Part shown: piece after piece, positions 1 to 64,000 of the stretch
How positions within the stretch are numbered: position 1 is the first letter of the stretch
Layout of the letters: the number at the start of each line of letters is the position of its first letter
Assembly (NCBI RefSeq): GCF_046105845.1
Contig: NZ_CP151004.1
DNA length: 64,000 nucleotides
Direction: 5' to 3' (one strand)
DNA from: Escherichia coli
GTDB lineage: Bacteria; Pseudomonadota; Gammaproteobacteria; Enterobacterales; Enterobacteriaceae
Translations under genes and position numbers: made by a program
Notes under the pieces: generated by a model
The model's database searches: none
Told to the model about the DNA's origin: nothing
Seen by the model: the letters and a program-made list of their open reading frames with translations, nothing else

Positions 1-293
1 AAACTACCAGTTTAAAAAGTCTGGCACAAAAAGCAGTTGATAGCGGAGTAAACGTAGCTCTGGTAACTATGAAAGCAGATTCGACGATCGGTAAATTAGC
101 TCAATCTGTGTTGGTACTACCAGGAAGTGTGAAAGACGATAACAATCGTGTTGCAGGCGCTTTCGCACAACCAATGGGATCGGCTTTTGAGCAGCTCTGC
201 TTTATTACTTATGATGCAATTGTTCTGGAGTTGATGTCTGAACTGGGTGAAAGCAGTGCCACAATGTTTACCCGACACGCTGATCTGGAATGA
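1..293 (+). CDS. 3' part of a gene running in from upstream of the window; C-terminal region resembles SIS-domain (phosphosugar isomerase/binding) proteins
   Basis: Frame of ORF 69..293 is open back to position 1 with no stop; stop at 291-293 followed by a terminator hairpin; product assigned by weak motif resemblance only. Confidence 0.3.
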   Translation, partial: TTSLKSLAQKAVDSGVNVALVTMKADSTIGKLAQSVLVLPGSVKDDNNRVAGAFAQPMGSAFEQLCFITYDAIVLELMSELGESSATMFTRHADLE

Positions 294-320
294 CCAAAGA
301 GTTGGTAATTAGAAAGTAAA

Positions 321-346
321 AAGCCTGCTTGAAAGCAGGCTTTTTT
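321..346. terminator. Rho-independent terminator hairpin (gcctgctt/aagcaggc plus T-run), A/T runs on both sides so possibly bidirectional
   Basis: Inverted repeat and T-run read directly in the sequence between the upstream CDS and the tRNA. Confidence 0.6.
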
Positions 347-351
347 GAATT

Positions 352-427
352 TGGCTCCTCTGACTGGACTCGAACCAGTGACATACGGATTAACAGTCCG
401 CCGTTCTACCGACTGAACTACAGAGGA
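352..427 (-). tRNA. asnV: tRNA-Asn (GUU)
   Basis: Exact reverse complement of the 76-nt E. coli tRNA-Asn sequence including CCA end; position next to nac. Confidence 0.93.
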
Positions 428-752
428 ATCGTGTGAACGGGGCGCATATTAATGGCAGTGCATGGTGATGTCAAAGGGTGAAATGCATTTTTTTGTTTGT
501 TTGCTGTCAATTTCAACAAAGTGGTGAGCTTTCAATCTTATTGGTAATGAACCATCGTGGTGCATACCCTCCTTTTATGGGGCAGGGGAACGCGACAGCT
601 GATAAAAAGAGCCAATGACGAACCTATCATAATCTCTTATTTGACAGTTGGTTAGCTTGTACATCAACGCCAAAATAAAACTGGCAAGCATCTTGCAATC
701 TGGTTGTAAGTAATGGCGGCACTTGGGCCGATTCTTAAAAACCGGAGGCAAC

Positions 753-1670
753 ATGAACTTCAGACGCCTGAAATACTTCGTAAAAATTGTAGATATTGGT
801 AGCCTGACCCAGGCTGCTGAAGTATTGCATATCGCACAACCAGCGCTCAGTCAGCAGGTTGCCACACTGGAAGGTGAGTTAAATCAACAACTTTTGATTC
901 GCACAAAACGGGGCGTTACGCCAACTGACGCCGGAAAAATTCTCTATACCCATGCGCGGGCCATTTTACGTCAGTGTGAGCAGGCCCAACTGGCGGTGCA
1001 TAACGTTGGTCAGGCATTATCGGGGCAAGTCTCGATTGGCTTTGCGCCAGGAACCGCTGCGTCATCCATCACCATGCCCTTATTACAGGCGGTTCGCGCT
1101 GAATTCCCGGAGGTCGTTATCTATCTTCATGAAAATAGCGGTGCAGTACTTAACGAAAAACTGATAAATCATCAACTCGATATGGCGGTGATTTATGAGC
1201 ATTCCCCTGTGGCTGGTGTATCCAGCCAGGCTTTGCTGAAAGAAGATCTTTTCCTGGTAGGAACTCAAGATTGCCCGGGGCAAAGCGTTGATGTTAATGC
1301 TATTGCGCAAATGAACCTCTTTCTCCCCAGTGATTACAGTGCTATTAGACTTCGTGTTGATGAGGCTTTTTCCCTACGGCGACTCACGGCAAAAGTCATT
1401 GGTGAAATTGAGTCTATTGCCACGCTTACCGCAGCGATTGCTAGCGGCATGGGCGTTGCAGTATTACCCGAATCGGCCGCGCGTTCGTTATGTGGCGCAG
1501 TAAATGGTTGGATGTCACGCATTACCACTCCTTCCATGAGTCTCTCTTTGTCATTAAATTTACCCGCCAGAGCGAACTTATCGCCACAGGCACAGGCAGT
1601 GAAAGAGTTGTTAATGTCAGTGATGAGTTCTCCAGTGATGGAAAAAAGGCAGTGGCAATTGGTGAGCTAA
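753..1670 (+). CDS. nac: LysR-family nitrogen assimilation control regulator Nac (305 aa)
   Basis: ORF 723..1670; ATG at 753 preceded by GGAGG; N-terminal [39 protein letters not shown] recognised as Nac. Confidence 0.9.
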   Translation: MNFRRLKYFVKIVDIGSLTQAAEVLHIAQPALSQQVATLEGELNQQLLIRTKRGVTPTDAGKILYTHARAILRQCEQAQLAVHNVGQALSGQVSIGFAPGTAASSITMPLLQAVRAEFPEVVIYLHENSGAVLNEKLINHQLDMAVIYEHSPVAGVSSQALLKEDLFLVGTQDCPGQSVDVNAIAQMNLFLPSDYSAIRLRVDEAFSLRRLTAKVIGEIESIATLTAAIASGMGVAVLPESAARSLCGAVNGWMSRITTPSMSLSLSLNLPARANLSPQAQAVKELLMSVMSSPVMEKRQWQLVS

Positions 1671-1771
1671 GCGTTATATCGGGATGGAATAAGATGCGGG
1701 TTTTTATTATTTGTTATGCCGGGCATTAGACTTTAACAATAACGGGAAATCTGAACTGCCCGGAGTTTACC

Positions 1772-2722
1772 GTGAATTTCCAACAAATAAAGATAATCCG
1801 CGAGGCTGCACGTCAGGATTACAACCTGACAGAGGTTGCGAATATGCTTTTTACCTCACAGTCCGGCGTCAGCCGTCATATTCGGGAACTGGAGGATGAA
1901 CTTGGCATCGAAATATTTGTTCGACGAGGTAAGCGACTGCTGGGCATGACTGAACCGGGCAAAGCATTACTGGTCATTGCAGAACGTATTCTGAATGAAG
2001 CCAGTAATGTTCGTCGGCTTGCAGACCTGTTTACCAACGATACGTCTGGCGTTCTCACTATTGCAACGACGCATACTCAGGCACGTTATAGCTTGCCAGA
2101 GGTCATTAAAGCTTTTCGCGAACTTTTCCCGGAGGTTCGGCTGGAGCTAATCCAGGGTACGCCACAGGAAATTGCGACGTTGTTGCAAAATGGCGAAGCT
2201 GATATTGGTATCGCCAGCGAGCGTTTGAGTAATGACCCGCAGCTCGTCGCCTTCCCGTGGTTTCGTTGGCACCATAGTTTGCTTGTTCCACTCGATCATC
2301 CCTTGACGCAAATTACACCGTTGACGCTGGAATCAATAGCGAAGTGGCCGTTAATTACTTACCGACAGGGGATTACGGGGCGCTCACGTATTGATGACGC
2401 ATTTGTCCGCAAAGGTTTGCTGGTAGATATTGTATTAAGTGCGCAGGATTCTGATGTCATTAAAACCTATGTTGCTCTTGGGTTGGGGATTGGATTAGTT
2501 GCCGAACAATCCAGCGGCGAACAAGAGGAAGAGAATTTAATCCGTCTTGATACGCGGCATCTTTTCGATGCCAATACTGTATGGTTGGGACTGAAGCGAG
2601 GGCAACTTCAACGTAACTATGTCTGGCGCTTTCTGGAACTTTGTAATGCAGGACTGTCAGTTGAGGATATCAAGCGCCAGGTGATGGAGAACAGTGAAGA
2701 GGAAATTGATTATCAGATATAG
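1772..2722 (+). CDS. cbl: LysR-family regulator Cbl (sulfonate-sulfur utilisation), GTG start, 316 aa
   Basis: ORF 1772..2722; protein MNFQQIKIIREAARQDYNLTEVANMLFTSQSGVSRHIRELE recognised as Cbl; follows nac as in E. coli. Confidence 0.9.
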   Translation: MNFQQIKIIREAARQDYNLTEVANMLFTSQSGVSRHIRELEDELGIEIFVRRGKRLLGMTEPGKALLVIAERILNEASNVRRLADLFTNDTSGVLTIATTHTQARYSLPEVIKAFRELFPEVRLELIQGTPQEIATLLQNGEADIGIASERLSNDPQLVAFPWFRWHHSLLVPLDHPLTQITPLTLESIAKWPLITYRQGITGRSRIDDAFVRKGLLVDIVLSAQDSDVIKTYVALGLGIGLVAEQSSGEQEEENLIRLDTRHLFDANTVWLGLKRGQLQRNYVWRFLELCNAGLSVEDIKRQVMENSEEEIDYQI

Positions 2723-2723
2723 C

Positions 2724-2752
2724 AAAAAGCCCGCTATAAAAGCGGGCTTTTC
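2724..2752. terminator. Rho-independent terminator after cbl (gcccgct/agcgggc stem plus T-run)
   Basis: Hairpin read directly after the cbl stop codon. Confidence 0.6.
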
Positions 2753-2759
2753 AGAAATT

Positions 2760-2835
2760 TGGCTCCTCTGACTGGACTCGAACCAGTGACATACGGATTA
2801 ACAGTCCGCCGTTCTACCGACTGAACTACAGAGGA
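2760..2835 (-). tRNA. asnU: tRNA-Asn (GUU)
   Basis: Exact reverse complement of the 76-nt tRNA-Asn; lies between cbl and yeeO. Confidence 0.93.
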
Positions 2836-2995
2836 ATCGCTGTTGAGGCACATCTTAACGGCGAAAAATCTTTTGTCAAACCCGATTTTTAAATTTCCCA
2901 ACTGTTTGCCGTTTCTATCAACAGTTTGTTGCATTTGCAGACAATTTGTTGGCGAAAATCTTTGCAGCTTTGCTGATTCTCCCTCATTATTTGAA

Positions 2996-4483
2996 ATGTG
3001 GTTTCACTTTCTGCAATTAAGGTCGGCTTTGAATATCTCCTCTGCTTTACGCCAGGTTGTTCACGGCACTCGCTGGCACGCTAAACGCAAGAGCTACAAA
3101 GTGTTGTTCTGGCGCGAGATAACCCCGCTTGCTGTTCCTATCTTCATGGAGAACGCCTGTGTCCTGTTGATGGGTGTTCTGAGCACTTTTCTGGTCAGCT
3201 GGCTGGGAAAAGATGCGATGGCCGGCGTGGGATTGGCCGACAGCTTCAATATGGTCATTATGGCTTTTTTTGCAGCTATCGATCTTGGTACCACTGTCGT
3301 TGTGGCATTTAGTCTCGGTAAGCGGGATCGACGACGAGCGAGGGTGGCGACGCGGCAGTCATTGGTGATCATGACGTTGTTTGCCGTACTGTTGGCAACG
3401 CTTATTCATCATTTTGGCGAACAAATTATTGATTTCGTCGCGGGTGATGCCACGACAGAAGTTAAAGCACTGGCGTTGACTTATCTGGAGCTGACGGTAC
3501 TCAGTTATCCAGCAGCTGCCATCACTTTGATTGGTAGTGGGGCACTTCGTGGTGCAGGGAATACGAAAATACCGCTACTGATTAACGGTAGCCTGAATAT
3601 TCTTAATATTATTATTAGCGGCATATTGATTTACGGCCTTTTCTCCTGGCCGGGACTGGGATTTGTCGGGGCTGGGTTGGGTTTAACCATTTCTCGTTAT
3701 ATTGGCGCAGTGGCAATTTTGTGGGTGCTGGCGATTGGTTTTAATCCTGCGCTAAGGATTTCGTTAAAGAGCTATTTTAAACCGCTGAATTTTAGCATTA
3801 TCTGGGAAGTCATGGGGATTGGTATTCCAGCAAGTGTCGAATCAGTATTATTTACCAGTGGTCGGTTATTAACCCAAATGTTCGTTGCCGGGATGGGGAC
3901 CAGTGTTATTGCCGGAAATTTTATCGCGTTTTCAATTGCGGCTCTTATCAACTTACCCGGAAGTGCGCTCGGCTCTGCTTCTACGATCATTACAGGCCGA
4001 AGGTTGGGAGTAGGGCAGATAGCGCAAGCAGAGATTCAGTTGCGGCATGTGTTCTGGCTGTCCACTCTTGGATTAACGGCCATCGCCTGGCTAACGGCTC
4101 CCTTTGCCGGGGTTATGGCATCGTTTTACACCCAGGATCCACAGGTTAAACATGTCGTTGTGATTCTGATTTGGCTAAATGCTTTATTTATGCCTATTTG
4201 GTCTGCCTCATGGGTGCTACCCGCTGGATTTAAGGGTGCTCGCGATGCACGTTACGCCATGTGGGTTTCTATGTTGAGCATGTGGGGTTGCCGGGTTGTA
4301 GTCGGTTATGTGCTGGGAATCATGCTTGGCTGGGGGGTGGTTGGTGTCTGGATGGGAATGTTTGCCGACTGGGCTGTGCGGGCCGTGCTGTTTTACTGGC
4401 GAATGGTTACTGGACGTTGGCTGTGGAAATATCCTCGATCTGAGCCGCAAAAGTGTGAAAAAAAGCCAGTTGTGTCGGAATAA
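2996..4483 (+). CDS. yeeO: MATE-family efflux transporter YeeO (495 aa)
   Basis: ORF 2843..4483 is a multi-pass hydrophobic protein recognised as YeeO; ATG at 2996 chosen because the longer ORF would abut the tRNA and 495 aa matches my recollection of the curated length. Confidence 0.8.
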   Translation: MWFHFLQLRSALNISSALRQVVHGTRWHAKRKSYKVLFWREITPLAVPIFMENACVLLMGVLSTFLVSWLGKDAMAGVGLADSFNMVIMAFFAAIDLGTTVVVAFSLGKRDRRRARVATRQSLVIMTLFAVLLATLIHHFGEQIIDFVAGDATTEVKALALTYLELTVLSYPAAAITLIGSGALRGAGNTKIPLLINGSLNILNIIISGILIYGLFSWPGLGFVGAGLGLTISRYIGAVAILWVLAIGFNPALRISLKSYFKPLNFSIIWEVMGIGIPASVESVLFTSGRLLTQMFVAGMGTSVIAGNFIAFSIAALINLPGSALGSASTIITGRRLGVGQIAQAEIQLRHVFWLSTLGLTAIAWLTAPFAGVMASFYTQDPQVKHVVVILIWLNALFMPIWSASWVLPAGFKGARDARYAMWVSMLSMWGCRVVVGYVLGIMLGWGVVGVWMGMFADWAVRAVLFYWRMVTGRWLWKYPRSEPQKCEKKPVVSE

Positions 4484-4583
4484 ACGACAAAGTGCAGATT
4501 ATTTCAGCAAACGATTTCAAATTTAAAAAACAGGCTTTGACATTGTGGATGGGCATCGCTAATATTCGCCTCGTTCTCACGAT

Positions 4584-4659
4584 TCCTCTGTAGTTCAGTC
4601 GGTAGAACGGCGGACTGTTAATCCGTATGTCACTGGTTCGAGTCCAGTCAGAGGAGCCA
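4584..4659 (+). tRNA. asnW: tRNA-Asn (GUU)
   Basis: Exact match to the 76-nt tRNA-Asn on the + strand; inverted relative to asnU. Confidence 0.93.
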
Positions 4660-4720
4660 AATTTTAGTTTTGAGACATCTCTATAAGTCTCAAAACAGTT
4701 AAAAAATAAAAATTATTTTT

Positions 4721-4756
4721 ACCCGGTTACTTGTAAAAAAGTTACCGGGTTTTTTG
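4721..4756 (+). terminator. Rho-independent terminator downstream of asnW and yeeO
   Basis: Imperfect inverted repeat acccggttac/gttaccgggt followed by a T-run. Confidence 0.55.
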
Positions 4757-5112
4757 ATTTCTGTGTTTCGTGCGCTTAATCGAGTCTCACGCTTCAGTGA
4801 GCAAATTGCCCCTCCCCAACAGACATCACGATTCGCAAGGTCAAAAACTCTGTTCCATGAAGTACCGTACAAAGATAAAGAGAAAAATGCCTTATGCGGG
4901 ATGTCGCTATCGCGTCTTTATCGGGAAACTATGCGTAATTGCCACTTTGCCTTCTGTAATCAGAAAAAGAAGAACTGGAATTTTAATAAATATTATTTCT
5001 CTGGGAATGGGTTTTTTTTATAATCAATATGACGAGTTGAACATTATATTTTTATAATGATTATATGAGATTAAAGAAATCTGCCATAAAGACAGATTTC
5101 TTTAAAATATAA

Positions 5113-5829
5113 TTAGAGATTTGCGACGTTATGATAAACTTTTTGTACATCGTCGTCATCTTCAAGGGCATCAACAAGCCCTTCAAAGATTTCTAAATCT
5201 TCTGGGGAAAGCTCAACTTCAGATTGAGCAATCATTTCTAATTCTGTTGTTGAGAACTCAGTGATTCCAGCTGCTTTTAGAGCCGCGATTCCTTTATGAA
5301 GGTCAGTAGGTTCGGTATAAATAACAATGTTACCTTCTTCTTCAGTCACATCACGAACATCAACTTCAGCTTCAAGTAAAATTTCAAAAATATGGTCAGG
5401 GTCTGTTCCTTTAAATACAATCACACCCGTATTGTCAAACATATAGCTGACAGAACCTGCCGCTCCGATATTGCCGCCTTTTTTATTGAAAATTGTGCGA
5501 ACGTTAGCAATCGTACGGTTAACATTGGAAGTCAAGGTTTCAGCGATAATCATTGAGCCATTAGGACCAAAGCCTTCATAACGGCCCTGCACGAACGTTT
5601 CATCTCCGCCGCCTTTGGCTTTATCAATTGCTTTATCAATAACATGCTTTGGAACTTGTGCCTGCTTTGCTCGTTCAATAACGAATTTTAAAGATGTGTT
5701 TAATTCTGGATCGGGTTCACCTTGTTTGGCAGCGGCATAGATTTCTACACCGAATTTTGCATAAATTTTAGACGTCGCACCGTCTTTAGCCGTTTTTTTA
5801 GCAACAATATTGGCCCATTTACGTCCCAC
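5113..5829 (-). CDS. yeeN: YebC/PmpR-family transcriptional regulator paralog YeeN (238 aa)
   Basis: ORF with N-terminus [27 protein letters not shown] typical of the YebC family; position between asnW and amn. Confidence 0.85.
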
Positions 5830-6171
5830 TGGAATGATCTCCTCGAAAATTTATTTACATTACTGGTAAATCGTTAACATGTGTTAGTTCGGCATATTAT
5901 ATCATAACAGGAAAAATCTCGTCTATTAGAAATAAAAATATTCTAAAGCCATAATATTATATTTAATCTCATAAAAACTAATGTTGTTGGCGGATTTTTT
6001 TATAATTCTTTTTTGAAAGCATACTTGCTTTTAATATGTGGAAATCATTAAGACGATAATAAAACTCGTATCCGCCCAAGGAAGCAAACAGCCCGCGTTT
6101 ATTGCGGGCTATTTGCCAGATGTCTTACTTAATCCTTCACATCTATTTTTGATAAGAAGGTTCAGAACTTA

Positions 6172-7626
6172 TTATCGGAACGGCGGCTCATTAAAGGTTC
6201 GTAATTTACGTGAATGCAGTCGGTCGCCTTCTGCGCGCAGCAAATCGATCGCCCGAATGCCAATTTGCAGGTGTTCGGAAATAGCGCCTTCATAAAAACG
6301 GTTAGCCTGACCGGGAAGTTTAATCTCACCATGCAACGGTTTATCTGAAACACACAGTAGTGTCCCGTATGGCACGCGGAAACGATATCCTTGCGCAGCG
6401 ATGGTTGCACTTTCCATATCAATTGCTACGGCCCGGCTTAAGTTAAAACGAAGTGCAGAAGCTGAGTAACGTAATTCCCAATTCCTGTCATCTGTGGTTA
6501 CCACAGTGCCAGTACGTAGCCGCTGTTTAACTTCCTCACCGGGCCTGCCGCTGACTAACTTGGTAGCGTCATAAAGCGCACGTTGCACTTCAGCAATGCT
6601 CGGAATAGGAATATCGGGCGGCAGTACCGCATCAAGAACGTGGTCATCGCGTAAATAAGCGTGTGCAAGTACATAATCTCCAATGGCCTGGCTTTCACGT
6701 AAGCCACCACAGTGACCAATCATCAACCAGACATCCGGGCGTAGCACCGCCAGATGATCGCAGATGGTTTTTGCATTTGACGGTCCCACGCCAATATTCA
6801 CCAGAGTAATACCCTGACCATCGACGGTAATTAAATGCCATGCTGGCATCTGGTGTTTTTTCCATGCAAGGTCGGAAATGGCTTCTTCTGGCGCTTCGGT
6901 TTCGGCGGTGATCCAGTTCCCGCCAGCACAAGAAAGGGCAATGTAGGGACTATCAGGGTCGAGGATCTGGCTGCATCCCCAACGAACGAATTCATCCACA
7001 TAACGTGTGTAGTTGGTAAACAAGACGAACGGCTGAAAATGTTCAACTGGCGTACCGGTATAATGGCGCAACCGCGCGAGGGAAAAATCGACGCGGCGCG
7101 CATCAAAATGCGATAGCGGGGAGAATTCCGTTGGATGATAAATGCCGTCTGCAGTTTCATCGCCAATTTGCGCCAGTTCTGTTGTCGGGAAGTAGCGAGT
7201 TAGCCCAGCGCTCATTGAGCGATCAAGTGTCAATTCAGAGCCATCGATGACATAAGGATAAGGGATTTCATGCTGCGAGGGTTGCATCGAGATATGCGCA
7301 CCATAATCCTGATACAGCAACGTAAGTTGTTCATTGAGATACGAACGAAAGAGAGTAGGGCGAGTAATCGTGGTGGTGTAGCTGCCTGCGTGGGTAAAAC
7401 GACCAAATGCGCGCGTTTTGGGGGGATTGGTTGTGCTACCGTCCCAGGTTACGGTCAGTGATGGATAGACAAAAAGACCTTGTTTGCGGGCGTTTTCATC
7501 AGGTAATTCGCCACTTGTAATATATTTGCCAATGGCGTTGCGTAAAGCGACTACAGATTGCTCATACAGCGCGTCGAGTTTATCCAGTGCCTGAGCTGGG
7601 GTCAGACCGGAGCCCTTATTATTCAT
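6172..7626 (-). CDS. amn: AMP nucleosidase (484 aa)
   Basis: ORF 6172..7731 recognised as Amn; start placed at the ATG giving MNNKGSGLTPAQALDKL with an AGGAG upstream; the longer ORF is an N-terminal artefact. Confidence 0.88.
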   Translation of the reverse strand: MNNKGSGLTPAQALDKLDALYEQSVVALRNAIGKYITSGELPDENARKQGLFVYPSLTVTWDGSTTNPPKTRAFGRFTHAGSYTTTITRPTLFRSYLNEQLTLLYQDYGAHISMQPSQHEIPYPYVIDGSELTLDRSMSAGLTRYFPTTELAQIGDETADGIYHPTEFSPLSHFDARRVDFSLARLRHYTGTPVEHFQPFVLFTNYTRYVDEFVRWGCSQILDPDSPYIALSCAGGNWITAETEAPEEAISDLAWKKHQMPAWHLITVDGQGITLVNIGVGPSNAKTICDHLAVLRPDVWLMIGHCGGLRESQAIGDYVLAHAYLRDDHVLDAVLPPDIPIPSIAEVQRALYDATKLVSGRPGEEVKQRLRTGTVVTTDDRNWELRYSASALRFNLSRAVAIDMESATIAAQGYRFRVPYGTLLCVSDKPLHGEIKLPGQANRFYEGAISEHLQIGIRAIDLLRAEGDRLHSRKLRTFNEPPFR

Positions 7627-7727
7627 GTGTGTCTCCTGTTCCATACAATTACCGCACATCCGATAGTATGTCACAGAAATGTGAAACAAAAGTGTAAGGC
7701 GAAGATCGGATGATCTTCGCCAGACTA

Positions 7728-9044
7728 TCAAGCGCGTTGATTATCTTTCATCAACAAAGCGGTCATTGCGGAAATCAGGCATCCAGCCAGCAAATAAATG
7801 GCGACGCTATGCCAGTTCCCGGCAAAGTAAGTGATGAGTGCAGCGGCAATAAAAGGTGTAAATCCACCGCCAACCACACTGGCAACCTGATAACCGACTC
7901 CAGCGCCACTATAGCGATAACTGGCACCAAACATTTCGGTAAACATCGGTTGTTGCACACACACCACCATGTCATGCGCAATGTTTGCCAGCATTATGGA
8001 GAAGAAAACTATCCAGAAAATAGATTGTGCTTCAAGCGCCATAAAGAAAGGAAATGCGCTCAACGTTCCGATTAACGCACCTGTGATATAAACCCTGCGG
8101 CGACCAAAACGATCGGCAAGCCAGGCAAAACAGGGAATTGTCAGGCAGCTTAATCCACCTACCAGCAAACCAATATTGAGGAAAAGTTCGCGCGGTAACC
8201 CCATATTCTGGGTTGAATAATTAAGTGCGAAGGCGGTAACGATGTACATCGTCAGCAACTCGCACAGTCGTAGCGCAATAATCTTCAGGAAAGCACCAGG
8301 ATGCCGTAATAGTGCTTCGATAACCGGAATGCGTTTTTTCGCGGCCGCTTGATTATGTTGCTGTTGTTCGAATTCCGCGGACTCCTCCATGCCATTGCGC
8401 ACCCACAATGCTCCCAGTACCAGTACGATGCTAAACAGGAAAGGAATGCGCCAGCCCCAGCTTAAAAACTGTTCGTCAGTCGTCATCATACTGATCAATG
8501 AAACCAGTCCGGTTGAAAGCAGTAAACCTACACCGTAGCCAACTTGTACACCGCTACTATAAAAGGCTTTTTTATTTTTCGGCGCACTTTCAACGGAAAG
8601 TAACGCCGCGCCTCCCCATTCGCCGCCGACGGCAAATCCCTGTATGGCACGCAGCGTCACCAGTAAAATGGGGGCCCACCACCCAATGGTCGAGAAGGAA
8701 GGAAGAATACCAATCAAGGCTGTCGCGATGCCCATCATCCAGACGGTCAGCATTAACATGCGTTTACGTCCCAGTCGGTCGCCAAAGTGACCGAAAATGA
8801 CACCGCCGAGCGGACGGAACAGGAATCCGACACCAAAGGTGGCAAATGCGGCGAGCGTTCCCATAGCCGGGCTTACTTGCGGGAAAAACTCGCGATTAAA
8901 CACCAGTGCGGCGGTAATGCCATAGAGTAAAAAATCATACCAGTCGACGACGGCACCGGCAAAACTGCCTAACGCAGCTCGTCGGGCGCGACTTAACGAA
9001 AGCGTCCCTTCATCGGGACGAGTGGAGATGAGCGTGGAGTCCAT
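7728..9044 (-). CDS. shiA: MFS shikimate/H+ symporter ShiA (438 aa)
   Basis: 438-aa multi-pass membrane ORF with MFS sugar-transporter motifs; position between amn and yeeL. Confidence 0.88.
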   Translation of the reverse strand: MDSTLISTRPDEGTLSLSRARRAALGSFAGAVVDWYDFLLYGITAALVFNREFFPQVSPAMGTLAAFATFGVGFLFRPLGGVIFGHFGDRLGRKRMLMLTVWMMGIATALIGILPSFSTIGWWAPILLVTLRAIQGFAVGGEWGGAALLSVESAPKNKKAFYSSGVQVGYGVGLLLSTGLVSLISMMTTDEQFLSWGWRIPFLFSIVLVLGALWVRNGMEESAEFEQQQHNQAAAKKRIPVIEALLRHPGAFLKIIALRLCELLTMYIVTAFALNYSTQNMGLPRELFLNIGLLVGGLSCLTIPCFAWLADRFGRRRVYITGALIGTLSAFPFFMALEAQSIFWIVFFSIMLANIAHDMVVCVQQPMFTEMFGASYRYSGAGVGYQVASVVGGGFTPFIAAALITYFAGNWHSVAIYLLAGCLISAMTALLMKDNQRA

Positions 9045-9358
9045 AATGATCCTGTTTGTACTGTCTTTTTATAATTAGTATGGAAAAGGTAACTCACATT
9101 GCCGTCGATCTATAAACGAACCTTATGAGACTACCTCGACAGAGCGCATCTGCAAATGATTTTATGGCTGATGAGCAACAACACGAAAAATTCGCTGGAA
9201 GATGAAAGCGCAGGAGTTGCTGGTGTTGTTTAAGGATTAAGCAGAGGCCCCACAGGTTCGAGATATGAAACATAAAAGTCCGCATATGTACAAAATAGCA
9301 CCCTGATGAGTCTGATAGACTGCATTGCATTATAACCAGTAGGGAGGCGAGGTTAGGT

Positions 9359-10411
9359 ATGTTTTTAGCATCATTGTTGAGACGTATTGCATTTAGTTAC
9401 TACGATTATAAAGCTAATAATTTCAATATTGGAAAAACAGACTTTGTTGTCATCCATATTCCCGATCAAATTGGCGATGCTATGGCCATCTTTCCAGTTA
9501 TTCGGGCGATTGAAATGCATAAAATAAAGCATCTTTTAATTGTTACTTCGACTATTAATTTAGAAGTCTTTAATGCGCTCAAACTTGAACAGACTAAATT
9601 AACATTAGTCACAATGACTATGCAGGATCACGCAACATTAAAAGAAATAAAAGATTTAGCGAAGAACATAACACAGCAATACGGTACGCCGGATCTTTGT
9701 ATAGAGGCGATGCGTAAAAAGAACCTGAAAACGATGTTATTTATCAGTCAGTTGAAAGCAAAAACGAATTTTCAGGTTGTCGGTTTAACCATGAAGTGCT
9801 ATTCCCCTTTGTGTAAGAACGCGTCCCGGATGGATCAGAATCTCAGGGCTCCCGTACCCATGACATGGGCGTTTATGATGCGTGAAGCGGGTTTTCCTGC
9901 AGTCAGGCCAATATATGAATTGCCATTAAGCGAGGATGTACTCGATGAGGTGCGCGAGGAAATGCGATCGTTAGGATCTTACATTGCGCTTAATTTAGAA
10001 GGTAGCTCGCAGGAGCGTACATTTTCATTATCGATTGCAGAAAATCTAATAGCAAAAATTCAAAGTGAAACAGATATACCAATAGTGATCGTTCATGGAC
10101 CCAAAGGGGAAGATAAAGCCAGGGAACTAGTGAATAGTTATAATAATGTCTACCGTTTATCCTTGTCACCCTCGATTAAACGTTCAGCAGCAATCATAAA
10201 AGATGCTTATATCGCAATAACACCTGACACCTCAATATTACATATGGCAAGTGCCTATAATACCCCCGTTGTTGCAATTTATGCTGATTACAAAACGCGA
10301 TGGCCCGCAATGGCCGATGTCTCGGAGTCAGTCGTCGTTGGGCAAAAAATTGACAATATAAGTCTGGATGAATTCGCAAAGGCATTAAAAAGTGTTTTGG
10401 CGAGAATTTGA
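9359..10411 (+). CDS. yeeL: Glycosyltransferase family 9 (ADP-heptose:LPS heptosyltransferase-like) protein, intact 350 aa; I recall this locus as a pseudogene in K-12
   Basis: Uninterrupted 350-aa ORF with ATG at 9359 and AGGGAGG upstream; C-terminal region has GT9-like character; visibly AT-rich. Confidence 0.65.
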   Translation: MFLASLLRRIAFSYYDYKANNFNIGKTDFVVIHIPDQIGDAMAIFPVIRAIEMHKIKHLLIVTSTINLEVFNALKLEQTKLTLVTMTMQDHATLKEIKDLAKNITQQYGTPDLCIEAMRKKNLKTMLFISQLKAKTNFQVVGLTMKCYSPLCKNASRMDQNLRAPVPMTWAFMMREAGFPAVRPIYELPLSEDVLDEVREEMRSLGSYIALNLEGSSQERTFSLSIAENLIAKIQSETDIPIVIVHGPKGEDKARELVNSYNNVYRLSLSPSIKRSAAIIKDAYIAITPDTSILHMASAYNTPVVAIYADYKTRWPAMADVSESVVVGQKIDNISLDEFAKALKSVLARI

Positions 10412-10982
10412 GGCAGTACTTATGCATAGTAATGCCGATCTGTTATGAACGGTAGTGTCATCAATGCTCTGAGGCTGGTCAATCATCACAGAAAACCAGC
10501 CTTTGGATCAAAGCAGTACTCACCGAAAATGCTCATAGTCACACCGAACGCGATTCAGGTGGAACTAAAACATTCACCATCATAAATAAGACAGCCTGAA
10601 CTTAAATCCCCGTTAACAGGCATACATTATAATGAGTGGTACTGATGTAATTTGTAATATTGAAATATGAACTGATATTGTTTGTTCGTCCTGACATATC
10701 TTCCTCCTTGATGTAATTAGCTAAACATTAACGTAATTTGACTGCATAGCAACAATGATAGCTATCAATAATAGCTCATGTACTTCGTTTCCCGCTGGCG
10801 TGGAACAGGTGGTTATACCATGTGTGAAAGCGTTTATTAAAAAAGAAAGGAGGCTCGACTATCTTCAGACTAACAGGGATGTATGGGAAAATGCAGGTAT
10901 ATTAATGGAGCGTTTGACAGCAAACGAATGTAAAAGTAGAGCGCCCCGAATGGAGCACTCTGTAAGAAAATATAGCGAAAAA

Positions 10983-19595
<8,613 letters not shown>

Positions 19596-19907
19596 GCTTA
19601 CCTTCCCTGAACGAGCTAACATAAATGCGCCCTTTCTAGCACAGCGAAAAAATGTAAATCCTGATAGCAATATGATTGAAAATTAATAAATTTTCGTTAA
19701 GCAGTTTTGGGTGTGGGTTGCAAGAGGGGAGACTACTGAATTACTCAAGTTTTGTAATCGAGGGGAAAATGGTGATGGCGTTCATAGCAAAACGCCCTCA
19801 ACCATAAAGGTCGAGGGCGCTTAAGATGTCAAAAACCCGCTATCCGTTAAAAAGCAATGCTCAACTAAGGTCAGTGACATTGCGCTAAAAAGCGAATTTT
19901 TAGAATT

Positions 19908-19983
19908 TGGCTCCTCTGACTGGACTCGAACCAGTGACATACGGATTAACAGTCCGCCGTTCTACCGACTGAACTACAGAGGA
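19908..19983 (-). tRNA. asnT: tRNA-Asn (GUU)
   Basis: Exact reverse complement of the 76-nt tRNA-Asn; about 24 nt of its 5' flank are identical to the asnV 5' flank. Confidence 0.93.
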
Positions 19984-20083
19984 ATCGTGTGAACGGGGCG
20001 CATATTACTTAGCGGTACCTTGTCTGTCAACACTAAATTTCATAAGTCATTTCAATTGGTTAATTAATCCGCAAAGTTGTTAA

Positions 20084-20881
20084 TTAATGAACATTCGTCG
20101 CCGAAAACGAGTCTGTATCATTAGCGTGATGCAGTCTCTGCAAAGGATCTTGTTGATAAAATTGGCAGAAACGTTGCCACAATGAAGGGAAACGAGGAGC
20201 AAAAAGTTCTGGGGCGCTAAAGAAATATTCAGAAAGTACGGCAAAACATTCAGCAGGATCACTGGCAGCATAAGCATCGATGCTCGCCGCATTCTCGCCA
20301 ACTAATTCGATTTCTTCCTGAATATTGTTCATTGCAGCATGAAGATCGTGTTCCCAGCCAGCAACCTCACGCAACGGAATAAAGGGAACTCCGCTGGCGC
20401 GATCGCCATTACGGGTGTCCAGCTTATGAGCGACTTCATGAATAATCAGGTTAAAACCAGAAGCATCAAAAGAATCTTGTATATCCAACCAGTTCAAAAC
20501 GATAGGCCCTTGCTGCCAGCTCTGACCTGACTGAACAATACGTTGGTTATGCACCAAACCGATATCGTCTTCCCATTCGTCATCGACCACAAATGGCGCA
20601 GGATAAATTAAGACTTCATGAAAACCATCCAGCCATTCCAGTCCTAACTCCAGAACGGGAAGGCAAAATAGAAGTGCTATCCGGCAGCTTCTTAATGAAT
20701 CCAGTTCAAAGCCCTGTAAAGGAACAAGCCGCTTTTGCTGTAAAAAACGTTCGGCAAGAGTGACTAATTTGCTTTGTTCCTGTTCCGTCAGACACGTTAA
20801 AAGGGGGATCGATAGTGCTTCCTGCCAGGGCAGGGCAGTTTGATGTGCTGATTCTTGTACTTTCCAGGGCCACTTAATCAT
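20084..20881 (-). CDS. mtfA: Mlc titration factor A (zinc-dependent peptidase-like), 265 aa
   Basis: ORF 20084..20920 recognised as MtfA; start placed at [19 protein letters not shown] zinc-binding motif present. Confidence 0.85.
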
Positions 20882-20974
20882 CGTTTTGCTCGCAAACTCG
20901 TCACTTGAACAAAATTGCACGGACAGGGACTGTTAAAATGCCAAATTTCCTGGCATCATGGCAACCATCTGAAC

Positions 20975-21064
20975 GGAGAGATGCCGGAGCGGCTGAACGG
21001 ACCGGTCTCGAAAACCGGAGTAGGGGCAACTCTACCGGGGGTTCAAATCCCCCTCTCTCCGCCA
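20975..21064 (+). tRNA. serU: tRNA-Ser (CGA)
   Basis: 90-nt sequence ggagagatgccggagcggctgaacgg...ctctctccgcca with long variable arm, CGA anticodon and CCA end; divergent from mtfA. Confidence 0.9.
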
Positions 21065-21732
21065 CTTTATCAATGACTTATCTCCCGACTTCCCGCCTTG
21101 CTTTTCCTAAACAGAACAATCGTAGAATATTCTTGAAGGGTTAGATCGTCACTGTTTTCTGTTCGATACTGTGACATTCAGCACTTGATTCGCTATGGAT
21201 CTGACAGGAAGGTTTCGAGCGAAAATGTGCAGTTATTCAGTCGTTTTCTTATCGGTCACCATTATTCTTTTAGACATTGATCCTACAAAGCTGCCGCAAA
21301 GTTGGTGGTGGGAACTGAAGTTGCGTAGAGAAGGGGTCAATAATTGAGCAAAAAAAGGAACGCGGCCGTCAGATTAAAGCCGCGGGACAAAGTCCATAAT
21401 TTCCAAGAGTTGTTGAATTTCCCAGCTTTTTTGAAAGCCTTTGTATCATACTAACAAGTAAAAAAGGTTTAAATACCAAAATTAACCTATATTTCTGGTT
21501 AGCTTTACCATGACAGATGACTTGCTCCTGGAGACATTGGCGCAGCCAGTCTGTATTGGTGAGTTGTGTATTTATTGTTCGCCGTTTTCTCAGTTTTTTC
21601 TACAGACATAATAAAAAAGACACGTCTCAAGCATGAGCGTGTCTGAGTTTGTCTTATTTATTTGTCTTGGTAAATTATTGTCGTTACTACCAGGCACTGT
21701 TCTGTTAAATAATTGAAGTCAGCGCAAAAAAA

Positions 21733-22383
21733 TCAATGAGACATCATCTCCTCGACCACTTCTTCGCTACTCAACTGATATGGATAATACGTTGGCCAGT
21801 TTTCCATTTCATTTAATAAAGATTGCTGTGAATCATTACCCATAAAAATGTGAAAATGAGATGATTTTCGTGGTGCAATTATATGATCGCTAAATTGAAT
21901 ATATTTAGGGGCTTTGCTTTCAGGATCTTTACATTCGAATAAGTAACGAACGCCTTTCTTGCCTGATTTATAGGTGAGTATTTTGTATCCATCGTAATCA
22001 TATTTACAGGATGTTGTTTCATTATTTCTATGGAATTCAACAATGCCGTCCTCAATGCCAATCATCTCGATATCTGTCACATAACCTTTGCGATAATAAT
22101 CTTTAATTTCAGCAAATGTTTTGGTTTTATCTGCATCCGCTTTCTTCTGAAAGACGGGGTCAAGTTTGCCACTTTGCAGTAAAGGATAAACGGATTGCCA
22201 GACTCCATCCCAGTCACTGAGCGTTCGGTTTTGTACATTGGCATCATCAAAAACACCATTAGCAGCTTTTTGTTCGACCTCTGTTAAGGGTTTGCCGTGT
22301 GAGTGATGACCATGCGAAAAGGCAGGAGCGCTAACAATAAAGACACCTAAAGCAACAGCCAGTTTATGAAGACGAATCGCCAA
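21733..22383 (-). CDS. zinT: Periplasmic zinc/cadmium-binding protein ZinT (216 aa)
   Basis: Signal peptide followed by HGHHSHG His-rich motif; recognised as ZinT (YodA). Confidence 0.9.
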
Positions 22384-22416
22384 AACAGTTTCCTCCAGAG
22401 TTAATGTATATGATGT

Positions 22417-22438
22417 GTAATGTTATATTGTAACATAT
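22417..22438. promoter_or_regulatory. Zur-box-like palindrome upstream of zinT
   Basis: gtaatgttatattgtaacatat lies 35-55 bp upstream of the zinT start and matches the AT-rich Zur operator palindrome; zinT is a known Zur target. Confidence 0.55.
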
Positions 22439-22572
22439 AACAAAATGCAACAACTCTTAGGAGACAAGAGAATAGTTCTCTCAGGTGTGCTTATCTATCT
22501 TATTGAAATAAAATAAATTATGTCGATGATTTGAGGTTGATGACAAACGAAACATAACTTGATGTGATCTGC

Positions 22573-22607
22573 GTAGGCCGGATAGGGCGCTCGCGCCGCA
22601 TCCGGCA
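22573..22607. repeat. REP (repetitive extragenic palindromic) element
   Basis: gtaggccggatagggcgctcgcgccgcatccggca in the msrQ-zinT intergenic region has the typical REP palindrome. Confidence 0.5.
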
Positions 22608-22639
22608 GGGATAACGCGTACTTTGTCGGCAATATGAAG

Positions 22640-23275
22640 TTATACAGATAATTTGTTGTGAACCTGCTTGCGTAACCGGTTAAAAAGGGAACGCAACTTC
22701 TTATACCGTAAGGCTAAAAGCAGTACAGCCAGCCCAGCGTAGATGAGCGGCTGCGGTGAAATAATCTTCACTGACCACAGATAATGTATTGGGGCCAGGA
22801 TCGCGACAAGATAGACGAAATTATGCAACTGTTGCCAGTGCTTGCCGAGTTTTCGCTGCATCGCCTGGGTTGAAGTAAACGCTAAAGCAAGCAAAATAAC
22901 CCAGCTGATAATTCCTAACGTTAAATAAGGCCGGGTAATTAACTCCTTGCCTAATAACGCCAGATTATTCACGCCCAGCTCCAGTAATGCGTAACTGGTT
23001 AAATGCAGTGTCGCCCAGGCAAAGCACCATAAGCCTAACAGGCGGCGAGTGCGTATCAATAACGGCTGTTTTGCGTAGCGTGCCAGAGGTGTGATTAACA
23101 AGGTCGCCAGCAAAAATTTCAGTGCAGTGCGGCCAGTAAAATGCTGAATATCTTTCACCGGATCGGCACCCAATCCACCGTGATTAATCGCCCAGACCAG
23201 CCAGAGAAACGGCAACAATCCGGCAAGATGCAGGCAAACTTTCAGCCATGTCACCTGTTTTGCTGTCAGACGCAT
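22640..23275 (-). CDS. msrQ: Methionine sulfoxide reductase haem-binding membrane subunit MsrQ (211 aa)
   Basis: 211-aa multi-pass membrane ORF immediately downstream of msrP; recognised as YedZ/MsrQ. Confidence 0.88.
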
Positions 23276-24286
<1,011 letters not shown>

Positions 24287-24388
24287 TCACACTTTTTTGT
24301 CGTTAGCCAGCAAGAGCCGTTTACTGTTAATCTGTCAGGGAGTGTCCTCCCTAACAGTAGCAGAGATCTGCTTTTACATATTTATGCA

Positions 24389-24802
24389 TTAACTGCCACG
24401 ATAGGTTGAATACCCATATTGGCTAAGTAATAAAGGCACATGATAATGCTCGTTCACTTTATTAATATGAAATTCAACGGGGATCTCAGGGAAGAAACTT
24501 TCAAGATTTTGTTTCTTGAAATAGTCCCCGGTTTTAAATACGACACGGTAATCGCCAGTAGTAGCAGTTTGCTCGGGCCACAGTGCCTTAATTCGTCCAT
24601 CCTTATCTGTTTTGGCGGTATTAAGTTGTAACCAGCCGTTGTCCGCTTTCTTTTCAAGAGTGACTGTCACGTCGGCAGCGGGTTTTCCTGTTTGCTGGTT
24701 CAAAATGTGCACGCTAAGAATGTTTTGTTGTGCAGCATAGACCAAAGAAGGTAATGAAAATGCAGCCGTTACTACGGAGAGAACTAAATAACGCTTTAAC
24801 AT
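24389..24802 (-). CDS. hiuH: 5-hydroxyisourate hydrolase (transthyretin-like periplasmic protein), 137 aa
   Basis: Signal peptide plus transthyretin-family C-terminal YRGS motif; position between msrP and hprR. Confidence 0.85.
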
Positions 24803-24934
24803 GTTTATATCCTTGTCATGTGAATGAGTTTTGAGGATAGCGAAAAAACGTCCAGGGTAACCTTACAGCAGCATTACAATTTTGTAATGAACCAGGCTGT
24901 TTCTATAACATATGATTTATGGCATATTATTTTC

Positions 24935-25606
24935 ATGAAGATTCTACTTATTGAAGATAATCAAAGGACCCAGGAATGGGTAACGCAGGGGCTTTCCGAA
25001 GCGGGTTATGTCATTGATGCCGTTTCTGATGGCAGAGATGGGCTTTATCTTGCGCTGAAGGATGATTATGCATTGATCATTCTGGATATTATGCTTCCGG
25101 GTATGGATGGCTGGCAGATCTTACAAACGTTAAGAACAGCAAAGCAAACCCCTGTTATTTGCCTTACTGCAAGAGATTCTGTCGATGACAGAGTCAGAGG
25201 GCTGGACAGTGGAGCAAATGATTATCTGGTAAAACCTTTTTCATTTTCTGAGTTGCTGGCAAGGGTTCGGGCACAATTAAGGCAACATCACGCTTTGAAT
25301 TCAACATTAGAAATCAGCGGCTTAAGAATGGACTCTGTTAGTCAAAGTGTGAGCAGGGACAATATCAATATTACACTGACGCGCAAGGAGTTTCAGTTAC
25401 TTTGGCTACTGGCCTCCAGAGCTGGCGAAATTATACCCAGAACGGTTATTGCGAGTGAAATTTGGGGAATCAACTTTGATAGTGATACCAATACGGTGGA
25501 TGTCGCCATTCGCAGGCTCCGCGCAAAAGTTGATGATCCTTTTCCTGAAAAGCTAATCGCCACAATCCGGGGGATGGGCTATTCATTCGTAGCGGTAAAA
25601 AAATAA
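24935..25606 (+). CDS. hprR: OmpR-family two-component response regulator HprR (223 aa)
   Basis: ORF 24824..25606; start placed at MKILLIEDN; receiver domain followed by winged-helix domain. Confidence 0.85.
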   Translation: MKILLIEDNQRTQEWVTQGLSEAGYVIDAVSDGRDGLYLALKDDYALIILDIMLPGMDGWQILQTLRTAKQTPVICLTARDSVDDRVRGLDSGANDYLVKPFSFSELLARVRAQLRQHHALNSTLEISGLRMDSVSQSVSRDNINITLTRKEFQLLWLLASRAGEIIPRTVIASEIWGINFDSDTNTVDVAIRRLRAKVDDPFPEKLIATIRGMGYSFVAVKK

Positions 25607-26964
25607 TGAAAAGATTATCTATAACCGTCCGTTTAACCTTGCTTTTTATATTGCTGCTGTCTGTTGCTGGCGCTGGAATTGTATGGACTCTCTATAATGG
25701 CCTGGCAAGTGAGTTGAAATGGCGCGATGATACAACACTCATTAACCGGACAGCGCAGATCAAGCAGTTGTTAATTGATGGGGTAAATCCAGATACGTTA
25801 CCTGTGTACTTTAACCGGATGATGGATGTTAGTCAGGATATCTTGATCATTCATGGTGATAGCATCAACAAGATTGTTAACCGGACGAATGTCAGTGATG
25901 ACATGTTAAATAACATACCTGCTACTGAGACAATCAGCGCAGCTGGCATTTACAGAAGCATTATTAATGACACAGAGATAGATGCTTTACGAATTAATAT
26001 TGATGAAGTTTCGCCATCATTAACGGTTACTGTGGCTAAATTGGCTTCAGCCAGATATAACATGCTTGAACAGTATAAAATTAATAGCATTATAATTTGC
26101 ATTGTCGCCATTATACTGTGCTCAGTATTAAGTCCGTTGTTAATCAGAACGGGGTTACGAGAGATCAAAAAGTTGAGTGGTGTAACGGAAGCGCTGAATT
26201 ATAACGATAGCCGAGAACCTGTTGAGATTAGTGCATTACCGAGAGAACTAAAACCTCTTGGGCAGGCGTTGAATAAAATGCACCAAGCCTTAGTCAAAGA
26301 TTTTGAACGCCTAAGTCAATTTGCTGACGATCTCGCTCATGAACTTAGAACGCCAATTAATGCATTACTGGGTCAGAATCAGGTTACGCTCAGTCAAACC
26401 AGAAGTATCGCTGAATATCAAAAAACAATTGCCGGAAACATTGAAGAGCTGGAAAATATTTCGCGGTTAACAGAGAACATACTGTTTCTTGCCAGGGCAG
26501 ATAAAAACAATGTTTTGGTGAAATTGGATTCGCTTTCTCTCAATAAGGAAGTTGAAAATCTTTTGGACTATCTTGAATATCTTTCAGACGAGAAAGAGAT
26601 TCGTTTTAAGGTGGAGTGCAATCAGCAAATTTTTGCGGATAAAATTTTACTGCAACGAATGTTATCGAATCTTATTGTTAACGCCATTCGATATTCGCCA
26701 GAAAAATCGCGTATTCATATAACCAGTTTTCTTGATACCAACGGCTCTCTTAATATTGATATCGCCAGCCCTGGAACGAAAATTCATGAGCCTGAAAAAC
26801 TCTTCCGGAGATTTTGGCGGGGAGATAATTCGCGTCATTCCGTAGGTCAGGGACTTGGTCTTTCTTTAGTCAAAGCGATTGCCGAATTGCATGGGGGAAG
26901 TGCTACGTATCACTATCTCAATAAGCATAATGTATTCCGGATTACGTTACCGCAAAGAAATTAA
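25606..26964 (+). CDS. hprS: Two-component sensor histidine kinase HprS (452 aa)
   Basis: Two TM segments, H-box (LAHELRTPINAL) and HATPase region; start overlaps the hprR stop. Confidence 0.85.
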   Translation: MKRLSITVRLTLLFILLLSVAGAGIVWTLYNGLASELKWRDDTTLINRTAQIKQLLIDGVNPDTLPVYFNRMMDVSQDILIIHGDSINKIVNRTNVSDDMLNNIPATETISAAGIYRSIINDTEIDALRINIDEVSPSLTVTVAKLASARYNMLEQYKINSIIICIVAIILCSVLSPLLIRTGLREIKKLSGVTEALNYNDSREPVEISALPRELKPLGQALNKMHQALVKDFERLSQFADDLAHELRTPINALLGQNQVTLSQTRSIAEYQKTIAGNIEELENISRLTENILFLARADKNNVLVKLDSLSLNKEVENLLDYLEYLSDEKEIRFKVECNQQIFADKILLQRMLSNLIVNAIRYSPEKSRIHITSFLDTNGSLNIDIASPGTKIHEPEKLFRRFWRGDNSRHSVGQGLGLSLVKAIAELHGGSATYHYLNKHNVFRITLPQRN

Positions 26965-27071
26965 CATAGGGCTTCAGTACGCCATAAATTAACCGTGAAA
27001 ACACGCAGCCACGTCGTGAGTACTAACGCGGCTGCGATTGATTATGCGCTTACATTCAAACGTAACAGGGA

Positions 27072-27923
27072 TTAACCCGCGTAAGCTGCCAGCATTTCCT
27101 GCGCCGCCAGTTTACCCAACGCATTCGCTGCGAAAGGACTGTCGCCGGTGAGAACTTTACGGTCCTTATGTACTCGCCCGGTGATGTCGTCATTAATGAT
27201 GTTCATGCCCATTTTCTTCAGCTCTTCGCCGAAGTACCAGGTGAGATGACCCGGCATATAGCCTATCTCTGGCGTTTGTTTGTCTGCGGCGTCTGGGAAT
27301 GCGCAAATGGAATAACCATTCAGTGGGTTATCGCCGTGGCGAAGCGCCAGAAATGCCGCCGGGCCGTGGCAAAGGGAGATAACAAAACGGTCATTTTTGA
27401 TTGCCCACTGTAAAGCGGCAGCCACGTCCTGGCTTTCTGGTAAACCAATAAGTGCGCCATGACCACCAGGAACAAAGATTGCTGCATATTCGCTGTCAGC
27501 GTTGAGGCTGGCGACAACATCCGCGAGTTTCTTCGGATTGCGGAACAACGATTTATGCTGCTCAAAGAATGGCATTACTTTTTCATCTTTGTGTGGCATA
27601 GCCCAGTATTCAAACTTGGTCATCAGACCGGAAATGGTCGCCACTTCGAATTCGAAACCTGCAGCATGGAGATGATACAACGGCAGCAACGTTTCAATCG
27701 GATGGTTACCGGTCGAGAACAGTTTCCCGTTATCGGTCGGCAAATAACGTTCGTCCGCGGCGATCACCAGAATTTTATGTTTACCGCGATACGGTTTTGG
27801 ATAGTCCACGCCATCAAGATCAGAGACAGGACTGGTATATTGGCTAAGCGAATATTCTGAAGGGAAGAATGCATTATCTTCAGCAATATCGACCTGCGGA
27901 TTTTTACTTGTTTGAACAGTCAT
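27072..27923 (-). CDS. hchA: Hsp31 glyoxalase / protein deglycase (DJ-1/PfpI superfamily), 283 aa
   Basis: Protein MTVQTSKNPQVDIAEDNAFFPSEYSLSQYTSP recognised as HchA. Confidence 0.9.
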   Translation of the reverse strand: MTVQTSKNPQVDIAEDNAFFPSEYSLSQYTSPVSDLDGVDYPKPYRGKHKILVIAADERYLPTDNGKLFSTGNHPIETLLPLYHLHAAGFEFEVATISGLMTKFEYWAMPHKDEKVMPFFEQHKSLFRNPKKLADVVASLNADSEYAAIFVPGGHGALIGLPESQDVAAALQWAIKNDRFVISLCHGPAAFLALRHGDNPLNGYSICAFPDAADKQTPEIGYMPGHLTWYFGEELKKMGMNIINDDITGRVHKDRKVLTGDSPFAANALGKLAAQEMLAAYAG

Positions 27924-28436
27924 AGTGTATTCCTTATTGTTGCTTAGTTAGGGTAGTCACTATATTTGCGACTGAGCTGGTCGCTATTTTTAACCAGTCT
28001 GGAAAATTGAGTCAATATATCGAAAGCGGTAGTCGGCGGGTGTAAGTATGTAATGATGATGCTGCACTGGTGTTGAATATTATTCACGCCAAATTTTCCT
28101 TATTGAACAACGTCGTCGCAAGTGGCCTCAATGATTTTAGACCATTATCAGAGGTCCGGGGCGGCAGGGAGAGATTTAGTGCTGTGGAATATTGTGGTGC
28201 TGATGAATATTTATATCGCGGATTGGTAGAGAAAAAGCTTTTTTCATGCACTATTTTTGCAAATATTCCTATATGGACGGCGGTTTTGTTGCGGATTAAT
28301 TCATAAAGAAATGCATTTGGGTGTTGGCTGGAAGAGACGCTGGTAGATTTTATTGAGCCAGGGGGGCGGGGTAAGGTGCTGTATCGATATGCTTTGGCAA
28401 TTGCGTGTGCCGCAGATGGAGATGAAATGCCAATAA

Positions 28437-28475
28437 AAAAGCCTGAGTTCGATGAGGGACGAACTCAGGCTGGTG
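28437..28475 (-). terminator. Rho-independent terminator of yedS
   Basis: Perfect 11-bp inverted repeat gcctgagttcg/cgaactcaggc; on the minus strand it is followed by a T-run just after the yedS stop. Confidence 0.65.
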
Positions 28476-28513
28476 TTAAGTTTTACAGTAACACGCCGCG
28501 GCGCGTTGGCTGA

Positions 28514-29707
28514 TTAGAACTGGTAGACTAAGCCCACAGCAACGATATCATCGGTAGCGATGCCGTTAGCTTCGTAGAAGTCGTCGTCGTTGTCCAGCAG
28601 GTTGATTTTGTAATCAACATAGGTGGACATATTTTTGTTGAAGTAGTAGGTCGCACCGACTTCAACGTATTTAACCAGATCTTTATTGGTGTAACGCGGA
28701 TCGCCATTACCGTCATGAGCCCAACCGCCTAAATCCTTCCCTTTAGATTGCAGGTAAGCGATGGACGGGCGCAGGCCGAAGTCGAACTGATACTGAGCAA
28801 CAACTTCAAAGTTTTGGGTTTTGTTCGCAATACCACCTCTGTCAATGTCGTTATTGTCTTTTCCGCTGCCATATGCAGTCATATTACGTGTTTCTGCATA
28901 CATTGCCGCTAAATAGACATTATTCGCATCATATTTAGCACCGACTGTCCATGCTTCAGCTGTTTCACCACCAGCATATTTATTCGAGCGTTGCTCACCT
29001 AAACCAGTAGCACGTTGGTTATCAGTACGGTCAGAGTTTGAATATGCAGCCCCGAGGCTTAACCCGAAGTCAAAGTCATAGGAAGTGGACATACCGAAAC
29101 CGTCACCATTTTCTTTAGACAGTTTACGATTATTACCATTACCAGAACCTTCTTGATCCCAAAGCCCACCCGATCCTTCATTATTACCCTGATATTGCAG
29201 AGCAAAGTTCAGGCCATCGACCTGACCAAAGAAGCCATTGTTACGGTAGGTTGCAACACCATTAGCACGACCGTTCAGGAAGTTGTCGGCACCAGCATAG
29301 GTATCGCCACCAAATTCTGGCAGCATATCGGTCCATGCTTCGATGTCATATACGACACCGTAGTTACGACCATAGTCGAAAGTACCATTCTGACCAAAGC
29401 CTAAACCTGCAAATGCCAGACGCGTTGCGGTATTACCTTTGTCGCTTTCAGGACCGTTTGCGCCAATGTTAAATTCCCACTGACCATAACCAGTGAATTG
29501 GTCAGCGATCTGAGTTTCACCTTTGAAACCGATACGGGCATATGACATGTCGCCATCGCTGCCAGCATCATCAGAGAAGTAGTGCAGGCCCGCTACTTTT
29601 CCGTACAAATCCAGTTTATTACCATCTTTATTATAGACTTCAGCCGCATTTGCTGCGCCAGCAACTAATAACGCCGGGACCAGCATTGCCAGAACTTTTC
29701 TTTTCAT
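28514..29707 (-). CDS. yedS: OmpC/OmpF-family general porin YedS, apparently intact (about 397 aa); I recall it as a split pseudogene in K-12
   Basis: ORF 28514..29737; start placed at [21 protein letters not shown] (signal peptide); aromatic-rich beta-strand composition ending in a terminal F typical of porins. Confidence 0.8.
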
Positions 29708-30018
29708 TATGTATTCCCTTGTGATTATAATCTTCATGAATATATCAATAAGTGCCGTTATCCAAAAAAAAGCACATTTGGATACTATTCTATGAAGTTC
29801 ATTTTATTTTAAAGATTACATGTAACAAATGTATTTAAAAGATTTCAAAATGTTTCTAATCTATTTAATATAATTCAAAATTATGAATTCTAAATATAAA
29901 TATTCATGAAAATTATAAATGTATATCAATATGTTATGAGTTGAGCGGAAACATAGGAGGTATCAATGATTGTTGCGCCAAACGGCTGGTGTGATCACGC
30001 GCACATTAATGAAGACAT

Positions 30019-30110
30019 AAAAAAAGCCGGCATCATGCCGGCCCAAAAAATATAAACAAGACGATAAAAGGCTAATAACGGAGGCATCATGACACAGAAT
30101 AATAAAAAGG
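30019..30110 (-). ncRNA. rseX: Candidate small RNA, probably RseX, ending in a strong intrinsic terminator
   Basis: Minus-strand hairpin gccggcatgatgccggc followed by seven T's with no protein gene upstream on that strand; I recall RseX mapping to the yedR-yedS intergenic region; 5' end approximate. Confidence 0.4.
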
Positions 30111-30272
30111 TATAATTGTAATCAGTGCTAATATATTGATTGAATGAATTAATAAAGCCGATATCAAAGATAAATAAAATCGCTCAAAACGATTTATCCT
30201 GTACTCACTGCCGTTGCGCAAAAATTATCTATTTGTTCAAAAAATGATTGAGTCTTGACTGGCTCATCCAAT

Positions 30273-30638
30273 GTGGAAAAATGTGACTTTTATCACATAA
30301 TAGTACTAAGTCTGAATTTTCCGGGTTATCTCAAAATGGAATACGGTTCGACAAAGATGGAAGAGAGACTCTCTCGCAGCCCTGGTGGCAAATTGGCTTT
30401 GTGGGCTTTCTATACATGGTGTGGCTATTTCGTCTGGGCAATGGCGCGTTACATCTGGGTGATGAGCCGGATCCCCGATGCCCCCGTGTCGGGATTTGAA
30501 AGCGATTTAGGCTCTACCGCGGGAAAGTGGTTAGGGGCACTGGTCGGCTTTTTATTTATGGCTCTGGTCGGGGCATTGTTAGGCAGCATTGCCTGGTACA
30601 CCCGACCTCGTCCCGCACGTAGCAGACGCTATGAATAA
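30273..30638 (+). CDS. yedR: Small inner-membrane protein YedR (121 aa if the GTG start is used)
   Basis: ORF 30255..30638 with two hydrophobic segments; start codon uncertain (TTG 30255, GTG 30273 or ATG 30336). Confidence 0.65.
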   Translation: MEKCDFYHIIVLSLNFPGYLKMEYGSTKMEERLSRSPGGKLALWAFYTWCGYFVWAMARYIWVMSRIPDAPVSGFESDLGSTAGKWLGALVGFLFMALVGALLGSIAWYTRPRPARSRRYE

Positions 30639-30677
30639 AAACTGCTAAGGTTGCGACTCTTTGGCAACGGAGCGCGT

Positions 30678-31373
30678 ATGGACTTACAACACTGGCAGGC
30701 ACAGTTCGAAAACTGGTTGAAAAACCATCATCAGCATCAGGACGCGGCCCATGACGTATGTCATTTTCGCCGCGTCTGGGCTACGGCACAGAAGCTGGCG
30801 GCAGATGACGATGTCGATATGCTGGTGATTTTAACCGCCTGTTATTTTCACGATATTGTGAGCCTGGCGAAAAATCATCCGCAACGGCAGCGTTCTTCAA
30901 TCCTGGCGGCAGAAGAGACGCGTCGCCTGCTCCGTGAAGAGTTCGTGCAATTTCCGGCGGAGAAAATTGAGGCCGTTTGTCATGCCATTGCCGCGCACAG
31001 TTTCAGCGCGCAAATCGCCCCCTTAACAACGGAAGCTAAAATCGTCCAGGATGCGGATCGGCTGGAAGCCCTGGGGGCGATTGGCCTGGCGCGCGTGTTT
31101 GCCGTTTCAGGGGCATTGGGCGTGGCGCTGTTTGATGGTGAAGATCCGTTCGCACAGCATCGCCCGCTTGATGATAAACGCTACGCGCTGGATCATTTCC
31201 AGACTAAGTTGCTGAAGCTACCGCAAACCATGCAAACCGCAAGAGGCAAGCAGCTGGCGCAGCACAACGCGCAATTTTTAGTCGAGTTTATGGCGAAGCT
31301 CAGTGCCGAACTGGCGGGGGAGAATGAAGGTGTCGATCACAAGGTGATAGATGCGTTTTCACCCGCGGGCTGA
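30678..31373 (+). CDS. yedJ: HD-domain phosphohydrolase YedJ (231 aa)
   Basis: HD motif (CYFHDIVS) and recognised N-terminus [14 protein letters not shown]. Confidence 0.85.
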
Positions 31374-31439
31374 GCGCGTGGCCCTAAATGGCTGTAATTA
31401 TGTTAACCTGTCGGCCATCTCAGATGGCCGGTTAAATCT

Positions 31440-32858
31440 ATGCAGGAAAATATATCAGTAACCGATTCATACAGCACCGGGAATGCCGCACAGGCAATGC
31501 TGGAGAAACTGCTGCAAATTTATGATGTTAAAACGCTGGTGGCGCAGCTTAATGGTGTGGGTGAGAATCACTGGAGCGCGGCAATTTTAAAACGTGCGCT
31601 GGCGAATGACTCGGCATGGCACCGTTTAAGTGAGAAAGAGTTCGCCCATCTGCAAACGTTGTTACCCAAACCACCGGCACATCATCCGCATTATGCGTTT
31701 CGCTTTATCGATCTATTTGCCGGAATTGGCGGCATCCGTCGCGGTTTTGAATCGATTGGCGGACAGTGCGTCTTTACCAGCGAATGGAACAAACATGCGG
31801 TACGCACTTATAAAGCCAACCATTATTGCGATCCGGCGACGCATCATTTTAATGAAGATATCCGCGACATCACCCTCAGCCATAAAGACGGCGTGAGTGA
31901 TGAGGCGGCAGCGGAACATATTCGTCAACACATTCCTGAACACGATGTATTACTGGCGGGTTTTCCTTGTCAGCCATTTTCGCTGGCTGGCGTATCGAAA
32001 AAGAACTCGCTCGGGCGGGCGCACGGTTTTGCCTGCGATACCCAGGGCACGCTGTTCTTTGATGTGGTGCGCATTATCGACGCGCGTCGTCCGGCGATGT
32101 TTGTGCTCGAAAACGTCAAAAACCTGAAAAGTCACGATAAAGGAAAAACGTTCCGCATCATCATGCAGACGCTGGACGAACTGGGCTATGACGTGGCTGA
32201 TGCAGAAGATAACGGGCCAGACGATCCGAAAATCATCGACGGCAAACATTTTCTGCCGCAGCACCGTGAACGCATCGTGCTGGTGGGTTTTCGTCGCGAT
32301 CTGAATCTGAAAGCCGATTTTACTCTGCGTGATATCAGCGAATGTTTCCCTGCGCAGCGAGTGACGCTGGCCCAGCTGCTGGACCCGATGGTCGAGGCGA
32401 AATATATCCTGACGCCGGTGCTGTGGAAGTACCTCTATCGTTATGCGAAAAAACATCAGGCACGCGGTAACGGCTTCGGTTATGGAATGGTTTATCCGAA
32501 CAATCCGCAAAGCGTCACGCGTACGCTGTCTGCGCGTTATTACAAAGATGGCGCGGAAATTTTAATCGATCGCGGTTGGGATATGGCCACGGGTGAGAAA
32601 GACTTTGACGATCCGCTGAATCAGCAACATCGTCCACGTCGGTTAACGCCTCGTGAATGTGCGCGCTTAATGGGTTTTGAAGCGCCGGGAGAAGCGAAAT
32701 TCCGCATTCCGGTTTCGGACACTCAGGCCTATCGCCAGTTCGGTAACTCGGTGGTCGTACCGGTCTTTGCAGCGGTGGCAAAACTGCTTGAGCCAAAAAT
32801 CAAACAGGCGGTGGCGTTGCGTCAGCAAGAGGCACAACATGGTCGACGTTCACGATAA
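31440..32858 (+). CDS. dcm: DNA-cytosine (C5) methyltransferase Dcm (472 aa)
   Basis: C5-MTase motifs [10 protein letters not shown] (motif I), GFPCQPFS (motif IV, catalytic Cys) and ENVKNL (motif VI). Confidence 0.92.
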
Positions 32859-33309
32859 GGCCACCCGCAGCAAAAATATGCGCGCGATTGCCACGCGTGA
32901 TACGGCGATTGAGAAGCGCCTCGCCAGTCTGTTAACCGGGCAGGGCCTGGCGTTTCGCGTTCAGGACGCCAGTCTGCCCGGACGCCCGGATTTTGTCGTT
33001 GATGAATATCGCTGCGTGATATTTACCCACGGCTGCTTCTGGCACCATCATCACTGCTATTTGTTTAAAGTGCCTGCGACTCGAACCGAGTTCTGGCTGG
33101 AGAAGATAGGTAAAAATGTTGAACGCGATCGCCGCGATATCAGTCGCTTGCAGGAGCTCGGCTGGCGCGTACTGATTGTCTGGGAGTGTGCGTTACGTGG
33201 GCGCGAGAAGCTGACGGATGAAGCGCTTAGCGAGCGTCTGGAAGAGTGGATCTGCGGCGAAGGTGCCAGCGCGCAGATCGACACGCAGGGGATTCATTTA
33301 CTCGCTTGA
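32839..33309 (+). CDS. vsr: Very-short-patch repair endonuclease Vsr (156 aa)
   Basis: Start [16 protein letters not shown] lies inside the dcm 3' end in another frame (20-bp overlap), the known dcm-vsr arrangement. Confidence 0.9.
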
Positions 33310-34218
33310 TGCGTCCTGAATAACGGGCGCAACTACGGGTTTTGCCGGGAAGAGATATTTTCCCAACGTGACCAGTACCACCGCGAAGACAATCACGCCG
33401 AGCGCCAGCCATTCAATCTTCGACAGCGTCTCTCCGCCCAGTCCCGTACCCAGCAAGACCGCGACCACCGGGTTAACGTAGGCGTAGCTGGTGGCGAGAG
33501 CCGGACTGACGTTGCGGATTAAATACATATAAGCGTTTATGGCGATAATCGAACCAAACAGCGCCAGATAGCCGACCGCAAGGAAGCCTGAAAGGGAAGG
33601 GAGCGCCGTCAGTTTTTCACCTGCAATCATCGACGCGATCATTAACACCACGCCTGCTGCCAGCATCTCAATCGCACCCGCCATCATCCCTACAGGTAAG
33701 GTAATGCGCGAGCCATAAACCGAGCCAAACGCCCAGCTAATCGAGCCGATTAAAATCAGAATCGCGCCCCACGGATTGCCGCTTAAATTTCCACCGCTAT
33801 TGAGCATGATGATTCCGGCAAGCCCAATGGCGATACCCACCCATTCCAGTTTGCGCGTTTTAATGCCAAACAGGCGGCTGAAGCACAGGGTAAAGAGGGG
33901 CACGGTTGCAACCACAACGGCGGCGATGCCGGAAGGAACATTTTGATGTTCGGCAACCGTCACCATGCCATTACCGACAGCCAGCAATAACAGGCCAATC
34001 AGCGCGGCATTGAGCAGCGGACGTAGCGGGGGAAGTTTGTGTCCGCGCAGTAGCAAAAATGCCAGCAATAAAATACCGGCTGCCAGGAATCGAACGCCCG
34101 CCATCATTAACGGAGGCCAGCTTTCCACGCCAATCCGAATGACAAAATAGGTTGAGCCCCAAATGATATACAACGCAAACAACGCGCCAAAAAGCGGTAA
34201 CAACTGGCGGAAACGCAT
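33298..34218 (-). CDS. yedA: EamA/DMT-family transporter YedA (306 aa)
   Basis: 306-aa ten-TM-like hydrophobic ORF recognised as YedA. Confidence 0.85.
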   Translation of the reverse strand: MRFRQLLPLFGALFALYIIWGSTYFVIRIGVESWPPLMMAGVRFLAAGILLLAFLLLRGHKLPPLRPLLNAALIGLLLLAVGNGMVTVAEHQNVPSGIAAVVVATVPLFTLCFSRLFGIKTRKLEWVGIAIGLAGIIMLNSGGNLSGNPWGAILILIGSISWAFGSVYGSRITLPVGMMAGAIEMLAAGVVLMIASMIAGEKLTALPSLSGFLAVGYLALFGSIIAINAYMYLIRNVSPALATSYAYVNPVVAVLLGTGLGGETLSKIEWLALGVIVFAVVLVTLGKYLFPAKPVVAPVIQDASSE

Positions 34219-34390
34219 AATCCCTCACGGTGGAAATAAAAAGGTGGTTCATAGTAAACGTGAAAATCATTCTGCTGGCGAGAGATATAATTGCACTTGA
34301 TTGTTAAAAAAATGTTGACCTGTGAAGCAAGTATCAGAGCTGCCGTTTTTGCTTCATACTTACACCCTTCAACAATAAAAATGAGAGGGA

Positions 34391-35308
34391 ATGCTTTTGG
34401 CCGGGAGTAGTTTACTGACGTTGCTCGATGATATCGCCACACTGCTGGACGATATTTCCGTGATGGGCAAGCTGGCGGCGAAGAAAACCGCCGGTGTATT
34501 AGGGGATGACTTATCGCTCAATGCGCAACAAGTTTCAGGCGTGCGGGCCAACCGGGAACTTCCCGTGGTCTGGGGCGTGGCGAAAGGATCGCTGATCAAT
34601 AAAGTGATTCTGGTGCCGCTGGCGCTGATCATCAGTGCGTTTATCCCGTGGGCGATTACGCCACTGTTGATGATTGGCGGCGCGTTTCTCTGCTTTGAAG
34701 GGGTAGAGAAAGTGCTGCATATGCTGGAGGCGCGTAAACATAAAGAAGATCCGGCGCAGAGTCAGCAGCGTCTGGAGAAGCTGGCGGCGCAGGATCCGCT
34801 GAAGTTTGAAAAAGACAAAATAAAAGGGGCGATTCGTACCGATTTTATATTGTCTGCGGAAATCGTCGCCATCACGCTGGGGATTGTGGCAGAAGCGCCG
34901 TTGCTTAATCAGGTGTTGGTGCTTTCAGGCATCGCGCTGGTAGTGACCGTGGGCGTCTACGGTCTGGTAGGGGTTATCGTTAAGATTGATGACCTGGGGT
35001 ATTGGCTGGCGGAAAAATCCAGCGCGCTGATGCAAGCATTAGGTAAAGGGTTATTGATCATTGCGCCCTGGTTGATGAAAGCATTATCGATTGTCGGCAC
35101 GCTGGCGATGTTCCTCGTCGGCGGCGGGATTGTGGTACATGGTATTGCGCCGCTGCATCACGCCATTGAACATTTCGCCGGGCAGCAAAGTGCAGTGGTG
35201 GCGATGATATTACCGACTGTTTTAAATCTGATTCTTGGTTTTATCATCGGCGGCATCGTGGTGCTGGGAGTGAAAGCCGTAGCGAAAATGCGCGGTCAGG
35301 CACATTAA
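34391..35308 (+). CDS. yedI: DUF808 inner-membrane protein YedI (305 aa)
   Basis: ATG start at 34391; recognised N-terminus [27 protein letters not shown]. Confidence 0.85.
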
Positions 35309-35386
35309 TACTCGCACTGGCTATTATGCAAAATTCGCCATCTTAAACTAAGGTGAACAAGTTTCACTCGAAAAAAGGAGGCGAGT

Positions 35387-35569
35387 ATGAGCTTTATGGT
35401 TAGTGAGGAAGTTACGGTTAAAGAGGGCGGCCCGCGGATGATTGTCACCGGATACTCCAGCGGTATGGTTGAGTGTCGTTGGTATGACGGTTACGGGGTC
35501 AAGCGGGAAGCTTTTCATGAAACCGAGCTTGTTCCGGGGGAGGGGAGTCGTTCTGCGGAAGAAGTTTGA
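35387..35569 (+). CDS. yodC: Small DUF2158-family protein YodC (60 aa)
   Basis: 60-aa ORF preceded by AAGGAGG; recognised as YodC. Confidence 0.7.
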   Translation: MSFMVSEEVTVKEGGPRMIVTGYSSGMVECRWYDGYGVKREAFHETELVPGEGSRSAEEV

Positions 35570-35739
35570 AAGGGTATCATTAACACCAGGCCGGATCACA
35601 TCCGGCCTGGTGTGCCACTGCCTGCAATGAATGATAGTCGCGTCTTATCATGCCACCATTATAAAATTATCGCTGTTTTGCGGTACGTTATCGCCGGGTT
35701 ATGCCAGAATCATAAAAAAGCAGGTTGGGAGTCGTCAGG

Positions 35740-38264
<2,525 letters not shown>

Positions 38265-38443
38265 TTACCAGGATGATTCTTAAAACAGCACAAATTATCA
38301 AAGATGATTTTTTCGGGAGCGATCCCGTTGACGCCAGAGCCACCAAGGGGTGACGCGCGTCACATTTCTATTCATAAGTAGCGTTAATCATTCATATCAC
38401 GAATATTTTCTTGTCAGCGAAAAAAATTGCGGATAAGGTGATG

Positions 38444-38530
38444 AACACATCAGATTTCCTGGTGTAACGAATTTTTTAAGTGCTTCTTGCTTAAGCAAGT
38501 TTCATCCCGACCCCTCAGGGTCGGGATTTT
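38444..38530 (+). ncRNA. dsrA: DsrA small regulatory RNA (rpoS activator, hns antisilencer)
   Basis: Sequence aacacatcagatttcctggtgtaacgaattttttaagtgcttcttgcttaagcaagtttcatcccgacccctcagggtcgggattttttt matches DsrA as I recall it, including the terminator; lies between yedP and yodD. Confidence 0.85.
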
Positions 38531-38542
38531 TTTATTGTGCAT

Positions 38543-38770
38543 TCAACGATTCACTTCAGAGACGCTGAAGTCATGAATATCCAGTTCGAAGGCATCCGCC
38601 AATTCACGCCATGTATGGTATTCACGTCCATCGACGCTAACGTGTTCAGAATCGTTCTGGCTGCGATGAACTTCGCTTTCGCTAATTTCATTGATCGCCG
38701 CCAGCAGGGCATCGACATCGACGCTGACCTCACGTTTTGCGGTATCGCTGTACTCTTTTGCGGTTTTCAT
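38543..38770 (-). CDS. yodD: Stress-induced small protein YodD (75 aa)
   Basis: ORF 38543..38785; start placed at MKTAKEYSDTAKREV. Confidence 0.7.
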   Translation of the reverse strand: MKTAKEYSDTAKREVSVDVDALLAAINEISESEVHRSQNDSEHVSVDGREYHTWRELADAFELDIHDFSVSEVNR

Positions 38771-38842
38771 CATCTTTCCTCGCAACCATTACTCTGTTGT
38801 TGCCGCCAGTCGTTAAGTCCGCCTGGCATCTCTTAAGTATAG

Positions 38843-39121
<279 letters not shown>

Positions 39122-39164
39122 TCTAATTCAGCCTGACTGGTGGGAAACCACCAGTCAGAATGTG

Positions 39165-39788
39165 TTAGCGCATGTTGACAAAAATACCATTAGTCACATT
39201 ATCCGTCAGTCGGACGACATGGTAGATAACCTGTTTATTATGCGTTTTGATCTTACGTTTAATATTACCTTTATGCGATGAAACGGTCTTGGCTTTGATA
39301 TTCATTTGGTCGGAGATTTGAATGGTTCCCTGACCTGCCATCCACATTCGCAACATACTCGATTCGGTTCGGCTCAATGATAACGTCGGCATATTTAAAA
39401 ACGAGGTTATCGTTGTCTCTTTTTTCAGAATATCGCCAAGGATATCGTCGAGAGATTCCGGTTTAATCGATTTAGAACTGATCAATAAATTTTTTCTGAC
39501 CAATAGATATTCATCAAAATGAACATTGGCAATTGCCATAAAAACGATAAATAACGTATTGGGATGTTGATTAATGATGAGCTTGATACGCTGACTGTTA
39601 GAAGCATCGTGGATGAAACAGTCCTCATTAATAAACACCACTGAAGGGCGCTGTGAATCACAAGCTATGGCAAGGTCATCAACGGTTTCAATGTCGTTGA
39701 TTTCTCTTTTTTTAACCCCTCTACTCAACAGATACCCGGTTAAACCTAGTCGGGTGTAACTACATAAATCCATAATAATCGTTGACAT
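39165..39788 (-). CDS. rcsA: LuxR-family regulator RcsA (auxiliary activator of capsule synthesis), 207 aa
   Basis: Recognised protein with C-terminal LuxR-type HTH; AT-rich gene and flanks. Confidence 0.9.
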
Positions 39789-40077
39789 GGCATACCCTCA
39801 CTCAATGCGTAACGATAATTCCCCTTACCTGAATATTTCATCATGACTAAACGGAACAACATGGGTCACCTAATGCGCCACTCTCGCGATTTTTCAGGCG
39901 GACTTACTATCCCGTAAAGTGTTGTATAATTTGCCTGGAATTGTCTTAAAGTAAAGTAAATGTTGCGATATGTGAGTGAGCTTAAAACAAATATTTCGCC
40001 ACAGGAGTATCCTGGAAGATGTTCGCAGGTATTATTTTTCGGATAATCCTTAGGATAACATGATAAACCTTACGGAA

Positions 40078-40863
40078 TTATATTAATGGCAATTCACTAA
40101 TAATATCAGCCAGCAAATTAAAAATTTCACTGAATAAATGTTCGCAAAAAGGCGCAATTAACGGCATTAATGCCGCCATTAAAGAGATGCCGACAGTCAG
40201 AGTTAATGGAAATCCAATAACAAAAATAGATAATTGCGGGGCCATACGATTAAGTAAACCTAATGCCAGATTCAGTGTCAGCAGCAGAGTAATGAGCGGT
40301 AACGCCAGCATCAGCCCGTTAAGGAAAATCAAACTCCCTGCTTTGGTGAGTGCCAGAAACGCATTGCTGTTCAACGGTTCGCCACCAATCGGCAGGGTGT
40401 GAAAGGTATCGACCAGCAGTGAAATCAACCATAAATGACCGTTAAATGTCAGGAACAGCAGTAACGCCAGCATATCCATGATACGCGCTAAAACGGGCAT
40501 ATTAAGATGGCTGGCCGGATCGACAAATGTCGCAAATGACAGCCCCATTTGCAGACCGATAATTTCACCAGCGGTTCGCACAGCGGCAAAGGCAAATTGC
40601 ATGGTAAAACCAAGCGCAATGCCGATCAGGATCTGCTGCACGGCCAGCCACAGAGCAAAGAACGAAAAAACAGGAACATCGTTGGCTGGTAATGATGGGG
40701 CAATGGCGAACGTGATCATCATTGCCAGACCCAGTTTTACCCGTTTCGGTACGCTGCGTTCGCTCAGAATCGGCGCGGTGGAGATCAGCGCCAGCACGCG
40801 CAGTAACGGCCAGAAGTACAGGCTTAGCCAGGAAAGCCATTGATCGCTTGTCACCTGCAACAT
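40078..40863 (-). CDS. fliR: Flagellar export apparatus protein FliR (261 aa)
   Basis: ORF 40078..40950; start placed at [21 protein letters not shown]; last gene of the fliL operon. Confidence 0.88.
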
Positions 40864-40870
40864 AGTACGG

Positions 40871-41140
40871 CTACCCGATGATATACGGCAGGTTAGTGAA
40901 CAAGGTGCGGACGTAATCCAGCAACAGATTGAGCATCCACGGTCCGGCAATAATAATGGCGATAAATACGGCGATGATTTTCGGAATAAACGACAGCGTC
41001 ATTTCGTTAATCTGCGTGGCGGCCTGCAAAATACTGATGATAAGGCCCGTGACCAGCGCCACCAGCAACAGCGGGGCAGCCAGTGCCAGCGCGACTTTCA
41101 TCGCTTCAGTCCCCATCATCATGACCGATTCAGGTGTCAT
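40871..41140 (-). CDS. fliQ: Flagellar export apparatus protein FliQ (89 aa)
   Basis: 89-aa two-TM ORF between fliP and fliR. Confidence 0.9.
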
Positions 41141-41149
41141 TTTGCCTCT

Positions 41150-41887
41150 CTAGCTGTAAAAGCTCTGCGCCAGCGAACCGACCAGCAATTGCCAGCCATC
41201 CACCAGTACAAACAGCATCAGTTTAAAGGGCAGAGCAATGGTGGCTGGGGGAACCATCATCATCCCCAATGCCATCAACACGCTGGCAATCACCAGGTCG
41301 ATAATCAAAAAAGGAATGAAAATCGTGAAGCCTATCTGAAATGCGGTTTTCAACTCGCTGGTCACGTAAGCCGGGAGCAAAATGCGCATCGGCACGGCTT
41401 CAGGTCCCTGCAACGGGCCGGTATTCGCCAGTCTGGCAAACAACCCTAAATCCGCCTCACGGGTCTGACGCAGCATAAACTCACGTAGCGGCTGTGCCCC
41501 TTTTTCCAGCGCCTCCTGCATTGAGATTTTCTCTTCGCTGAATGGCTGGTACGCATCGACATAAATTTTGTCGATCACCGGCGACATAATAAAAAAGGTC
41601 AAAAACAGTGCCAGCCCCAGCAATACCTGGTTAGGTGGCGCGGAGGGCGTTCCCAGCGCGTTACGCAATAAACCAAAAACAATGATGATGCGGGTGAAAC
41701 TGGTCATCATCAGTAAAATTGCCGGAATAAACGTCAACGAGGTGATGAATACCAGCGTCTGCACCGGGAGAGACCAGCTTTGTCCACCGCCAGGCAGCGG
41801 CTGGCTGGTGATACCCGGCAGTTGCGCGAAGGCGAGGGGCGTAATCAGCCAGAGAAGGACAGGTGCGACAGACAACAAACGACGCAT
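41150..41887 (-). CDS. fliP: Flagellar export apparatus protein FliP (245 aa)
   Basis: Signal-like N-terminus plus conserved FliP membrane regions; operon position. Confidence 0.9.
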
Positions 41888-42252
41888 CAGGATCTCCCGC
41901 TACGCTTAAGCAAGTTTTTCATGACCGACTGAAAATCGGTCTGCGGTATCTCTTCCGTTGGTGCTGAAGGGGGAAGTTTATGCAGCAGATTGATTTGCCC
42001 TGCGGTAACGCCGAGCACCAGCCGTGCATCTTCCACATCGACCACCACAACCCGTTCACGCGCGCCCAGCGAAGCACTGGCGCTAATTTTCAGACCATTA
42101 ACGCCAGTGCGTTTCGGGGCAAATCCCAGCCGTTTTACCAGCCAGGCAGCAGCGAGGATCAGGGCAATAATGGCGATGAGTGCGCCGCTCACCTGCAGCA
42201 GTGGCGCAGCAGAAACCGGCGCGGAAGATTGCACAGTAGAGTGGTTATTCAT
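41887..42252 (-). CDS. fliO: Flagellar protein FliO (121 aa)
   Basis: ORF 41887..42255; ATG at 42252 gives [10 protein letters not shown]. Confidence 0.85.
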
Positions 42253-42254
42253 CA

Positions 42255-42668
42255 CTAACGGCTCAGGCGGCGCATCCGCTCGGACGGGGTAATGATATCG
42301 GTGATCCGCACGCCATATTTATCAGCGACTACGACAACTTCGCCCTGAGCAATTAAATAACCGTTGATCAGAATATCCAGCGGTTCGCCCGCCAGACCGT
42401 CCAGCGCCACGACTGATCCTTGCGTCAGACGCAATAACTCTTTGATGGTCATTCGTGTGCGGCCCAGCTCGACGGTCAGCTTGACCGGAATATCCATAAT
42501 CAGGTCGATATCCTGTAACGTTCCGCTGACATCACCACCGCCAAATTGCTGGAACAACGCGTCGGCAGCGCTTTTGCTGCTGGTTGATTTTTGTTCGCTC
42601 AACGCTTCAGCCCACAGATCGTCCATTGCGCCGTTGTTGTCATCGGCCGGATTATTCATGTCACTCAT
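42255..42668 (-). CDS. fliN: Flagellar motor switch protein FliN (137 aa)
   Basis: Recognised FliN with conserved SpoA-like C-terminal domain. Confidence 0.9.
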   Translation of the reverse strand: MSDMNNPADDNNGAMDDLWAEALSEQKSTSSKSAADALFQQFGGGDVSGTLQDIDLIMDIPVKLTVELGRTRMTIKELLRLTQGSVVALDGLAGEPLDILINGYLIAQGEVVVVADKYGVRITDIITPSERMRRLSR

Positions 42669-43669
42669 TTGGGCTGTTCCTCGTTCAGAGAATTTAAAAT
42701 CGGGTTAATCAAATGTTCTATCCGTAACGCATATTGACCGTTGAGTGTGCCGTACTGACTGGTCAGCACCGGGACGCCGTCAACATGGGCGATGATGCGG
42801 TCTGGTTTTTCTATCGGCAGGACGTCGCCGGGTTTCAGTTTTAAAATCTGCGACAGGCGTAGCGAGATATCGGCAAAGTTGGCGACCAGCTCCAGCTGTG
42901 AATGCTGCACCTGGCGCACCAGGTTATCGCGCCAGTTCTGATCTTCATTACGCGAGTTTTCCAGCGGCGGGTTAACCAACAATTCCCGTAGCGGCTCGAT
43001 CATGCTGAATGGCAGGCAGATATTAAATTCGCCGGTCAGGTTGCCAATCTCCACATGGAACGGCGTGTTAACCACGATGTCGTTCGGCGAGGTGGTGATA
43101 TTGGTAAATTTCACCTGCATTTCCGAACGTACGTACTCAACTTCCAGCGGATTAATCGCCTTCCAGGCATCGCTATAGCCTTCAAGCGCCAGCTTTAACA
43201 TGCGGTTGATGACGCGCTGTTCGGTATGGGTAAACTCGCGACCTTCCACTTTGGTCGGGAAGCGTCCATCGCCGCCAAACAGGTTATCCACGGCGATAAA
43301 CACCAGACTCGGTGAGAACACCACCAGCCCTGTGCCGCGCAGCGGTTTCAGATGGATAAGGTTCAGGTTGGTCGGCACCGGCAGGTTGCGGGCAAATTCA
43401 TGGTACGGCTGAATGCGGATGGCCCCGACGGTAATGTCCGGGCTACGGCGCAGCAGGTTGAACAGCCCCATACGAAAATGGCGGGCAAAGCGCTCATTAA
43501 TGATTTCCAGCGCCTGCAAACGTTCGCGCACAACCCGTCGTTGGGTATTCGGATCGTACGGACGAATGTCACTTTCGCCGCTAACACTGGCTGTCGGTTC
43601 GTCTTTGACTTCGCTGTCGCCATTCAACAGCGCATCAATTTCAGCTTGAGAAAGAATACTATCGCCCAT
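42665..43669 (-). CDS. fliM: Flagellar motor switch protein FliM (334 aa)
   Basis: ORF 42665..43771; start placed at MGDSILSQAEIDALLNG (CheY-P binding N-terminus). Confidence 0.9.
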   Translation of the reverse strand: MGDSILSQAEIDALLNGDSEVKDEPTASVSGESDIRPYDPNTQRRVVRERLQALEIINERFARHFRMGLFNLLRRSPDITVGAIRIQPYHEFARNLPVPTNLNLIHLKPLRGTGLVVFSPSLVFIAVDNLFGGDGRFPTKVEGREFTHTEQRVINRMLKLALEGYSDAWKAINPLEVEYVRSEMQVKFTNITTSPNDIVVNTPFHVEIGNLTGEFNICLPFSMIEPLRELLVNPPLENSRNEDQNWRDNLVRQVQHSQLELVANFADISLRLSQILKLKPGDVLPIEKPDRIIAHVDGVPVLTSQYGTLNGQYALRIEHLINPILNSLNEEQPK

Positions 43670-43673
43670 GTCG

Positions 43674-44138
43674 TTATCGCAGAATAAAAGCGGTATACAG
43701 CACGTCGGTGACATCCTGTTTCGGTTGCCCGGCAACAAGCGGGGTGGAAAGTGTGGTTTTAATCTCGGCAATCAGGTTTTTCTTGCCTTCTTCTGTCGCC
43801 AGTACGGCAGCATCCTGACGCGAAAACAGTAACAGCAAACGGCTACGGACTTCCGGCAAATACTCACTCAGCCGCGAGCGGGTAGTTTCATCTTTCAGTC
43901 GCAGGGTTATGCCGATATAAAGCACGCGATCCGCATCGCCCAGATTGACCGTAAAGGTATCCAGCGCATAGAAGACCGGGGAGGGCACGACGCGTTGCTG
44001 CGCTTTGTCGTCAGCGGCAACCTGATGCGAATGCCAGTAGCTGTAACCTGCGCTGGCACAGGCCGCGAGGGTAATGAATACCAGAATCGGGATCCAAAGC
44101 GATCGCTTGCTTTTCTTGCTTATCGCGTAATCAGTCAT
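43674..44138 (-). CDS. fliL: Flagellar basal-body-associated protein FliL (154 aa)
   Basis: Single N-terminal TM segment; first gene of fliLMNOPQR. Confidence 0.88.
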
Positions 44139-44242
44139 GTGTTGCGGTCTTCCTGTGTCGCTACTGCTTATCGGCTAATTATCCTGCGTCTTGAGCGCAA
44201 CAAAGCGGGGAAAAGACGCGGATTACGGTGCTACCTCTGACG

Positions 44243-45370
44243 TTAGGCGAAAATATCAACGCCGCTGTTGCCTGTTACACGCCCTTGTAAAGAGACGGGA
44301 ACCGGAAGCGTATCGTCGTCTTCCCCCGCCAGAGGTTCATGGTTTGCTGTGCGTTGGCTTTGCTGTTGCTGGGAAGCGGCCTGCTGCTGACCACTAAAGC
44401 TTTCGCCACTGATGTTGCTTTGCCCTAACTGAATGCCACTTTCCGCCAGCTGCGTACGCAGTACCGGAAGCGCTGCTTCCAGCGCGGCGCGCACGTGCTG
44501 ATGCGGTGAAACCATCTGGATTTGCGCCTGGTTATCATCCACTTTGAGGGAGATTTGCACTTCACCTAAATCCTGCGGGTGCAGACGCAACTCTGCACTT
44601 TGTTGCCCCTGGCGGGTAAACAGCGAAATATGCTGGCTTAATGATTGTTGCCATTCGTGAGAACCCAGCGGTGCACTCAAAACTGGCGCGGCGACGGTGG
44701 GCAGTGGCTGTGTCTGGTGTGGAGTGATTAGCGGGCTGGCGGCAGCGGTCACCGGCGAAGGCGTGCTGATGACTTCCGCTTTACTCTGGGCTTCTGCTAC
44801 CAGCGGTGATAATGGCTGAGCTGGCGTGCCGGGGGCGTCATCAGGCTGTGCTGTAGTGAGTTGCGCAGAAGTCAGTTTTGAGAAGAGCGTTGGTTTCTCT
44901 GCCGGTAACACGGTTGACGGCGCATCAGTCACTTTGGGCGTATTGTCAAAACGCGGCAACATCGCAAAAAGGGCACTCAGGCTTGCGGTGACGTCTTCAT
45001 TCAGATCATCCGCTTTTTCGTCTTTTGCCGTATTGTTGTCAGCCGCCGCAGCCAACGTTATCGTCTGAGCGGTGGTTAACGGTGTTGATGTGGATTGTTC
45101 GTCGTTGATGACAGGCGGTGTTTCATCCACAGGGATCAGTAAATCTGCTTGTTGCGCGTCGGAAACAATATCGCTGACCAGCGGCTCGCCTTTTGTCGTG
45201 GGCTTATCTGTTGCCACCAGCAACTGAGGGGCCGCTTTGTCGGTTGTTGCCTCGCCTGTTAATGCTTCGCTCAACAACGCGAGAAAATCTTGTGCAGCAT
45301 CGCTGGCTTTGCCGCCAGGCAATGTGGCGATATCAACGTCAGCGGTAATCAAGGGCGCTATGCGAATCAT
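44243..45370 (-). CDS. fliK: Flagellar hook-length control protein FliK (375 aa)
   Basis: Pro/Ala/Thr/Gln-rich central region and conserved C-terminal domain. Confidence 0.88.
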
Positions 45371-45810
45371 TCAGGTTTCCTCATGGCGGCGCGCTGGGCG
45401 AACTCATCCATCTTTTTCTGATCGAGGCGGTTTTCTGCAAGCAGTGCCGCCGTGGATTGCCGTTCCTGCAGTGTCTGCCAGGCCTGCAAACGTTGTTTCT
45501 TTTCTCGCCAGCTGTTCAGGGCAATGTCAACTTTCTGCGTCCACTGATTAAGTTGCTGGCGATGCTGAGTAATGGCTTTTTCCAGCGTCTGGATAAACTG
45601 CTGATAGTTGATCCAGCGGTTGCTGGTCATCCCGGCACTCATATCGCTATTGAGGTTATTGCGATATTCATTCTGATAATCGATCAGCATTTTGAGCTGT
45701 TCTTCCGCCTGCTGACATCCGCGACGCATTTCACCCAGCAGGCGCGCGGCATCCTCTACCTCTTTTTCTGCCAGATCTTTCAGGGTCGCCAGCGCGCCAT
45801 GTTCTGCCAT
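45367..45810 (-). CDS. fliJ: Flagellar export chaperone/stalk protein FliJ (147 aa)
   Basis: Coiled-coil-rich 147-aa ORF between fliI and fliK. Confidence 0.88.
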
Positions 45811-45828
45811 CTGCCGTTATCTCCTGGG

Positions 45829-64000: not shown

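Follow-up and report, generated by a model that had tools for sequence, protein, structure and literature searches.

The hxlB fragment next to asnV in an Escherichia coli genome very probably marks the end of an old, integrase-less cluster for carbohydrate catabolism

Does a gene that differs from its K-12 counterpart, and that lies on the 3' side of a tRNA-Asn gene, mark the edge of a genomic island integrated into that tRNA? A non-K-12 gene beside a tRNA is by itself no evidence of a tRNA-integrated island. We addressed the question for one end of a stretch of 64,000 nucleotides from E. coli (contig NZ_CP151004.1), which is called the window here. A preliminary description of the window, made from its sequence, had noted that the gene ending at position 293 did not resemble ldtA (erfK), the neighbour of asnV in K-12, that it had SIS-domain-like character, and that it could be the edge of a strain-specific, tRNA-Asn-associated island lying mostly outside the window. 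The features that bear on the question are the following.

1-293, plus strand: 3' part of hxlB (6-phospho-3-hexuloisomerase), from its translation and a match to TIGR03127
294-317: spacer containing the right boundary of the accessory segment, placed by alignment with K-12 and by the start points of BLAST matches
318-346, terminator-like on both strands: bidirectional intrinsic terminator, AAAAAGCCTGCTT-GAAA-GCAGGCTTTTTT, common to hxlB (plus strand) and asnV (minus strand)
352-427, minus strand: tRNA-Asn(GUU), intact, identical to K-12 asnV (ARAGORN)
446-474, minus strand: candidate sigma-70-like promoter upstream of asnV, TTGACA-17-TAATAT, a consensus match only (consensus scan, 10/12 matches)
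753-1670: nac ORF
1772-2722: cbl ORF
2760-2835, minus strand: tRNA-Asn(GUU) (ARAGORN)
4584-4659, plus strand: tRNA-Asn(GUU) (ARAGORN)
19908-19983, minus strand: tRNA-Asn(GUU) (ARAGORN)
20975-21064: tRNA-Ser(CGA) (ARAGORN)

The first tRNA of the window was identified as asnV because it is followed by nac, cbl, asnU, yeeO and asnW, as in K-12 (the ORFs of this region also include yeeN). Gene order in the window corresponds to the K-12 order asnT ... asnW-yeeO-asnU-cbl-nac-asnV-ldtA-cobT, reverse-complemented, and K-12 matched window positions 301-4684 with 97.9% identity by BLAST. The 3' end of asnV, at position 352, points to the left edge of the window, and the stop codon of hxlB lies 58 nt away, confirming that the gene is located on the 3' side of the tRNA. 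Collinearity with K-12, and with other genomes that lack the cluster described below, resumes only at about 298-301 (by alignment; BLAST matches start at 298 or 301), so that the gene ending at 293 is distinct from ldtA, as had been suspected. The hairpin at 318-346 folds at -18.3 kcal/mol (z -3.6), and this terminator is conserved both in K-12, where it stands after ldtA, and in the comparable genome A34.

Two other properties of the window were observed. The asnV gene (315-434) and the asnU gene (2721-2843) lie within copies of a repeat unit of about 120 bp, consisting of the tRNA and a downstream terminator, which are 92.7% identical; the right boundary of the cluster (298-301) is separated from this unit by only about 15 nt. 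The yeeJ position (10983-19670, minus strand) is occupied by one intact ORF of 2895 codons encoding an Ig-like inverse autotransporter. The ORF at this position is annotated as frameshifted in A34, and long BLAST matches that span the region show a lower identity because of it.

The reading frame of the fragment is open from nucleotide 3 and is closed by a TGA at 291-293, and therefore encodes 96 complete residues plus the stop, and not the 97 residues counted originally. The fragment matched the NCBIfam model TIGR03127 (RuMP_HxlB) over model positions 85-178 of 178, with an E value of 3e-26 and a score of 92.3 bits, which is expected since only half a protein is present. The full-length orthologue in A34 scored 209.8 bits against a cut-off of 160, and thus qualifies as an equivalog of the model. 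Residues 33-133 of this orthologue matched the Pfam SIS domain (PF01380; E 6e-13), and its best relative in the PDB was YckF/HxlB of B. subtilis (1M3S; E 9e-44). The truncated fragment on its own, which holds only about the last third of the domain, gave no significant match to Pfam SIS; the SIS-like character proposed earlier is supported by the TIGR03127 match of the fragment and by PF01380 in the full-length homologue. Judged by these matches, it is the 3' end of hxlB, and not that of ldtA, that occupies window 1-293.

In A34, hxlB is the last of 12 genes that fill 9.46 kb (9458 bp) between ldtA and asnV. The first part of this cluster contains a gene for a SorC-type regulator and, on the opposite strand, genes for an RpiB/LacAB-like isomerase and for PTS components IIC (Gat), IIB and IIA. 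The second part contains genes for a DeoR regulator, PTS components IIA, IIB and IIC (Gat), an Rpe-type 3-epimerase, an SDR oxidoreductase and, finally, HxlB. The same layout was found in ST1193, ATCC 8739 and Z1323HEC0462, and hxlB is the only cluster gene that reaches into the window. The A34 cluster has the components of a Gat-family PTS operon, namely IIC in two copies (PF03611/TIGR00827), IIA (PF00359), regulators and enzymes. The GC content of the cluster averages about 0.43, some 9 points lower than the value of about 0.52 in cobUST-ldtA.

The Rpe-like protein scored 232 bits on the Rpe equivalog model (cut-off 212.6) and 36 bits on the HxlA model (cut-off 200). No protein of the cluster reached the model for HxlA (3-hexulose-6-phosphate synthase), and hxlA is therefore not encoded along with hxlB, indicating that the cluster is not a RuMP formaldehyde operon. 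Matches of the SDR in the PDB and NCBIfam were generic, being FabG-like or glucose-dehydrogenase-like. Although HxlB of the cluster belongs to the same family as HxlB/YckF of the RuMP pathway in B. subtilis (PDB 1M3S, 1VIV), the E. coli cluster differs from the B. subtilis system in having no HxlA partner, and in placing hxlB in a PTS/epimerase/SDR operon and not in one for formaldehyde fixation.

Gaps of 15-67 bp separate the genes within IIA2-IIB2-IIC2-rpe-SDR-hxlB in A34, which indicates that the genes from IIA2 to hxlB form a putative operon transcribed towards asnV. This operon would end at the bidirectional terminator at 318-346, which it would have in common with the convergent asnV. 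The 12-gene form is a composite, since several relatives carry only the seven genes sorC-IIA-IIB-IIC-rpe-SDR-hxlB. Module A comprises the SorC-type regulator, a Gat-family PTS (IIA-IIB-IIC), the Rpe-type 3-epimerase, the SDR and HxlB. Module B comprises the DeoR regulator together with the divergent RpiB/LacAB-like isomerase and the second Gat-type PTS (IIC-IIB-IIA), and sits between the SorC gene and the PTS genes of module A. The sgc cluster of K-12 (sgcR, A, Q, C, B, E, X) contains a Gat-family PTS, a DeoR regulator and an Rpe homologue, and the hxlB cluster has this architecture in common with sgc. An SDR or HxlB is not known to be part of sgc.

When window 1-297 was used as a BLAST query, the fragment was detected in 226 of 5426 complete E. 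coli genomes (about 4%) at 95.3-99.0% nucleotide identity; it was invariably present as a single copy on the chromosome, and was annotated as hxlB. Window 1-700, which spans hxlB, the terminator, asnV and the region upstream of nac, was contiguous in the same way in 142 complete genomes. At least 80% of the 9458-bp cluster was present in 225 of the 5426 genomes, and any part of it in 281. K-12 carries 32 bp in place of the cluster, between ldtA and asnV. The best match to the window in the genome collection was 99.0% identical over the fragment and 98.4% identical over 20 kb. That the strain-specific segment would lie mostly outside the window was true of every comparable genome, and for the genome studied here we extrapolate from these that the full cluster is present upstream of the window.

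Truncations, by IS1 or otherwise, affect about 20% of the 281 genomes in which some of the cluster was detected, and the truncated clusters that we inspected retain the ldtA-proximal part and lack hxlB. In MB52, ES3 and CP61_Sichuan, IS1A adjoins the point of truncation. A truncated integrase fragment is present between IS1A and asnV in MB52 and CP61_Sichuan, so that the deletion runs from an integrase island into the cluster and has also taken part of that adjacent island. Independent deletions of the hxlB-proximal part, marked by IS1A, were seen at three loci (L020, 2758-4662; L021, 4610-5307; L022, 8227-9320). The PLSDB record CP088875.1, described as a 393-kb 'plasmid' (pF17EC0245-1), carries cobS-cobT-ldtA-cluster-nac-cbl-yeeO-yeeN-amn-shiA. 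We rejected this record as an instance of plasmid carriage in E. coli on the basis of its gene content, which is that of chromosomal DNA; it is probably a mis-assigned replicon.

Hundreds of RefSeq genomes carry PGAP names for the genes of the cluster. In a study from 2017 on O-antigen switching in STEC, they were tabulated between erfK and nac with a GC content of 38-46%; the cluster was present in STEC O156:H25/O182:H25 and missing from O156:H8, and was listed without comment (PMC5359238). The window fragment agrees in locus and genes with the erfK(ldtA)-nac cluster of ATCC 8739, ST1193 and STEC O156:H25/O182:H25, and shows no substantive difference from it. The feature is already known as sequence and annotation, and is an ordinary strain-variable segment. 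Hundreds of complete genomes already include its annotation and at least one paper tabulates it, so that its discovery value is small.

The cluster was 97.2% identical between A34 and ST1193, while the left and right flanks were 97.1% and 98.0% identical, respectively. Across the 12 cluster genes of these two genomes, pS was 0.085 and pN/pS was 0.057 (about 0.06). From its divergence, which is similar to that of the flanks, and from the low pN/pS, we conclude that the cluster is functional and has long been present in the species. When one genome of each bacterial species was scanned, no relative of the cluster was found in other Escherichia species. Syntenic modules whose HxlB is 74-83% identical were found in Pseudocitrobacter, Enterobacter, Citrobacter, Klebsiella and Entomohabitans, and also in Providencia, Erwinia, Brenneria, Pantoea and Rahnella; in none of the relatives scanned outside E. 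coli was the module located beside ldtA, nac or tRNA-Asn. Across the seven-gene module and the Klebsiella plasmid form described next, identity of the proteins to those of E. coli ranged from about 59% (IIA2) to 95% (IIC1).

The seven-gene sorC-PTS(IIABC)-rpe-SDR-hxlB module of Pantoea, Erwinia and Brenneria has the gene order of the E. coli cluster, and is also carried by the OVR-A region of P. ananatis (PMC5817063). Plasmid-borne homologues were found in Klebsiella, Enterobacter and Pantoea. Examples are the P. ananatis OVR-A region and the IncFIB/IncHI1B plasmid pK55602_1 of K. pneumoniae, in which a 12/13-gene form follows the E. coli gene order and module B ends in a second hxlB. This second hxlB is shorter, and lies after the IIA gene of the RpiB/PTS module (L031, 3661-4182); both PTS modules may originally have ended in HxlB.

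Unlike the E. coli cluster at its ldtA-asnV site, these related modules are located at other loci or on plasmids, which supports horizontal acquisition by a route that was not site-specific. We consider it very probable that window 1-293 is the end of an integrase-less accessory cluster for carbohydrate catabolism that flanks asnV, and that is composite, old and horizontally acquired. The low GC content, and the related modules on plasmids and at other loci in other Enterobacterales, are consistent with an acquisition that was both old and horizontal. The cluster would not have arrived by site-specific integration into the tRNA. In E. coli it would be maintained as a presence/absence polymorphism, with homologous recombination of the flanks as the probable means of exchange.

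The biological question posed by a cluster that is under purifying selection, and plasmid-borne in other genera, is that of its substrate and pathway. HxlB is otherwise known from formaldehyde assimilation. In the pathway that we propose, a hexitol or ketohexose would be taken up and phosphorylated by the PTS, and then oxidised and/or epimerised by the SDR and the Rpe-like protein, after which HxlB would isomerise an intermediate of the 3-hexulose-6-phosphate type to fructose-6-phosphate. Neither HxlA nor a formaldehyde step would be involved. This route to fructose-6-phosphate, which is read from gene content, is put forward tentatively. The substrate and the order of reactions are speculative because the matches of the SDR are generic and because a search of the literature on the function and locus of the cluster returned only incidental listings (PMC5359238, PMC5817063) and no paper that characterises it. 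The hxlB-ptsG locus of BEN2908 (PMC12928451), which also came up, is a different locus and was rejected as unrelated. That the cluster encodes an uncharacterised PTS-dependent route, starting from a hexitol or rare ketohexose phosphate and representing a non-methylotrophic use of a RuMP enzyme, is a rather unlikely proposal. If it were true, carriers (about 4% of E. coli, the pandemic ST1193 clone among them) could gain access to a specific dietary or plant polyol, as could Klebsiella, Enterobacter, Pantoea and Enterococcus plasmids.

In an alternative reading of the locus, hxlB is the outermost cargo gene of a classical island that a tyrosine integrase inserted into the 3' end of asnV. The tRNA-Asn genes, including asnV, are documented integration sites of pks and of the HPI, islands with a P4-type tyrosine integrase at the tRNA and, as their boundary, a repeated copy of the tRNA 3' end (PMC8209727). 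The hxlB cluster resembles such islands (HPI at asnT; pks at asnW, asnU or asnV) in its proximity to the 3' side of a tRNA-Asn, its low GC content and its patchy distribution among strains, and its variable presence (226-281 of 5426 genomes) and atypical GC content are those of an island. However, it differs from them in having neither an integrase nor a tRNA repeat. No integrase, recombinase or transposase was found in the 9.46-kb cluster of A34, ST1193, ATCC 8739 or Z1323HEC0462, and no flanking direct repeats of at least 14 nt were found in A34 from ldtA to asnV. Patterns of 17 and 25 nt from the tRNA 3' end, with up to three mismatches allowed, matched only the four intact tRNAs in A34, and no partial copy was detected near ldtA. 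On its left the cluster begins where ldtA ends, and the right edge is 51-54 nt past the 3' end of the tRNA, outside the asnV terminator, so that the junction is not internal to the tRNA. The window itself contains no integrase, whether adjacent to a tRNA or elsewhere, and no partial repeat of tRNA-Asn, in line with what had been reported initially.

The four intact tRNA-Asn genes are the only places in the window where the 16-mer TGGCTCCTCTGACTGG is found, and all four asn attachment sites are therefore empty. As a consequence, the strain is without the HPI at asnT and without pks at asnW, asnU or asnV. The unoccupied sites are at 352-367 (asnV), 2760-2775 (asnU), 4644-4659 (asnW) and 19908-19923 (asnT). 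Genomes in which asnV is occupied provide the most decisive point. In Z1323HEC0462 and ATCC 8739, the hxlB stop codon is followed by the same terminator, then by the 16-nt repeat TGGCTCCTCTGACTGG (the tRNA 3' end), and only then by cargo; in Z1323HEC0462 the island ends with a tyrosine integrase that adjoins an intact asnV. These islands (about 12 kb in Z1323HEC0462, RHS-bearing in ATCC 8739) are like the hxlB cluster in location, low GC content and variability, but they are inserted between asnV and hxlB, and their repeat lies on the side of hxlB that faces asnV. The cluster is thus outside their distal repeat, and forms the chromosomal flank of the attachment site. Our analysis fixes the true attachment site of asnV, used by integrase-type asn islands, at the 3' end of the tRNA (352-367), and this site is vacant here. 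Considering its boundaries and gene content, we conclude that the cluster is not a mobile island integrated into asnV, and we regard integration of hxlB as island cargo as highly improbable. What survives of the proposed tRNA-Asn-associated island edge is a segment that is strain-variable, low in GC and foreign in composition. Integrase-type integration into the tRNA does not survive: the GC shift expected upstream was indeed seen (about 0.43 in the cluster against 0.52 in the flank), but no integrase was present in the cluster of A34, ST1193, ATCC 8739 or Z1323HEC0462, and no tRNA 3'-end repeat at its ldtA-proximal end in A34.

The asnV island of Z1323HEC0462 (L024, 12352-24297; 11.9 kb) has a frameshifted integrase and unusual cargo, comprising a LysR regulator, a cysteine hydrolase, hypE- and hypF-like genes, an HAD phosphatase and an MFS transporter.

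The junction could also be an artefact of assembly or sampling, or hxlB a functionless, decayed pseudogene remnant, given that the window shows only a truncated gene and that the 'plasmid' record with the cluster, CP088875.1, is a mislabelled chromosome. We give this virtually no credence: 142 independent complete genomes showed the identical junction, the frame is uninterrupted through 96 codons, and the differences of the fragment from hxlB of A34 (five synonymous, one non-synonymous) and of ST1193 (ten and two, respectively) are mostly synonymous. The polarity of the polymorphism is a more substantial matter. The cluster, or the haplotype that carries it, could be ancestral in E. coli, and the K-12-type junction, present in about 95% of genomes, a deletion or replacement that has spread. 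The C-terminal end of LdtA bears on this. In K-12-type genomes the tail is ..MPVQISSGSRQMF, while in genomes with the cluster it is ..MPVNINRNGF. The LdtA tail of E. fergusonii is ..MPVNINRTAF, and its gene shows homology at the DNA level to cluster-type ldtA through the stop codon, which puts the actual left boundary of the cluster immediately after the ldtA stop. As the K-12 tail differs from that of E. fergusonii, the cluster-linked ldtA end would appear to be the older form and the K-12 state the derived one, as this comparison of sequences suggests. An ancestral cluster is also consistent with the MPVNI motif being common to Citrobacter and Kluyvera, with the presence of the cluster or a remnant of it in all genomes with the NINR tail, with a divergence of the cluster equal to that of its flanks and with strong purifying selection, and with its occurrence in backgrounds as distant as ATCC 8739 and ST1193.

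Against an ancestral cluster are its GC content, about 9 points under that of the flanks, and its absence from all representatives of other Escherichia species. The 32-mer specific to K-12 was absent from both strands of the cluster, and a simple deletion from the cluster haplotype as the source of the K-12 junction is not supported. The region downstream of ldtA contains cut microcompartment genes in E. fergusonii and an ABC transporter in Citrobacter; these rearrangements leave no usable outgroup with ldtA beside a tRNA-Asn. The ldtA alleles are, in addition, unusually divergent (89-94%), which suggests introgression. We therefore view ancestry of the cluster in E. coli as a possibility to be taken seriously, though not as the probable one, and favour old horizontal acquisition of the cluster.

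The C-terminus of E. coli LdtA is thus dimorphic (QISSGSRQMF or NINRNGF), and the two forms are perfectly linked to the absence and presence of the cluster, respectively; the tails were located at L001 10839-10861, L002 4392-4425 and L023 10900-10927. Divergent ldtA alleles from metagenomes (L026-L028) were found to be those of E. coli, of either haplotype. These metagenomic E. coli alleles differ by at most 11%, and have an ABC-F gene as their upstream neighbour instead of cobT.

Follow-up and report, generated by a model that had tools for sequence, protein, structure and literature searches.

Identical tRNA-Asn genes of Escherichia coli form short perfect repeats that probably act as low-frequency crossover sites

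The analysed stretch of Escherichia coli DNA (64,000 nt in its full length, referred to below as the window) contains four tRNA-Asn(GTT) genes of 76 nt each, as identified with ARAGORN: asnV at positions 352–427 (minus strand), asnU at 2760–2835 (minus), asnW at 4584–4659 (plus) and asnT at 19908–19983 (minus). All four carry the GTT anticodon and score 72.6 bits against the Rfam tRNA family RF00005 (gathering score 29), and a four-way alignment of the 76-nt genes contains no difference. This is in agreement with an earlier note on this DNA, which had described four identical asn tRNA genes and whose coordinates and strands match those of ARAGORN exactly. The invariance extends beyond the window, as the 75 tRNA-Asn copies collected from the window and 25 loci, including that of a K-12-type strain, represent one distinct sequence. 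No structured RNAs other than tRNAs were found between 1 and 22 kb of the window. The four genes are the long-known asparagine-tRNA genes asnV, asnU, asnW and asnT of E. coli.

The order of genes in the window is hxlB′-asnV-nac-cbl-asnU-yeeO-asnW-yeeN-amn-shiA-GT9-yeeJ-asnT-mtfA-serU. The same order is found in annotated E. coli genomes and in the K-12-type strain 6A, whose tRNAs at 2058027–2058102, 2059851–2059926 and 2062260–2062335 have the coordinates of asnW, asnU and asnV of MG1655, and the names assigned to the four genes in the earlier note are correct. The ORFs of nac (753–1670, plus) and cbl (1772–2722, plus), assigned from the best-matching genome's annotation, lie in the segment between the direct repeats of asnV and asnU. 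The asnV gene has the nac upstream region as its 5′ flank, as in the K-12-type strain, and asnU is located between the 3′ end of cbl and the 5′ region of yeeO, as in K-12. The yeeO gene, which encodes a MATE efflux transporter (2996–4483, plus; start placed by analogy with an annotated homologue), is the sole gene enclosed by asnU and asnW, and asnW in turn is positioned between the 3′ end of yeeO and yeeN (5113–5829, minus), its native 3′-side neighbor. The 452-nt spacer between asnW and yeeN was considered as a possible remnant and rejected, as it is unchanged in K-12-type strains. The native 3′-side neighbor of asnT is an ORF for a yeeJ-like inverse-autotransporter/Ig-like adhesin (10983–19670, minus, at its longest possible extent), whose true start, by analogy, is probably near 19595. 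When compared with the K-12 asn cluster, with its four tRNA-Asn genes at about 2.04–2.06 Mb, the 76-nt sequence, order, orientations, flanking genes and 5′-flank promoters are alike, and all four genes of the window have the common K-12-like arrangement. The differences are a ∼2–3% divergence of the flanks from K-12-type strains, an intact GT9 (yeeL) gene, a longer yeeJ and an hxlB sugar islet that adjoins asnV.

Promoter-like sites accompany all four genes. A consensus scan located TTGACA-17-TAATAT for asnV (446–474, minus) and asnW (4537–4565, plus) and TTGACA-16-TAAGAT for asnU (2852–2879, minus), the asnU and asnW sites both falling between the two inverted tRNA genes in the invertible yeeO segment. 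The asnT site (TTGACA-17-TAATAT; 20002–20030, minus) is outside the range of the scan and was taken from the four-way alignment. For the asnV promoter, the hexamers are invariant in that alignment. A terminator hairpin is found 3′ of asnV (318–345, minus). The four genes are predicted to be functional and monocistronic, with one sigma-70 promoter apiece, and together they would be the sole source of asparagine tRNA for the cell.

The 3′ ends of these tRNAs also serve as attachment sites of islands with P4-type integrases (HPI, pks and ICEEc1-like elements). The same genes are used by HPI (asnT), the pks island (asnW/asnV/asnU) and ICEEc1, and related genomes provide examples, but in the window all three elements are absent, as there is neither an adjoining integrase nor a distal direct repeat. 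No integrase ORF is present beside the 3′ end of any asn tRNA in the window, where the neighbors are the hxlB islet (past the terminator), cbl, yeeN and yeeJ, and in all 64 kb the 22-nt tRNA 3′ end (up to three mismatches allowed) has no match outside the four intact genes, so that there is no orphan att repeat; as a positive control, the distal direct repeat was seen in TC24 and 2016C-3878. The native asnW junction is found in 4,980 of 5,426 genomes (92%) and the native mtfA-asnT-yeeJ junction in 2,667 (49%). The earlier view that asnW and asnT are unoccupied, on the 3′ side in the case of asnT, is borne out by these native junctions and by the lack of integrase ORFs and orphan att repeats. 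The slot on the ldtA side of asnV, on the other hand, is occupied: hxlB, whose 3′ end is at 1–297 (plus), is the final gene of a ∼9.3-kb sugar-PTS/pentose-phosphate islet that separates ldtA from asnV (as annotated in LR-29-1). This islet starts past the asnV terminator and contains no integrase. The hxlB-asnV-nac junction of the window is present in 142 genomes, and in genomes without the hxlB islet the alignment begins at window position 298–301.

Because the 76-nt gene is invariant, its copies form perfect repeats of 84–105 nt. The runs of perfect identity are 84 nt for asnV/asnU and asnU/asnT, 85 nt for asnU/asnW, 86 nt for asnV/asnW and asnW/asnT, and 105 nt for asnV/asnT. The last is composed of 24 nt of 5′ flank, the gene and 5 further nt, so the common 5′ flank of about 24 nt noticed earlier is reproduced to the nucleotide; it belongs to a 111-nt block (341–451) that is a 99% direct repeat of 19897–20007 around asnT. 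A repeat search recovered both arrangements that had been described previously, an asnU/asnW inverted repeat around yeeO and asnV/asnU direct repeats around nac-cbl, with asnT in direct orientation to asnV and asnU as well. The arms of the inverted repeat (85 nt, 100% identity, 1,740 nt apart) extend from 2755 to 2839 and from 4580 to 4664, each consisting of the tRNA gene and 4–5 nt per side, and the same limits are given by alignments of native and inverted genomes. In shuffled sequence, a 22-nt stretch of the gene has a chance expectation of 0.00 occurrences, and in the window it is present only in the four asn genes. All pairs are of sufficient length to be recombination substrates; Shen and Huang are said to have placed the minimal homology for recombination in E. 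coli at about 25–30 nt (1986).

Recombination between the copies was assessed by searching 5,426 complete E. coli genomes for synthetic junction sequences. The junction of the yeeO 3′ end, tRNA and cbl 3′ end is present in 32 genomes and the reciprocal junction in 34 (∼0.6%), the two occur together in the same genomes, and the inversion of yeeO is confirmed in the annotation of inverted genomes. Alignment of a native K-12-type strain with two inverted strains yields three blocks whose overlaps are exactly the 85-nt repeats, and after an in-silico flip of the K-12-type segment a single colinear alignment of 12,995 nt to both strains is obtained (99.87–99.95% identity). The breakpoints are located within the repeat and both reciprocal products exist, as had been predicted for the yeeO inversion. 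Inverted strains belong to at least four to five haplotype backgrounds that are 1–3% apart, and one of them has no differences from a native K-12-type strain over 7,125 nt. The inversion is heritable, since it is common to near-identical, independently assembled genomes (Santai and NT1F31, one SNP apart). LD27-1 and Santai carry it with all four asn sites free of islands and integrases. The segment includes the promoters of both tRNA genes as well as the region upstream of yeeO, so that the inversion swaps the 3′ trailers and the strand of yeeO but nothing else, and it is probably near-neutral. The polymorphism appears to be unreported, as it is absent from the papers on the asnV/asnW inversion described below and from the literature that was searched.

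The comparison across genomes that the earlier note had proposed revealed structural variation at the asn sites in the form of both inversions and deletions. The commonest rearrangement, which the note did not mention, is the asnV × asnW inversion (4.1 kb), with its junction in 265 of 5,426 genomes (4.9%). This inversion has been published for pks-positive B2 strains (PMC8209727; PMC8461471), and an asnW/asnV inversion that arose within UTI89 cultures was validated by PCR and found to be independent of the Fim recombinase (PMC6458436). It involves the same locus and the same repeat family as crossover site, but a different pair of genes from the yeeO-only inversion (asnV/asnW and not asnU/asnW), and the window has the non-inverted, K-12-like orientation. 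An empty ldtA-side slot among the 265 inverted genomes is found in SE15 only. SE15, the sole genome with a yeeO-end/tRNA/ldtA junction, was rejected as a clean asnV/asnW inversion, as it is a complex rearrangement that holds an inverted partial duplicate of yeeO. The asnV/asnW inversion is tightly linked to island carriage, for which a small number of clonal events or the involvement of an integrase, as opposed to free homologous recombination, could be responsible.

Deletions are rare, and the prediction that nac-cbl would be deleted or duplicated held for the deletion alone. A clean tRNA-to-tRNA loss of nac-cbl is found in at least two unrelated strains, AH20K059 and MEI3O-23, and the junction expected for a tandem duplication (nac-upstream/tRNA/cbl-end) in 0 of 5,426 genomes. 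The yeeO5′-tRNA-ldtA junction is present in 35 of 5,426 genomes, but the reading of all 35 as deletions was rejected, as about 30 of them (estimated from one annotated genome, 2016C-3878, and eight listed matches of equal identity class) appear to be one lineage with a complex rearrangement, which contains back-to-back islands and a T6SS island. The laboratory strain SL112 was likewise rejected, having lost part of cbl-nac without tRNA involvement. A 5,969-bp RefSeq ‘plasmid’ with two tRNA-Asn genes (yeeO′-asnU-cbl-nac-asnV-ldtA-cobTS) was examined as a possible excised circle and proved to be a linear, unplaced chromosomal contig. For asnT, the junction of an asnU × asnT deletion (mtfA/tRNA/cbl-end) occurs in 0 of 5,426 genomes, as does that of an asnW × asnT inversion (yeeO-end/tRNA/yeeJ side), the latter query covering genomes with an unoccupied asnT. 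As the repeats of these two asnT pairs are of equal length and show no rearrangement, repeat length alone is no predictor, and the outcome must depend on distance, selection or mechanism.

The explanation that we favor, with a probability of about 0.8, is that these are functional asn genes whose perfect repeats act as low-frequency crossover sites in natural populations. Crossover between asnU and asnW would flip the 1.75-kb yeeO cassette, asnV × asnW would flip the 4.1-kb nac-cbl-asnU-yeeO block, and asnV × asnU would delete nac-cbl. As the enzymatic route we infer general (RecA-type) homologous recombination between short repeats, the sole indirect evidence being that the inversion is found in genomes that lack a local integrase. 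Another route to the yeeO inversion would be RecA-independent template switching during replication between close, short inverted repeats, with a steep fall with distance. The pattern of events fits such a process, as with equal repeat lengths island-free inversions are present in ∼31 genomes for the closest pair (asnU/asnW, 1.7 kb), are virtually absent for the pair at 4.1 kb and are absent for the pair at 15 kb; but the frequency of RecA-dependent recombination falls with distance too, and the same pattern could result if inversions that include nac, cbl and asnU are selected against. We regard template switching as unlikely. A slightly less probable source of the rearrangements is the action of island-encoded P4-type tyrosine integrases on attB in the tRNA 3′ ends, either through an element that integrates at two inverted asn sites or through recombination of att with a secondary attB. 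In its favor are the near-complete absence of ldtA directly in the slot of asnV/asnW-inverted genomes (the single case being the complex one), the presence of pks or another integrase island in that slot in Nissle, HH45 and KL53, and LR-58-1, which has the yeeO inversion together with an ICEEc1-like HPI-ICE inserted into the tRNA next to it. It is opposed by the yeeO inversions in genomes without an island or integrase at the four sites and in K-12-type backgrounds, and by the lack of att scars in the window and the clean junctions in alignments of inverted strains; attB × attB recombination is not known as a normal reaction of integrases.

It is very improbable that misassembly at the repeated tRNA genes accounts for the rearranged configurations. 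Assemblers can break in this region, as the unplaced 5,969-bp piece illustrates, but the repeats are just 85 nt, below ordinary read length, the two reciprocal junctions co-occur within genomes, near-identical strains assembled independently have the same state, and the asnV/asnW inversion is the one validated by PCR. The least probable proposal is that yeeO is regulated by a programmed inversion of the cassette. A single gene within perfect inverted repeats that occurs naturally in either orientation would suit a switch, but no recombinase gene is present in or beside the cassette, which is flanked by cbl and yeeN, either in the window or in inverted strains. Flipping also carries along the sequence upstream of yeeO and the two tRNA promoters, so that promoter–gene connections are unchanged and no promoter or coding segment is reconnected, the flipped state is limited to ∼0.6% of genomes, and the repeats consist of nothing more than complete tRNA genes. 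We tentatively entertain the possibility, itself rather doubtful, that the 1.75-kb asnU-yeeO-asnW cassette flips recurrently and perhaps continuously, so that a minority of the cells in any ordinary culture of E. coli, K-12 included, would have it in the other orientation, driven by the 85-nt repeats in a possibly RecA-independent and distance-dependent manner. If so, short-homology recombination in the chromosome could be followed with the cassette as a natural reporter.

Recombination at the asn genes is real, ordinary, largely known and of modest importance; it leaves the understanding of tRNA genes and of recombination unchanged, and the value of the findings is mainly in annotation and interpretation. 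In typical strains the physical location of pks is the slot on the ldtA side, where it adjoins the outer left tRNA, and it is described as being at asnW because of the asnV × asnW inversion. As the names asnV and asnW are set by the 5′ flank and are exchanged upon inversion, the statement that pks is at asnW names no physical slot. The locus is a hotspot that combines islands, ICEs and small repeat-mediated rearrangements, and comparative and assembly pipelines should expect several configurations. The census also provides rough natural frequencies of events at 85-nt repeats, ∼0.6% for a 1.7-kb inversion, with deletion being rare.

Repeat-mediated chromosomal rearrangements in enterobacteria involve rrn operons, IS elements and tuf genes. 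The asn genes resemble these systems in that dispersed identical copies are the substrates, inverted copies leading to inversions and direct copies to deletions. However, the asn repeats are far shorter (84–105 nt versus kilobases), and the segments between them are small (1.7–4.1 kb) and not of replichore scale. The yeeO cassette shares with fimS, Hin and the shufflons a segment that exists in two orientations within inverted repeats. In contrast to those systems, it has no dedicated recombinase, its repeats comprise entire genes, inversion leaves promoters connected as before, and the flipped state is rare and fixed in lineages and is not phase-variable.

ARAGORN placed four tRNA-Asn(GTT) genes in the window, asnV (352–427, minus strand), asnU (2760–2835, minus), asnW (4584–4659, plus) and asnT (19908–19983, minus), and a tRNA-Ser(CGA) gene at 20975–21064. 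The Asn genes received equal scores from the Rfam tRNA model, and an alignment including 50-nt flanks contained no variation among the four copies over 76 nt; this single sequence also accounts for all 75 tRNA-Asn copies when the window is taken together with 25 loci of about 20 strains. Between pairs, perfect identity runs past the gene ends by a few bases, to 84 nt (asnV/asnU and asnU/asnT), 85 nt (asnU/asnW), 86 nt (asnV/asnW and asnW/asnT) and, with a 24-nt common 5′ flank included, 105 nt (asnV/asnT). In the repeat search, asnU and asnW form a 100% inverted repeat around yeeO with a spacing of 1,740 nt, and asnV, asnU and asnT are direct repeats; a 22-nt fragment of the gene has a chance expectation of 0.00. 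The earlier note, which had described four identical copies, the inverted asnU/asnW pair, the asnV/asnU direct repeats and an asnV/asnT common flank of ∼24 nt, was correct in each detail.

The complete genome most similar to the window (98.5% over 21.7 kb) shares with others the order (hxlB) asnV, nac, cbl, asnU, yeeO, asnW, yeeN, amn, shiA, GT9 glycosyltransferase, yeeJ-type adhesin, asnT, mtfA and serU. A K-12-type strain has the identical order, with asnW, asnU and asnV at the familiar MG1655 coordinates, and the names originally assigned to the four genes are therefore right. The 5′ flank of each gene contains a TTGACA-16/17-TAATAT-like promoter, and asnV at least is followed by a clear terminator hairpin. 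Window positions 1–22000 have no close complete RefSeq E. coli genome, the flanking blocks lying 2–3% from every strain compared, and therefore represent a sparsely sampled lineage. The GT9 glycosyltransferase gene (yeeL, 9359–10411, plus) is an intact 350-aa ORF in the window and an annotated pseudogene with an internal stop in K-12-type strains. The yeeJ-type ORF (10983–19670, minus) contains four tandem 609-nt repeats (14521–16647, 62–94% identity) and encodes 2,895 aa; its counterpart in K-12-type strains is 7,077 nt long (about 2,358 aa), and the number of Ig-like repeats therefore differs among strains. Cumulative GC skew of the plus strand climbs across 1–64000; if it marks the leading strand, a weak inference from one window, asnW would be co-directional with replication and asnV, asnU and asnT head-on, an unusual orientation for strongly expressed tRNA genes.

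The interpretation of these repeats as recombination substrates holds, as recombinant junctions are present in natural genomes. Synthetic junctions, each composed of the 460-nt 5′ flank of one gene, the tRNA and the 460-nt 3′ flank of another, were compared with 5,426 complete E. coli genomes, and a genome was counted if one colinear match spanned at least 80% of the junction. The predicted asnU × asnW inversion of yeeO was borne out by its reciprocal junctions, yeeO-3′ end/tRNA/cbl-3′ end (32 genomes) and yeeO-5′/tRNA/yeeN (34 genomes), and by annotation of LD27-1, TC24, Santai, PSJ-36, NT1F31 and CRECJHTL34, in which yeeO is flipped between otherwise unchanged neighbours. Alignment of two inverted strains with a native K-12-type strain yielded three blocks (1–4717, 4633–6540 reversed at 100%, and 6456–12995) that overlap by exactly the 85-nt repeats, and flipping the segment in silico gave one 12,995-nt alignment at 99.87–99.95%. 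The junction counts imply, by arithmetic, some 31 genomes with a clean reciprocal inversion. KL53 retains a single junction of the pair owing to an additional asnV/asnW inversion, and in LR-58-1, and probably in two similar records, an ICEEc1-like HPI-ICE takes the other junction. The LR-58-1 element (NZ_AP027553.1) has a complete yersiniabactin cluster and a VirB-type T4SS and, in this inverted background, is inserted at the tRNA-Asn adjoining the yeeO 3′ end; the E. coli HPI is described in the literature as fixed at asnT.

Differences from the native K-12-type strain over yeeN–amn (3,044 nt), yeeO (1,748 nt) and nac–cbl (2,333 nt) were 0/0/0 for CRECJHTL34, 2/0/1 for PSJ-36, about 72/20/53 for Santai and NT1F31 (1 SNP apart), 60/38/61 for LD27-1 and 19/6/46 for TC24, and LR-58-1 is a further background. 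To explain the inverted strains, a minimum of four or five independent events, or else reversions, is therefore needed. On inversion, the promoters of asnU and asnW and the upstream region of yeeO stay with their own genes, and the change is confined to the 3′ trailers and to the strand on which yeeO lies; the inversion is expected to be close to neutral, in keeping with a polymorphism that is rare and scattered. No description of the yeeO-only inversion was found in the literature searched.

The nac-upstream/tRNA/yeeN junction of the asnV × asnW inversion was present in 265 genomes. Nissle 1917 and HH45 share the order clbS-integrase-tRNA-yeeO-tRNA-cbl-nac-tRNA-yeeN, which differs from the window in the reversed 4.1-kb block and in a pks island on the ldtA side. 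The reciprocal junction with an empty slot, yeeO-3′ end/tRNA/ldtA, was found in SE15 only. SE15 (NC_013654.1) was rejected as a simple empty-slot inversion: its order, unique among the 5,426 genomes, is yeeN, tRNA, a 922-nt inverted partial yeeO copy, nac cbl, tRNA, full yeeO, tRNA, ldtA, and the asnV-type tRNA is absent. With this complex case as the sole example, the asnV/asnW inversion, in contrast to that of yeeO, is closely linked to the presence of an island.

Of the two asnV/asnU products proposed earlier, deletion of nac-cbl was recovered and duplication was not. The yeeO-5′/tRNA/ldtA junction, indicating deletion or a related arrangement, occurred in 35 genomes. AH20K059 and MEI3O-23 are clean deletions in different backgrounds, with the order yeeN-asnW-yeeO-tRNA-ldtA and three remaining tRNA-Asn genes. 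Most of the other 33 matches appear to be one lineage, for which the annotation of 2016C-3878 alone was inspected. This strain (NZ_CP029747.1) is not a deletion; its order is ldtA, tRNA, yeeO, tRNA, two head-to-head integrase islands, tRNA, nac cbl, and a 17-nt att repeat at the border of a T6SS/RHS island. Roughly 30 genomes at 97.1% identity appear to share this configuration. SL112, a laboratory strain, was also rejected, its deletion being partial and not tRNA-mediated. Junctions for nac-cbl duplication (nac-upstream/tRNA/cbl-end), asnU × asnT deletion (mtfA/tRNA/cbl-end) and asnW × asnT inversion (yeeO-end/tRNA/yeeJ side) were each found in 0 of 5,426 genomes, the last being informative for genomes with an unoccupied asnT, and double as negative controls for the method.

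In the window, asnW and asnT are unoccupied, as had been proposed: asnW, asnU and asnT are followed by yeeN, cbl and yeeJ, with no integrase ORF 3′ of any of them, and across all 64 kb the tRNA-Asn 3′ end does not recur outside the intact genes. Native junctions are found at asnW (yeeO-asnW-yeeN) in 4,980/5,426 genomes and at asnT (mtfA-asnT-yeeJ) in 2,667/5,426; asnT is therefore occupied differently in about half of sequenced strains, PK5086 having an integrase island there. Most genomes differ from the window on the 3′ side of asnV. Here a ∼9.3-kb sugar-PTS/pentose-phosphate islet, comprising two PTS systems, rpe, SDR and regulators of the DeoR and SorC types, separates ldtA from asnV; hxlB is its last gene, the end of which occupies positions 1–297, and neither integrase nor att repeat was found in the islet. 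Islet-less genomes align only from position 298–301, past the asnV terminator, and the window-like junction occurs in only 142/5,426 genomes.

The repeats are identical, the breakpoints lie inside them, both reciprocal products of the yeeO inversion occur, and this inversion is recurrent and does not depend on local islands. We infer general homologous recombination between the 85-nt repeats, a length above the minimal homology of roughly 25–30 nt that Shen and Huang (1986) reportedly found for E. coli recombination. RecA-independent template switching is a rival candidate route, as is the involvement of an integrase. All four asn sites are free of islands in LD27-1 and Santai, and therefore a resident asn-specific integrase is not required for the yeeO inversion. 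The lack of asnT rearrangements in the junction search and of island-free asnV/asnW inversions shows a further influence of distance, selection or mechanism.

Misassembly could generate such configurations in a repeat-rich region, and one RefSeq ‘plasmid’ (NZ_CP196293.1, ‘plasmid unnamed2’ of AH21A060; linear, 5,969 bp, yeeO′-asnU-cbl-nac-asnV-ldtA-cobT-cobS) is in fact a mislabelled, unplaced chromosomal fragment of it. This explanation is unlikely, however, as the repeats are shorter than reads, independent near-identical assemblies have the same state, and the related asnV/asnW inversion has been validated by PCR (PMC6458436).

In summary, the observation is accurate but concerns a textbook family of genes at an extensively studied hotspot of island insertion. 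New but minor are a recurrent inversion confined to yeeO, two natural nac-cbl deletions and the frequencies obtained from 5,426 genomes. Repeat-mediated inversion at the asn locus has been reported previously: the asnV/asnW-inverted arrangement was described by Auvray et al. and Wami et al., and Russell et al. (2019) detected it arising inside UTI89 cultures, independently of Fim recombinases, and termed it ‘common, and possibly dynamic’ (PMC6458436).

Follow-up and report, generated by a model that had tools for sequence, protein, structure and literature searches.

The AT-rich patch around yeeL in Escherichia coli: probably an ancient, H-NS-coated acquisition and not the cause of yeeJ silence

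A 2.5-kb AT-rich patch in the E. coli sequence analyzed here (a stretch of 64,000 nucleotides, referred to as the window) comprises yeeL, an orphan and divergent gene of glycosyltransferase family 9 (GT9), the two spacers that flank it, and the 3' end of yeeJ, which varies between alleles. We consider it probable, with a chance of roughly three in four, that yeeL was acquired anciently, that H-NS coats the patch and that the patch does not cause the silence of yeeJ. The compositional anomaly itself is real and statistically solid, yet ordinary for E. coli, and published genome-wide studies of K-12 had already placed H-NS on the yeeL region. Beyond annotation the relevance of these observations is small: an anomaly that was noticed by eye falls on an H-NS domain known from the literature, and the tempting inference that the patch causes the cryptic expression of yeeJ, which lacks support, is corrected.

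The window is oriented opposite to K-12. From left to right it contains amn (6172-7626, minus strand), shiA (7728-9044, minus strand), the divergent shiA-yeeL spacer (9045-9358; 314 bp), yeeL (9359-10411, plus strand), the convergent yeeL-yeeJ spacer (10412-10982; 571 bp) and a long allele of yeeJ that encodes 2870 amino acids (10983-19595, minus strand), followed by a tRNA-Asn gene (19908-19983) that lies between yeeJ and mtfA. In this strain yeeL is an intact gene of 350 codons, annotated as a 'glycosyltransferase family 9 protein'; the K-12 copy is a pseudogene, interrupted by a stop at codon 235. Positions 9000-11100 are 100% identical to strain 19KM1831, to which the whole window is about 98% identical, differing left of position 4644. 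The convergent spacer and the 3' end of yeeJ vary between alleles: the K-12 spacer measures only 261 bp as compared to 571 bp in the window, and the 3' 1.5 kb of yeeJ shows just 79% identity to K-12.

Next to yeeL, the convergent spacer begins with a conserved part (10412-10562; 151 bp, 46.4% GC) that is common to almost all E. coli and 96.6% identical to K-12. It continues with an allele-specific segment (10563-10925; 363 bp) that is the most AT-rich part of the spacer (36.4% GC), in place of which K-12 carries an unrelated 54 bp. Of 5426 complete E. coli genomes, 211 carry this 363-bp segment, where it has no annotation. The yeeJ-proximal part (10926-10982) runs on into the 3' end of yeeJ and holds a terminator-like hairpin (10938-10961, minus strand) just 3' of the yeeJ stop codon, with a 10-bp stem that includes 6 G-C pairs and is conserved in K-12. 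No RNA family emerged from an Rfam scan of positions 8900-11600 (E ≤ 1), and the only plasmid records that matched the 363-bp segment or YeeL were in fact chromosomes with a wrong label.

An earlier note on this DNA had described yeeL and the convergent spacer as AT-rich relative to shiA and yeeJ, and the computed values bear this out: positions 9359-10982 (1624 bp) have a GC content of 39.2% as compared to 50.7% for shiA and 50.0% for yeeJ, and this value is clearly below the window average of 48.6%. yeeL itself has 39.1% GC and the convergent spacer 39.4%. Among all segments of the same length, 9359-10982 ranks at the 2.6th percentile; its low GC content has a P of about 1e-14 under a model of independent bases and a z of −1.9 when non-overlapping segments are used, that is, when it is judged against the heterogeneity of the window itself. 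The patch is, however, bigger than had been claimed. When 500-bp sliding segments with a GC fraction below 0.42 were merged, the patch covered 8959-11467 (2509 bp, 40.8% GC), and the extremes of the cumulative deviation, at 9042 and 11881, delimit it to 9043-11881. It extends from about the shiA start codon (~9043) into the last ~500-900 bp of yeeJ (~11467-11881), and the shiA-yeeL spacer (41.7% GC) falls inside it; of yeeJ, only this terminal portion is included, the gene body having 50% GC. The frequency of TpA is 8.0% in the patch versus 5.0% in the window. The codons of yeeL show the same tendency, with a GC3 of 37.0% and 12% rare codons, and the codon adaptation index, which had been proposed as a check, was 0.168 for yeeL, the second lowest among 49 genes (median 0.295); the weights were those of Sharp and Li (1987), and the values are usable as ranks only. 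Such a composition is by no means exceptional in this DNA: seven AT-rich patches of 800 bp or more, the one at yeeL included, together make up 22% of the window, and a GC content of 40.3% or less is shared by 6 of its 51 genes.

Published chromatin immunoprecipitation data support the earlier proposal that this region is targeted by H-NS. To place these data, K-12 coordinates (U00096.2) were derived from the gene layout and gene lengths in a K-12-like record and from the offset of a PhoB site, giving yeeJ at 2,042,927-2,050,003, the convergent spacer up to 2,050,264, yeeL at 2,050,265-2,051,317 and shiA from 2,051,632; the insertion position given by Brambilla and Sclavi is consistent with this placement. 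Under anaerobic conditions an H-NS ChIP-chip peak was reported at 2,050,117-2,051,500 in K-12 (Myers et al. 2013, PMC3688515 Table S3), which maps to window positions ~9176-10559 and thus to yeeL and parts of both spacers, including the yeeL-proximal part of the shiA-yeeL spacer. The aerobic peak is larger and covers yeeL with its flanks (2,048,864-2,053,534; PMC3688515 Table S3). The same study lists an IHF peak within yeeL (PMC3688515 Table S4) and an FNR peak designated 'end of yeeJ/yeeL_2' that was present only in the Δhns/ΔstpA strain (0.254 against 0.475, significant; PMC3688515 Table S7). Furthermore, an H-NS-sensitive Phns-yfp reporter inserted at 2,050,100 in the yeeL-yeeJ spacer (site LT2) was repressed like the same reporter at the LT site, where the repression was H-NS-dependent (Brambilla and Sclavi 2015, PMC4390576). 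This spacer serves as a 'neutral' integration site though it is H-NS-repressive. PMC4999555 has no entry for the genes of the yeeL locus. All these H-NS data come from K-12, which has a shorter spacer, no 363-bp segment and a yeeJ 3' end that is 79% identical to that of the window.

The consequences of H-NS loss can be followed in the RNA-seq data for a Δhns ΔstpA strain (Srinivasan et al. 2015, PMC4288151, sheet hs-wt), in which the log2 fold change is given for the wild type relative to the mutant and which leave out yeeL, a pseudogene in K-12. All six measured window genes with a GC content below 45% (rcsA, hprS, hprR, hiuH, zinT and yeeN) were strongly derepressed in the mutant, with a median log2 fold change of −3.95 versus 0.0 among 35 further genes (Spearman rho 0.41, p = 0.008), and shiA was unchanged. 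The b-numbers of that data set were matched to what we take to be the corresponding gene names. AT content predicts H-NS/StpA silencing throughout the window. The high-affinity H-NS motif TCGATAAATT was absent from the patch when at most 1 mismatch was allowed, and with at most 2 mismatches it had 92 matches across the window versus 75±10 expected, an enrichment that is not significant. Because the patch holds no motif with at most 1 mismatch, we attribute the binding of H-NS to general AT and TpA richness.

The earlier note had gone one step further and connected the patch with the cryptic expression of yeeJ, and this part of its proposal is not supported. That H-NS nucleated on yeeL and the spacer silences yeeJ is very unlikely. 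It is true that the aerobic H-NS domain reaches ~1.1 kb into the 3' end of yeeJ, that the reporter within the spacer is repressed, and that a separate aerobic H-NS peak (2,029,841-2,043,505) spans the yeeJ promoter. However, yeeJ starts at 19595, which puts 8.6 kb between its promoter and the patch; the promoter lies in an AT-rich spacer of its own (41.6% GC). The intervening gene body (K-12 2,043,505-2,048,864; 50% GC) carries a single aerobic H-NS peak of 283 bp (2,046,983-2,047,266) and none anaerobically. Moreover, yeeJ (b1978) was not derepressed in the Δhns ΔstpA strain, the log2 fold change of the wild type relative to the mutant being +0.39 (p = 0.06; PMC4288151). yeeJ was silent under many growth conditions, and a transposon screen for derepression of a yeeJ-lacZ fusion yielded insertions in pnp only (Martinez-Gil et al. 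2017, PMC5595812). In that work H-NS was not implicated in the control of yeeJ, and PNPase was the sole repressor found genetically (PMC5595812).

Signals of RNA polymerase are also present at the patch in K-12. One sigma70 ChIP-seq peak lies just upstream of shiA at 2,051,584, which corresponds to about position 9092 of the window (PMC3688515). At the yeeJ end of the convergent spacer, a strong sigma70 ChIP-seq peak was reported at 2,050,027, its height of 2966 being comparable to that of the asnT peak, together with a strong RpoS-holoenzyme SELEX peak at 2,049,968 (intensity 150.8). Despite the sigma70 peak, a simple scan of the K-12 spacer revealed no consensus promoter, and in the patch sigma70-like promoter sites were not enriched (11 versus 7.8±2.6 expected). 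H-NS is known for masking non-canonical or spurious promoters, and the sigma70 and RpoS peaks at the yeeJ end could reflect a promoter of that kind. One may speculate that the spacer holds an H-NS-masked RNA polymerase site which drives an unannotated transcript, and that this RNA might play a part in PNPase-dependent control of the yeeJ message, but we regard this as quite improbable. The RNA could run antisense to the 3' end of yeeJ or to yeeL, and in the allele of the window it could include a 31-codon open reading frame (10697-10602) with a strong ribosome-binding site. As judged by comparison of alleles, this reading frame is probably not a gene: it is kept in two alleles, one with about eight amino-acid changes and its stop codon lost, and it is deleted in another.

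The horizontal acquisition that had been proposed for yeeL from its composition is plausible, though unproven, and would be ancient. The atypical composition, the patchy distribution of homologues and their occurrence at several sites speak for acquisition. Homologues of YeeL were found only in Escherichia, Pseudocitrobacter, a few Enterobacteriaceae, Erwinia and Rosenbergiella, and the search gave no matches in Salmonella, Klebsiella or Citrobacter. Each copy is a single gene, and at least five different genomic settings occur. Among these are a position beside shiA (E. coli and Pseudocitrobacter), the tonB-yciA region (E. albertii), a site between maeB and eut (another enterobacterium) and one that follows an MFS transporter gene (Erwiniaceae). 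The copies in Enterobacteriaceae have a GC content 6-12 points below that of their flanks, and those in Erwiniaceae are host-like. Other findings speak against a recent event. yeeL is present in 5342 of the 5426 complete E. coli genomes (98%), its dS (0.06-0.14) matches the values for shiA, amn, mtfA and yeeN, and the order shiA-yeeL-mtfA is conserved in Pseudocitrobacter, which carries no yeeJ at this place. For these reasons any transfer of yeeL must be ancient. A mobile genomic island was considered and rejected: no annotated integrase is found next to yeeL, no direct repeats flank it and no tRNA gene adjoins it, the nearest being the tRNA-Asn gene at 19908-19983, beyond yeeJ.

The alternative that yeeL is native and vertically inherited, its AT-richness resulting from relaxed selection and AT-biased mutation during decay towards a pseudogene, has to be weighed against these observations. 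Constraint on yeeL is indeed relaxed: its dN/dS (0.12-0.35) is 4-10 times that of its neighbours (0-0.03), and the gene has been inactivated repeatedly, by the K-12 stop codon, by IS1 insertions and by truncation in Shigella. A native gene would also account for the flank-like dS, the shared order in Pseudocitrobacter and the lack of mobility signatures, and the 67% identity of the Pseudocitrobacter protein, compared with 79-90% for the flanking proteins, is as expected of a faster-evolving gene. Yet yeeL is intact in most genomes with a dN/dS far below 1, its homologues in E. albertii, the enterobacterium with the maeB-eut copy and Erwiniaceae sit at other loci, Salmonella, Klebsiella and Citrobacter gave no matches, and it is all of the enterobacterial copies, but not those of Erwiniaceae, that fall far below their flanks in GC content. 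We therefore regard a native origin as unlikely, if worth keeping in mind. The present data are best read as an ancient acquisition of yeeL with weak selection ever since, the horizontal component being plausible and unproven.

Under the reading of an ancient acquisition, yeeL most likely reached the Escherichia lineage horizontally at an early date, which would precede the diversification of E. coli and possibly also the divergence from Pseudocitrobacter. The gene would have stayed AT-rich through weak expression and weak constraint, so that codon selection would not have shifted it to the composition of the host. H-NS, and probably also StpA, coats the AT-rich DNA, as shown in K-12 and as we infer for the strain of the window. 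This coat would occlude sites for RNA polymerase and transcription factors within yeeL and the convergent spacer, and would thereby keep yeeL and spurious transcription from the spacer quiet. The silence of yeeJ would probably have another cause than this patch.

The product of yeeL looks like a functional, divergent GT9 enzyme, because it combines a match to the Pfam family, a GT-B model and invariant motifs with low scores against equivalog models. The match to Pfam GT9 (PF01075) scored 32 bits (cut-off 22, E = 1e-7) and is confined to residues 232-321. The AlphaFold model predicts a GT-B two-domain fold (pLDDT 85.5, pTM 0.83), for which the top Foldseek matches are the GT9 enzymes 3TOV, 1PSW (WaaF) and 2GT1/2H1H/6DFE. 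Gly39-Asp40 in the N-terminal part and Asp290-Thr291...His295 in the C-terminal part are invariant in 28 YeeL homologues, and the resulting D-(T/S)-x-x-x-H motif aligns with DSGLMH of WaaF. The G-D and D-(T/S)-x-x-x-H residues have a catalytic role in WaaC and WaaF. The NCBIfam equivalog cut-offs for the lipopolysaccharide (LPS) heptosyltransferases were missed by YeeL (I, 39.5 versus 185 bits; II, 21.5 versus 135 bits; III, 16.5 versus 170 bits). In a TraDIS study of ST131, yeeL was among the genes whose disruption was enriched in hypermotile cells (PMC5425062). This finding suggests that yeeL is not fully silent everywhere. The gene is intact in the strain of the window and in most E. coli, and has one reported motility phenotype.

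Certain heptosyltransferases have a large adhesin as their substrate: TibC and Aah modify TibA and AIDA-I. Since yeeL adjoins yeeJ and encodes a member of the heptosyltransferase family GT9, the two genes might be taken for a functional pair in which YeeL glycosylates the YeeJ adhesin in the same manner, their shared AT-rich junction being a trace of co-acquisition. Several observations make this hardly credible. The genes are convergent and form no operon, the GC content of yeeJ is normal, and the nearest folds are GT9 enzymes of the LPS type, with TibC outside the top 50 matches. The two genes are also uncoupled in evolution, as yeeL is present in 98% of genomes and yeeJ is complete in only ~35-40% (PMC5595812, PMC6714894). 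Indeed, Pseudocitrobacter and an Escherichia-like locus with a 72% allele carry yeeL without yeeJ. A role of YeeL as a TibC/Aah-like adhesin glycosyltransferase was consequently rejected.

Compared with known systems, YeeL shares with TibC and Aah (the BAHT family) the heptosyltransferase superfamily and a gene position beside a large adhesin gene, but it has no sequence match to TibC, and yeeL is not co-transcribed with yeeJ and is widespread without it. Its best structural matches are the LPS heptosyltransferases WaaC and WaaF (2GT1, 2H1H, 1PSW) together with 3TOV of Veillonella parvula, with TM values of 0.62-0.72. The identity to these matches is nevertheless just 11-15%, the scores against the NCBIfam heptosyltransferase I/II/III models are 13-40 bits as compared to cut-offs of 135-583 bits, and yeeL lies outside the waa cluster. 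The patch as a whole differs from other H-NS/StpA-bound AT-rich regions of K-12 (PMC3688515) in that it consists of one nearly universal gene instead of a multi-gene island, has no mobility genes, is flanked by shiA and yeeJ, which do not respond to H-NS loss, and contains in the strain of the window an extra 363-bp AT-rich segment that is missing in K-12. With these regions it shares an AT content that exceeds the local mean by about 10 points along 2.5 kb, a transcription-factor site that in K-12 is unmasked upon deletion of hns and stpA, and a neighbourhood in which other AT-rich genes of the window are derepressed in the mutant; the orthologous segment of K-12 is itself one of the listed H-NS peaks.

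Besides the AT-rich patch around yeeL, we identified six further AT-rich patches of 38-41% GC in the window, which are located at 4380-6455, 21008-22839, 24162-27078, 29322-30585, 39000-40531 and 50907-52856. The AT-rich genes from these patches that were measured in K-12 (yeeN, zinT, hiuH, hprRS and rcsA) were derepressed 7- to 120-fold in the Δhns ΔstpA mutant. Among them yeeN was striking, with a log2 fold change of −6.46 (wild type relative to Δhns ΔstpA, negative values denoting derepression). The most AT-rich coding stretch of the window, at 34% GC, is the region of a leucine-rich-repeat protein gene on the plus strand (51405-52516). This region shares only 82% identity with the reference strain, whose own gene does not align with it over the full length as one uninterrupted reading frame.

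We also observed other forms of yeeL outside the window. A second yeeL allele, with 72% protein identity and 37.7% GC, is carried by two human-gut metagenome contigs (L008 and L009) in a rearranged Escherichia-like locus with the gene order hchA-yeeL'-mtfA-shiA-amn. This locus lacks both yeeJ and the hprRS-zinT block, and the proteins flanking yeeL' are 90-98% identical to their counterparts in the window. Furthermore, an IS1 insertion splits yeeL in some E. coli genomes, and truncated copies are present in Shigella sonnei (the yeeL-disruption matches are covered by H7 and H8 of our search of complete E. coli genomes, NZ_OZ042069.1 and NZ_CP124320.1). These split and truncated copies are inactivations that are independent of, and additional to, the nonsense codon of K-12.

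The allele-specific segment of the yeeL-yeeJ spacer (10563-10925) contains a 31-codon ORF on the minus strand (10602-10697; MSGRTNNISSYFNITNYISTTHYNVCLLTGI) with a strong ribosome-binding site in front of its start codon (AAGGAGG, 5 nt, ATG); the yeeJ terminator is on that strand too, upstream of the ORF. Comparison of the alleles revealed that two others keep this ORF and that it is deleted in a third. In one of the two that keep it, the peptide differs at many amino acids, the binding site is weakened and the stop codon is lost. The ORF is probably not a gene. At the K-12 yeeJ 3' end, published data place a strong sigma70 ChIP-seq peak (2,050,027, height 2966), together with a SELEX peak for the RpoS holoenzyme (2,049,968, intensity 150.8), at the equivalent of about 10926-11020 in the window, which comprises the yeeJ stop codon and terminator region; a simple scan found no consensus promoter there.

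Three tRNA-Asn genes (352-427, 2760-2835 and 4584-4659) lie at the left end of the window; K-12 likewise has three (asnV, asnU and asnW), and this asn tRNA cluster is the site of a variable island. Strain 19KM1831, which matches the yeeL region best, loses similarity to the window left of 4644, just beyond yeeN (window 1-4660 compared with 1-7650 of the strain's locus, L001), and has there instead an integrase remnant together with an RHS element core gene and a TPR-protein gene.

The yeeJ gene itself (10983-19595, minus strand, internal repeats at about 14521-16560) encodes 2870 amino acids in the window versus 2358 in K-12, a difference of 512. Across its 3' 1.5 kb, identity to K-12 is only 79%, and a matching 3' flank occurs in only about 4% of complete genomes. 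Two yeeJ length variants that are 906 bp apart have been described (PMC5595812), and the allele in the window is unlike either of them.

Follow-up and report, generated by a model that had tools for sequence, protein, structure and literature searches.

A native, most likely ancestral yodB-less spacer between serU and zinT in Escherichia coli

In Escherichia coli K-12 (NC_000913.3), yodB (b1974, 531 bp, 176 aa, "putative cytochrome b561") lies between zinT (b1973) and the tRNA gene serU (b1975). Outside E. coli, the genes closest to E. coli YodB are cargo genes ("morons", PF01292) of Citrobacter and Hafnia prophages. These lie between lysis and terminase genes, with flanks unrelated to those of K-12 yodB, and none of them occurs in the DNA analyzed here. 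The tRNA gene is itself a site of integration. It is the attachment site of a published Stx1d prophage, and this prophage, the SerU-LTIIb prophage and the island of strain Nissle 1917 share the same tRNA gene and downstream flank with the locus described below. Within ST410, yodB is present in one sister clone and absent from another, and the gene served as a qPCR marker (PMC10786849). This marker use and the Stx1d prophage site were the only related items found in a search of the literature, which gave no description of the zinT-yodB-serU polymorphism as such.

We analyzed the same locus in a 64-kb stretch of an E. coli genome (the window). An initial annotation had placed a yodB of about 176 aa between zinT and serU in K-12 and seen no intact copy here. 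Its K-12 gene order was right: the order in NC_000913.3 is zinT-yodB-serU. The gene order in the window (yeeJ, asnT, mtfA, serU, spacer, zinT, msrQ, msrP, hiuH) is the K-12 order reversed, so that flanking genes, order and orientation are alike in both genomes (hiuH-msrP-msrQ-zinT ... serU-mtfA-asnT-yeeJ). Positions 21065-21732 are exactly the 668-bp spacer between the convergent serU and zinT, on the 3' side of serU, with a G+C content of 39%. The features of this region are as follows.

20975-21064, + strand: serU, tRNA-Ser(CGA), intact and unoccupied (ARAGORN; Rfam tRNA, 57 bits); its 3' end is present in a single copy in the window.
21003-21342: 62-nt 3' part of serU plus 278 bp of flank, also found in phages ev099, PhiR70_1 and mEp332 (99.1% identity).
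21065-21210: serU-proximal block of 146 bp, the part of the spacer best conserved across Escherichia.
21065-21511: haplotype-common part of the spacer, 447 bp, about 98% identical to K-12 2043021-2043467 (blastn).
21348-21388, - strand: G+C-rich hairpin followed by a T-run, predicted to be terminator-like from sequence and fold.
21350-21462: block of about 113 bp that both E. coli haplotypes have and E. albertii lacks (MAFFT alignment of these with Nissle).
21445-21473, - strand: promoter-like site TTTAAA-17-TATGAT, a lead only (9/12 matches, consensus scan).
21512-21732: haplotype-specific segment, 221 bp, in place of the K-12 995 bp with yodB and homologous to the E. albertii spacer.
21606-21645, - strand: predicted Rho-independent terminator of zinT (hairpin 21618-21645, U-tract 21606-21617).
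21733-22383, - strand: zinT, intact ORF of 216 aa; 97.8% nucleotide identity to K-12 across msrP-zinT.

Elsewhere in this gene array, the yeeJ inverse-autotransporter ORF (10983-19670, - strand) is 2895 aa long when called from a TTG start. Its length is 7020 bp in K-12 and 8007 bp in MEW, the closest strain, a difference that presumably reflects the copy number of Ig-like repeats.

The initial annotation had reported neither an intact yodB nor any ORF of at least 60 aa in the 668-bp interval, and both observations were confirmed. The longest complete ORF within 21065-21732 has 50 aa (21195-21347, + strand). A 79-aa ORF lying partly in the interval (20905-21144, + strand) was rejected as spurious because its reading frame crosses the serU tRNA gene. 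Taken alone, the lack of an ORF of at least 60 aa is uninformative, since no such ORF occurs in 59% of shuffled versions of the 668 bp either. A tblastn search with K-12 YodB against the whole 64-kb window gave a best E value of 0.29, thus revealing no yodB, intact or as a remnant, at this locus or elsewhere in the window. By this search, no YodB-like gene or pseudogene fragment of the cytochrome b561 family (PF01292) was recognized in the window. When 20800-22600 was scanned with Rfam 15 at E values up to 1, the tRNA was the only credible family; sub-threshold matches scored far too low (sX4, 25.6 vs 70 bits, overlapping the tRNA). The serU-proximal 146-bp block (21065-21210) is 84% identical in E. 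albertii and 93.8% identical in Escherichia sp. MOD1-EC7003, and its fold is no better than that of shuffles (z = +1.28). The interval 21065-21732 reads as ordinary non-coding intergenic DNA, without a protein-coding gene.

The distance from zinT to serU is 1442 bp in K-12, and the spacer of the window is 774 bp shorter. Such a difference is what one would expect if yodB had been deleted from an ancestor with the K-12-type segment, leaving the 668-bp spacer behind. The blastn alignment to the MG1655 zinT-yodB-serU interval, which does carry yodB, gave a different picture. Homology to K-12 extends through the final base of the zinT stop, breaks off there and restarts at window position 21511, equivalent to K-12 2043021. 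The sequence enclosed by these breakpoints measures 221 bp in the window (21512-21732) and 995 bp, with yodB inside, in K-12. Apart from a 37-nt hairpin stretch (z = 5.3 vs shuffles), located 88 nt from the zinT stop in the window and 93 nt from it in K-12, the segments are unrelated. Because unrelated segments of 221 bp and 995 bp stand in each other's place, the difference, as judged from the alignment, is a segment replacement and not a simple deletion. What the two loci do share, besides the genes, is the 447-bp serU-side spacer and the core of the zinT terminator hairpin; they differ in the replaced segment and in the U-tract, which the K-12 hairpin lacks.

The two boundaries are not equally well defined. 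On the zinT side, a recombination tract reaching into the gene was considered and rejected, since divergence is not raised towards the 3' end of zinT; the boundary is accordingly sharp at the stop codon. On the serU side, 6 mismatches are clustered in the first 22 bp, which makes this boundary fuzzy by about 20 bp. No direct repeats were found at the locus (20900-22500) or at the K-12 breakpoints, and no serU-like pieces were found inside the K-12 segment.

The single element common to the two segments was examined on the zinT strand. In the window, 11 base pairs and a single bulged base form an imperfect hairpin (21618-21645) that leads into UUUUUUAUUAU and begins 88 nt past the zinT stop. 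It has an MFE of -17.9 kcal/mol (z = -3.78) and occurs once in the 64-kb window. Comparison of the window with Nissle, K-12 and E. albertii shows the hairpin in each of them; 7 of the 9 predicted pairs are intact in all four sequences, one of them through a compensatory change from A-U to G-C in E. albertii, and the other two are each broken in one sequence. We read 21606-21645 (- strand) as the putative Rho-independent terminator of zinT, an assignment made on structural and comparative grounds. In K-12 (2042118-2042153; L001 2119-2154), the hairpin is retained and the U-tract is replaced by GUAUAUUAAUAA. Because this U-tract is degraded, read-through is possible in K-12, and in yodB-positive strains zinT transcription might continue into yodB in this way. 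A consensus scan for promoters and terminators gave counts not above shuffle expectation; it missed both this hairpin and the G+C-rich one because their loops exceed 8 nt.

That second hairpin lies at one edge of the 113-bp block (21350-21462). The promoter-like site TTTAAA-17-TATGAT (- strand) is located within the block about 90 nt upstream of the G+C-rich hairpin and its T-run. This arrangement possibly corresponds to a candidate short transcript (about 2043094-2043182 in K-12, + strand) or to a terminator of yodB in K-12; the possibility that the block encodes an unannotated transcript of about 90 nt would follow from the former. One could then propose that the spacer hides an unannotated gene for a small protein or sRNA in yodB's stead, functionally or structurally, the more so as the block is specific to E. 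coli and ORFs of 33-50 aa exist in the spacer. However, the candidate block lies in the part common to both haplotypes and, being present in both, is no replacement for yodB. It has no Rfam match, its fold does not go beyond shuffles (z = -1.1), and the count of promoter-like sites does not exceed what shuffles give. As for the ORFs, they were rejected as genes: in E. albertii the ATG of the 33-aa ORF is not preserved, and the stretch corresponding to the 50-aa ORF is either deleted or aligns poorly. We consider a hidden gene in place of yodB extremely improbable.

The initial annotation had suggested that the difference could stem from the position of the locus at the 3' end of a tRNA-Ser gene, an integration hotspot. 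The hotspot is real in other strains. Many genomes' matches begin at base 29-30 of serU, which corresponds to a 62-nt att repeat starting from the anticodon stem and used by lambdoid prophages (the NCTC10444, SerU-LTIIb and Stx1d prophages). Others begin at base 77, corresponding to the 14-nt att repeat of a P4-like integrase island (Nissle, ST1193 and MOD1-EC7003). In occupied strains, the integrase lies 27 bp past serU (NCTC10444) or about 165 bp inside the 14-nt att repeat. The tyrosine recombinases of the serU islands of Nissle 1917 (L002 655-2040) and MOD1-EC7003 (L006 5657-7192) are 98% identical. With such heavy use of the site, integration at serU followed by imprecise excision could in principle have removed or replaced yodB in this strain, and the finding that some phages hold 278 bp of the same flank could be taken in the same sense.

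The locus itself does not bear this out. The serU gene of the window is unoccupied, with mtfA on one side and its native flank on the other. Unlike the elements described above, the window shows no insert, no att duplication and no integrase: a second serU 3' end was not found in the 64 kb with up to 3 mismatches allowed, no integrase or phage gene was found beside serU, and the spacer has no ORF of at least 60 aa. Nor does the variable segment adjoin the tRNA gene. It extends from a point 447 bp away from serU as far as the zinT stop, outside the att region, and the intervening DNA, intact and conserved, is common to K-12 and E. albertii. Finally, either spacer version is found beside an occupied as well as an empty serU (the yodB-less Nissle and ST1193 have an integrase island there and the window has none), and the yodB polymorphism is therefore independent of serU integration. 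Given the position of the breakpoints, the lack of att repeats or of direct repeats at the junctions, and the unoccupied serU, the polymorphism is not the footprint of an integration at serU, and an origin by imprecise excision is very unlikely. The hotspot part of the earlier suggestion thus holds for other strains, and its link to the missing yodB does not.

The same flank was found in free phages. The lambdoid phages ev099, PhiR70_1 and mEp332 contain the segment 21003-21342, which is identical to the window at 337 of 340 positions (99.1%) and 96.4% identical to K-12 (L092 3501-3840 for ev099; L094 3501-3838 for mEp332). It sits between a tail-fibre assembly gene and a block with an AraC regulator, an IS fragment and an integrase. 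Since the integrase of a normal serU prophage starts 27 bp past serU, the 278 bp of these phages seem to be host flank captured together with attR.

The distribution of the two spacer versions was then determined in 5426 complete E. coli genomes. The 995-bp yodB segment is present in 3114 of them and is nearly always annotated yodB; the 221-bp short segment is present in 2301 (about 42%), with 93-100% identity to the window. Together, the two segments cover 5415 of the 5426 genomes. With a query extending from serU to zinT, serU, spacer and zinT were found as one block in 5191 genomes, with lengths of 1409-1410 bp for the short version and about 2183 bp for the yodB version. The short version occurs in ATCC 11775, ST131, Nissle 1917 and ST1193, and the yodB version in K-12, ATCC 8739, O157:H7, O103:H2 and part of ST410. 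ATCC 11775 is likewise yodB-less and 98.7% identical to the window from serU to zinT. The yodB-less ST131 and Nissle have a collinear spacer with the same terminator and belong, with 93-94% identity over the 221 bp, to the 1405 genomes in the 90-95% identity band. The strain-specific difference that the initial annotation had envisaged is therefore a common one. The internal divergence of 6-7% fits an old, vertically inherited non-coding sequence.

Three rare variants were also observed. In strain HS-02, the spacer carries a 64-to-23-bp change. In E. coli EC2001, an IS903B-family element replaces msrP-msrQ-zinT and most of yodB (L003 1976-3176), and just the last 176 bp of the K-12-type segment remain, adjoining serU. 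In Escherichia sp. MOD1-EC7003, hardly anything separates the zinT stop from the serU-proximal 146 bp, which makes this a third spacer allele.

In order to orient the change, zinT loci of other species were compared. A scan with a ZinT query, using one genome per species, returned 80 loci, among which the Escherichia outgroups were E. albertii and Escherichia sp. MOD1-EC7003; E. fergusonii, E. marmotae, E. ruysiae and the E. coli representative were absent from the loci returned. A further search for Escherichia by ZinT protein search and cluster listings gave E. coli and Shigella names only. Within 5 kb of zinT, yodB was found at none of the 78 loci of other species, except for two E. coli-like contigs in mislabelled MAGs; these two aside, none of the zinT loci scanned outside Escherichia lies near serU, mtfA, msrQ or yodB. 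The MAGs in question, labelled Bacillota and Bacteroides (L039 and L078), carry zinT-yodB-serU-mtfA at 98-100% identity to E. coli and are almost certainly cases of E. coli contamination of the bins.

E. albertii keeps msrQ-zinT-serU-mtfA with a zinT-serU spacer of about 565 bp and without yodB. This spacer is homologous to that of the window throughout, apart from the 113-bp block (21350-21462), which it lacks, and between the zinT stop and serU it runs collinear with the short version, the 221 bp included. For the 221 bp, the local alignment score against the E. albertii spacer is 40, compared with a shuffle mean of 10.8 (z = 17.4). The K-12 995-bp segment matches E. albertii solely around the hairpin (z = 5.3). 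This collinearity makes the short version the ortholog of the outgroup spacer and the K-12 segment the odd one out. Because E. albertii is yodB-less with a spacer of the short type, absence of yodB is probably ancestral and the yodB segment acquired, a direction that we infer from one good outgroup.

These observations bear directly on the deletion hypothesis. It could still draw on the presence or absence of yodB in closely related clones (PMC10786849), and on the terminator-like hairpin of the common 447 bp, which would be able to serve yodB. Clone-level loss is, however, equally explained by recombination with a donor of the short haplotype. Moreover, a deletion cannot produce 221 bp for which E. 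albertii has a homologous stretch and K-12 has none, and a remnant of yodB is undetectable. The divergence of the short segment within E. coli, being that of an old vertical sequence, also speaks against it. The gene loss considered in the initial annotation is thus not what the locus indicates, with 221 bp that have no K-12 counterpart save one hairpin, no trace of yodB and a yodB-less E. albertii. We judge it unlikely.

If the yodB segment was gained, its relatives may indicate from where. Searches with the YodB protein gave E. coli matches at about 99% identity and then none down to 77%. Apparent intermediates at 84-87% identity turned out to come from E. coli, where the gene at this locus carries a frameshift. 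The nearest relatives outside E. coli, with 72-77% amino acid identity, come from Citrobacter, Hafnia and other assemblies. Some of them are located between prophage holin/lysozyme and HNH/terminase genes, and others adjoin bor and dinI prophage relics. A Salmonella homolog (65% identity) has an unrelated chromosomal context, and no YodB relative examined outside E. coli adjoins zinT. Because the 72-77% relatives sit in prophages or beside such relics, the gene family is mobile and often phage-borne, which points to a horizontal gain in E. coli.

The flanks of K-12 yodB do not lead to a phage source. The prophage-borne homologs align to K-12 over the coding region only (72-73% nucleotide identity). 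When the K-12 spacer was compared by blastn with 50,697 phage records, matches arose only where the record itself contains chromosomal flank. Several features speak against a simple prophage relic at serU as the origin of the yodB segment, which is not next to the att core and has neither att repeats nor phage-like flanks. In addition, a diverged zinT terminator is still recognizable in the K-12 segment at a near-equal offset (93 vs 88 nt), which would imply a donor with zinT upstream of yodB. This arrangement was found in no sampled other species, and this counts against the acquisition reading.

Taken together, the locus of the window is most likely a native yodB-less spacer of the ancestral type, and the yodB version a horizontally acquired replacement. 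The ancestral E. coli spacer would have been the short form, orthologous to that of E. albertii. An unrelated segment of 995 bp with the accessory cytochrome b561 gene yodB would then have been acquired horizontally in place of the 221 bp; we infer its foreign origin from the distribution of its relatives. The yodB version would subsequently have spread to some lineages, including those of K-12 and ATCC 8739, O157:H7, O103:H2 and part of ST410.

A more elaborate scenario is suggested by the terminator region, where the short E. coli haplotype is closer to the E. albertii spacer than to the yodB haplotype. Given this divergence, the yodB haplotype may stem from outside the E. coli/E. albertii clade. 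The two spacer versions would then form an old, deeply diverged haplotype pair and not a simple insertion or deletion, the yodB one being former prophage cargo kept at intermediate frequency. In such a case, yodB could have been mobilized first as cargo of a lambdoid prophage and brought in later by recombination, one crossover falling precisely on the zinT stop. A condition-dependent cost or benefit of YodB, for instance, could maintain the intermediate frequency (57% vs 42%). We regard this scenario as doubtful in its entirety.

With the native spacer as the preferred reading, the case has consequences mainly for annotation, and its import beyond that is small. For the specialist, there are two by-products: the closest relatives of YodB occur as prophage cargo, and 278 bp of host sequence from beside serU are found in some free lambdoid phages. 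For E. coli itself, yodB is an accessory gene and not part of the core, and its absence here should therefore not be taken for a deletion, a pseudogene or a fault of the assembly. The species as a whole does not have the gene order of K-12 by default; at this locus, K-12 probably holds the derived, acquired version.

Follow-up and report, generated by a model that had tools for sequence, protein, structure and literature searches.

A complete porin reading frame at the yedS locus of Escherichia coli, with conserved flanks and a mature-porin region that varies among strains

Besides OmpC and OmpF of Escherichia coli, the OmpC/OmpF family of outer-membrane porins has minor members in other genera, among them OmpK37 of Klebsiella pneumoniae and OmpS1 of Salmonella enterica. 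The regulatory region of OmpS1 is AT-rich, like that of E. coli yedS; it is repressed by H-NS and StpA and activated by LeuO and OmpR, and by analogy the same control might extend to E. coli yedS. One study describes Salmonella ompS1 as a quiescent porin gene, repressed by H-NS and activated by LeuO. In E. coli K-12, the yedS gene (b4496; formerly b1964-b1966) is a pseudogene. In other E. coli the situation may differ: papers citing Warner et al. (2013, AAC 57:1935) credit that work with linking active yedS, together with marR inactivation, to carbapenem resistance, and one of them reports that a carbapenem-resistant clinical E. coli expressed a functional yedS. That isolate, like the DNA considered here, had an intact, translatable yedS in an E. 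coli other than K-12. The carbapenem link of intact YedS, which a sequence-only reading of our locus had mentioned, thus exists as a published one, as seen through these citing papers. Here we compare with the described systems the yedS locus of an E. coli strain (assembly GCF_046105845.1, contig NZ_CP151004.1), contained in a stretch of 64,000 nt that was analysed as a whole and is referred to below as the window.

The minus strand of the window holds, at 28514-29707, one unbroken frame of 397 codons followed by TAA, as both the listing of open reading frames and the translation show. The ATG is at 29707 and the TAA at 28514-28516, and this terminal stop is the only one in the translation, which has neither an internal stop nor a frameshift. 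The sequence-only reading had described a complete OmpC/OmpF-like porin gene with a signal peptide and its own terminator, and the description holds: its coordinates are exactly those of the coding sequence, mature OmpC chains from the PDB align from residue 22, behind a signal peptide of 21 residues, and a hairpin lies 43 nt past the stop codon (the hairpin proper at 28471-28440, minus strand, then TTTTTATT). We prefer the start at 29707 because of the spacing of its Shine-Dalgarno-like sequence, because the RefSeq start of the 1194-nt gene in strain WP8-S17-ESBL-12, a 99.9%-identical genome, is its equivalent, and because of the alignment with the OmpC and OmpF precursors. A longer version starting at 29737 (407 aa, ten more residues) was rejected; it is without a ribosome-binding site and differs from the RefSeq start. 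The features of the locus and of the rest of the window are collected in Table 1.

Table 1. Features located in and around the yedS locus and elsewhere in the window
Feature	Position	Strand	Basis and remarks
Four tRNA genes	355-427, 2763-2835, 4584-4656, 19911-19983		Rfam, identical scores
Longer tRNA gene	20975-21061		Rfam
hchA, one flank of yedS	27072-27923	-	Gene neighbourhood
Intrinsic-terminator-like hairpin	28430-28471	-	Hairpin search; 12-bp stem with 7 G-C pairs, 8-nt loop, then TTTTTATTGG
yedS CDS, general diffusion porin precursor	28514-29707	-	Open reading frame, Pfam, NCBIfam, PDB alignment, synteny with K-12 yedS
Signal-peptide coding part of yedS	29645-29707	-	Residues 1-21, cleavage before AEVYNK; alignment to OmpC/OmpF precursors and mature PDB chains
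AT-rich upstream/5' region of yedS	29708-30018	-	26.7% G+C versus 48.6% for the window; ~98% identical to K-12
Shine-Dalgarno-like AAGGGAA	29714-29720	-	8 nt 5' of the yedS ATG; direct sequence reading; same in K-12
CRP-type palindrome TAATGTGCGCGTGATCACACC	29988-30008	.	Spacer changed at one point compared with K-12
rseX small RNA gene	30019-30108	-	Same strand as yedS, 311 nt upstream of its ATG; Rfam RF01401, 99 bits versus gathering score 50; annotated in MG1655
DsrA small RNA	38444-38529	+	Rfam

The gene order in the window, dcm-yedJ-drpB-rseX-yedS-hchA, is that found around yedS in K-12, with the same orientation relative to hchA, rseX and drpB and with yedS transcribed away from drpB. 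The flank opposite hchA consists of rseX, then drpB/yedR, yedJ, dcm and vsr. Wherever the flank present on the contig suffices, the order dcm-yedJ-drpB-(rseX)-yedS is kept in other strains and species too, including E. albertii, E. whittamii and Escherichia sp. The product of rseX is an Hfq-binding small RNA; the gene has a terminator-like site of its own (30044-30024), and we found no evidence for co-transcription of rseX with yedS. Over 1551 nt the window locus shares 91.8% nucleotide identity with that of K-12, and it is this syntenic locus that MG1655 annotates as yedS (b4496), pseudogene. The putative orthology of yedS with Salmonella ompS1 rests on naming, since one paper equates the two and YedS alleles appear in some database entries as 'outer membrane protein S1'. 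Taken together, we regard it as highly probable that the window gene is an intact yedS (ompS1), a third OmpC/OmpF-type general diffusion porin gene, and that the pseudogene of K-12 and B represents decay specific to that lineage, not the norm of the species. As to the RNA genes elsewhere in the window, the four equal-scoring tRNAs are presumably asn tRNAs and the longer one serU, an assignment that fits the 2.00-2.06 Mb region of K-12.

The encoded protein matches the Pfam family Porin_1 (PF00267) over the full profile, positions 1-337 of 337, with 478.1 bits against a cut-off of 23.7 (E = 2.3e-143). It also exceeds the cut-off of the NCBIfam OmpC subfamily model (543.8 versus 484) and scores below the cut-offs of both the OmpF and the PhoE equivalog models of that collection. 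The best 120 homologues listed for it are E. coli and Shigella YedS alleles only. Among solved structures the closest is OmpK37 (PDB 6v78; E = 4e-147, end to end), followed by OmpK36, OmpC and OmpF. OmpK37 resembles YedS in being a minor porin of the family and is 64% identical to it in the Foldseek alignment, again end to end; it comes, however, from another genus, and loops L4, L5, L6 and L7 are longer in the window protein. Identity is 66% to K-12 OmpC and 63% to K-12 OmpF, which are themselves 65% identical to each other. With these two porins YedS shares the fold, the core of the signal peptide, the constriction residues and the C-terminal signal, whereas it is encoded at another chromosomal locus, has longer loops L4-L7 and is presumably far less expressed.

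Alignment identifies a cleavable N-terminal Sec signal peptide ending in A-x-A, which is identical across eight aligned comparator alleles. The constriction loop L3 is conserved (PEFGGD, with D106 and E110), as is the basic cluster facing it (K16, R37, R75 and R126), and all ten constriction positions that were checked are identical in YedS, OmpC and OmpF (K16, R42, R82, R132, Y106, D113, E117 and G119-G120-D121 in OmpF). The protein ends in GLVYQF and so has the aromatic C-terminal beta-signal. A model predicted with AlphaFold2 from 14 aligned sequences, of low confidence (mean pLDDT 55.7), was used only to delimit strands and loops and to check consistency; it has 16 strands and a Foldseek TM-score of 0.75/0.84 to 6v78. 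A beta-barrel topology is thus borne out by the strands of this low-confidence model and by the end-to-end alignment to 6v78 and other porins. As far as sequence can tell, then, the precursor has all the features that mark a functional general diffusion porin. If YedS follows the OmpC/OmpF family, it would be exported through Sec and cleaved by signal peptidase I after ANA, and the BAM machinery would, by way of the C-terminal Phe, assemble it as a trimeric pore of the outer membrane. The L3-constricted channel would then allow passive entry of small hydrophilic solutes, beta-lactams and carbapenems among them.

That yedS is fragmented in K-12, as the sequence-only reading had it, is correct: alignment located two lesions in the MG1655 pseudogene, and the window is free of both. 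One is an amber codon (CAG to TAG) at codon 162, the other a single T missing from GCATATTCAAAC, near nt 666 of the gene. The gene is identical, at a length of 1193 nt, in MG1655, in the K-12 derivative EC600 and in BL21. Strain EC-07 is one base off K-12, having CAG at codon 162 and keeping the 1-nt deletion; since it carries the deletion alone, the frameshift came first in the K-12/B lineage and the amber codon second. A conceptually repaired K-12 YedS is 91% identical to the window protein. The 413 nt upstream are ~98% identical between the two, and the -80 to +30 region and the signal peptide do not differ at all, whereas the blocks coding for L4, L5 and L6 are at 40-80% identity per 60 nt. 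Because these blocks differ as well, the window allele is not simply a repaired version of the K-12 gene.

To place K-12 and the window among other E. coli, we ranked genomes by similarity to the window locus and picked 20 at regular intervals; yedS is intact in 15 of them. The five disrupted copies are those of K-12, BL21, EC-07, O157:H7 (Z1833, with a frameshift of its own) and strain 35 (interrupted by IS1A). Judged from these sequences, yedS is a gene that has been inactivated independently at least three times, namely in the K-12/B lineage, by the O157:H7 frameshift and by IS1A in strain 35, and this recurrence of natural inactivation shows that the gene is dispensable. When species-representative genomes were scanned for the coding pattern of the yedS signal peptide, ten yedS loci were found, among them those of E. 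albertii, E. whittamii, two Escherichia species, Citrobacter amalonaticus and C. sedlakii, and every one of the ten had a complete frame. Public data contain the exact window protein on at least 1000 contigs, where it is named 'porin OmpC'; others in its cluster at 90% identity go by 'putative outer membrane protein YedS'. Since an intact yedS is usual in natural E. coli and its relatives, it is K-12 and not the window that is the exception; what the window contains is an already known gene in its common intact state, whose identical protein is already in public databases.

Whether such a gene is used depends on its expression. The AT-rich region at 29708-30018 is probably an H-NS-silenced promoter region. 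Pairs of sigma-70-like hexamers lie upstream of yedS at 29828-29801 and 29894-29867; promoter-like matches in the upstream region are not more numerous than in shuffled sequence (9 versus 6.9 +/- 2.9). The in vitro CRP footprint that one K-12 report assigns to yedS falls on a site conserved in the window at 29988-30008. In another K-12 study, rseX is undetectable in the wild type and derepressed only without H-NS and StpA, and a further source has the K-12 yedS transcript fall upon sigmaE induction. The AT-rich upstream region and the H-NS/StpA silencing of the adjoining rseX in K-12 together suggest that yedS may be poorly expressed in standard culture. YedS would then matter chiefly once silencing lifts or once OmpF and OmpC are both lost. 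An effect of YedS is said to have been seen in just such a background, a marR mutant without OmpF and OmpC, and control of YedS that depends on MicF and MarA has reportedly been described. Our duplex search with MicF covered the yedS region from -80 to +30, where the best pairing of the MicF 5' region reached -8.7 kcal/mol and 274 of 300 shuffles did as well or better; the positive control, MicF with ompF, gave -27.4 kcal/mol (z = -4.75), a value reached by none of 300 shuffles. As the duplex is no better than shuffles, the effect of MicF on yedS, if any, would not run through ompF-like pairing at the start codon, and we propose no direct MicF site at the translation start of yedS; regulation that is indirect or acts at a more distal site is possible.

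A different picture of the locus emerges when strains are compared along its length. The interval from hchA to drpB was taken from nine comparator strains and compared with the window, with identity scored in 60-nt blocks of the alignment. The flanks of the porin, at 27924-28519 (including the terminator) and 29600-30257 (including the signal peptide, the 5'UTR, the AT-rich region and rseX), are 81-100% identical per block, mostly at least 90%, and the terminator blocks at 28400-28519 are 92-100% identical in the nine strains. Over the mature porin, at 28520-29600, nucleotide identity goes down to 17-80% per block in several strains. The conservation across strains of promoter region, 5'UTR, signal peptide and terminator argues that yedS is a maintained and usable gene. 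At the protein level the alleles span 352-404 aa, and two E. coli classes, that of ST131, W and P21 and that of C-SRM-3, are only ~60% identical to the window YedS; both C. sedlakii YedS (81%) and the OmpC paralogue (66%) are nearer to it. Twelve yedS-locus sequences were aligned, namely that of the window, seven comparator alleles and four proteins from databases; pairs of them share on average 33-46% identity in L1, L2 and L4-L7, compared with 77% in the strands and 81% in L3.

Among 5426 complete E. coli genomes, 42 carry an allele at least 99% identical to that of the window, which is therefore uncommon. The window yedS DNA is one synonymous base off (99.9%) at least 34 complete E. coli genomes among the matches listed. 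Megablast finds a match over at least 80% of the window coding sequence in 1661 of the 5426 genomes, so that the class to which K-12 and the window belong is a minority. The comparison also suggests that some strains may have had the yedS locus deleted, and that the window allele may be shared across backgrounds by recombination. Several further observations were made with the same genomes. For the segment at 20000-44000 (24 kb), the best match among the 5426 genomes is 98.8%, versus 99.9% for yedS. With the 1551-nt locus as query, megablast gives no match in about 530 of the 5426, and in strain MLI104K2 the match is confined to 41 nt about the stop codon, a place where no gene is annotated; 33 of the places matching the locus query are on plasmids.

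A metagenome-assembled genome labelled 'Collinsella sp. Map_57_008' has two short contigs with different yedS alleles, of 371 aa and 365 aa, and hchA is also present on one of the two, which points to contamination of this bin by more than one strain of Enterobacteriaceae. The allele of 365 aa represents a further class, 73% identical to the window protein. One group marks the host source of isolates with the intergenic region between yedS and yedR. Among 35 papers with open-access text that mention yedS we found no account of behaviour as an allelic cassette.

Two alternatives concern what the gene is. RefSeq/PGAP labels it 'ompC: porin OmpC', and could be taken at its word, given that the NCBIfam OmpC subfamily model is above its cut-off and that RefSeq names the syntenic gene ompC in many genomes. 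That model, however, describes a subfamily and is not an equivalog; the gene stands between hchA and rseX/drpB, whereas ompC of K-12 adjoins micF and rcsD some 280 kb away; its 66% identity to K-12 OmpC is about the distance between OmpC and OmpF (65%); and MG1655 calls the syntenic locus yedS. Synteny and identity together rule out OmpC proper, the orthologue of K-12 b2215, and we give the ompC reading practically no credence: the RefSeq label at this locus is a family-level name derived from a subfamily HMM. Within the locus, PGAP gives 'ompC: porin OmpC' to the long-loop alleles and plain 'porin' to those of 352-371 aa. It could also be supposed that the frame is open and the porin nevertheless non-functional, owing to missense changes or to disruptive insertions in the loops, since L4-L7 exceed their counterparts in OmpC, OmpF and OmpK37 in length. 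This is very improbable, given that all the constriction residues checked, PEFGGD and the terminal YQF are conserved, that the identical protein is found on at least 1000 contigs, and that E. albertii, E. whittamii and Escherichia sp. also have alleles of this long-loop class.

The alternative of most substance leaves the protein as it is and questions whether it is ever made: the gene might be intact yet quiescent, never producing meaningful amounts, in which case its intactness would be without phenotype. Several facts would fit, namely the 26.7% G+C of the 311 nt upstream, the adjacent rseX that is undetectable in wild-type K-12 and derepressed only without H-NS/StpA, the quiescence ascribed to Salmonella ompS1, the repeated natural loss of yedS, and serum antibodies to K-12-derived YedS in only one of 141 healthy people, as given in a serological report. 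Nevertheless, strong diversification of the surface loops goes together with 85-100% identity per 60-nt block in the promoter region, the 5'UTR, the signal peptide and the terminator, a combination expected only if selection acts on the protein at the cell surface. Moreover, yedS is intact across Escherichia species and Citrobacter, and the clinical isolate of Warner 2013 had, according to a citing paper, a functional and expressed yedS. On balance we find permanent silence possible, yet doubtful. That YedS is expressed in nature can be argued from the other side as well, because variation in the loops and repeated loss both fit a surface protein under selection by phages, colicins or the immune system. 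Carried further, yedS might be a replaceable cassette with at least four to five divergent classes of mature porin, subject to balancing selection driven by phages, colicins or immunity and to replacement between lineages, and the window allele might be a rare specificity type; we offer this only tentatively.

For E. coli biology, the intactness of yedS in the window adds little that is new, being common in wild E. coli and their relatives; its allelic diversity is the more interesting aspect and might merit a population-level look. The sequence-only reading had called the status of this allele phenotypically relevant. A published precedent favours that view, but the relevance would be conditional on the porin and regulator background, and the upstream region suggests poor expression. 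There are practical consequences nonetheless. Genomes in which two genes are called ompC could mislead automated calls of porin loss. An intact yedS is a third general porin and could still admit carbapenems and other beta-lactams after the loss of OmpF and OmpC; prediction of resistance from the status of ompF and ompC alone could therefore err, because an intact yedS may supply a porin.

Follow-up and report, generated by a model that had tools for sequence, protein, structure and literature searches.

MicC and MicF are trans-acting, Hfq-dependent small RNAs (sRNAs) that mask the ribosome-binding sites (RBSs) of porins and are encoded beside ompN and ompC, respectively. RseX groups functionally with these two porin-adjacent Hfq sRNAs, and its targets are shared with MicA and RybB. 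Like MicC and MicF, it is encoded beside a different porin gene (yedS in this case) and is predicted to pair with the RBSs of ompC and ompA. Unlike them, it is co-oriented with and upstream of its neighbour porin, where theirs are divergent, it is silenced by H-NS instead of being controlled by OmpR or sigma-E, and it bears no sequence relationship to either. With MicA and RybB it has in common the targets ompA and ompC and the same outcome, relief of envelope stress, but these two are sigma-E-dependent and differ from it in sequence and seed, whereas RseX lies outside the sigma-E regulon, no RseX signal having been seen upon RpoE induction in Salmonella (PMC1804206).

The gene described here is the same as rseX of K-12 (b4603). 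The property by which RseX was identified is that, in multicopy, it suppresses the essentiality of RseP. Its repression of ompA and ompC depends on Hfq, and reporters of ompA, fimB and ihfB are all repressed by it (PMC8313858). The RNA is undetectable in wild-type K-12, and bands of ~91 and ~75 nt appear only without H-NS, which binds the region and, with StpA, silences it in K-12, as judged by Northern blots and RNA-seq (PMC8313858). The gene is variably lost within E. coli and Shigella (PMC3318445). We have analyzed the locus in a 64,000-nucleotide stretch of an E. coli genome (the window). RseX itself, its targets, the H-NS silencing and the two CRP sites that flank the gene are already published, and the Hfq dependence, the target repression, the silencing and the 5' end are taken here from the K-12 literature. 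Identity, boundaries, terminator, synteny, conservation pattern and predicted duplexes are established in the present analysis, from which we infer the nucleotides that pair.

Identity and distribution of rseX

The sRNA gene and the two protein genes on either side of it are the following:

30019..30108, minus strand: rseX, coding for the 90-nt Hfq-dependent sRNA RseX, by Rfam RF01401 and alignment to b4603
28514..29707, minus strand: yedS, an OmpS1/OmpC-like porin gene, intact, 311 nt downstream of the RseX 3' end and co-oriented with it
30336..30638, plus strand: drpB (formerly yedR), on the opposite side of the intergenic region from yedS

The minus strand of 30019..30108 is rseX. The Rfam model RF01401 matched it with 99.0 bits (the gathering score is 50) over model positions 1-94 of 94, i.e., at full length. 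In the MG1655 record (NC_000913.3) the ncRNA rseX, b4603, occupies 2033649..2033739, between drpB (yedR) and the yedS pseudogene, and in both genomes the gene is flanked alike by drpB, yedJ, yedS and hchA. The base-by-base alignment with b4603, over 91 nt, contained a single substitution and a single indel. The former is at nt 26, a C here (loop GCCUCC) and a U in K-12 (GCUUCC); the latter is an extra T in K-12, where the RNA ends in U8 and measures 91 nt against U7 and 90 nt in the window. The gene, its flanks and its terminator are otherwise the same, and the remaining difference is that yedS is a pseudogene in K-12. The original prediction, that a minus-strand sRNA in the gap between yedS and yedR is RseX, is borne out by score, orthology and location, although the interval proposed for it ended at 30114 and the 5' end of the RNA is at 30108. 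We found no evidence against this identity. Three other Rfam families matched at the locus below their thresholds, STnc430 on the plus strand (25.4 bits against 47), RyhB (21.7 against 55) and suhB/mmgR (16.8 against 41); their scores were driven by the terminator hairpin and the three identities were rejected.

The intergenic region that bears rseX measures 598 bp with 30% GC, and 4908 of the 5426 complete E. coli genomes have it. Outside K-12, PGAP annotates no feature at the position of rseX in the genomes examined, and because of this the gene looks unannotated there. A pattern scan, with one genome per species, recovered the RseX core also in Escherichia albertii, Escherichia whittamii, two further Escherichia species, a divergent E. 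coli and Citrobacter amalonaticus. All six of these homologues exceed the RF01401 threshold (70.9-95.2 bits), and the order yedJ-drpB-rseX-porin is common to them wherever the contig reaches far enough.

The open reading frame of yedS in the window spans 28514..29737, with the actual start at the ATG at 29707, and gave full-length tblastn alignments to 8 loci; besides being a pseudogene in K-12, it is frameshifted in an O157:H7 genome. Regulation of yedS by RseX was considered and rejected, the complementarity to the yedS RBS (-7.3 kcal/mol) lying at 63% of the background.

Promoter, terminator and silencing of the transcript

The features at the two ends of the transcription unit, the promoter element being a candidate, are the following:

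30115..30120, minus strand: candidate -10 hexamer of rseX, TACAAT, at -12..-7 from the annotated 5' end, from sequence and alignment
30045..30057, minus strand: A/U-rich single-stranded stretch GUUUAUAUUUUUU (nt 52-64), directly 5' of the terminator, read from the sequence and the fold
30019..30044, minus strand: Rho-independent terminator, stem GGCCGGCA / UGCCGGCU, loop UGA, with the U7 tail at 30025..30019

The terminator scan detected GGGCCGGCATGATGCCGGCTT followed by the T-run on the minus strand (30044..30024), with 9 pairs, 6 of them G-C, and a loop of 3; the plus strand of 30019..30042 reads AAAAAAA-GCCGGCATCATGCCGGC. The hairpin is present in both the MFE and the centroid folds and has an energy of -14.3 kcal/mol. 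Strong terminators, defined as hairpins of -12 kcal/mol or lower abutting a T-run of at least 6, number 7 in the window, whereas 20 composition-preserving block shuffles had 0.2 on average, confirming the strong minus-strand intrinsic terminator with T7 that had been noticed at first. A looser consensus scan found 1 terminator where 0.9 were expected, which is not above chance by itself. Another of the 7 strong terminators of the window belongs to DsrA. The claim that this terminator serves no protein gene was also correct; it is an orphan, because the only minus-strand open reading frames upstream of it have 31 and 44 codons. Its stem is invariant among ten distinct RNAs from Escherichia species and Citrobacter, with the exception of one compensatory change from G-C to A-U in Citrobacter. 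The length of the T-run differs among E. coli (6, 7 or 8); T6 occurs in 265 genomes, and the T7:T8 ratio is known only from 9 sampled E. coli loci. As a whole the RNA does not fold more stably than its shuffles (z = -1.28).

An A/U-rich stretch followed by a terminator and a U-tail is the layout of the Hfq-binding module in Hfq-dependent sRNAs. By analogy, nt 52-64, the terminator hairpin and the U-tail are presumed to be the Hfq-binding 3' module of RseX.

The shorter of the two upstream frames (30090..29995) raises the question of whether RseX could be a dual-function RNA that encodes a peptide on its own strand, like SgrS does with SgrT, since its 31 codons begin with an AUG at RseX nt 19-21. 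No SD stands upstream of this AUG (UUAUUCUGUGUC-AUG), the frame crosses the terminator and reaches its stop codon (29995..29997) only past the 3' end of the transcript at 30019, so that the RNA would be a non-stop message. In addition, the T-run polymorphism moves the end of the frame. We give practically no credit to a peptide encoded in RseX.

At the other end of the gene, the -35 is poor and for this reason the rseX promoter escaped the consensus scan, while a sigma-70 promoter is backed by 5' RACE in K-12 (PMC8313858). Transcription would proceed leftwards from this sigma-70-type promoter, with the -10 TACAAT at 30120..30115, and end at the terminator of the gene itself. The GC content over 29700..30300 falls to 21-38% (200-bp windows) between flanks of ~50%, which fits the published silencing by H-NS and StpA. 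Lying in such an AT-rich, H-NS-silenced island between drpB and yedS, RseX would normally be almost absent.

Conservation and predicted target pairing

Three elements of the RNA were compared among 14 aligned loci, and then among 10 distinct RNAs (Escherichia species and Citrobacter):

30058..30079, minus strand: invariant block GUUAUUAGCCUUUUAUCGUCUU (nt 30-51), the predicted target-pairing (seed) region for ompA and ompC
30080..30085, minus strand: hypervariable loop GCCUCC (nt 24-29), the complement of which is the GGAGG before mini-ORF2 (see next section)
30071..30095, minus strand: weak 5' hairpin (nt 14-38), from the Rfam consensus structure and the MFE fold

Two segments, nt 12-23 and nt 29-49 (CGUUAUUAGCCUUUUAUCGUC), are invariant in the 10 distinct sequences, and their flanks vary. 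The most variable positions of the whole RNA are nt 24-28, and the loop hexamer that includes them takes 7 forms among the 14 loci (GCCUCC, GCUUCC, ACUUAC, AACUCC, AACCGC, AGCCCC and CACACC). Within E. coli, we surveyed the loop with queries designed so that each megablast seed must cover nt 26. The allele CCUCC was found in 2218 and CUUCC, that of K-12, in 1933 of the 5426 genomes, i.e., ~45% and ~39% of those with the locus. No covariation was detected in the 5' hairpin, where the sole variable pair is broken in 2 of the 10 sequences; one terminator pair excepted, the paired columns of the RNA are too invariant for a covariation signal.

The possible targets lie outside the window, and the ompA and ompC sequences used were those of K-12. 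Douchin 2006 and Guillier 2006 are said to be the primary papers proposing RseX pairing. The predicted duplexes were referred to a background of 3000 random 45-mers from the window and 49 open reading frame starts, with the following energies and proportions of random 45-mers that were at least as good:

Block nt 30-51 with the ompA RBS: -17.2 kcal/mol, 0.40%
Block nt 30-51 with the ompC RBS: -18.2 kcal/mol, 0.33%
Loop nt 19-34, window allele, with the ompA RBS: -13.6 kcal/mol, 3.7%
Loop nt 19-34, window allele, with the ompC RBS: -10.1 kcal/mol, 25%
Loop nt 19-34, K-12 allele, with the ompA RBS: -10.9 kcal/mol, 11.7%
Loop nt 19-34, K-12 allele, with the ompC RBS: -7.4 kcal/mol, 54%

The energy of the block was equalled at 1 of the 49 open reading frame starts in the case of ompA and at none of the 49 in that of ompC. 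Among the length-limited duplexes, nt 37-51 pair with ompA -23..-7, across the GAGG (-17.5 kcal/mol), and an unbroken run of 14 pairs joins nt 30-44 to ompC -15..+1 (-16.6 kcal/mol). Unrestricted RNAduplex predictions, with RseX nt 1-64 against long leaders, gave p = 0.13 for ompA, 0.18 for ompC and 0.04 for yedS when compared with shuffled sRNA. These duplexes were long and loop-ridden, and they were set aside and replaced by the length-limited windows and the genomic background. With p = 0.13-0.18 for the two targets, the seed assignment therefore rests on the length-limited duplexes and on conservation.

The first reading of this sequence had drawn attention to the CCUCC as an anti-Shine-Dalgarno element of the RNA. 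It was right in that GCCUCC is present at nt 24-29 and in that RseX acts on ribosome-binding regions, but CCUCC does not appear to be the functional element. It falls in the variable loop, it forms the weaker duplexes, and it is absent from K-12, the strain in which all the RseX function experiments were done and which has CUUCC; for these reasons the invariant block nt 30-51 was taken as the seed. Sequence comparison thus suggests that the seed is the block and not the CCUCC loop, and that the loop would be at most a modulator, C26 strengthening its predicted duplex with the ompA SD by 2.7 kcal/mol relative to U26. In the K-12 study, the predicted ompA site is the fifth of a series of numbered probe regions along RseX, and region 8 is also named (PMC8313858). 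A fifth region would tentatively correspond to a position in the middle of the RNA, in agreement with the block.

When RseX is made, nt 30-51 would pair with the translation-initiation regions of ompA and ompC (also those of fimB and ihfB, according to PMC8313858), so that ribosome binding would be blocked and less OmpA and OmpC produced, while nt 52-64, the terminator and the U-tail would serve as the presumed Hfq module. We are highly confident in this explanation as a whole, the pairing through nt 30-51 being predicted and the Hfq module presumed.

Antisense mini-ORFs and CRP operators

On the plus strand, the same segment has two short open reading frames preceded by SD sequences, and several of the features of the intergenic region overlap them:

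29966..30055, plus strand: mini-ORF1, 29 aa (MIVAPNGWCDHAHINEDIKKAGIMPAQKI*), with AGGAGG as SD at 29955..29960 and a spacing of 5 nt to the ATG; not considered a conserved gene
29990..30005: CRP operator TGTGATCACGCGCACA, by pattern match, within the mini-ORF1 codons WCDHAH and 13 nt past the RseX U-tail
30089..30115, plus strand: mini-ORF2, 8 aa (MTQNNKKV*), antisense to the RseX 5' end, with GGAGG at 30080..30084 and a spacing of 4 nt to the ATG; not considered a gene
30089..30116, plus strand: sigma-70-like match ATGACA-16-TATAAT, 11 of 12 consensus positions, coinciding with the mini-ORF2 codons
30282..30297: second CRP core TGTGACTTTTATCACA, perfect, by pattern match, beside the mapped drpB promoter

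Both frames had been noticed before, and they do exist with GGAGG-type SDs 5 and 4 nt upstream, the second being at 30089..30115 and not at 30088..30114. We have weighed whether one or both encode functional small proteins antisense to RseX. The canonical spacing of the two SDs in this strain would favour it, as would the retention of the ATG and 8 codons of mini-ORF2 in all the Escherichia loci, the fact that the automatic annotation of many genomes includes mini-ORF1 as a hypothetical protein, and the coincidence of 2 of the 7 GGAGG-N4-8-ATG motifs of the window within 135 bp. However, these 7 motifs compare with 7.16 expected, so that an SD followed by an ATG is no more frequent than chance. 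Neither mini-ORF is present in the MG1655 and PGAP annotations, and in the supplement of one K-12 initiation-profiling study there is no small ORF at 20336xx/20337xx and none for rseX, yedS or yedR.

Mini-ORF1 is not conserved as a reading frame. Within E. coli it has 29, 36 or 41 aa and its last third is read in three frames, because the T-run of the terminator is 6, 7 or 8 long. In E. whittamii it is cut to 7 aa and in Citrobacter it is absent. The AGGAGG that precedes it is restricted to the lineage of the window, being found only there and in its nearest relative; the same position reads GGGGG or GGGAG in K-12, O157 and others, and no SD was present in the other species compared. In sequence databases it appears only as the automatic calls mentioned above, and none of its variants gave a match in Pfam or NCBIfam. 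The consensus scan did not find any plus-strand promoter-like site upstream of it within the intergenic region. What is conserved in its middle is the CRP operator, with half-sites that are invariant and a spacer that varies across Escherichia species, and its 3' part is the RseX terminator read from the other strand. The operator is a published CRP site. In K-12, Footprint-seq located a CRP site centred at 2033766, equivalent to 29990..30005, with a Kd of 4.9 nM and assigned to yedS (PMC12871828), and ChIP-seq detected CRP bound in vivo at the equivalent site of ETEC H10407 (PMC4287617).

The sequence of mini-ORF2 is fully accounted for by the RseX 5' end, which is conserved, and the core promoter, both read on the opposite strand, and every substitution that it has accumulated is non-synonymous. 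Its SD is the variable loop of RseX seen from the opposite strand, and the position reads GGAGG, GGAAG (in K-12), GTAAG, GCGGT or GGGGC at different loci; E. albertii and E. whittamii lack any SD-like sequence there. The small-protein alternative offered with the original prediction therefore fails at the conservation of frame, stop codon and SD, and we consider it very improbable that either frame encodes a functional protein.

The sigma-70-like match that coincides with mini-ORF2 could instead be a functional plus-strand promoter, bidirectional with that of rseX, the two starts being ~15 bp apart; such a promoter may coexist with RseX. It is the sole match of at least 11/12 on both strands of the 64 kb, such a match was seen in 6% of the shuffles of the intergenic region, and both hexamers are conserved in Escherichia species. 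This conservation is confounded, though, the -35 being the conserved RseX GUGUCAU and the TATAAT overlapping the rseX -10 on the opposite strand (TATAATTGTA). Moreover, the region is bound by H-NS (PMC8313858), a clone without 30089..30116 still expresses drpB (PMC7648144), and we found no published start site near 30123. We regard a functional promoter at this site as unlikely. That it might be the promoter of drpB was rejected, as this one has been mapped ~180 bp downstream, between the old GTG-1 and ATG-22 (PMC7648144). The second CRP core, which is beside it, corresponds to the K-12 Footprint-seq site centred at 2033477, with a Kd of 1.9 nM (PMC12871828).

Taken together, nothing biologically new is established at the rseX locus by these data. 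Its main use is as a calibration point: a strong terminator without a protein gene, in an AT-rich intergenic region, led correctly to a real sRNA, which the RefSeq/PGAP annotation omits from the non-K-12 genomes examined. The antisense mini-ORFs with their SDs can be put down to the functional DNA that they overlap, i.e., the terminator, the CRP operator and the RseX 5' end with its promoter. A small added value is that conservation and duplexes indicate nt 30-51 over the CCUCC loop as the seed.

Source tracking of E. coli has made use of the intergenic region between yedS and yedR as a host-informative marker, and rseX is nowhere mentioned in the study concerned (PMC11267920). The loop substitutions, the T6/T7/T8 tails and the CRP-spacer variants could underlie the reported host-informative SNPs. 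As a rather speculative reading, which we think improbable, the drpB-yedS island might be a porin-exchange module, co-silenced by H-NS and wired to CRP, with the loop, tail and operator alleles tuning its output. If this were true, de-silencing in strains where yedS is intact would produce YedS and RseX together, and RseX would clear OmpC and OmpA from the envelope.

CRP operators flanking rseX

The sRNA gene rseX lies on the minus strand between yedS and drpB (yedR), and we found matches to the CRP operator on both of its sides. The CRP-core matches of the window, three in number, are the following:

29990..30005, CRP operator by pattern match (TGTGATCACGCGCACA), 13 nt beyond the RseX U-tail
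30282..30297, perfect CRP core (TGTGACTTTTATCACA), 39-54 nt upstream of the drpB ATG (30336)
38349..38364, third CRP-core match (GGTGACGCGCGTCACA), just upstream of DsrA

Two of the three fall within the single 600-bp yedS-drpB intergenic region. The one downstream of the rseX terminator corresponds to a K-12 CRP Footprint-seq site (centre 2033766, Kd 4.9 nM; PMC12871828) and also to an in vivo CRP ChIP-seq site in ETEC (PMC4287617). Among Escherichia species the spacer of this site varies between invariant half-sites, and the site is missing in Citrobacter (C. amalonaticus S646). It may serve the promoter of yedS, that of rseX or an antisense one. The second match falls inside the interval of the mapped drpB promoter and is likewise a K-12 Footprint-seq CRP site (centre 2033477, Kd 1.9 nM; PMC12871828). 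The third has a published counterpart, the yedP/dsrA CRP site. Besides rseX, the window carries the following RNA genes:

38444..38529, plus strand, DsrA (Rfam 105 bits), with a strong terminator of its own
355..427, 2763..2835, 4584..4656 and 19911..19983, four tRNA genes of 73 nt each with identical Rfam scores
20975..21061, one tRNA gene of 87 nt

The five tRNA genes are scattered over the first third of the window.

At the 5' end of rseX there is a promoter-like sequence reading in the opposite direction:

30089..30120 region, plus strand, ATGACA-16-TATAAT, an 11/12 consensus match

This is the sole match of at least 11/12 in the 64-kb window, and its -10 overlaps the rseX -10 on the opposite strand (TATAATTGTA). 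Judged by sequence, the overlapping -10 elements may form a bidirectional promoter whose two start sites would be separated by about 15 bp. We also considered this match as the drpB promoter and ruled it out, as it differs from the mapped one.

Variation of the neighborhood

The gene on one side of rseX is strongly variable among strains:

28514..29707, minus strand, yedS, an intact OmpS1-like porin gene (397 aa) named 'porin OmpC' by PGAP

K-12 carries yedS as a pseudogene, and one O157:H7 genome has a frameshifted copy. The window copy shares 84-91% identity with other Escherichia loci, 94% and 85% with K-12 (in two pieces) and 64% with Citrobacter. On the other side, the annotation of drpB records a frameshift in an O157:H7 genome (L009 2121..2401) and an internal stop in strain 200177 (L014 2118..2399), indicating that this flanking cell-division gene is also decaying in some lineages.

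The same drpB-porin gap is occupied in Citrobacter by an RseX homologue:

L004 (C. amalonaticus S646) 1944..2040, plus strand, RseX homologue, Rfam 70.9 bits

Its 5' end and loop differ and a 7-nt insertion precedes the terminator, whose closing pair is A-U, a compensatory change. The invariant GUUAUUAGCCUUUUAUCGUC is kept.

An sRNA unannotated in non-K-12 genomes, with a polymorphic tail

In all the non-K-12 genomes examined (RefSeq E. coli, L002 and L009-L014), rseX is left unannotated by PGAP, while these copies score about 90-99 bits with the Rfam model. The sRNA is therefore invisible in the standard annotation of about 4900 genomes. In published E. coli source tracking the yedS-yedR intergenic region (29738..30335) is a host-informative marker (PMC11267920); rseX is nowhere mentioned in that paper. 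The host-informative SNPs may be located in the RseX loop, the RseX tail or the CRP operators.

On the RseX strand there is also an open reading frame:

29995..30090, minus strand, 31-codon ORF, AUG at nt 19-21 of RseX, continuing through the terminator

By its sequence it is probably meaningless, because it has no SD and no stop codon inside the RseX transcript.

The U-tail of the terminator (30019..30025) is polymorphic in length within E. coli. T6 was found in at least 265 genomes; at individual loci (the window, L001, L002 and L009-L014), T7 is carried by the window, WP4 and E69 and T8 by K-12, O157, A30, THO-003 and VTB, BLAST masking of the T-run precluding a genome-wide T7:T8 ratio. This variation in length could influence termination or Hfq binding.

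Follow-up and report, generated by a model that had tools for sequence, protein, structure and literature searches.

An intact dcm-vsr gene pair with the long-described 20-nt out-of-frame overlap in an Escherichia coli chromosome

The stretch of DNA analysed here, a window of 64,000 nt from a chromosome of Escherichia coli, very probably carries the canonical chromosomal dcm-vsr operon of this species, in which the gene of a DNA-cytosine methyltransferase is followed by that of the endonuclease starting the repair of T:G mismatches. The arrangement of both genes in the window is the long-described one, is intact, and is already known in every respect, so that the main value of the observation is correct annotation only. 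The original prediction had proposed a 20-bp out-of-frame overlap between the two genes at 32839-32858, and the reading of both open reading frames returned exactly these coordinates, with the vsr start placed within the last codons of dcm and in a different frame (Table 1). The overlap reads ATGGTCGACGTTCACGATAA, and the ATG at 32839-32841 opens a frame of 156 amino acids that ends at 33309. Since (32839-31440) mod 3 equals 1, vsr lies in the +1 frame relative to dcm.

Table 1. Features of the dcm-vsr junction and its surroundings, in positions of the window
Feature	Position	Strand	Basis or remark
dcm, DNA-cytosine (C5) methyltransferase, 472 aa	31440..32858	+	ORF; Pfam and NCBIfam profiles
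Shine-Dalgarno-like AAGAGG (GAGG-type) for vsr	32827..32832	+	6 nt before the ATG, in dcm codons Gln465-Glu466-Ala467
vsr, very-short-patch repair T:G mismatch endonuclease, 156 aa	32839..33309	+	ORF; Pfam and TIGR00632
dcm/vsr 20-nt overlap, vsr in +1 frame	32839..32858	+	ORFs and K-12 alignment
Sole difference from K-12 within the overlap	32843	+	T here, C in K-12
dcm stop TAA, made by Vsr codons Asp6-Lys7 (GAT AAG)	32856..32858	+	Sequence reading, species alignment
yedA	33298-34218	-	Convergent; 3' end shares 12 nt (33298-33309) with the vsr 3' end

The identity of the two genes is supported by profile searches, motifs and structures. Dcm matches the Pfam family DNA_methylase (PF00145) with an E-value of 2.6e-77 and 260.9 bits (cut-off 22), as well as the Pfam family DNA_meth_N, and the NCBIfam model PRK10458, 'DNA cytosine methylase', covers residues 1-469 with 952 bits (cut-off 710). 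The methylase domain of Pfam extends to residue 448, well short of the overlap, and the translation displays the motifs of C5-methylases: I (DLFAGIGG), IV (GFPCQPFS, with the catalytic Cys), VI (ENV), VIII (QHRER) and X (GNSV). The PDB entry 3ME5 is near-identical to this protein, with a match over its full length. Vsr, in turn, matches PF03852 over residues 3-74 (1.7e-39, 133.9 bits, cut-off 27) and TIGR00632 over residues 1-118 (182 bits, cut-off 97.85), and it equals the protein chain of the E. coli Vsr-DNA complex 1CW0 at residues 3-156 except for Ser131, which is Thr in 1CW0. What we take to be the key residues of the E. coli enzyme, namely the catalytic Asp51, His64 and His69, the Zn-binding Cys66, His71, Cys73 and Cys117, and the intercalating Phe67, Trp68 and Trp86, are all kept in the window Vsr when aligned to 1CW0. 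The arrangement had been described as intact, and both reading frames are indeed real genes, their profile matches lying above the curated cut-offs. From the identity of 470 of 472 residues with K-12 Dcm, we infer that the specificity of the methylase would be CCWGG; likewise, the 98.7% amino acid identity to K-12 Vsr points to an endonuclease that would nick 5' of the T in the CTWGG/CCWGG T:G mismatch, the lesion to which deamination of 5-methylcytosine gives rise. A strain with this intact pair of methylase and repair enzyme should be Dcm+ Vsr+, a state for which methylation of CCWGG and protection against C-to-T hot spots at these sites are predicted.

The closest reference for the window is the dcm-vsr operon of K-12 (b1961-b1960), described by Sohail et al. 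(1990) and Dar and Bhagwat (1993). In MG1655, vsr occupies 2030448..2030918 and dcm 2030899..2032317, both on the minus strand, which amounts to the identical 20-nt overlap in the +1 frame, and realignment in search of another frame relationship left this relation unchanged. Like the window, K-12 has the order drpB-yedJ-dcm-vsr with a convergent yedA, drpB and yedJ thus flanking the pair upstream and yedA downstream in both; the lengths of dcm (1419 nt) and vsr (471 nt) and the Shine-Dalgarno sequence of vsr are also the same. Common to both is, moreover, the 12-nt convergent overlap of vsr and yedA (yedA end 2030459 and vsr end 2030448 in MG1655), vsr being overlapped at both of its ends, by dcm at the 5' and by yedA at the 3' end. 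In an ungapped comparison, dcm has 98.0% and vsr 97.2% nucleotide identity to K-12, leaving two amino acid differences in Dcm (D150E and K234Q) and two in Vsr (A2V and T131S). The claim that the overlap is conserved therefore stands for its geometry and for 19 of its 20 bases, but not for the remaining base at 32843, where GGT instead of GGC is silent in Dcm (Gly468) and GTC instead of GCC gives Vsr Val2 instead of Ala2.

These differences from K-12 are natural E. coli alleles, and the junction allele is a common one, as the 70-nt junction of the window, including the T at 32843, has an exact match in at least 1524 members of a collection of 5426 complete E. coli genomes that leaves out Shigella. 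The dcm-vsr locus was found in 5358 of these genomes; about 59 have no match to the region, and two matches lie on plasmids. The same overlapping pair is present in the RefSeq annotation of all the E. coli genomes inspected. The best identity of the window to the collection is 99.0% over 2.1 kb (31300-33400) and 98.8% over 24 kb (20000-44000), with full synteny, which makes this chromosome, of Escherichia/Shigella type, somewhat distant from the sampled E. coli genomes and has no bearing on the dcm-vsr finding. It may represent a Shigella or an Escherichia lineage that has been sampled only sparsely.

Other RNA genes were seen in the window. The small RNA genes rseX (30019-30108, minus strand, 99 bits) and DsrA (38444-38529, plus strand, 105 bits) are at the positions expected from the K-12 neighbourhood. 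Five tRNA genes, four tRNA-Asn(GUU) and one tRNA-Ser(CGA), are located at 352-427, 2760-2835, 4584-4659, 19908-19983 and 20975-21064, corresponding to the asnV/U/W/T and serU cluster. About 15 kb (4659-19908) separate the third from the fourth tRNA-Asn gene, and the latter, at 19908-19983 and asnT by position, is only about 1 kb from serU.

The description of this gene pair as translationally coupled, also part of the original prediction, is the accepted one and is taken here from the literature rather than from the sequence. According to it, one mRNA from a start upstream of dcm would carry both genes, and ribosomes would initiate vsr independently at the internal site, without a fusion protein being made. 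Efficient initiation of vsr would need ribosomes translating dcm up to the junction, and a cell making the mutagenic methylase would thereby also make the enzyme that repairs its damage. Dar and Bhagwat reportedly found in 1993 a single transcript, independent initiation at the internal ATG and no fusion protein, and in the same work efficient synthesis of Vsr is said to need the translation of dcm. The partial overlap of dcm and vsr (PMC4444293) and their organization in one operon (PMC4924334, PMC12907096) have also been described. The passage of PMC4444293 that cites Dar & Bhagwat 1993 states that dcm-6, a nonsense mutation at codon 45 (Trp45-stop), abolishes vsr activity as well, an effect that fits coupling and transcriptional polarity, which could be Rho-dependent, equally well. 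VSP repair is reported to take place mainly in stationary phase, in the passage of PMC2715241 that cites Macintyre et al. 1999; the link between Dcm and Vsr is thus not stoichiometric, and their expression is not simply locked together. In the window, a consensus scan, which sees near-consensus sites only, returned no sigma-70-like site on the plus strand of 30301-34139, including the interior of dcm, which leaves vsr without an obvious promoter of its own. A ribosome terminating at the dcm stop halts 17 nt past the vsr ATG, so that a simple termination-reinitiation mechanism would require scanning backwards.

The junction was also compared beyond E. coli, in a survey where one genome per species was scanned with Vsr, resulting in 80 Enterobacteriaceae loci, most of which share the neighbourhood drpB-yedJ-dcm-vsr-yedA-yedI. 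Of the 80 loci, 49 possess the 20-nt overlap in the +1 frame and have either ATG or GTG as the homologous codon, and nine more have an altered overlap in the same frame, resulting from a shifted start or stop. Judged by the position of the stop, the altered overlaps measure 17 nt in five loci and 35 nt in one, while in four loci the geometry is that of 20 nt, the homologous codon is not a start codon, and a likely start lies one codon off (one of them being also a 17-nt case). Six loci, from Cedecea, Dryocola, Enterobacter sp. Ag1 and Cy-643, and Buttiauxella sp. B2, have instead a spacer of 10-12 or 35 nt with its own GGAG; five Buttiauxella loci (L041, L046, L049, L057 and L081) have dcm and vsr separated by an inserted gene, in a gap of about 0.9-1 kb; and in seven loci, from Kosakonia, Phytobacter or related bacteria, vsr comes directly after yedJ with no dcm. 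No Dcm homologue was seen upstream of vsr in three further loci, two lacking both yedJ and dcm within 2.5 kb and one with too little upstream sequence. Wherever a Dcm homologue ends next to vsr, the genes overlap in 58 of 64 loci. The dcm-vsr overlap is therefore widespread but dispensable, and not obligatory, because in several enterobacterial genera vsr persists although the overlap, or dcm itself, is missing.

Some of these loci deserve a separate description. In the Buttiauxella locus that was read (L041), the gap between dcm and vsr holds a minus-strand ORF of 172 amino acids (1685-2203) with a signal-peptide-like N-terminus, and the layout of the Buttiauxella gap is one of a broken overlap, with vsr left with its own AT-rich upstream region. 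The 'orphan' vsr loci (L033, L036, L040, L043, L060, L063 and L065) have vsr at 2501, behind a spacer of 10-20 nt after yedJ, and dcm is absent from the locus, which is otherwise syntenic. There are also loci in which dcm has been partly deleted, its 3' end being retained and still sharing the 20 nt with an intact vsr: those of Escherichia sp. MOD1-EC7003 (L006, 1717-2520), Klebsiella indica (L034, 2353-2520) and E. coli CM13 (L004, 2727-2798). The proteins flanking the pair in CM13 have the same RefSeq accessions as in K-12, and the Klebsiella indica locus, where only this dcm remnant still overlaps vsr, is counted among the 49.

What constrains the overlap can be read from an alignment of 60 junction sequences, made up of 58 species loci whose dcm overlaps vsr, together with K-12 and the window. 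Before the ATG, the third position of the dcm codons shows the greatest column entropy (1.40 versus 0.84 and 0.80). From the ATG onwards, the maximum lies at the third position of the vsr codons, both within the shared bases (0.91 versus 0.37 and 0.16) and downstream of them (1.09 versus 0.00 and 0.01). The variation inside the overlap follows the codon positions of Vsr, and the Dcm tail is therefore an unconstrained passenger; indeed, the 60 sequences include 38 different Dcm tails versus one dominant Vsr N-terminus. In relatives where Vsr codons 5-7 are spelled otherwise, the overlap is 17 or 35 nt long. The Shine-Dalgarno sequence of vsr is well kept in the same alignment, with columns 41-42 (G and A) at least 90% conserved and a G in column 43 of 52 of the 60 species junctions. 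On this basis, the overlap as a whole might be an evolutionary passenger, a reading that we put forward only tentatively: its length would be set by the spelling of Vsr codons 5-7, the last six residues of Dcm would drift, and the junction would have been dissolved several times with vsr being kept. The comparison further suggests that the selected feature may be the tight adjacency with an embedded ribosome-binding site, and not the 20 nt as such. If the overlap were such a passenger, Vsr would have a role independent of a neighbouring methylase, or its partner would be a CCWGG methylase encoded at another locus. This side result of the comparison refines a textbook example to a modest degree and is not a discovery.

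The coding overlap would not be a true one if Vsr started downstream at Met14, whose in-frame ATG is present at 32878-32880, and N-terminally truncated forms of the protein do fold and have been crystallised (1VSR from residue 21 and 1ODG from residue 23). However, residues 3-13 are conserved across the 60 species, with the variation falling on the third codon position, the TIGR00632 alignment begins with the very first residue, and the 155 aa of the full-length 1CW0 chain are the counterpart of residues 2-156 of the ORF, its residues 2-155 aligning to residues 3-156 of the window Vsr. These three observations effectively refute the Met14 start, to which we give next to no credence, and Vsr lacking its 14 N-terminal residues is referred to as a mutant (PMC2715241). 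Since the full-length 1CW0 chain begins at residue 2 of the ORF, the ATG inside dcm is the real start of vsr. In the opposite direction, a longer Vsr beginning with the TTG at 32677, which would give an ORF of 210 amino acids, was rejected as well, the variation upstream of 32839 following the codon positions of dcm. As to the product of the junction, the +1 relation between the frames would in principle allow ribosomes to shift within the overlap and to make a Dcm-Vsr fusion protein. This seems exceedingly improbable, given that 32839-32858 contains none of the recognised +1 shift sites (such as CUU UGA C), that vsr is provided with a Shine-Dalgarno sequence and an ATG of its own, and that relatives in which a spacer or an inserted gene separates dcm from vsr make Vsr separately; independent translation and the absence of the fusion were also reportedly established by Dar and Bhagwat in 1993.

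A more serious alternative is that the overlap is incidental and the genes are uncoupled, with vsr translated, and perhaps transcribed, independently, and the dcm frame simply meeting no stop until Vsr codons 6-7. Several of the comparative results agree with it: the tail of Dcm is free of constraint, the shared bases evolve in the frame of Vsr and number 17, 20 or 35 according to how the Vsr codons are spelled, the spacer loci of six species carry their own GGAG, a minus-strand gene lies between dcm and vsr in Buttiauxella, Kosakonia and Phytobacter have vsr directly behind yedJ without dcm, and vsr possesses its own Shine-Dalgarno sequence. Against it, translation of dcm is said by Dar and Bhagwat (1993) to be needed for efficient synthesis of Vsr, the overlap is kept in those 58 of the 64 loci where a Dcm homologue ends next to vsr, and the scan for near-consensus sigma-70 sites saw no promoter-like site inside dcm. 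In addition, the dcm-6 nonsense mutation lies about 1.27 kb upstream of vsr and, in the passage of PMC4444293 mentioned above, abolishes vsr activity. Taken together, these points make an incidental overlap of uncoupled genes unlikely, and coupled expression from one mRNA would be the preferred reading.

A structural route to this coupling was considered in the form of a hairpin that would mask the vsr start until ribosomes translating dcm opened it. The minimum free energy fold of 32780-32900 puts the Shine-Dalgarno sequence and the AUG inside a hairpin whose outer arms are GCGGUGGC (32808-32815) with GCCA-CCGC (32860-32868). The energy of this fold is unremarkable (MFE z = -1.13 versus shuffles), and the RNAalifold consensus of the 60 junctions lacks the helix. 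The positions of the hairpin pair in 64.2% of the cells, compared with 63.6% in shuffles, and changes on both sides occur in only 4 of its 20 pairs, where the mean of the shuffles is 4.3. A conserved hairpin masking the start of vsr was consequently rejected, and, being backed neither by folding nor by comparison, the structural route to coupling is without support.

The dcm-vsr junction can finally be set beside other known systems. Coupling at overlapping stop/start junctions (of the ATGA or TAATG type) is a generic feature of bacterial operons, and, as in the window, the upstream gene contains the downstream start and its ribosome-binding site, both genes being read from one mRNA; whereas these generic junctions usually overlap by 1 or 4 nt, the dcm-vsr overlap is longer, with 20 nt. 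Other pairs of a methylase and a Vsr protein follow the same logic, in which a 5mC-making enzyme is accompanied by a Vsr-family protein for T:G repair, examples being vsr and its C5-methylase in Neisseria, and ScmA and VsrA in Caulobacter (PMC12907096, PMC6116569). The vsr gene of Neisseria adjoins the C5-methylase gene, a 20-nt overlap not being described in that paper (PMC12907096), while the genes of ScmA and VsrA in Caulobacter are unlinked, unlike dcm and vsr (PMC12907096). The methylases of both these bacteria have recognition sequences other than that of Dcm.
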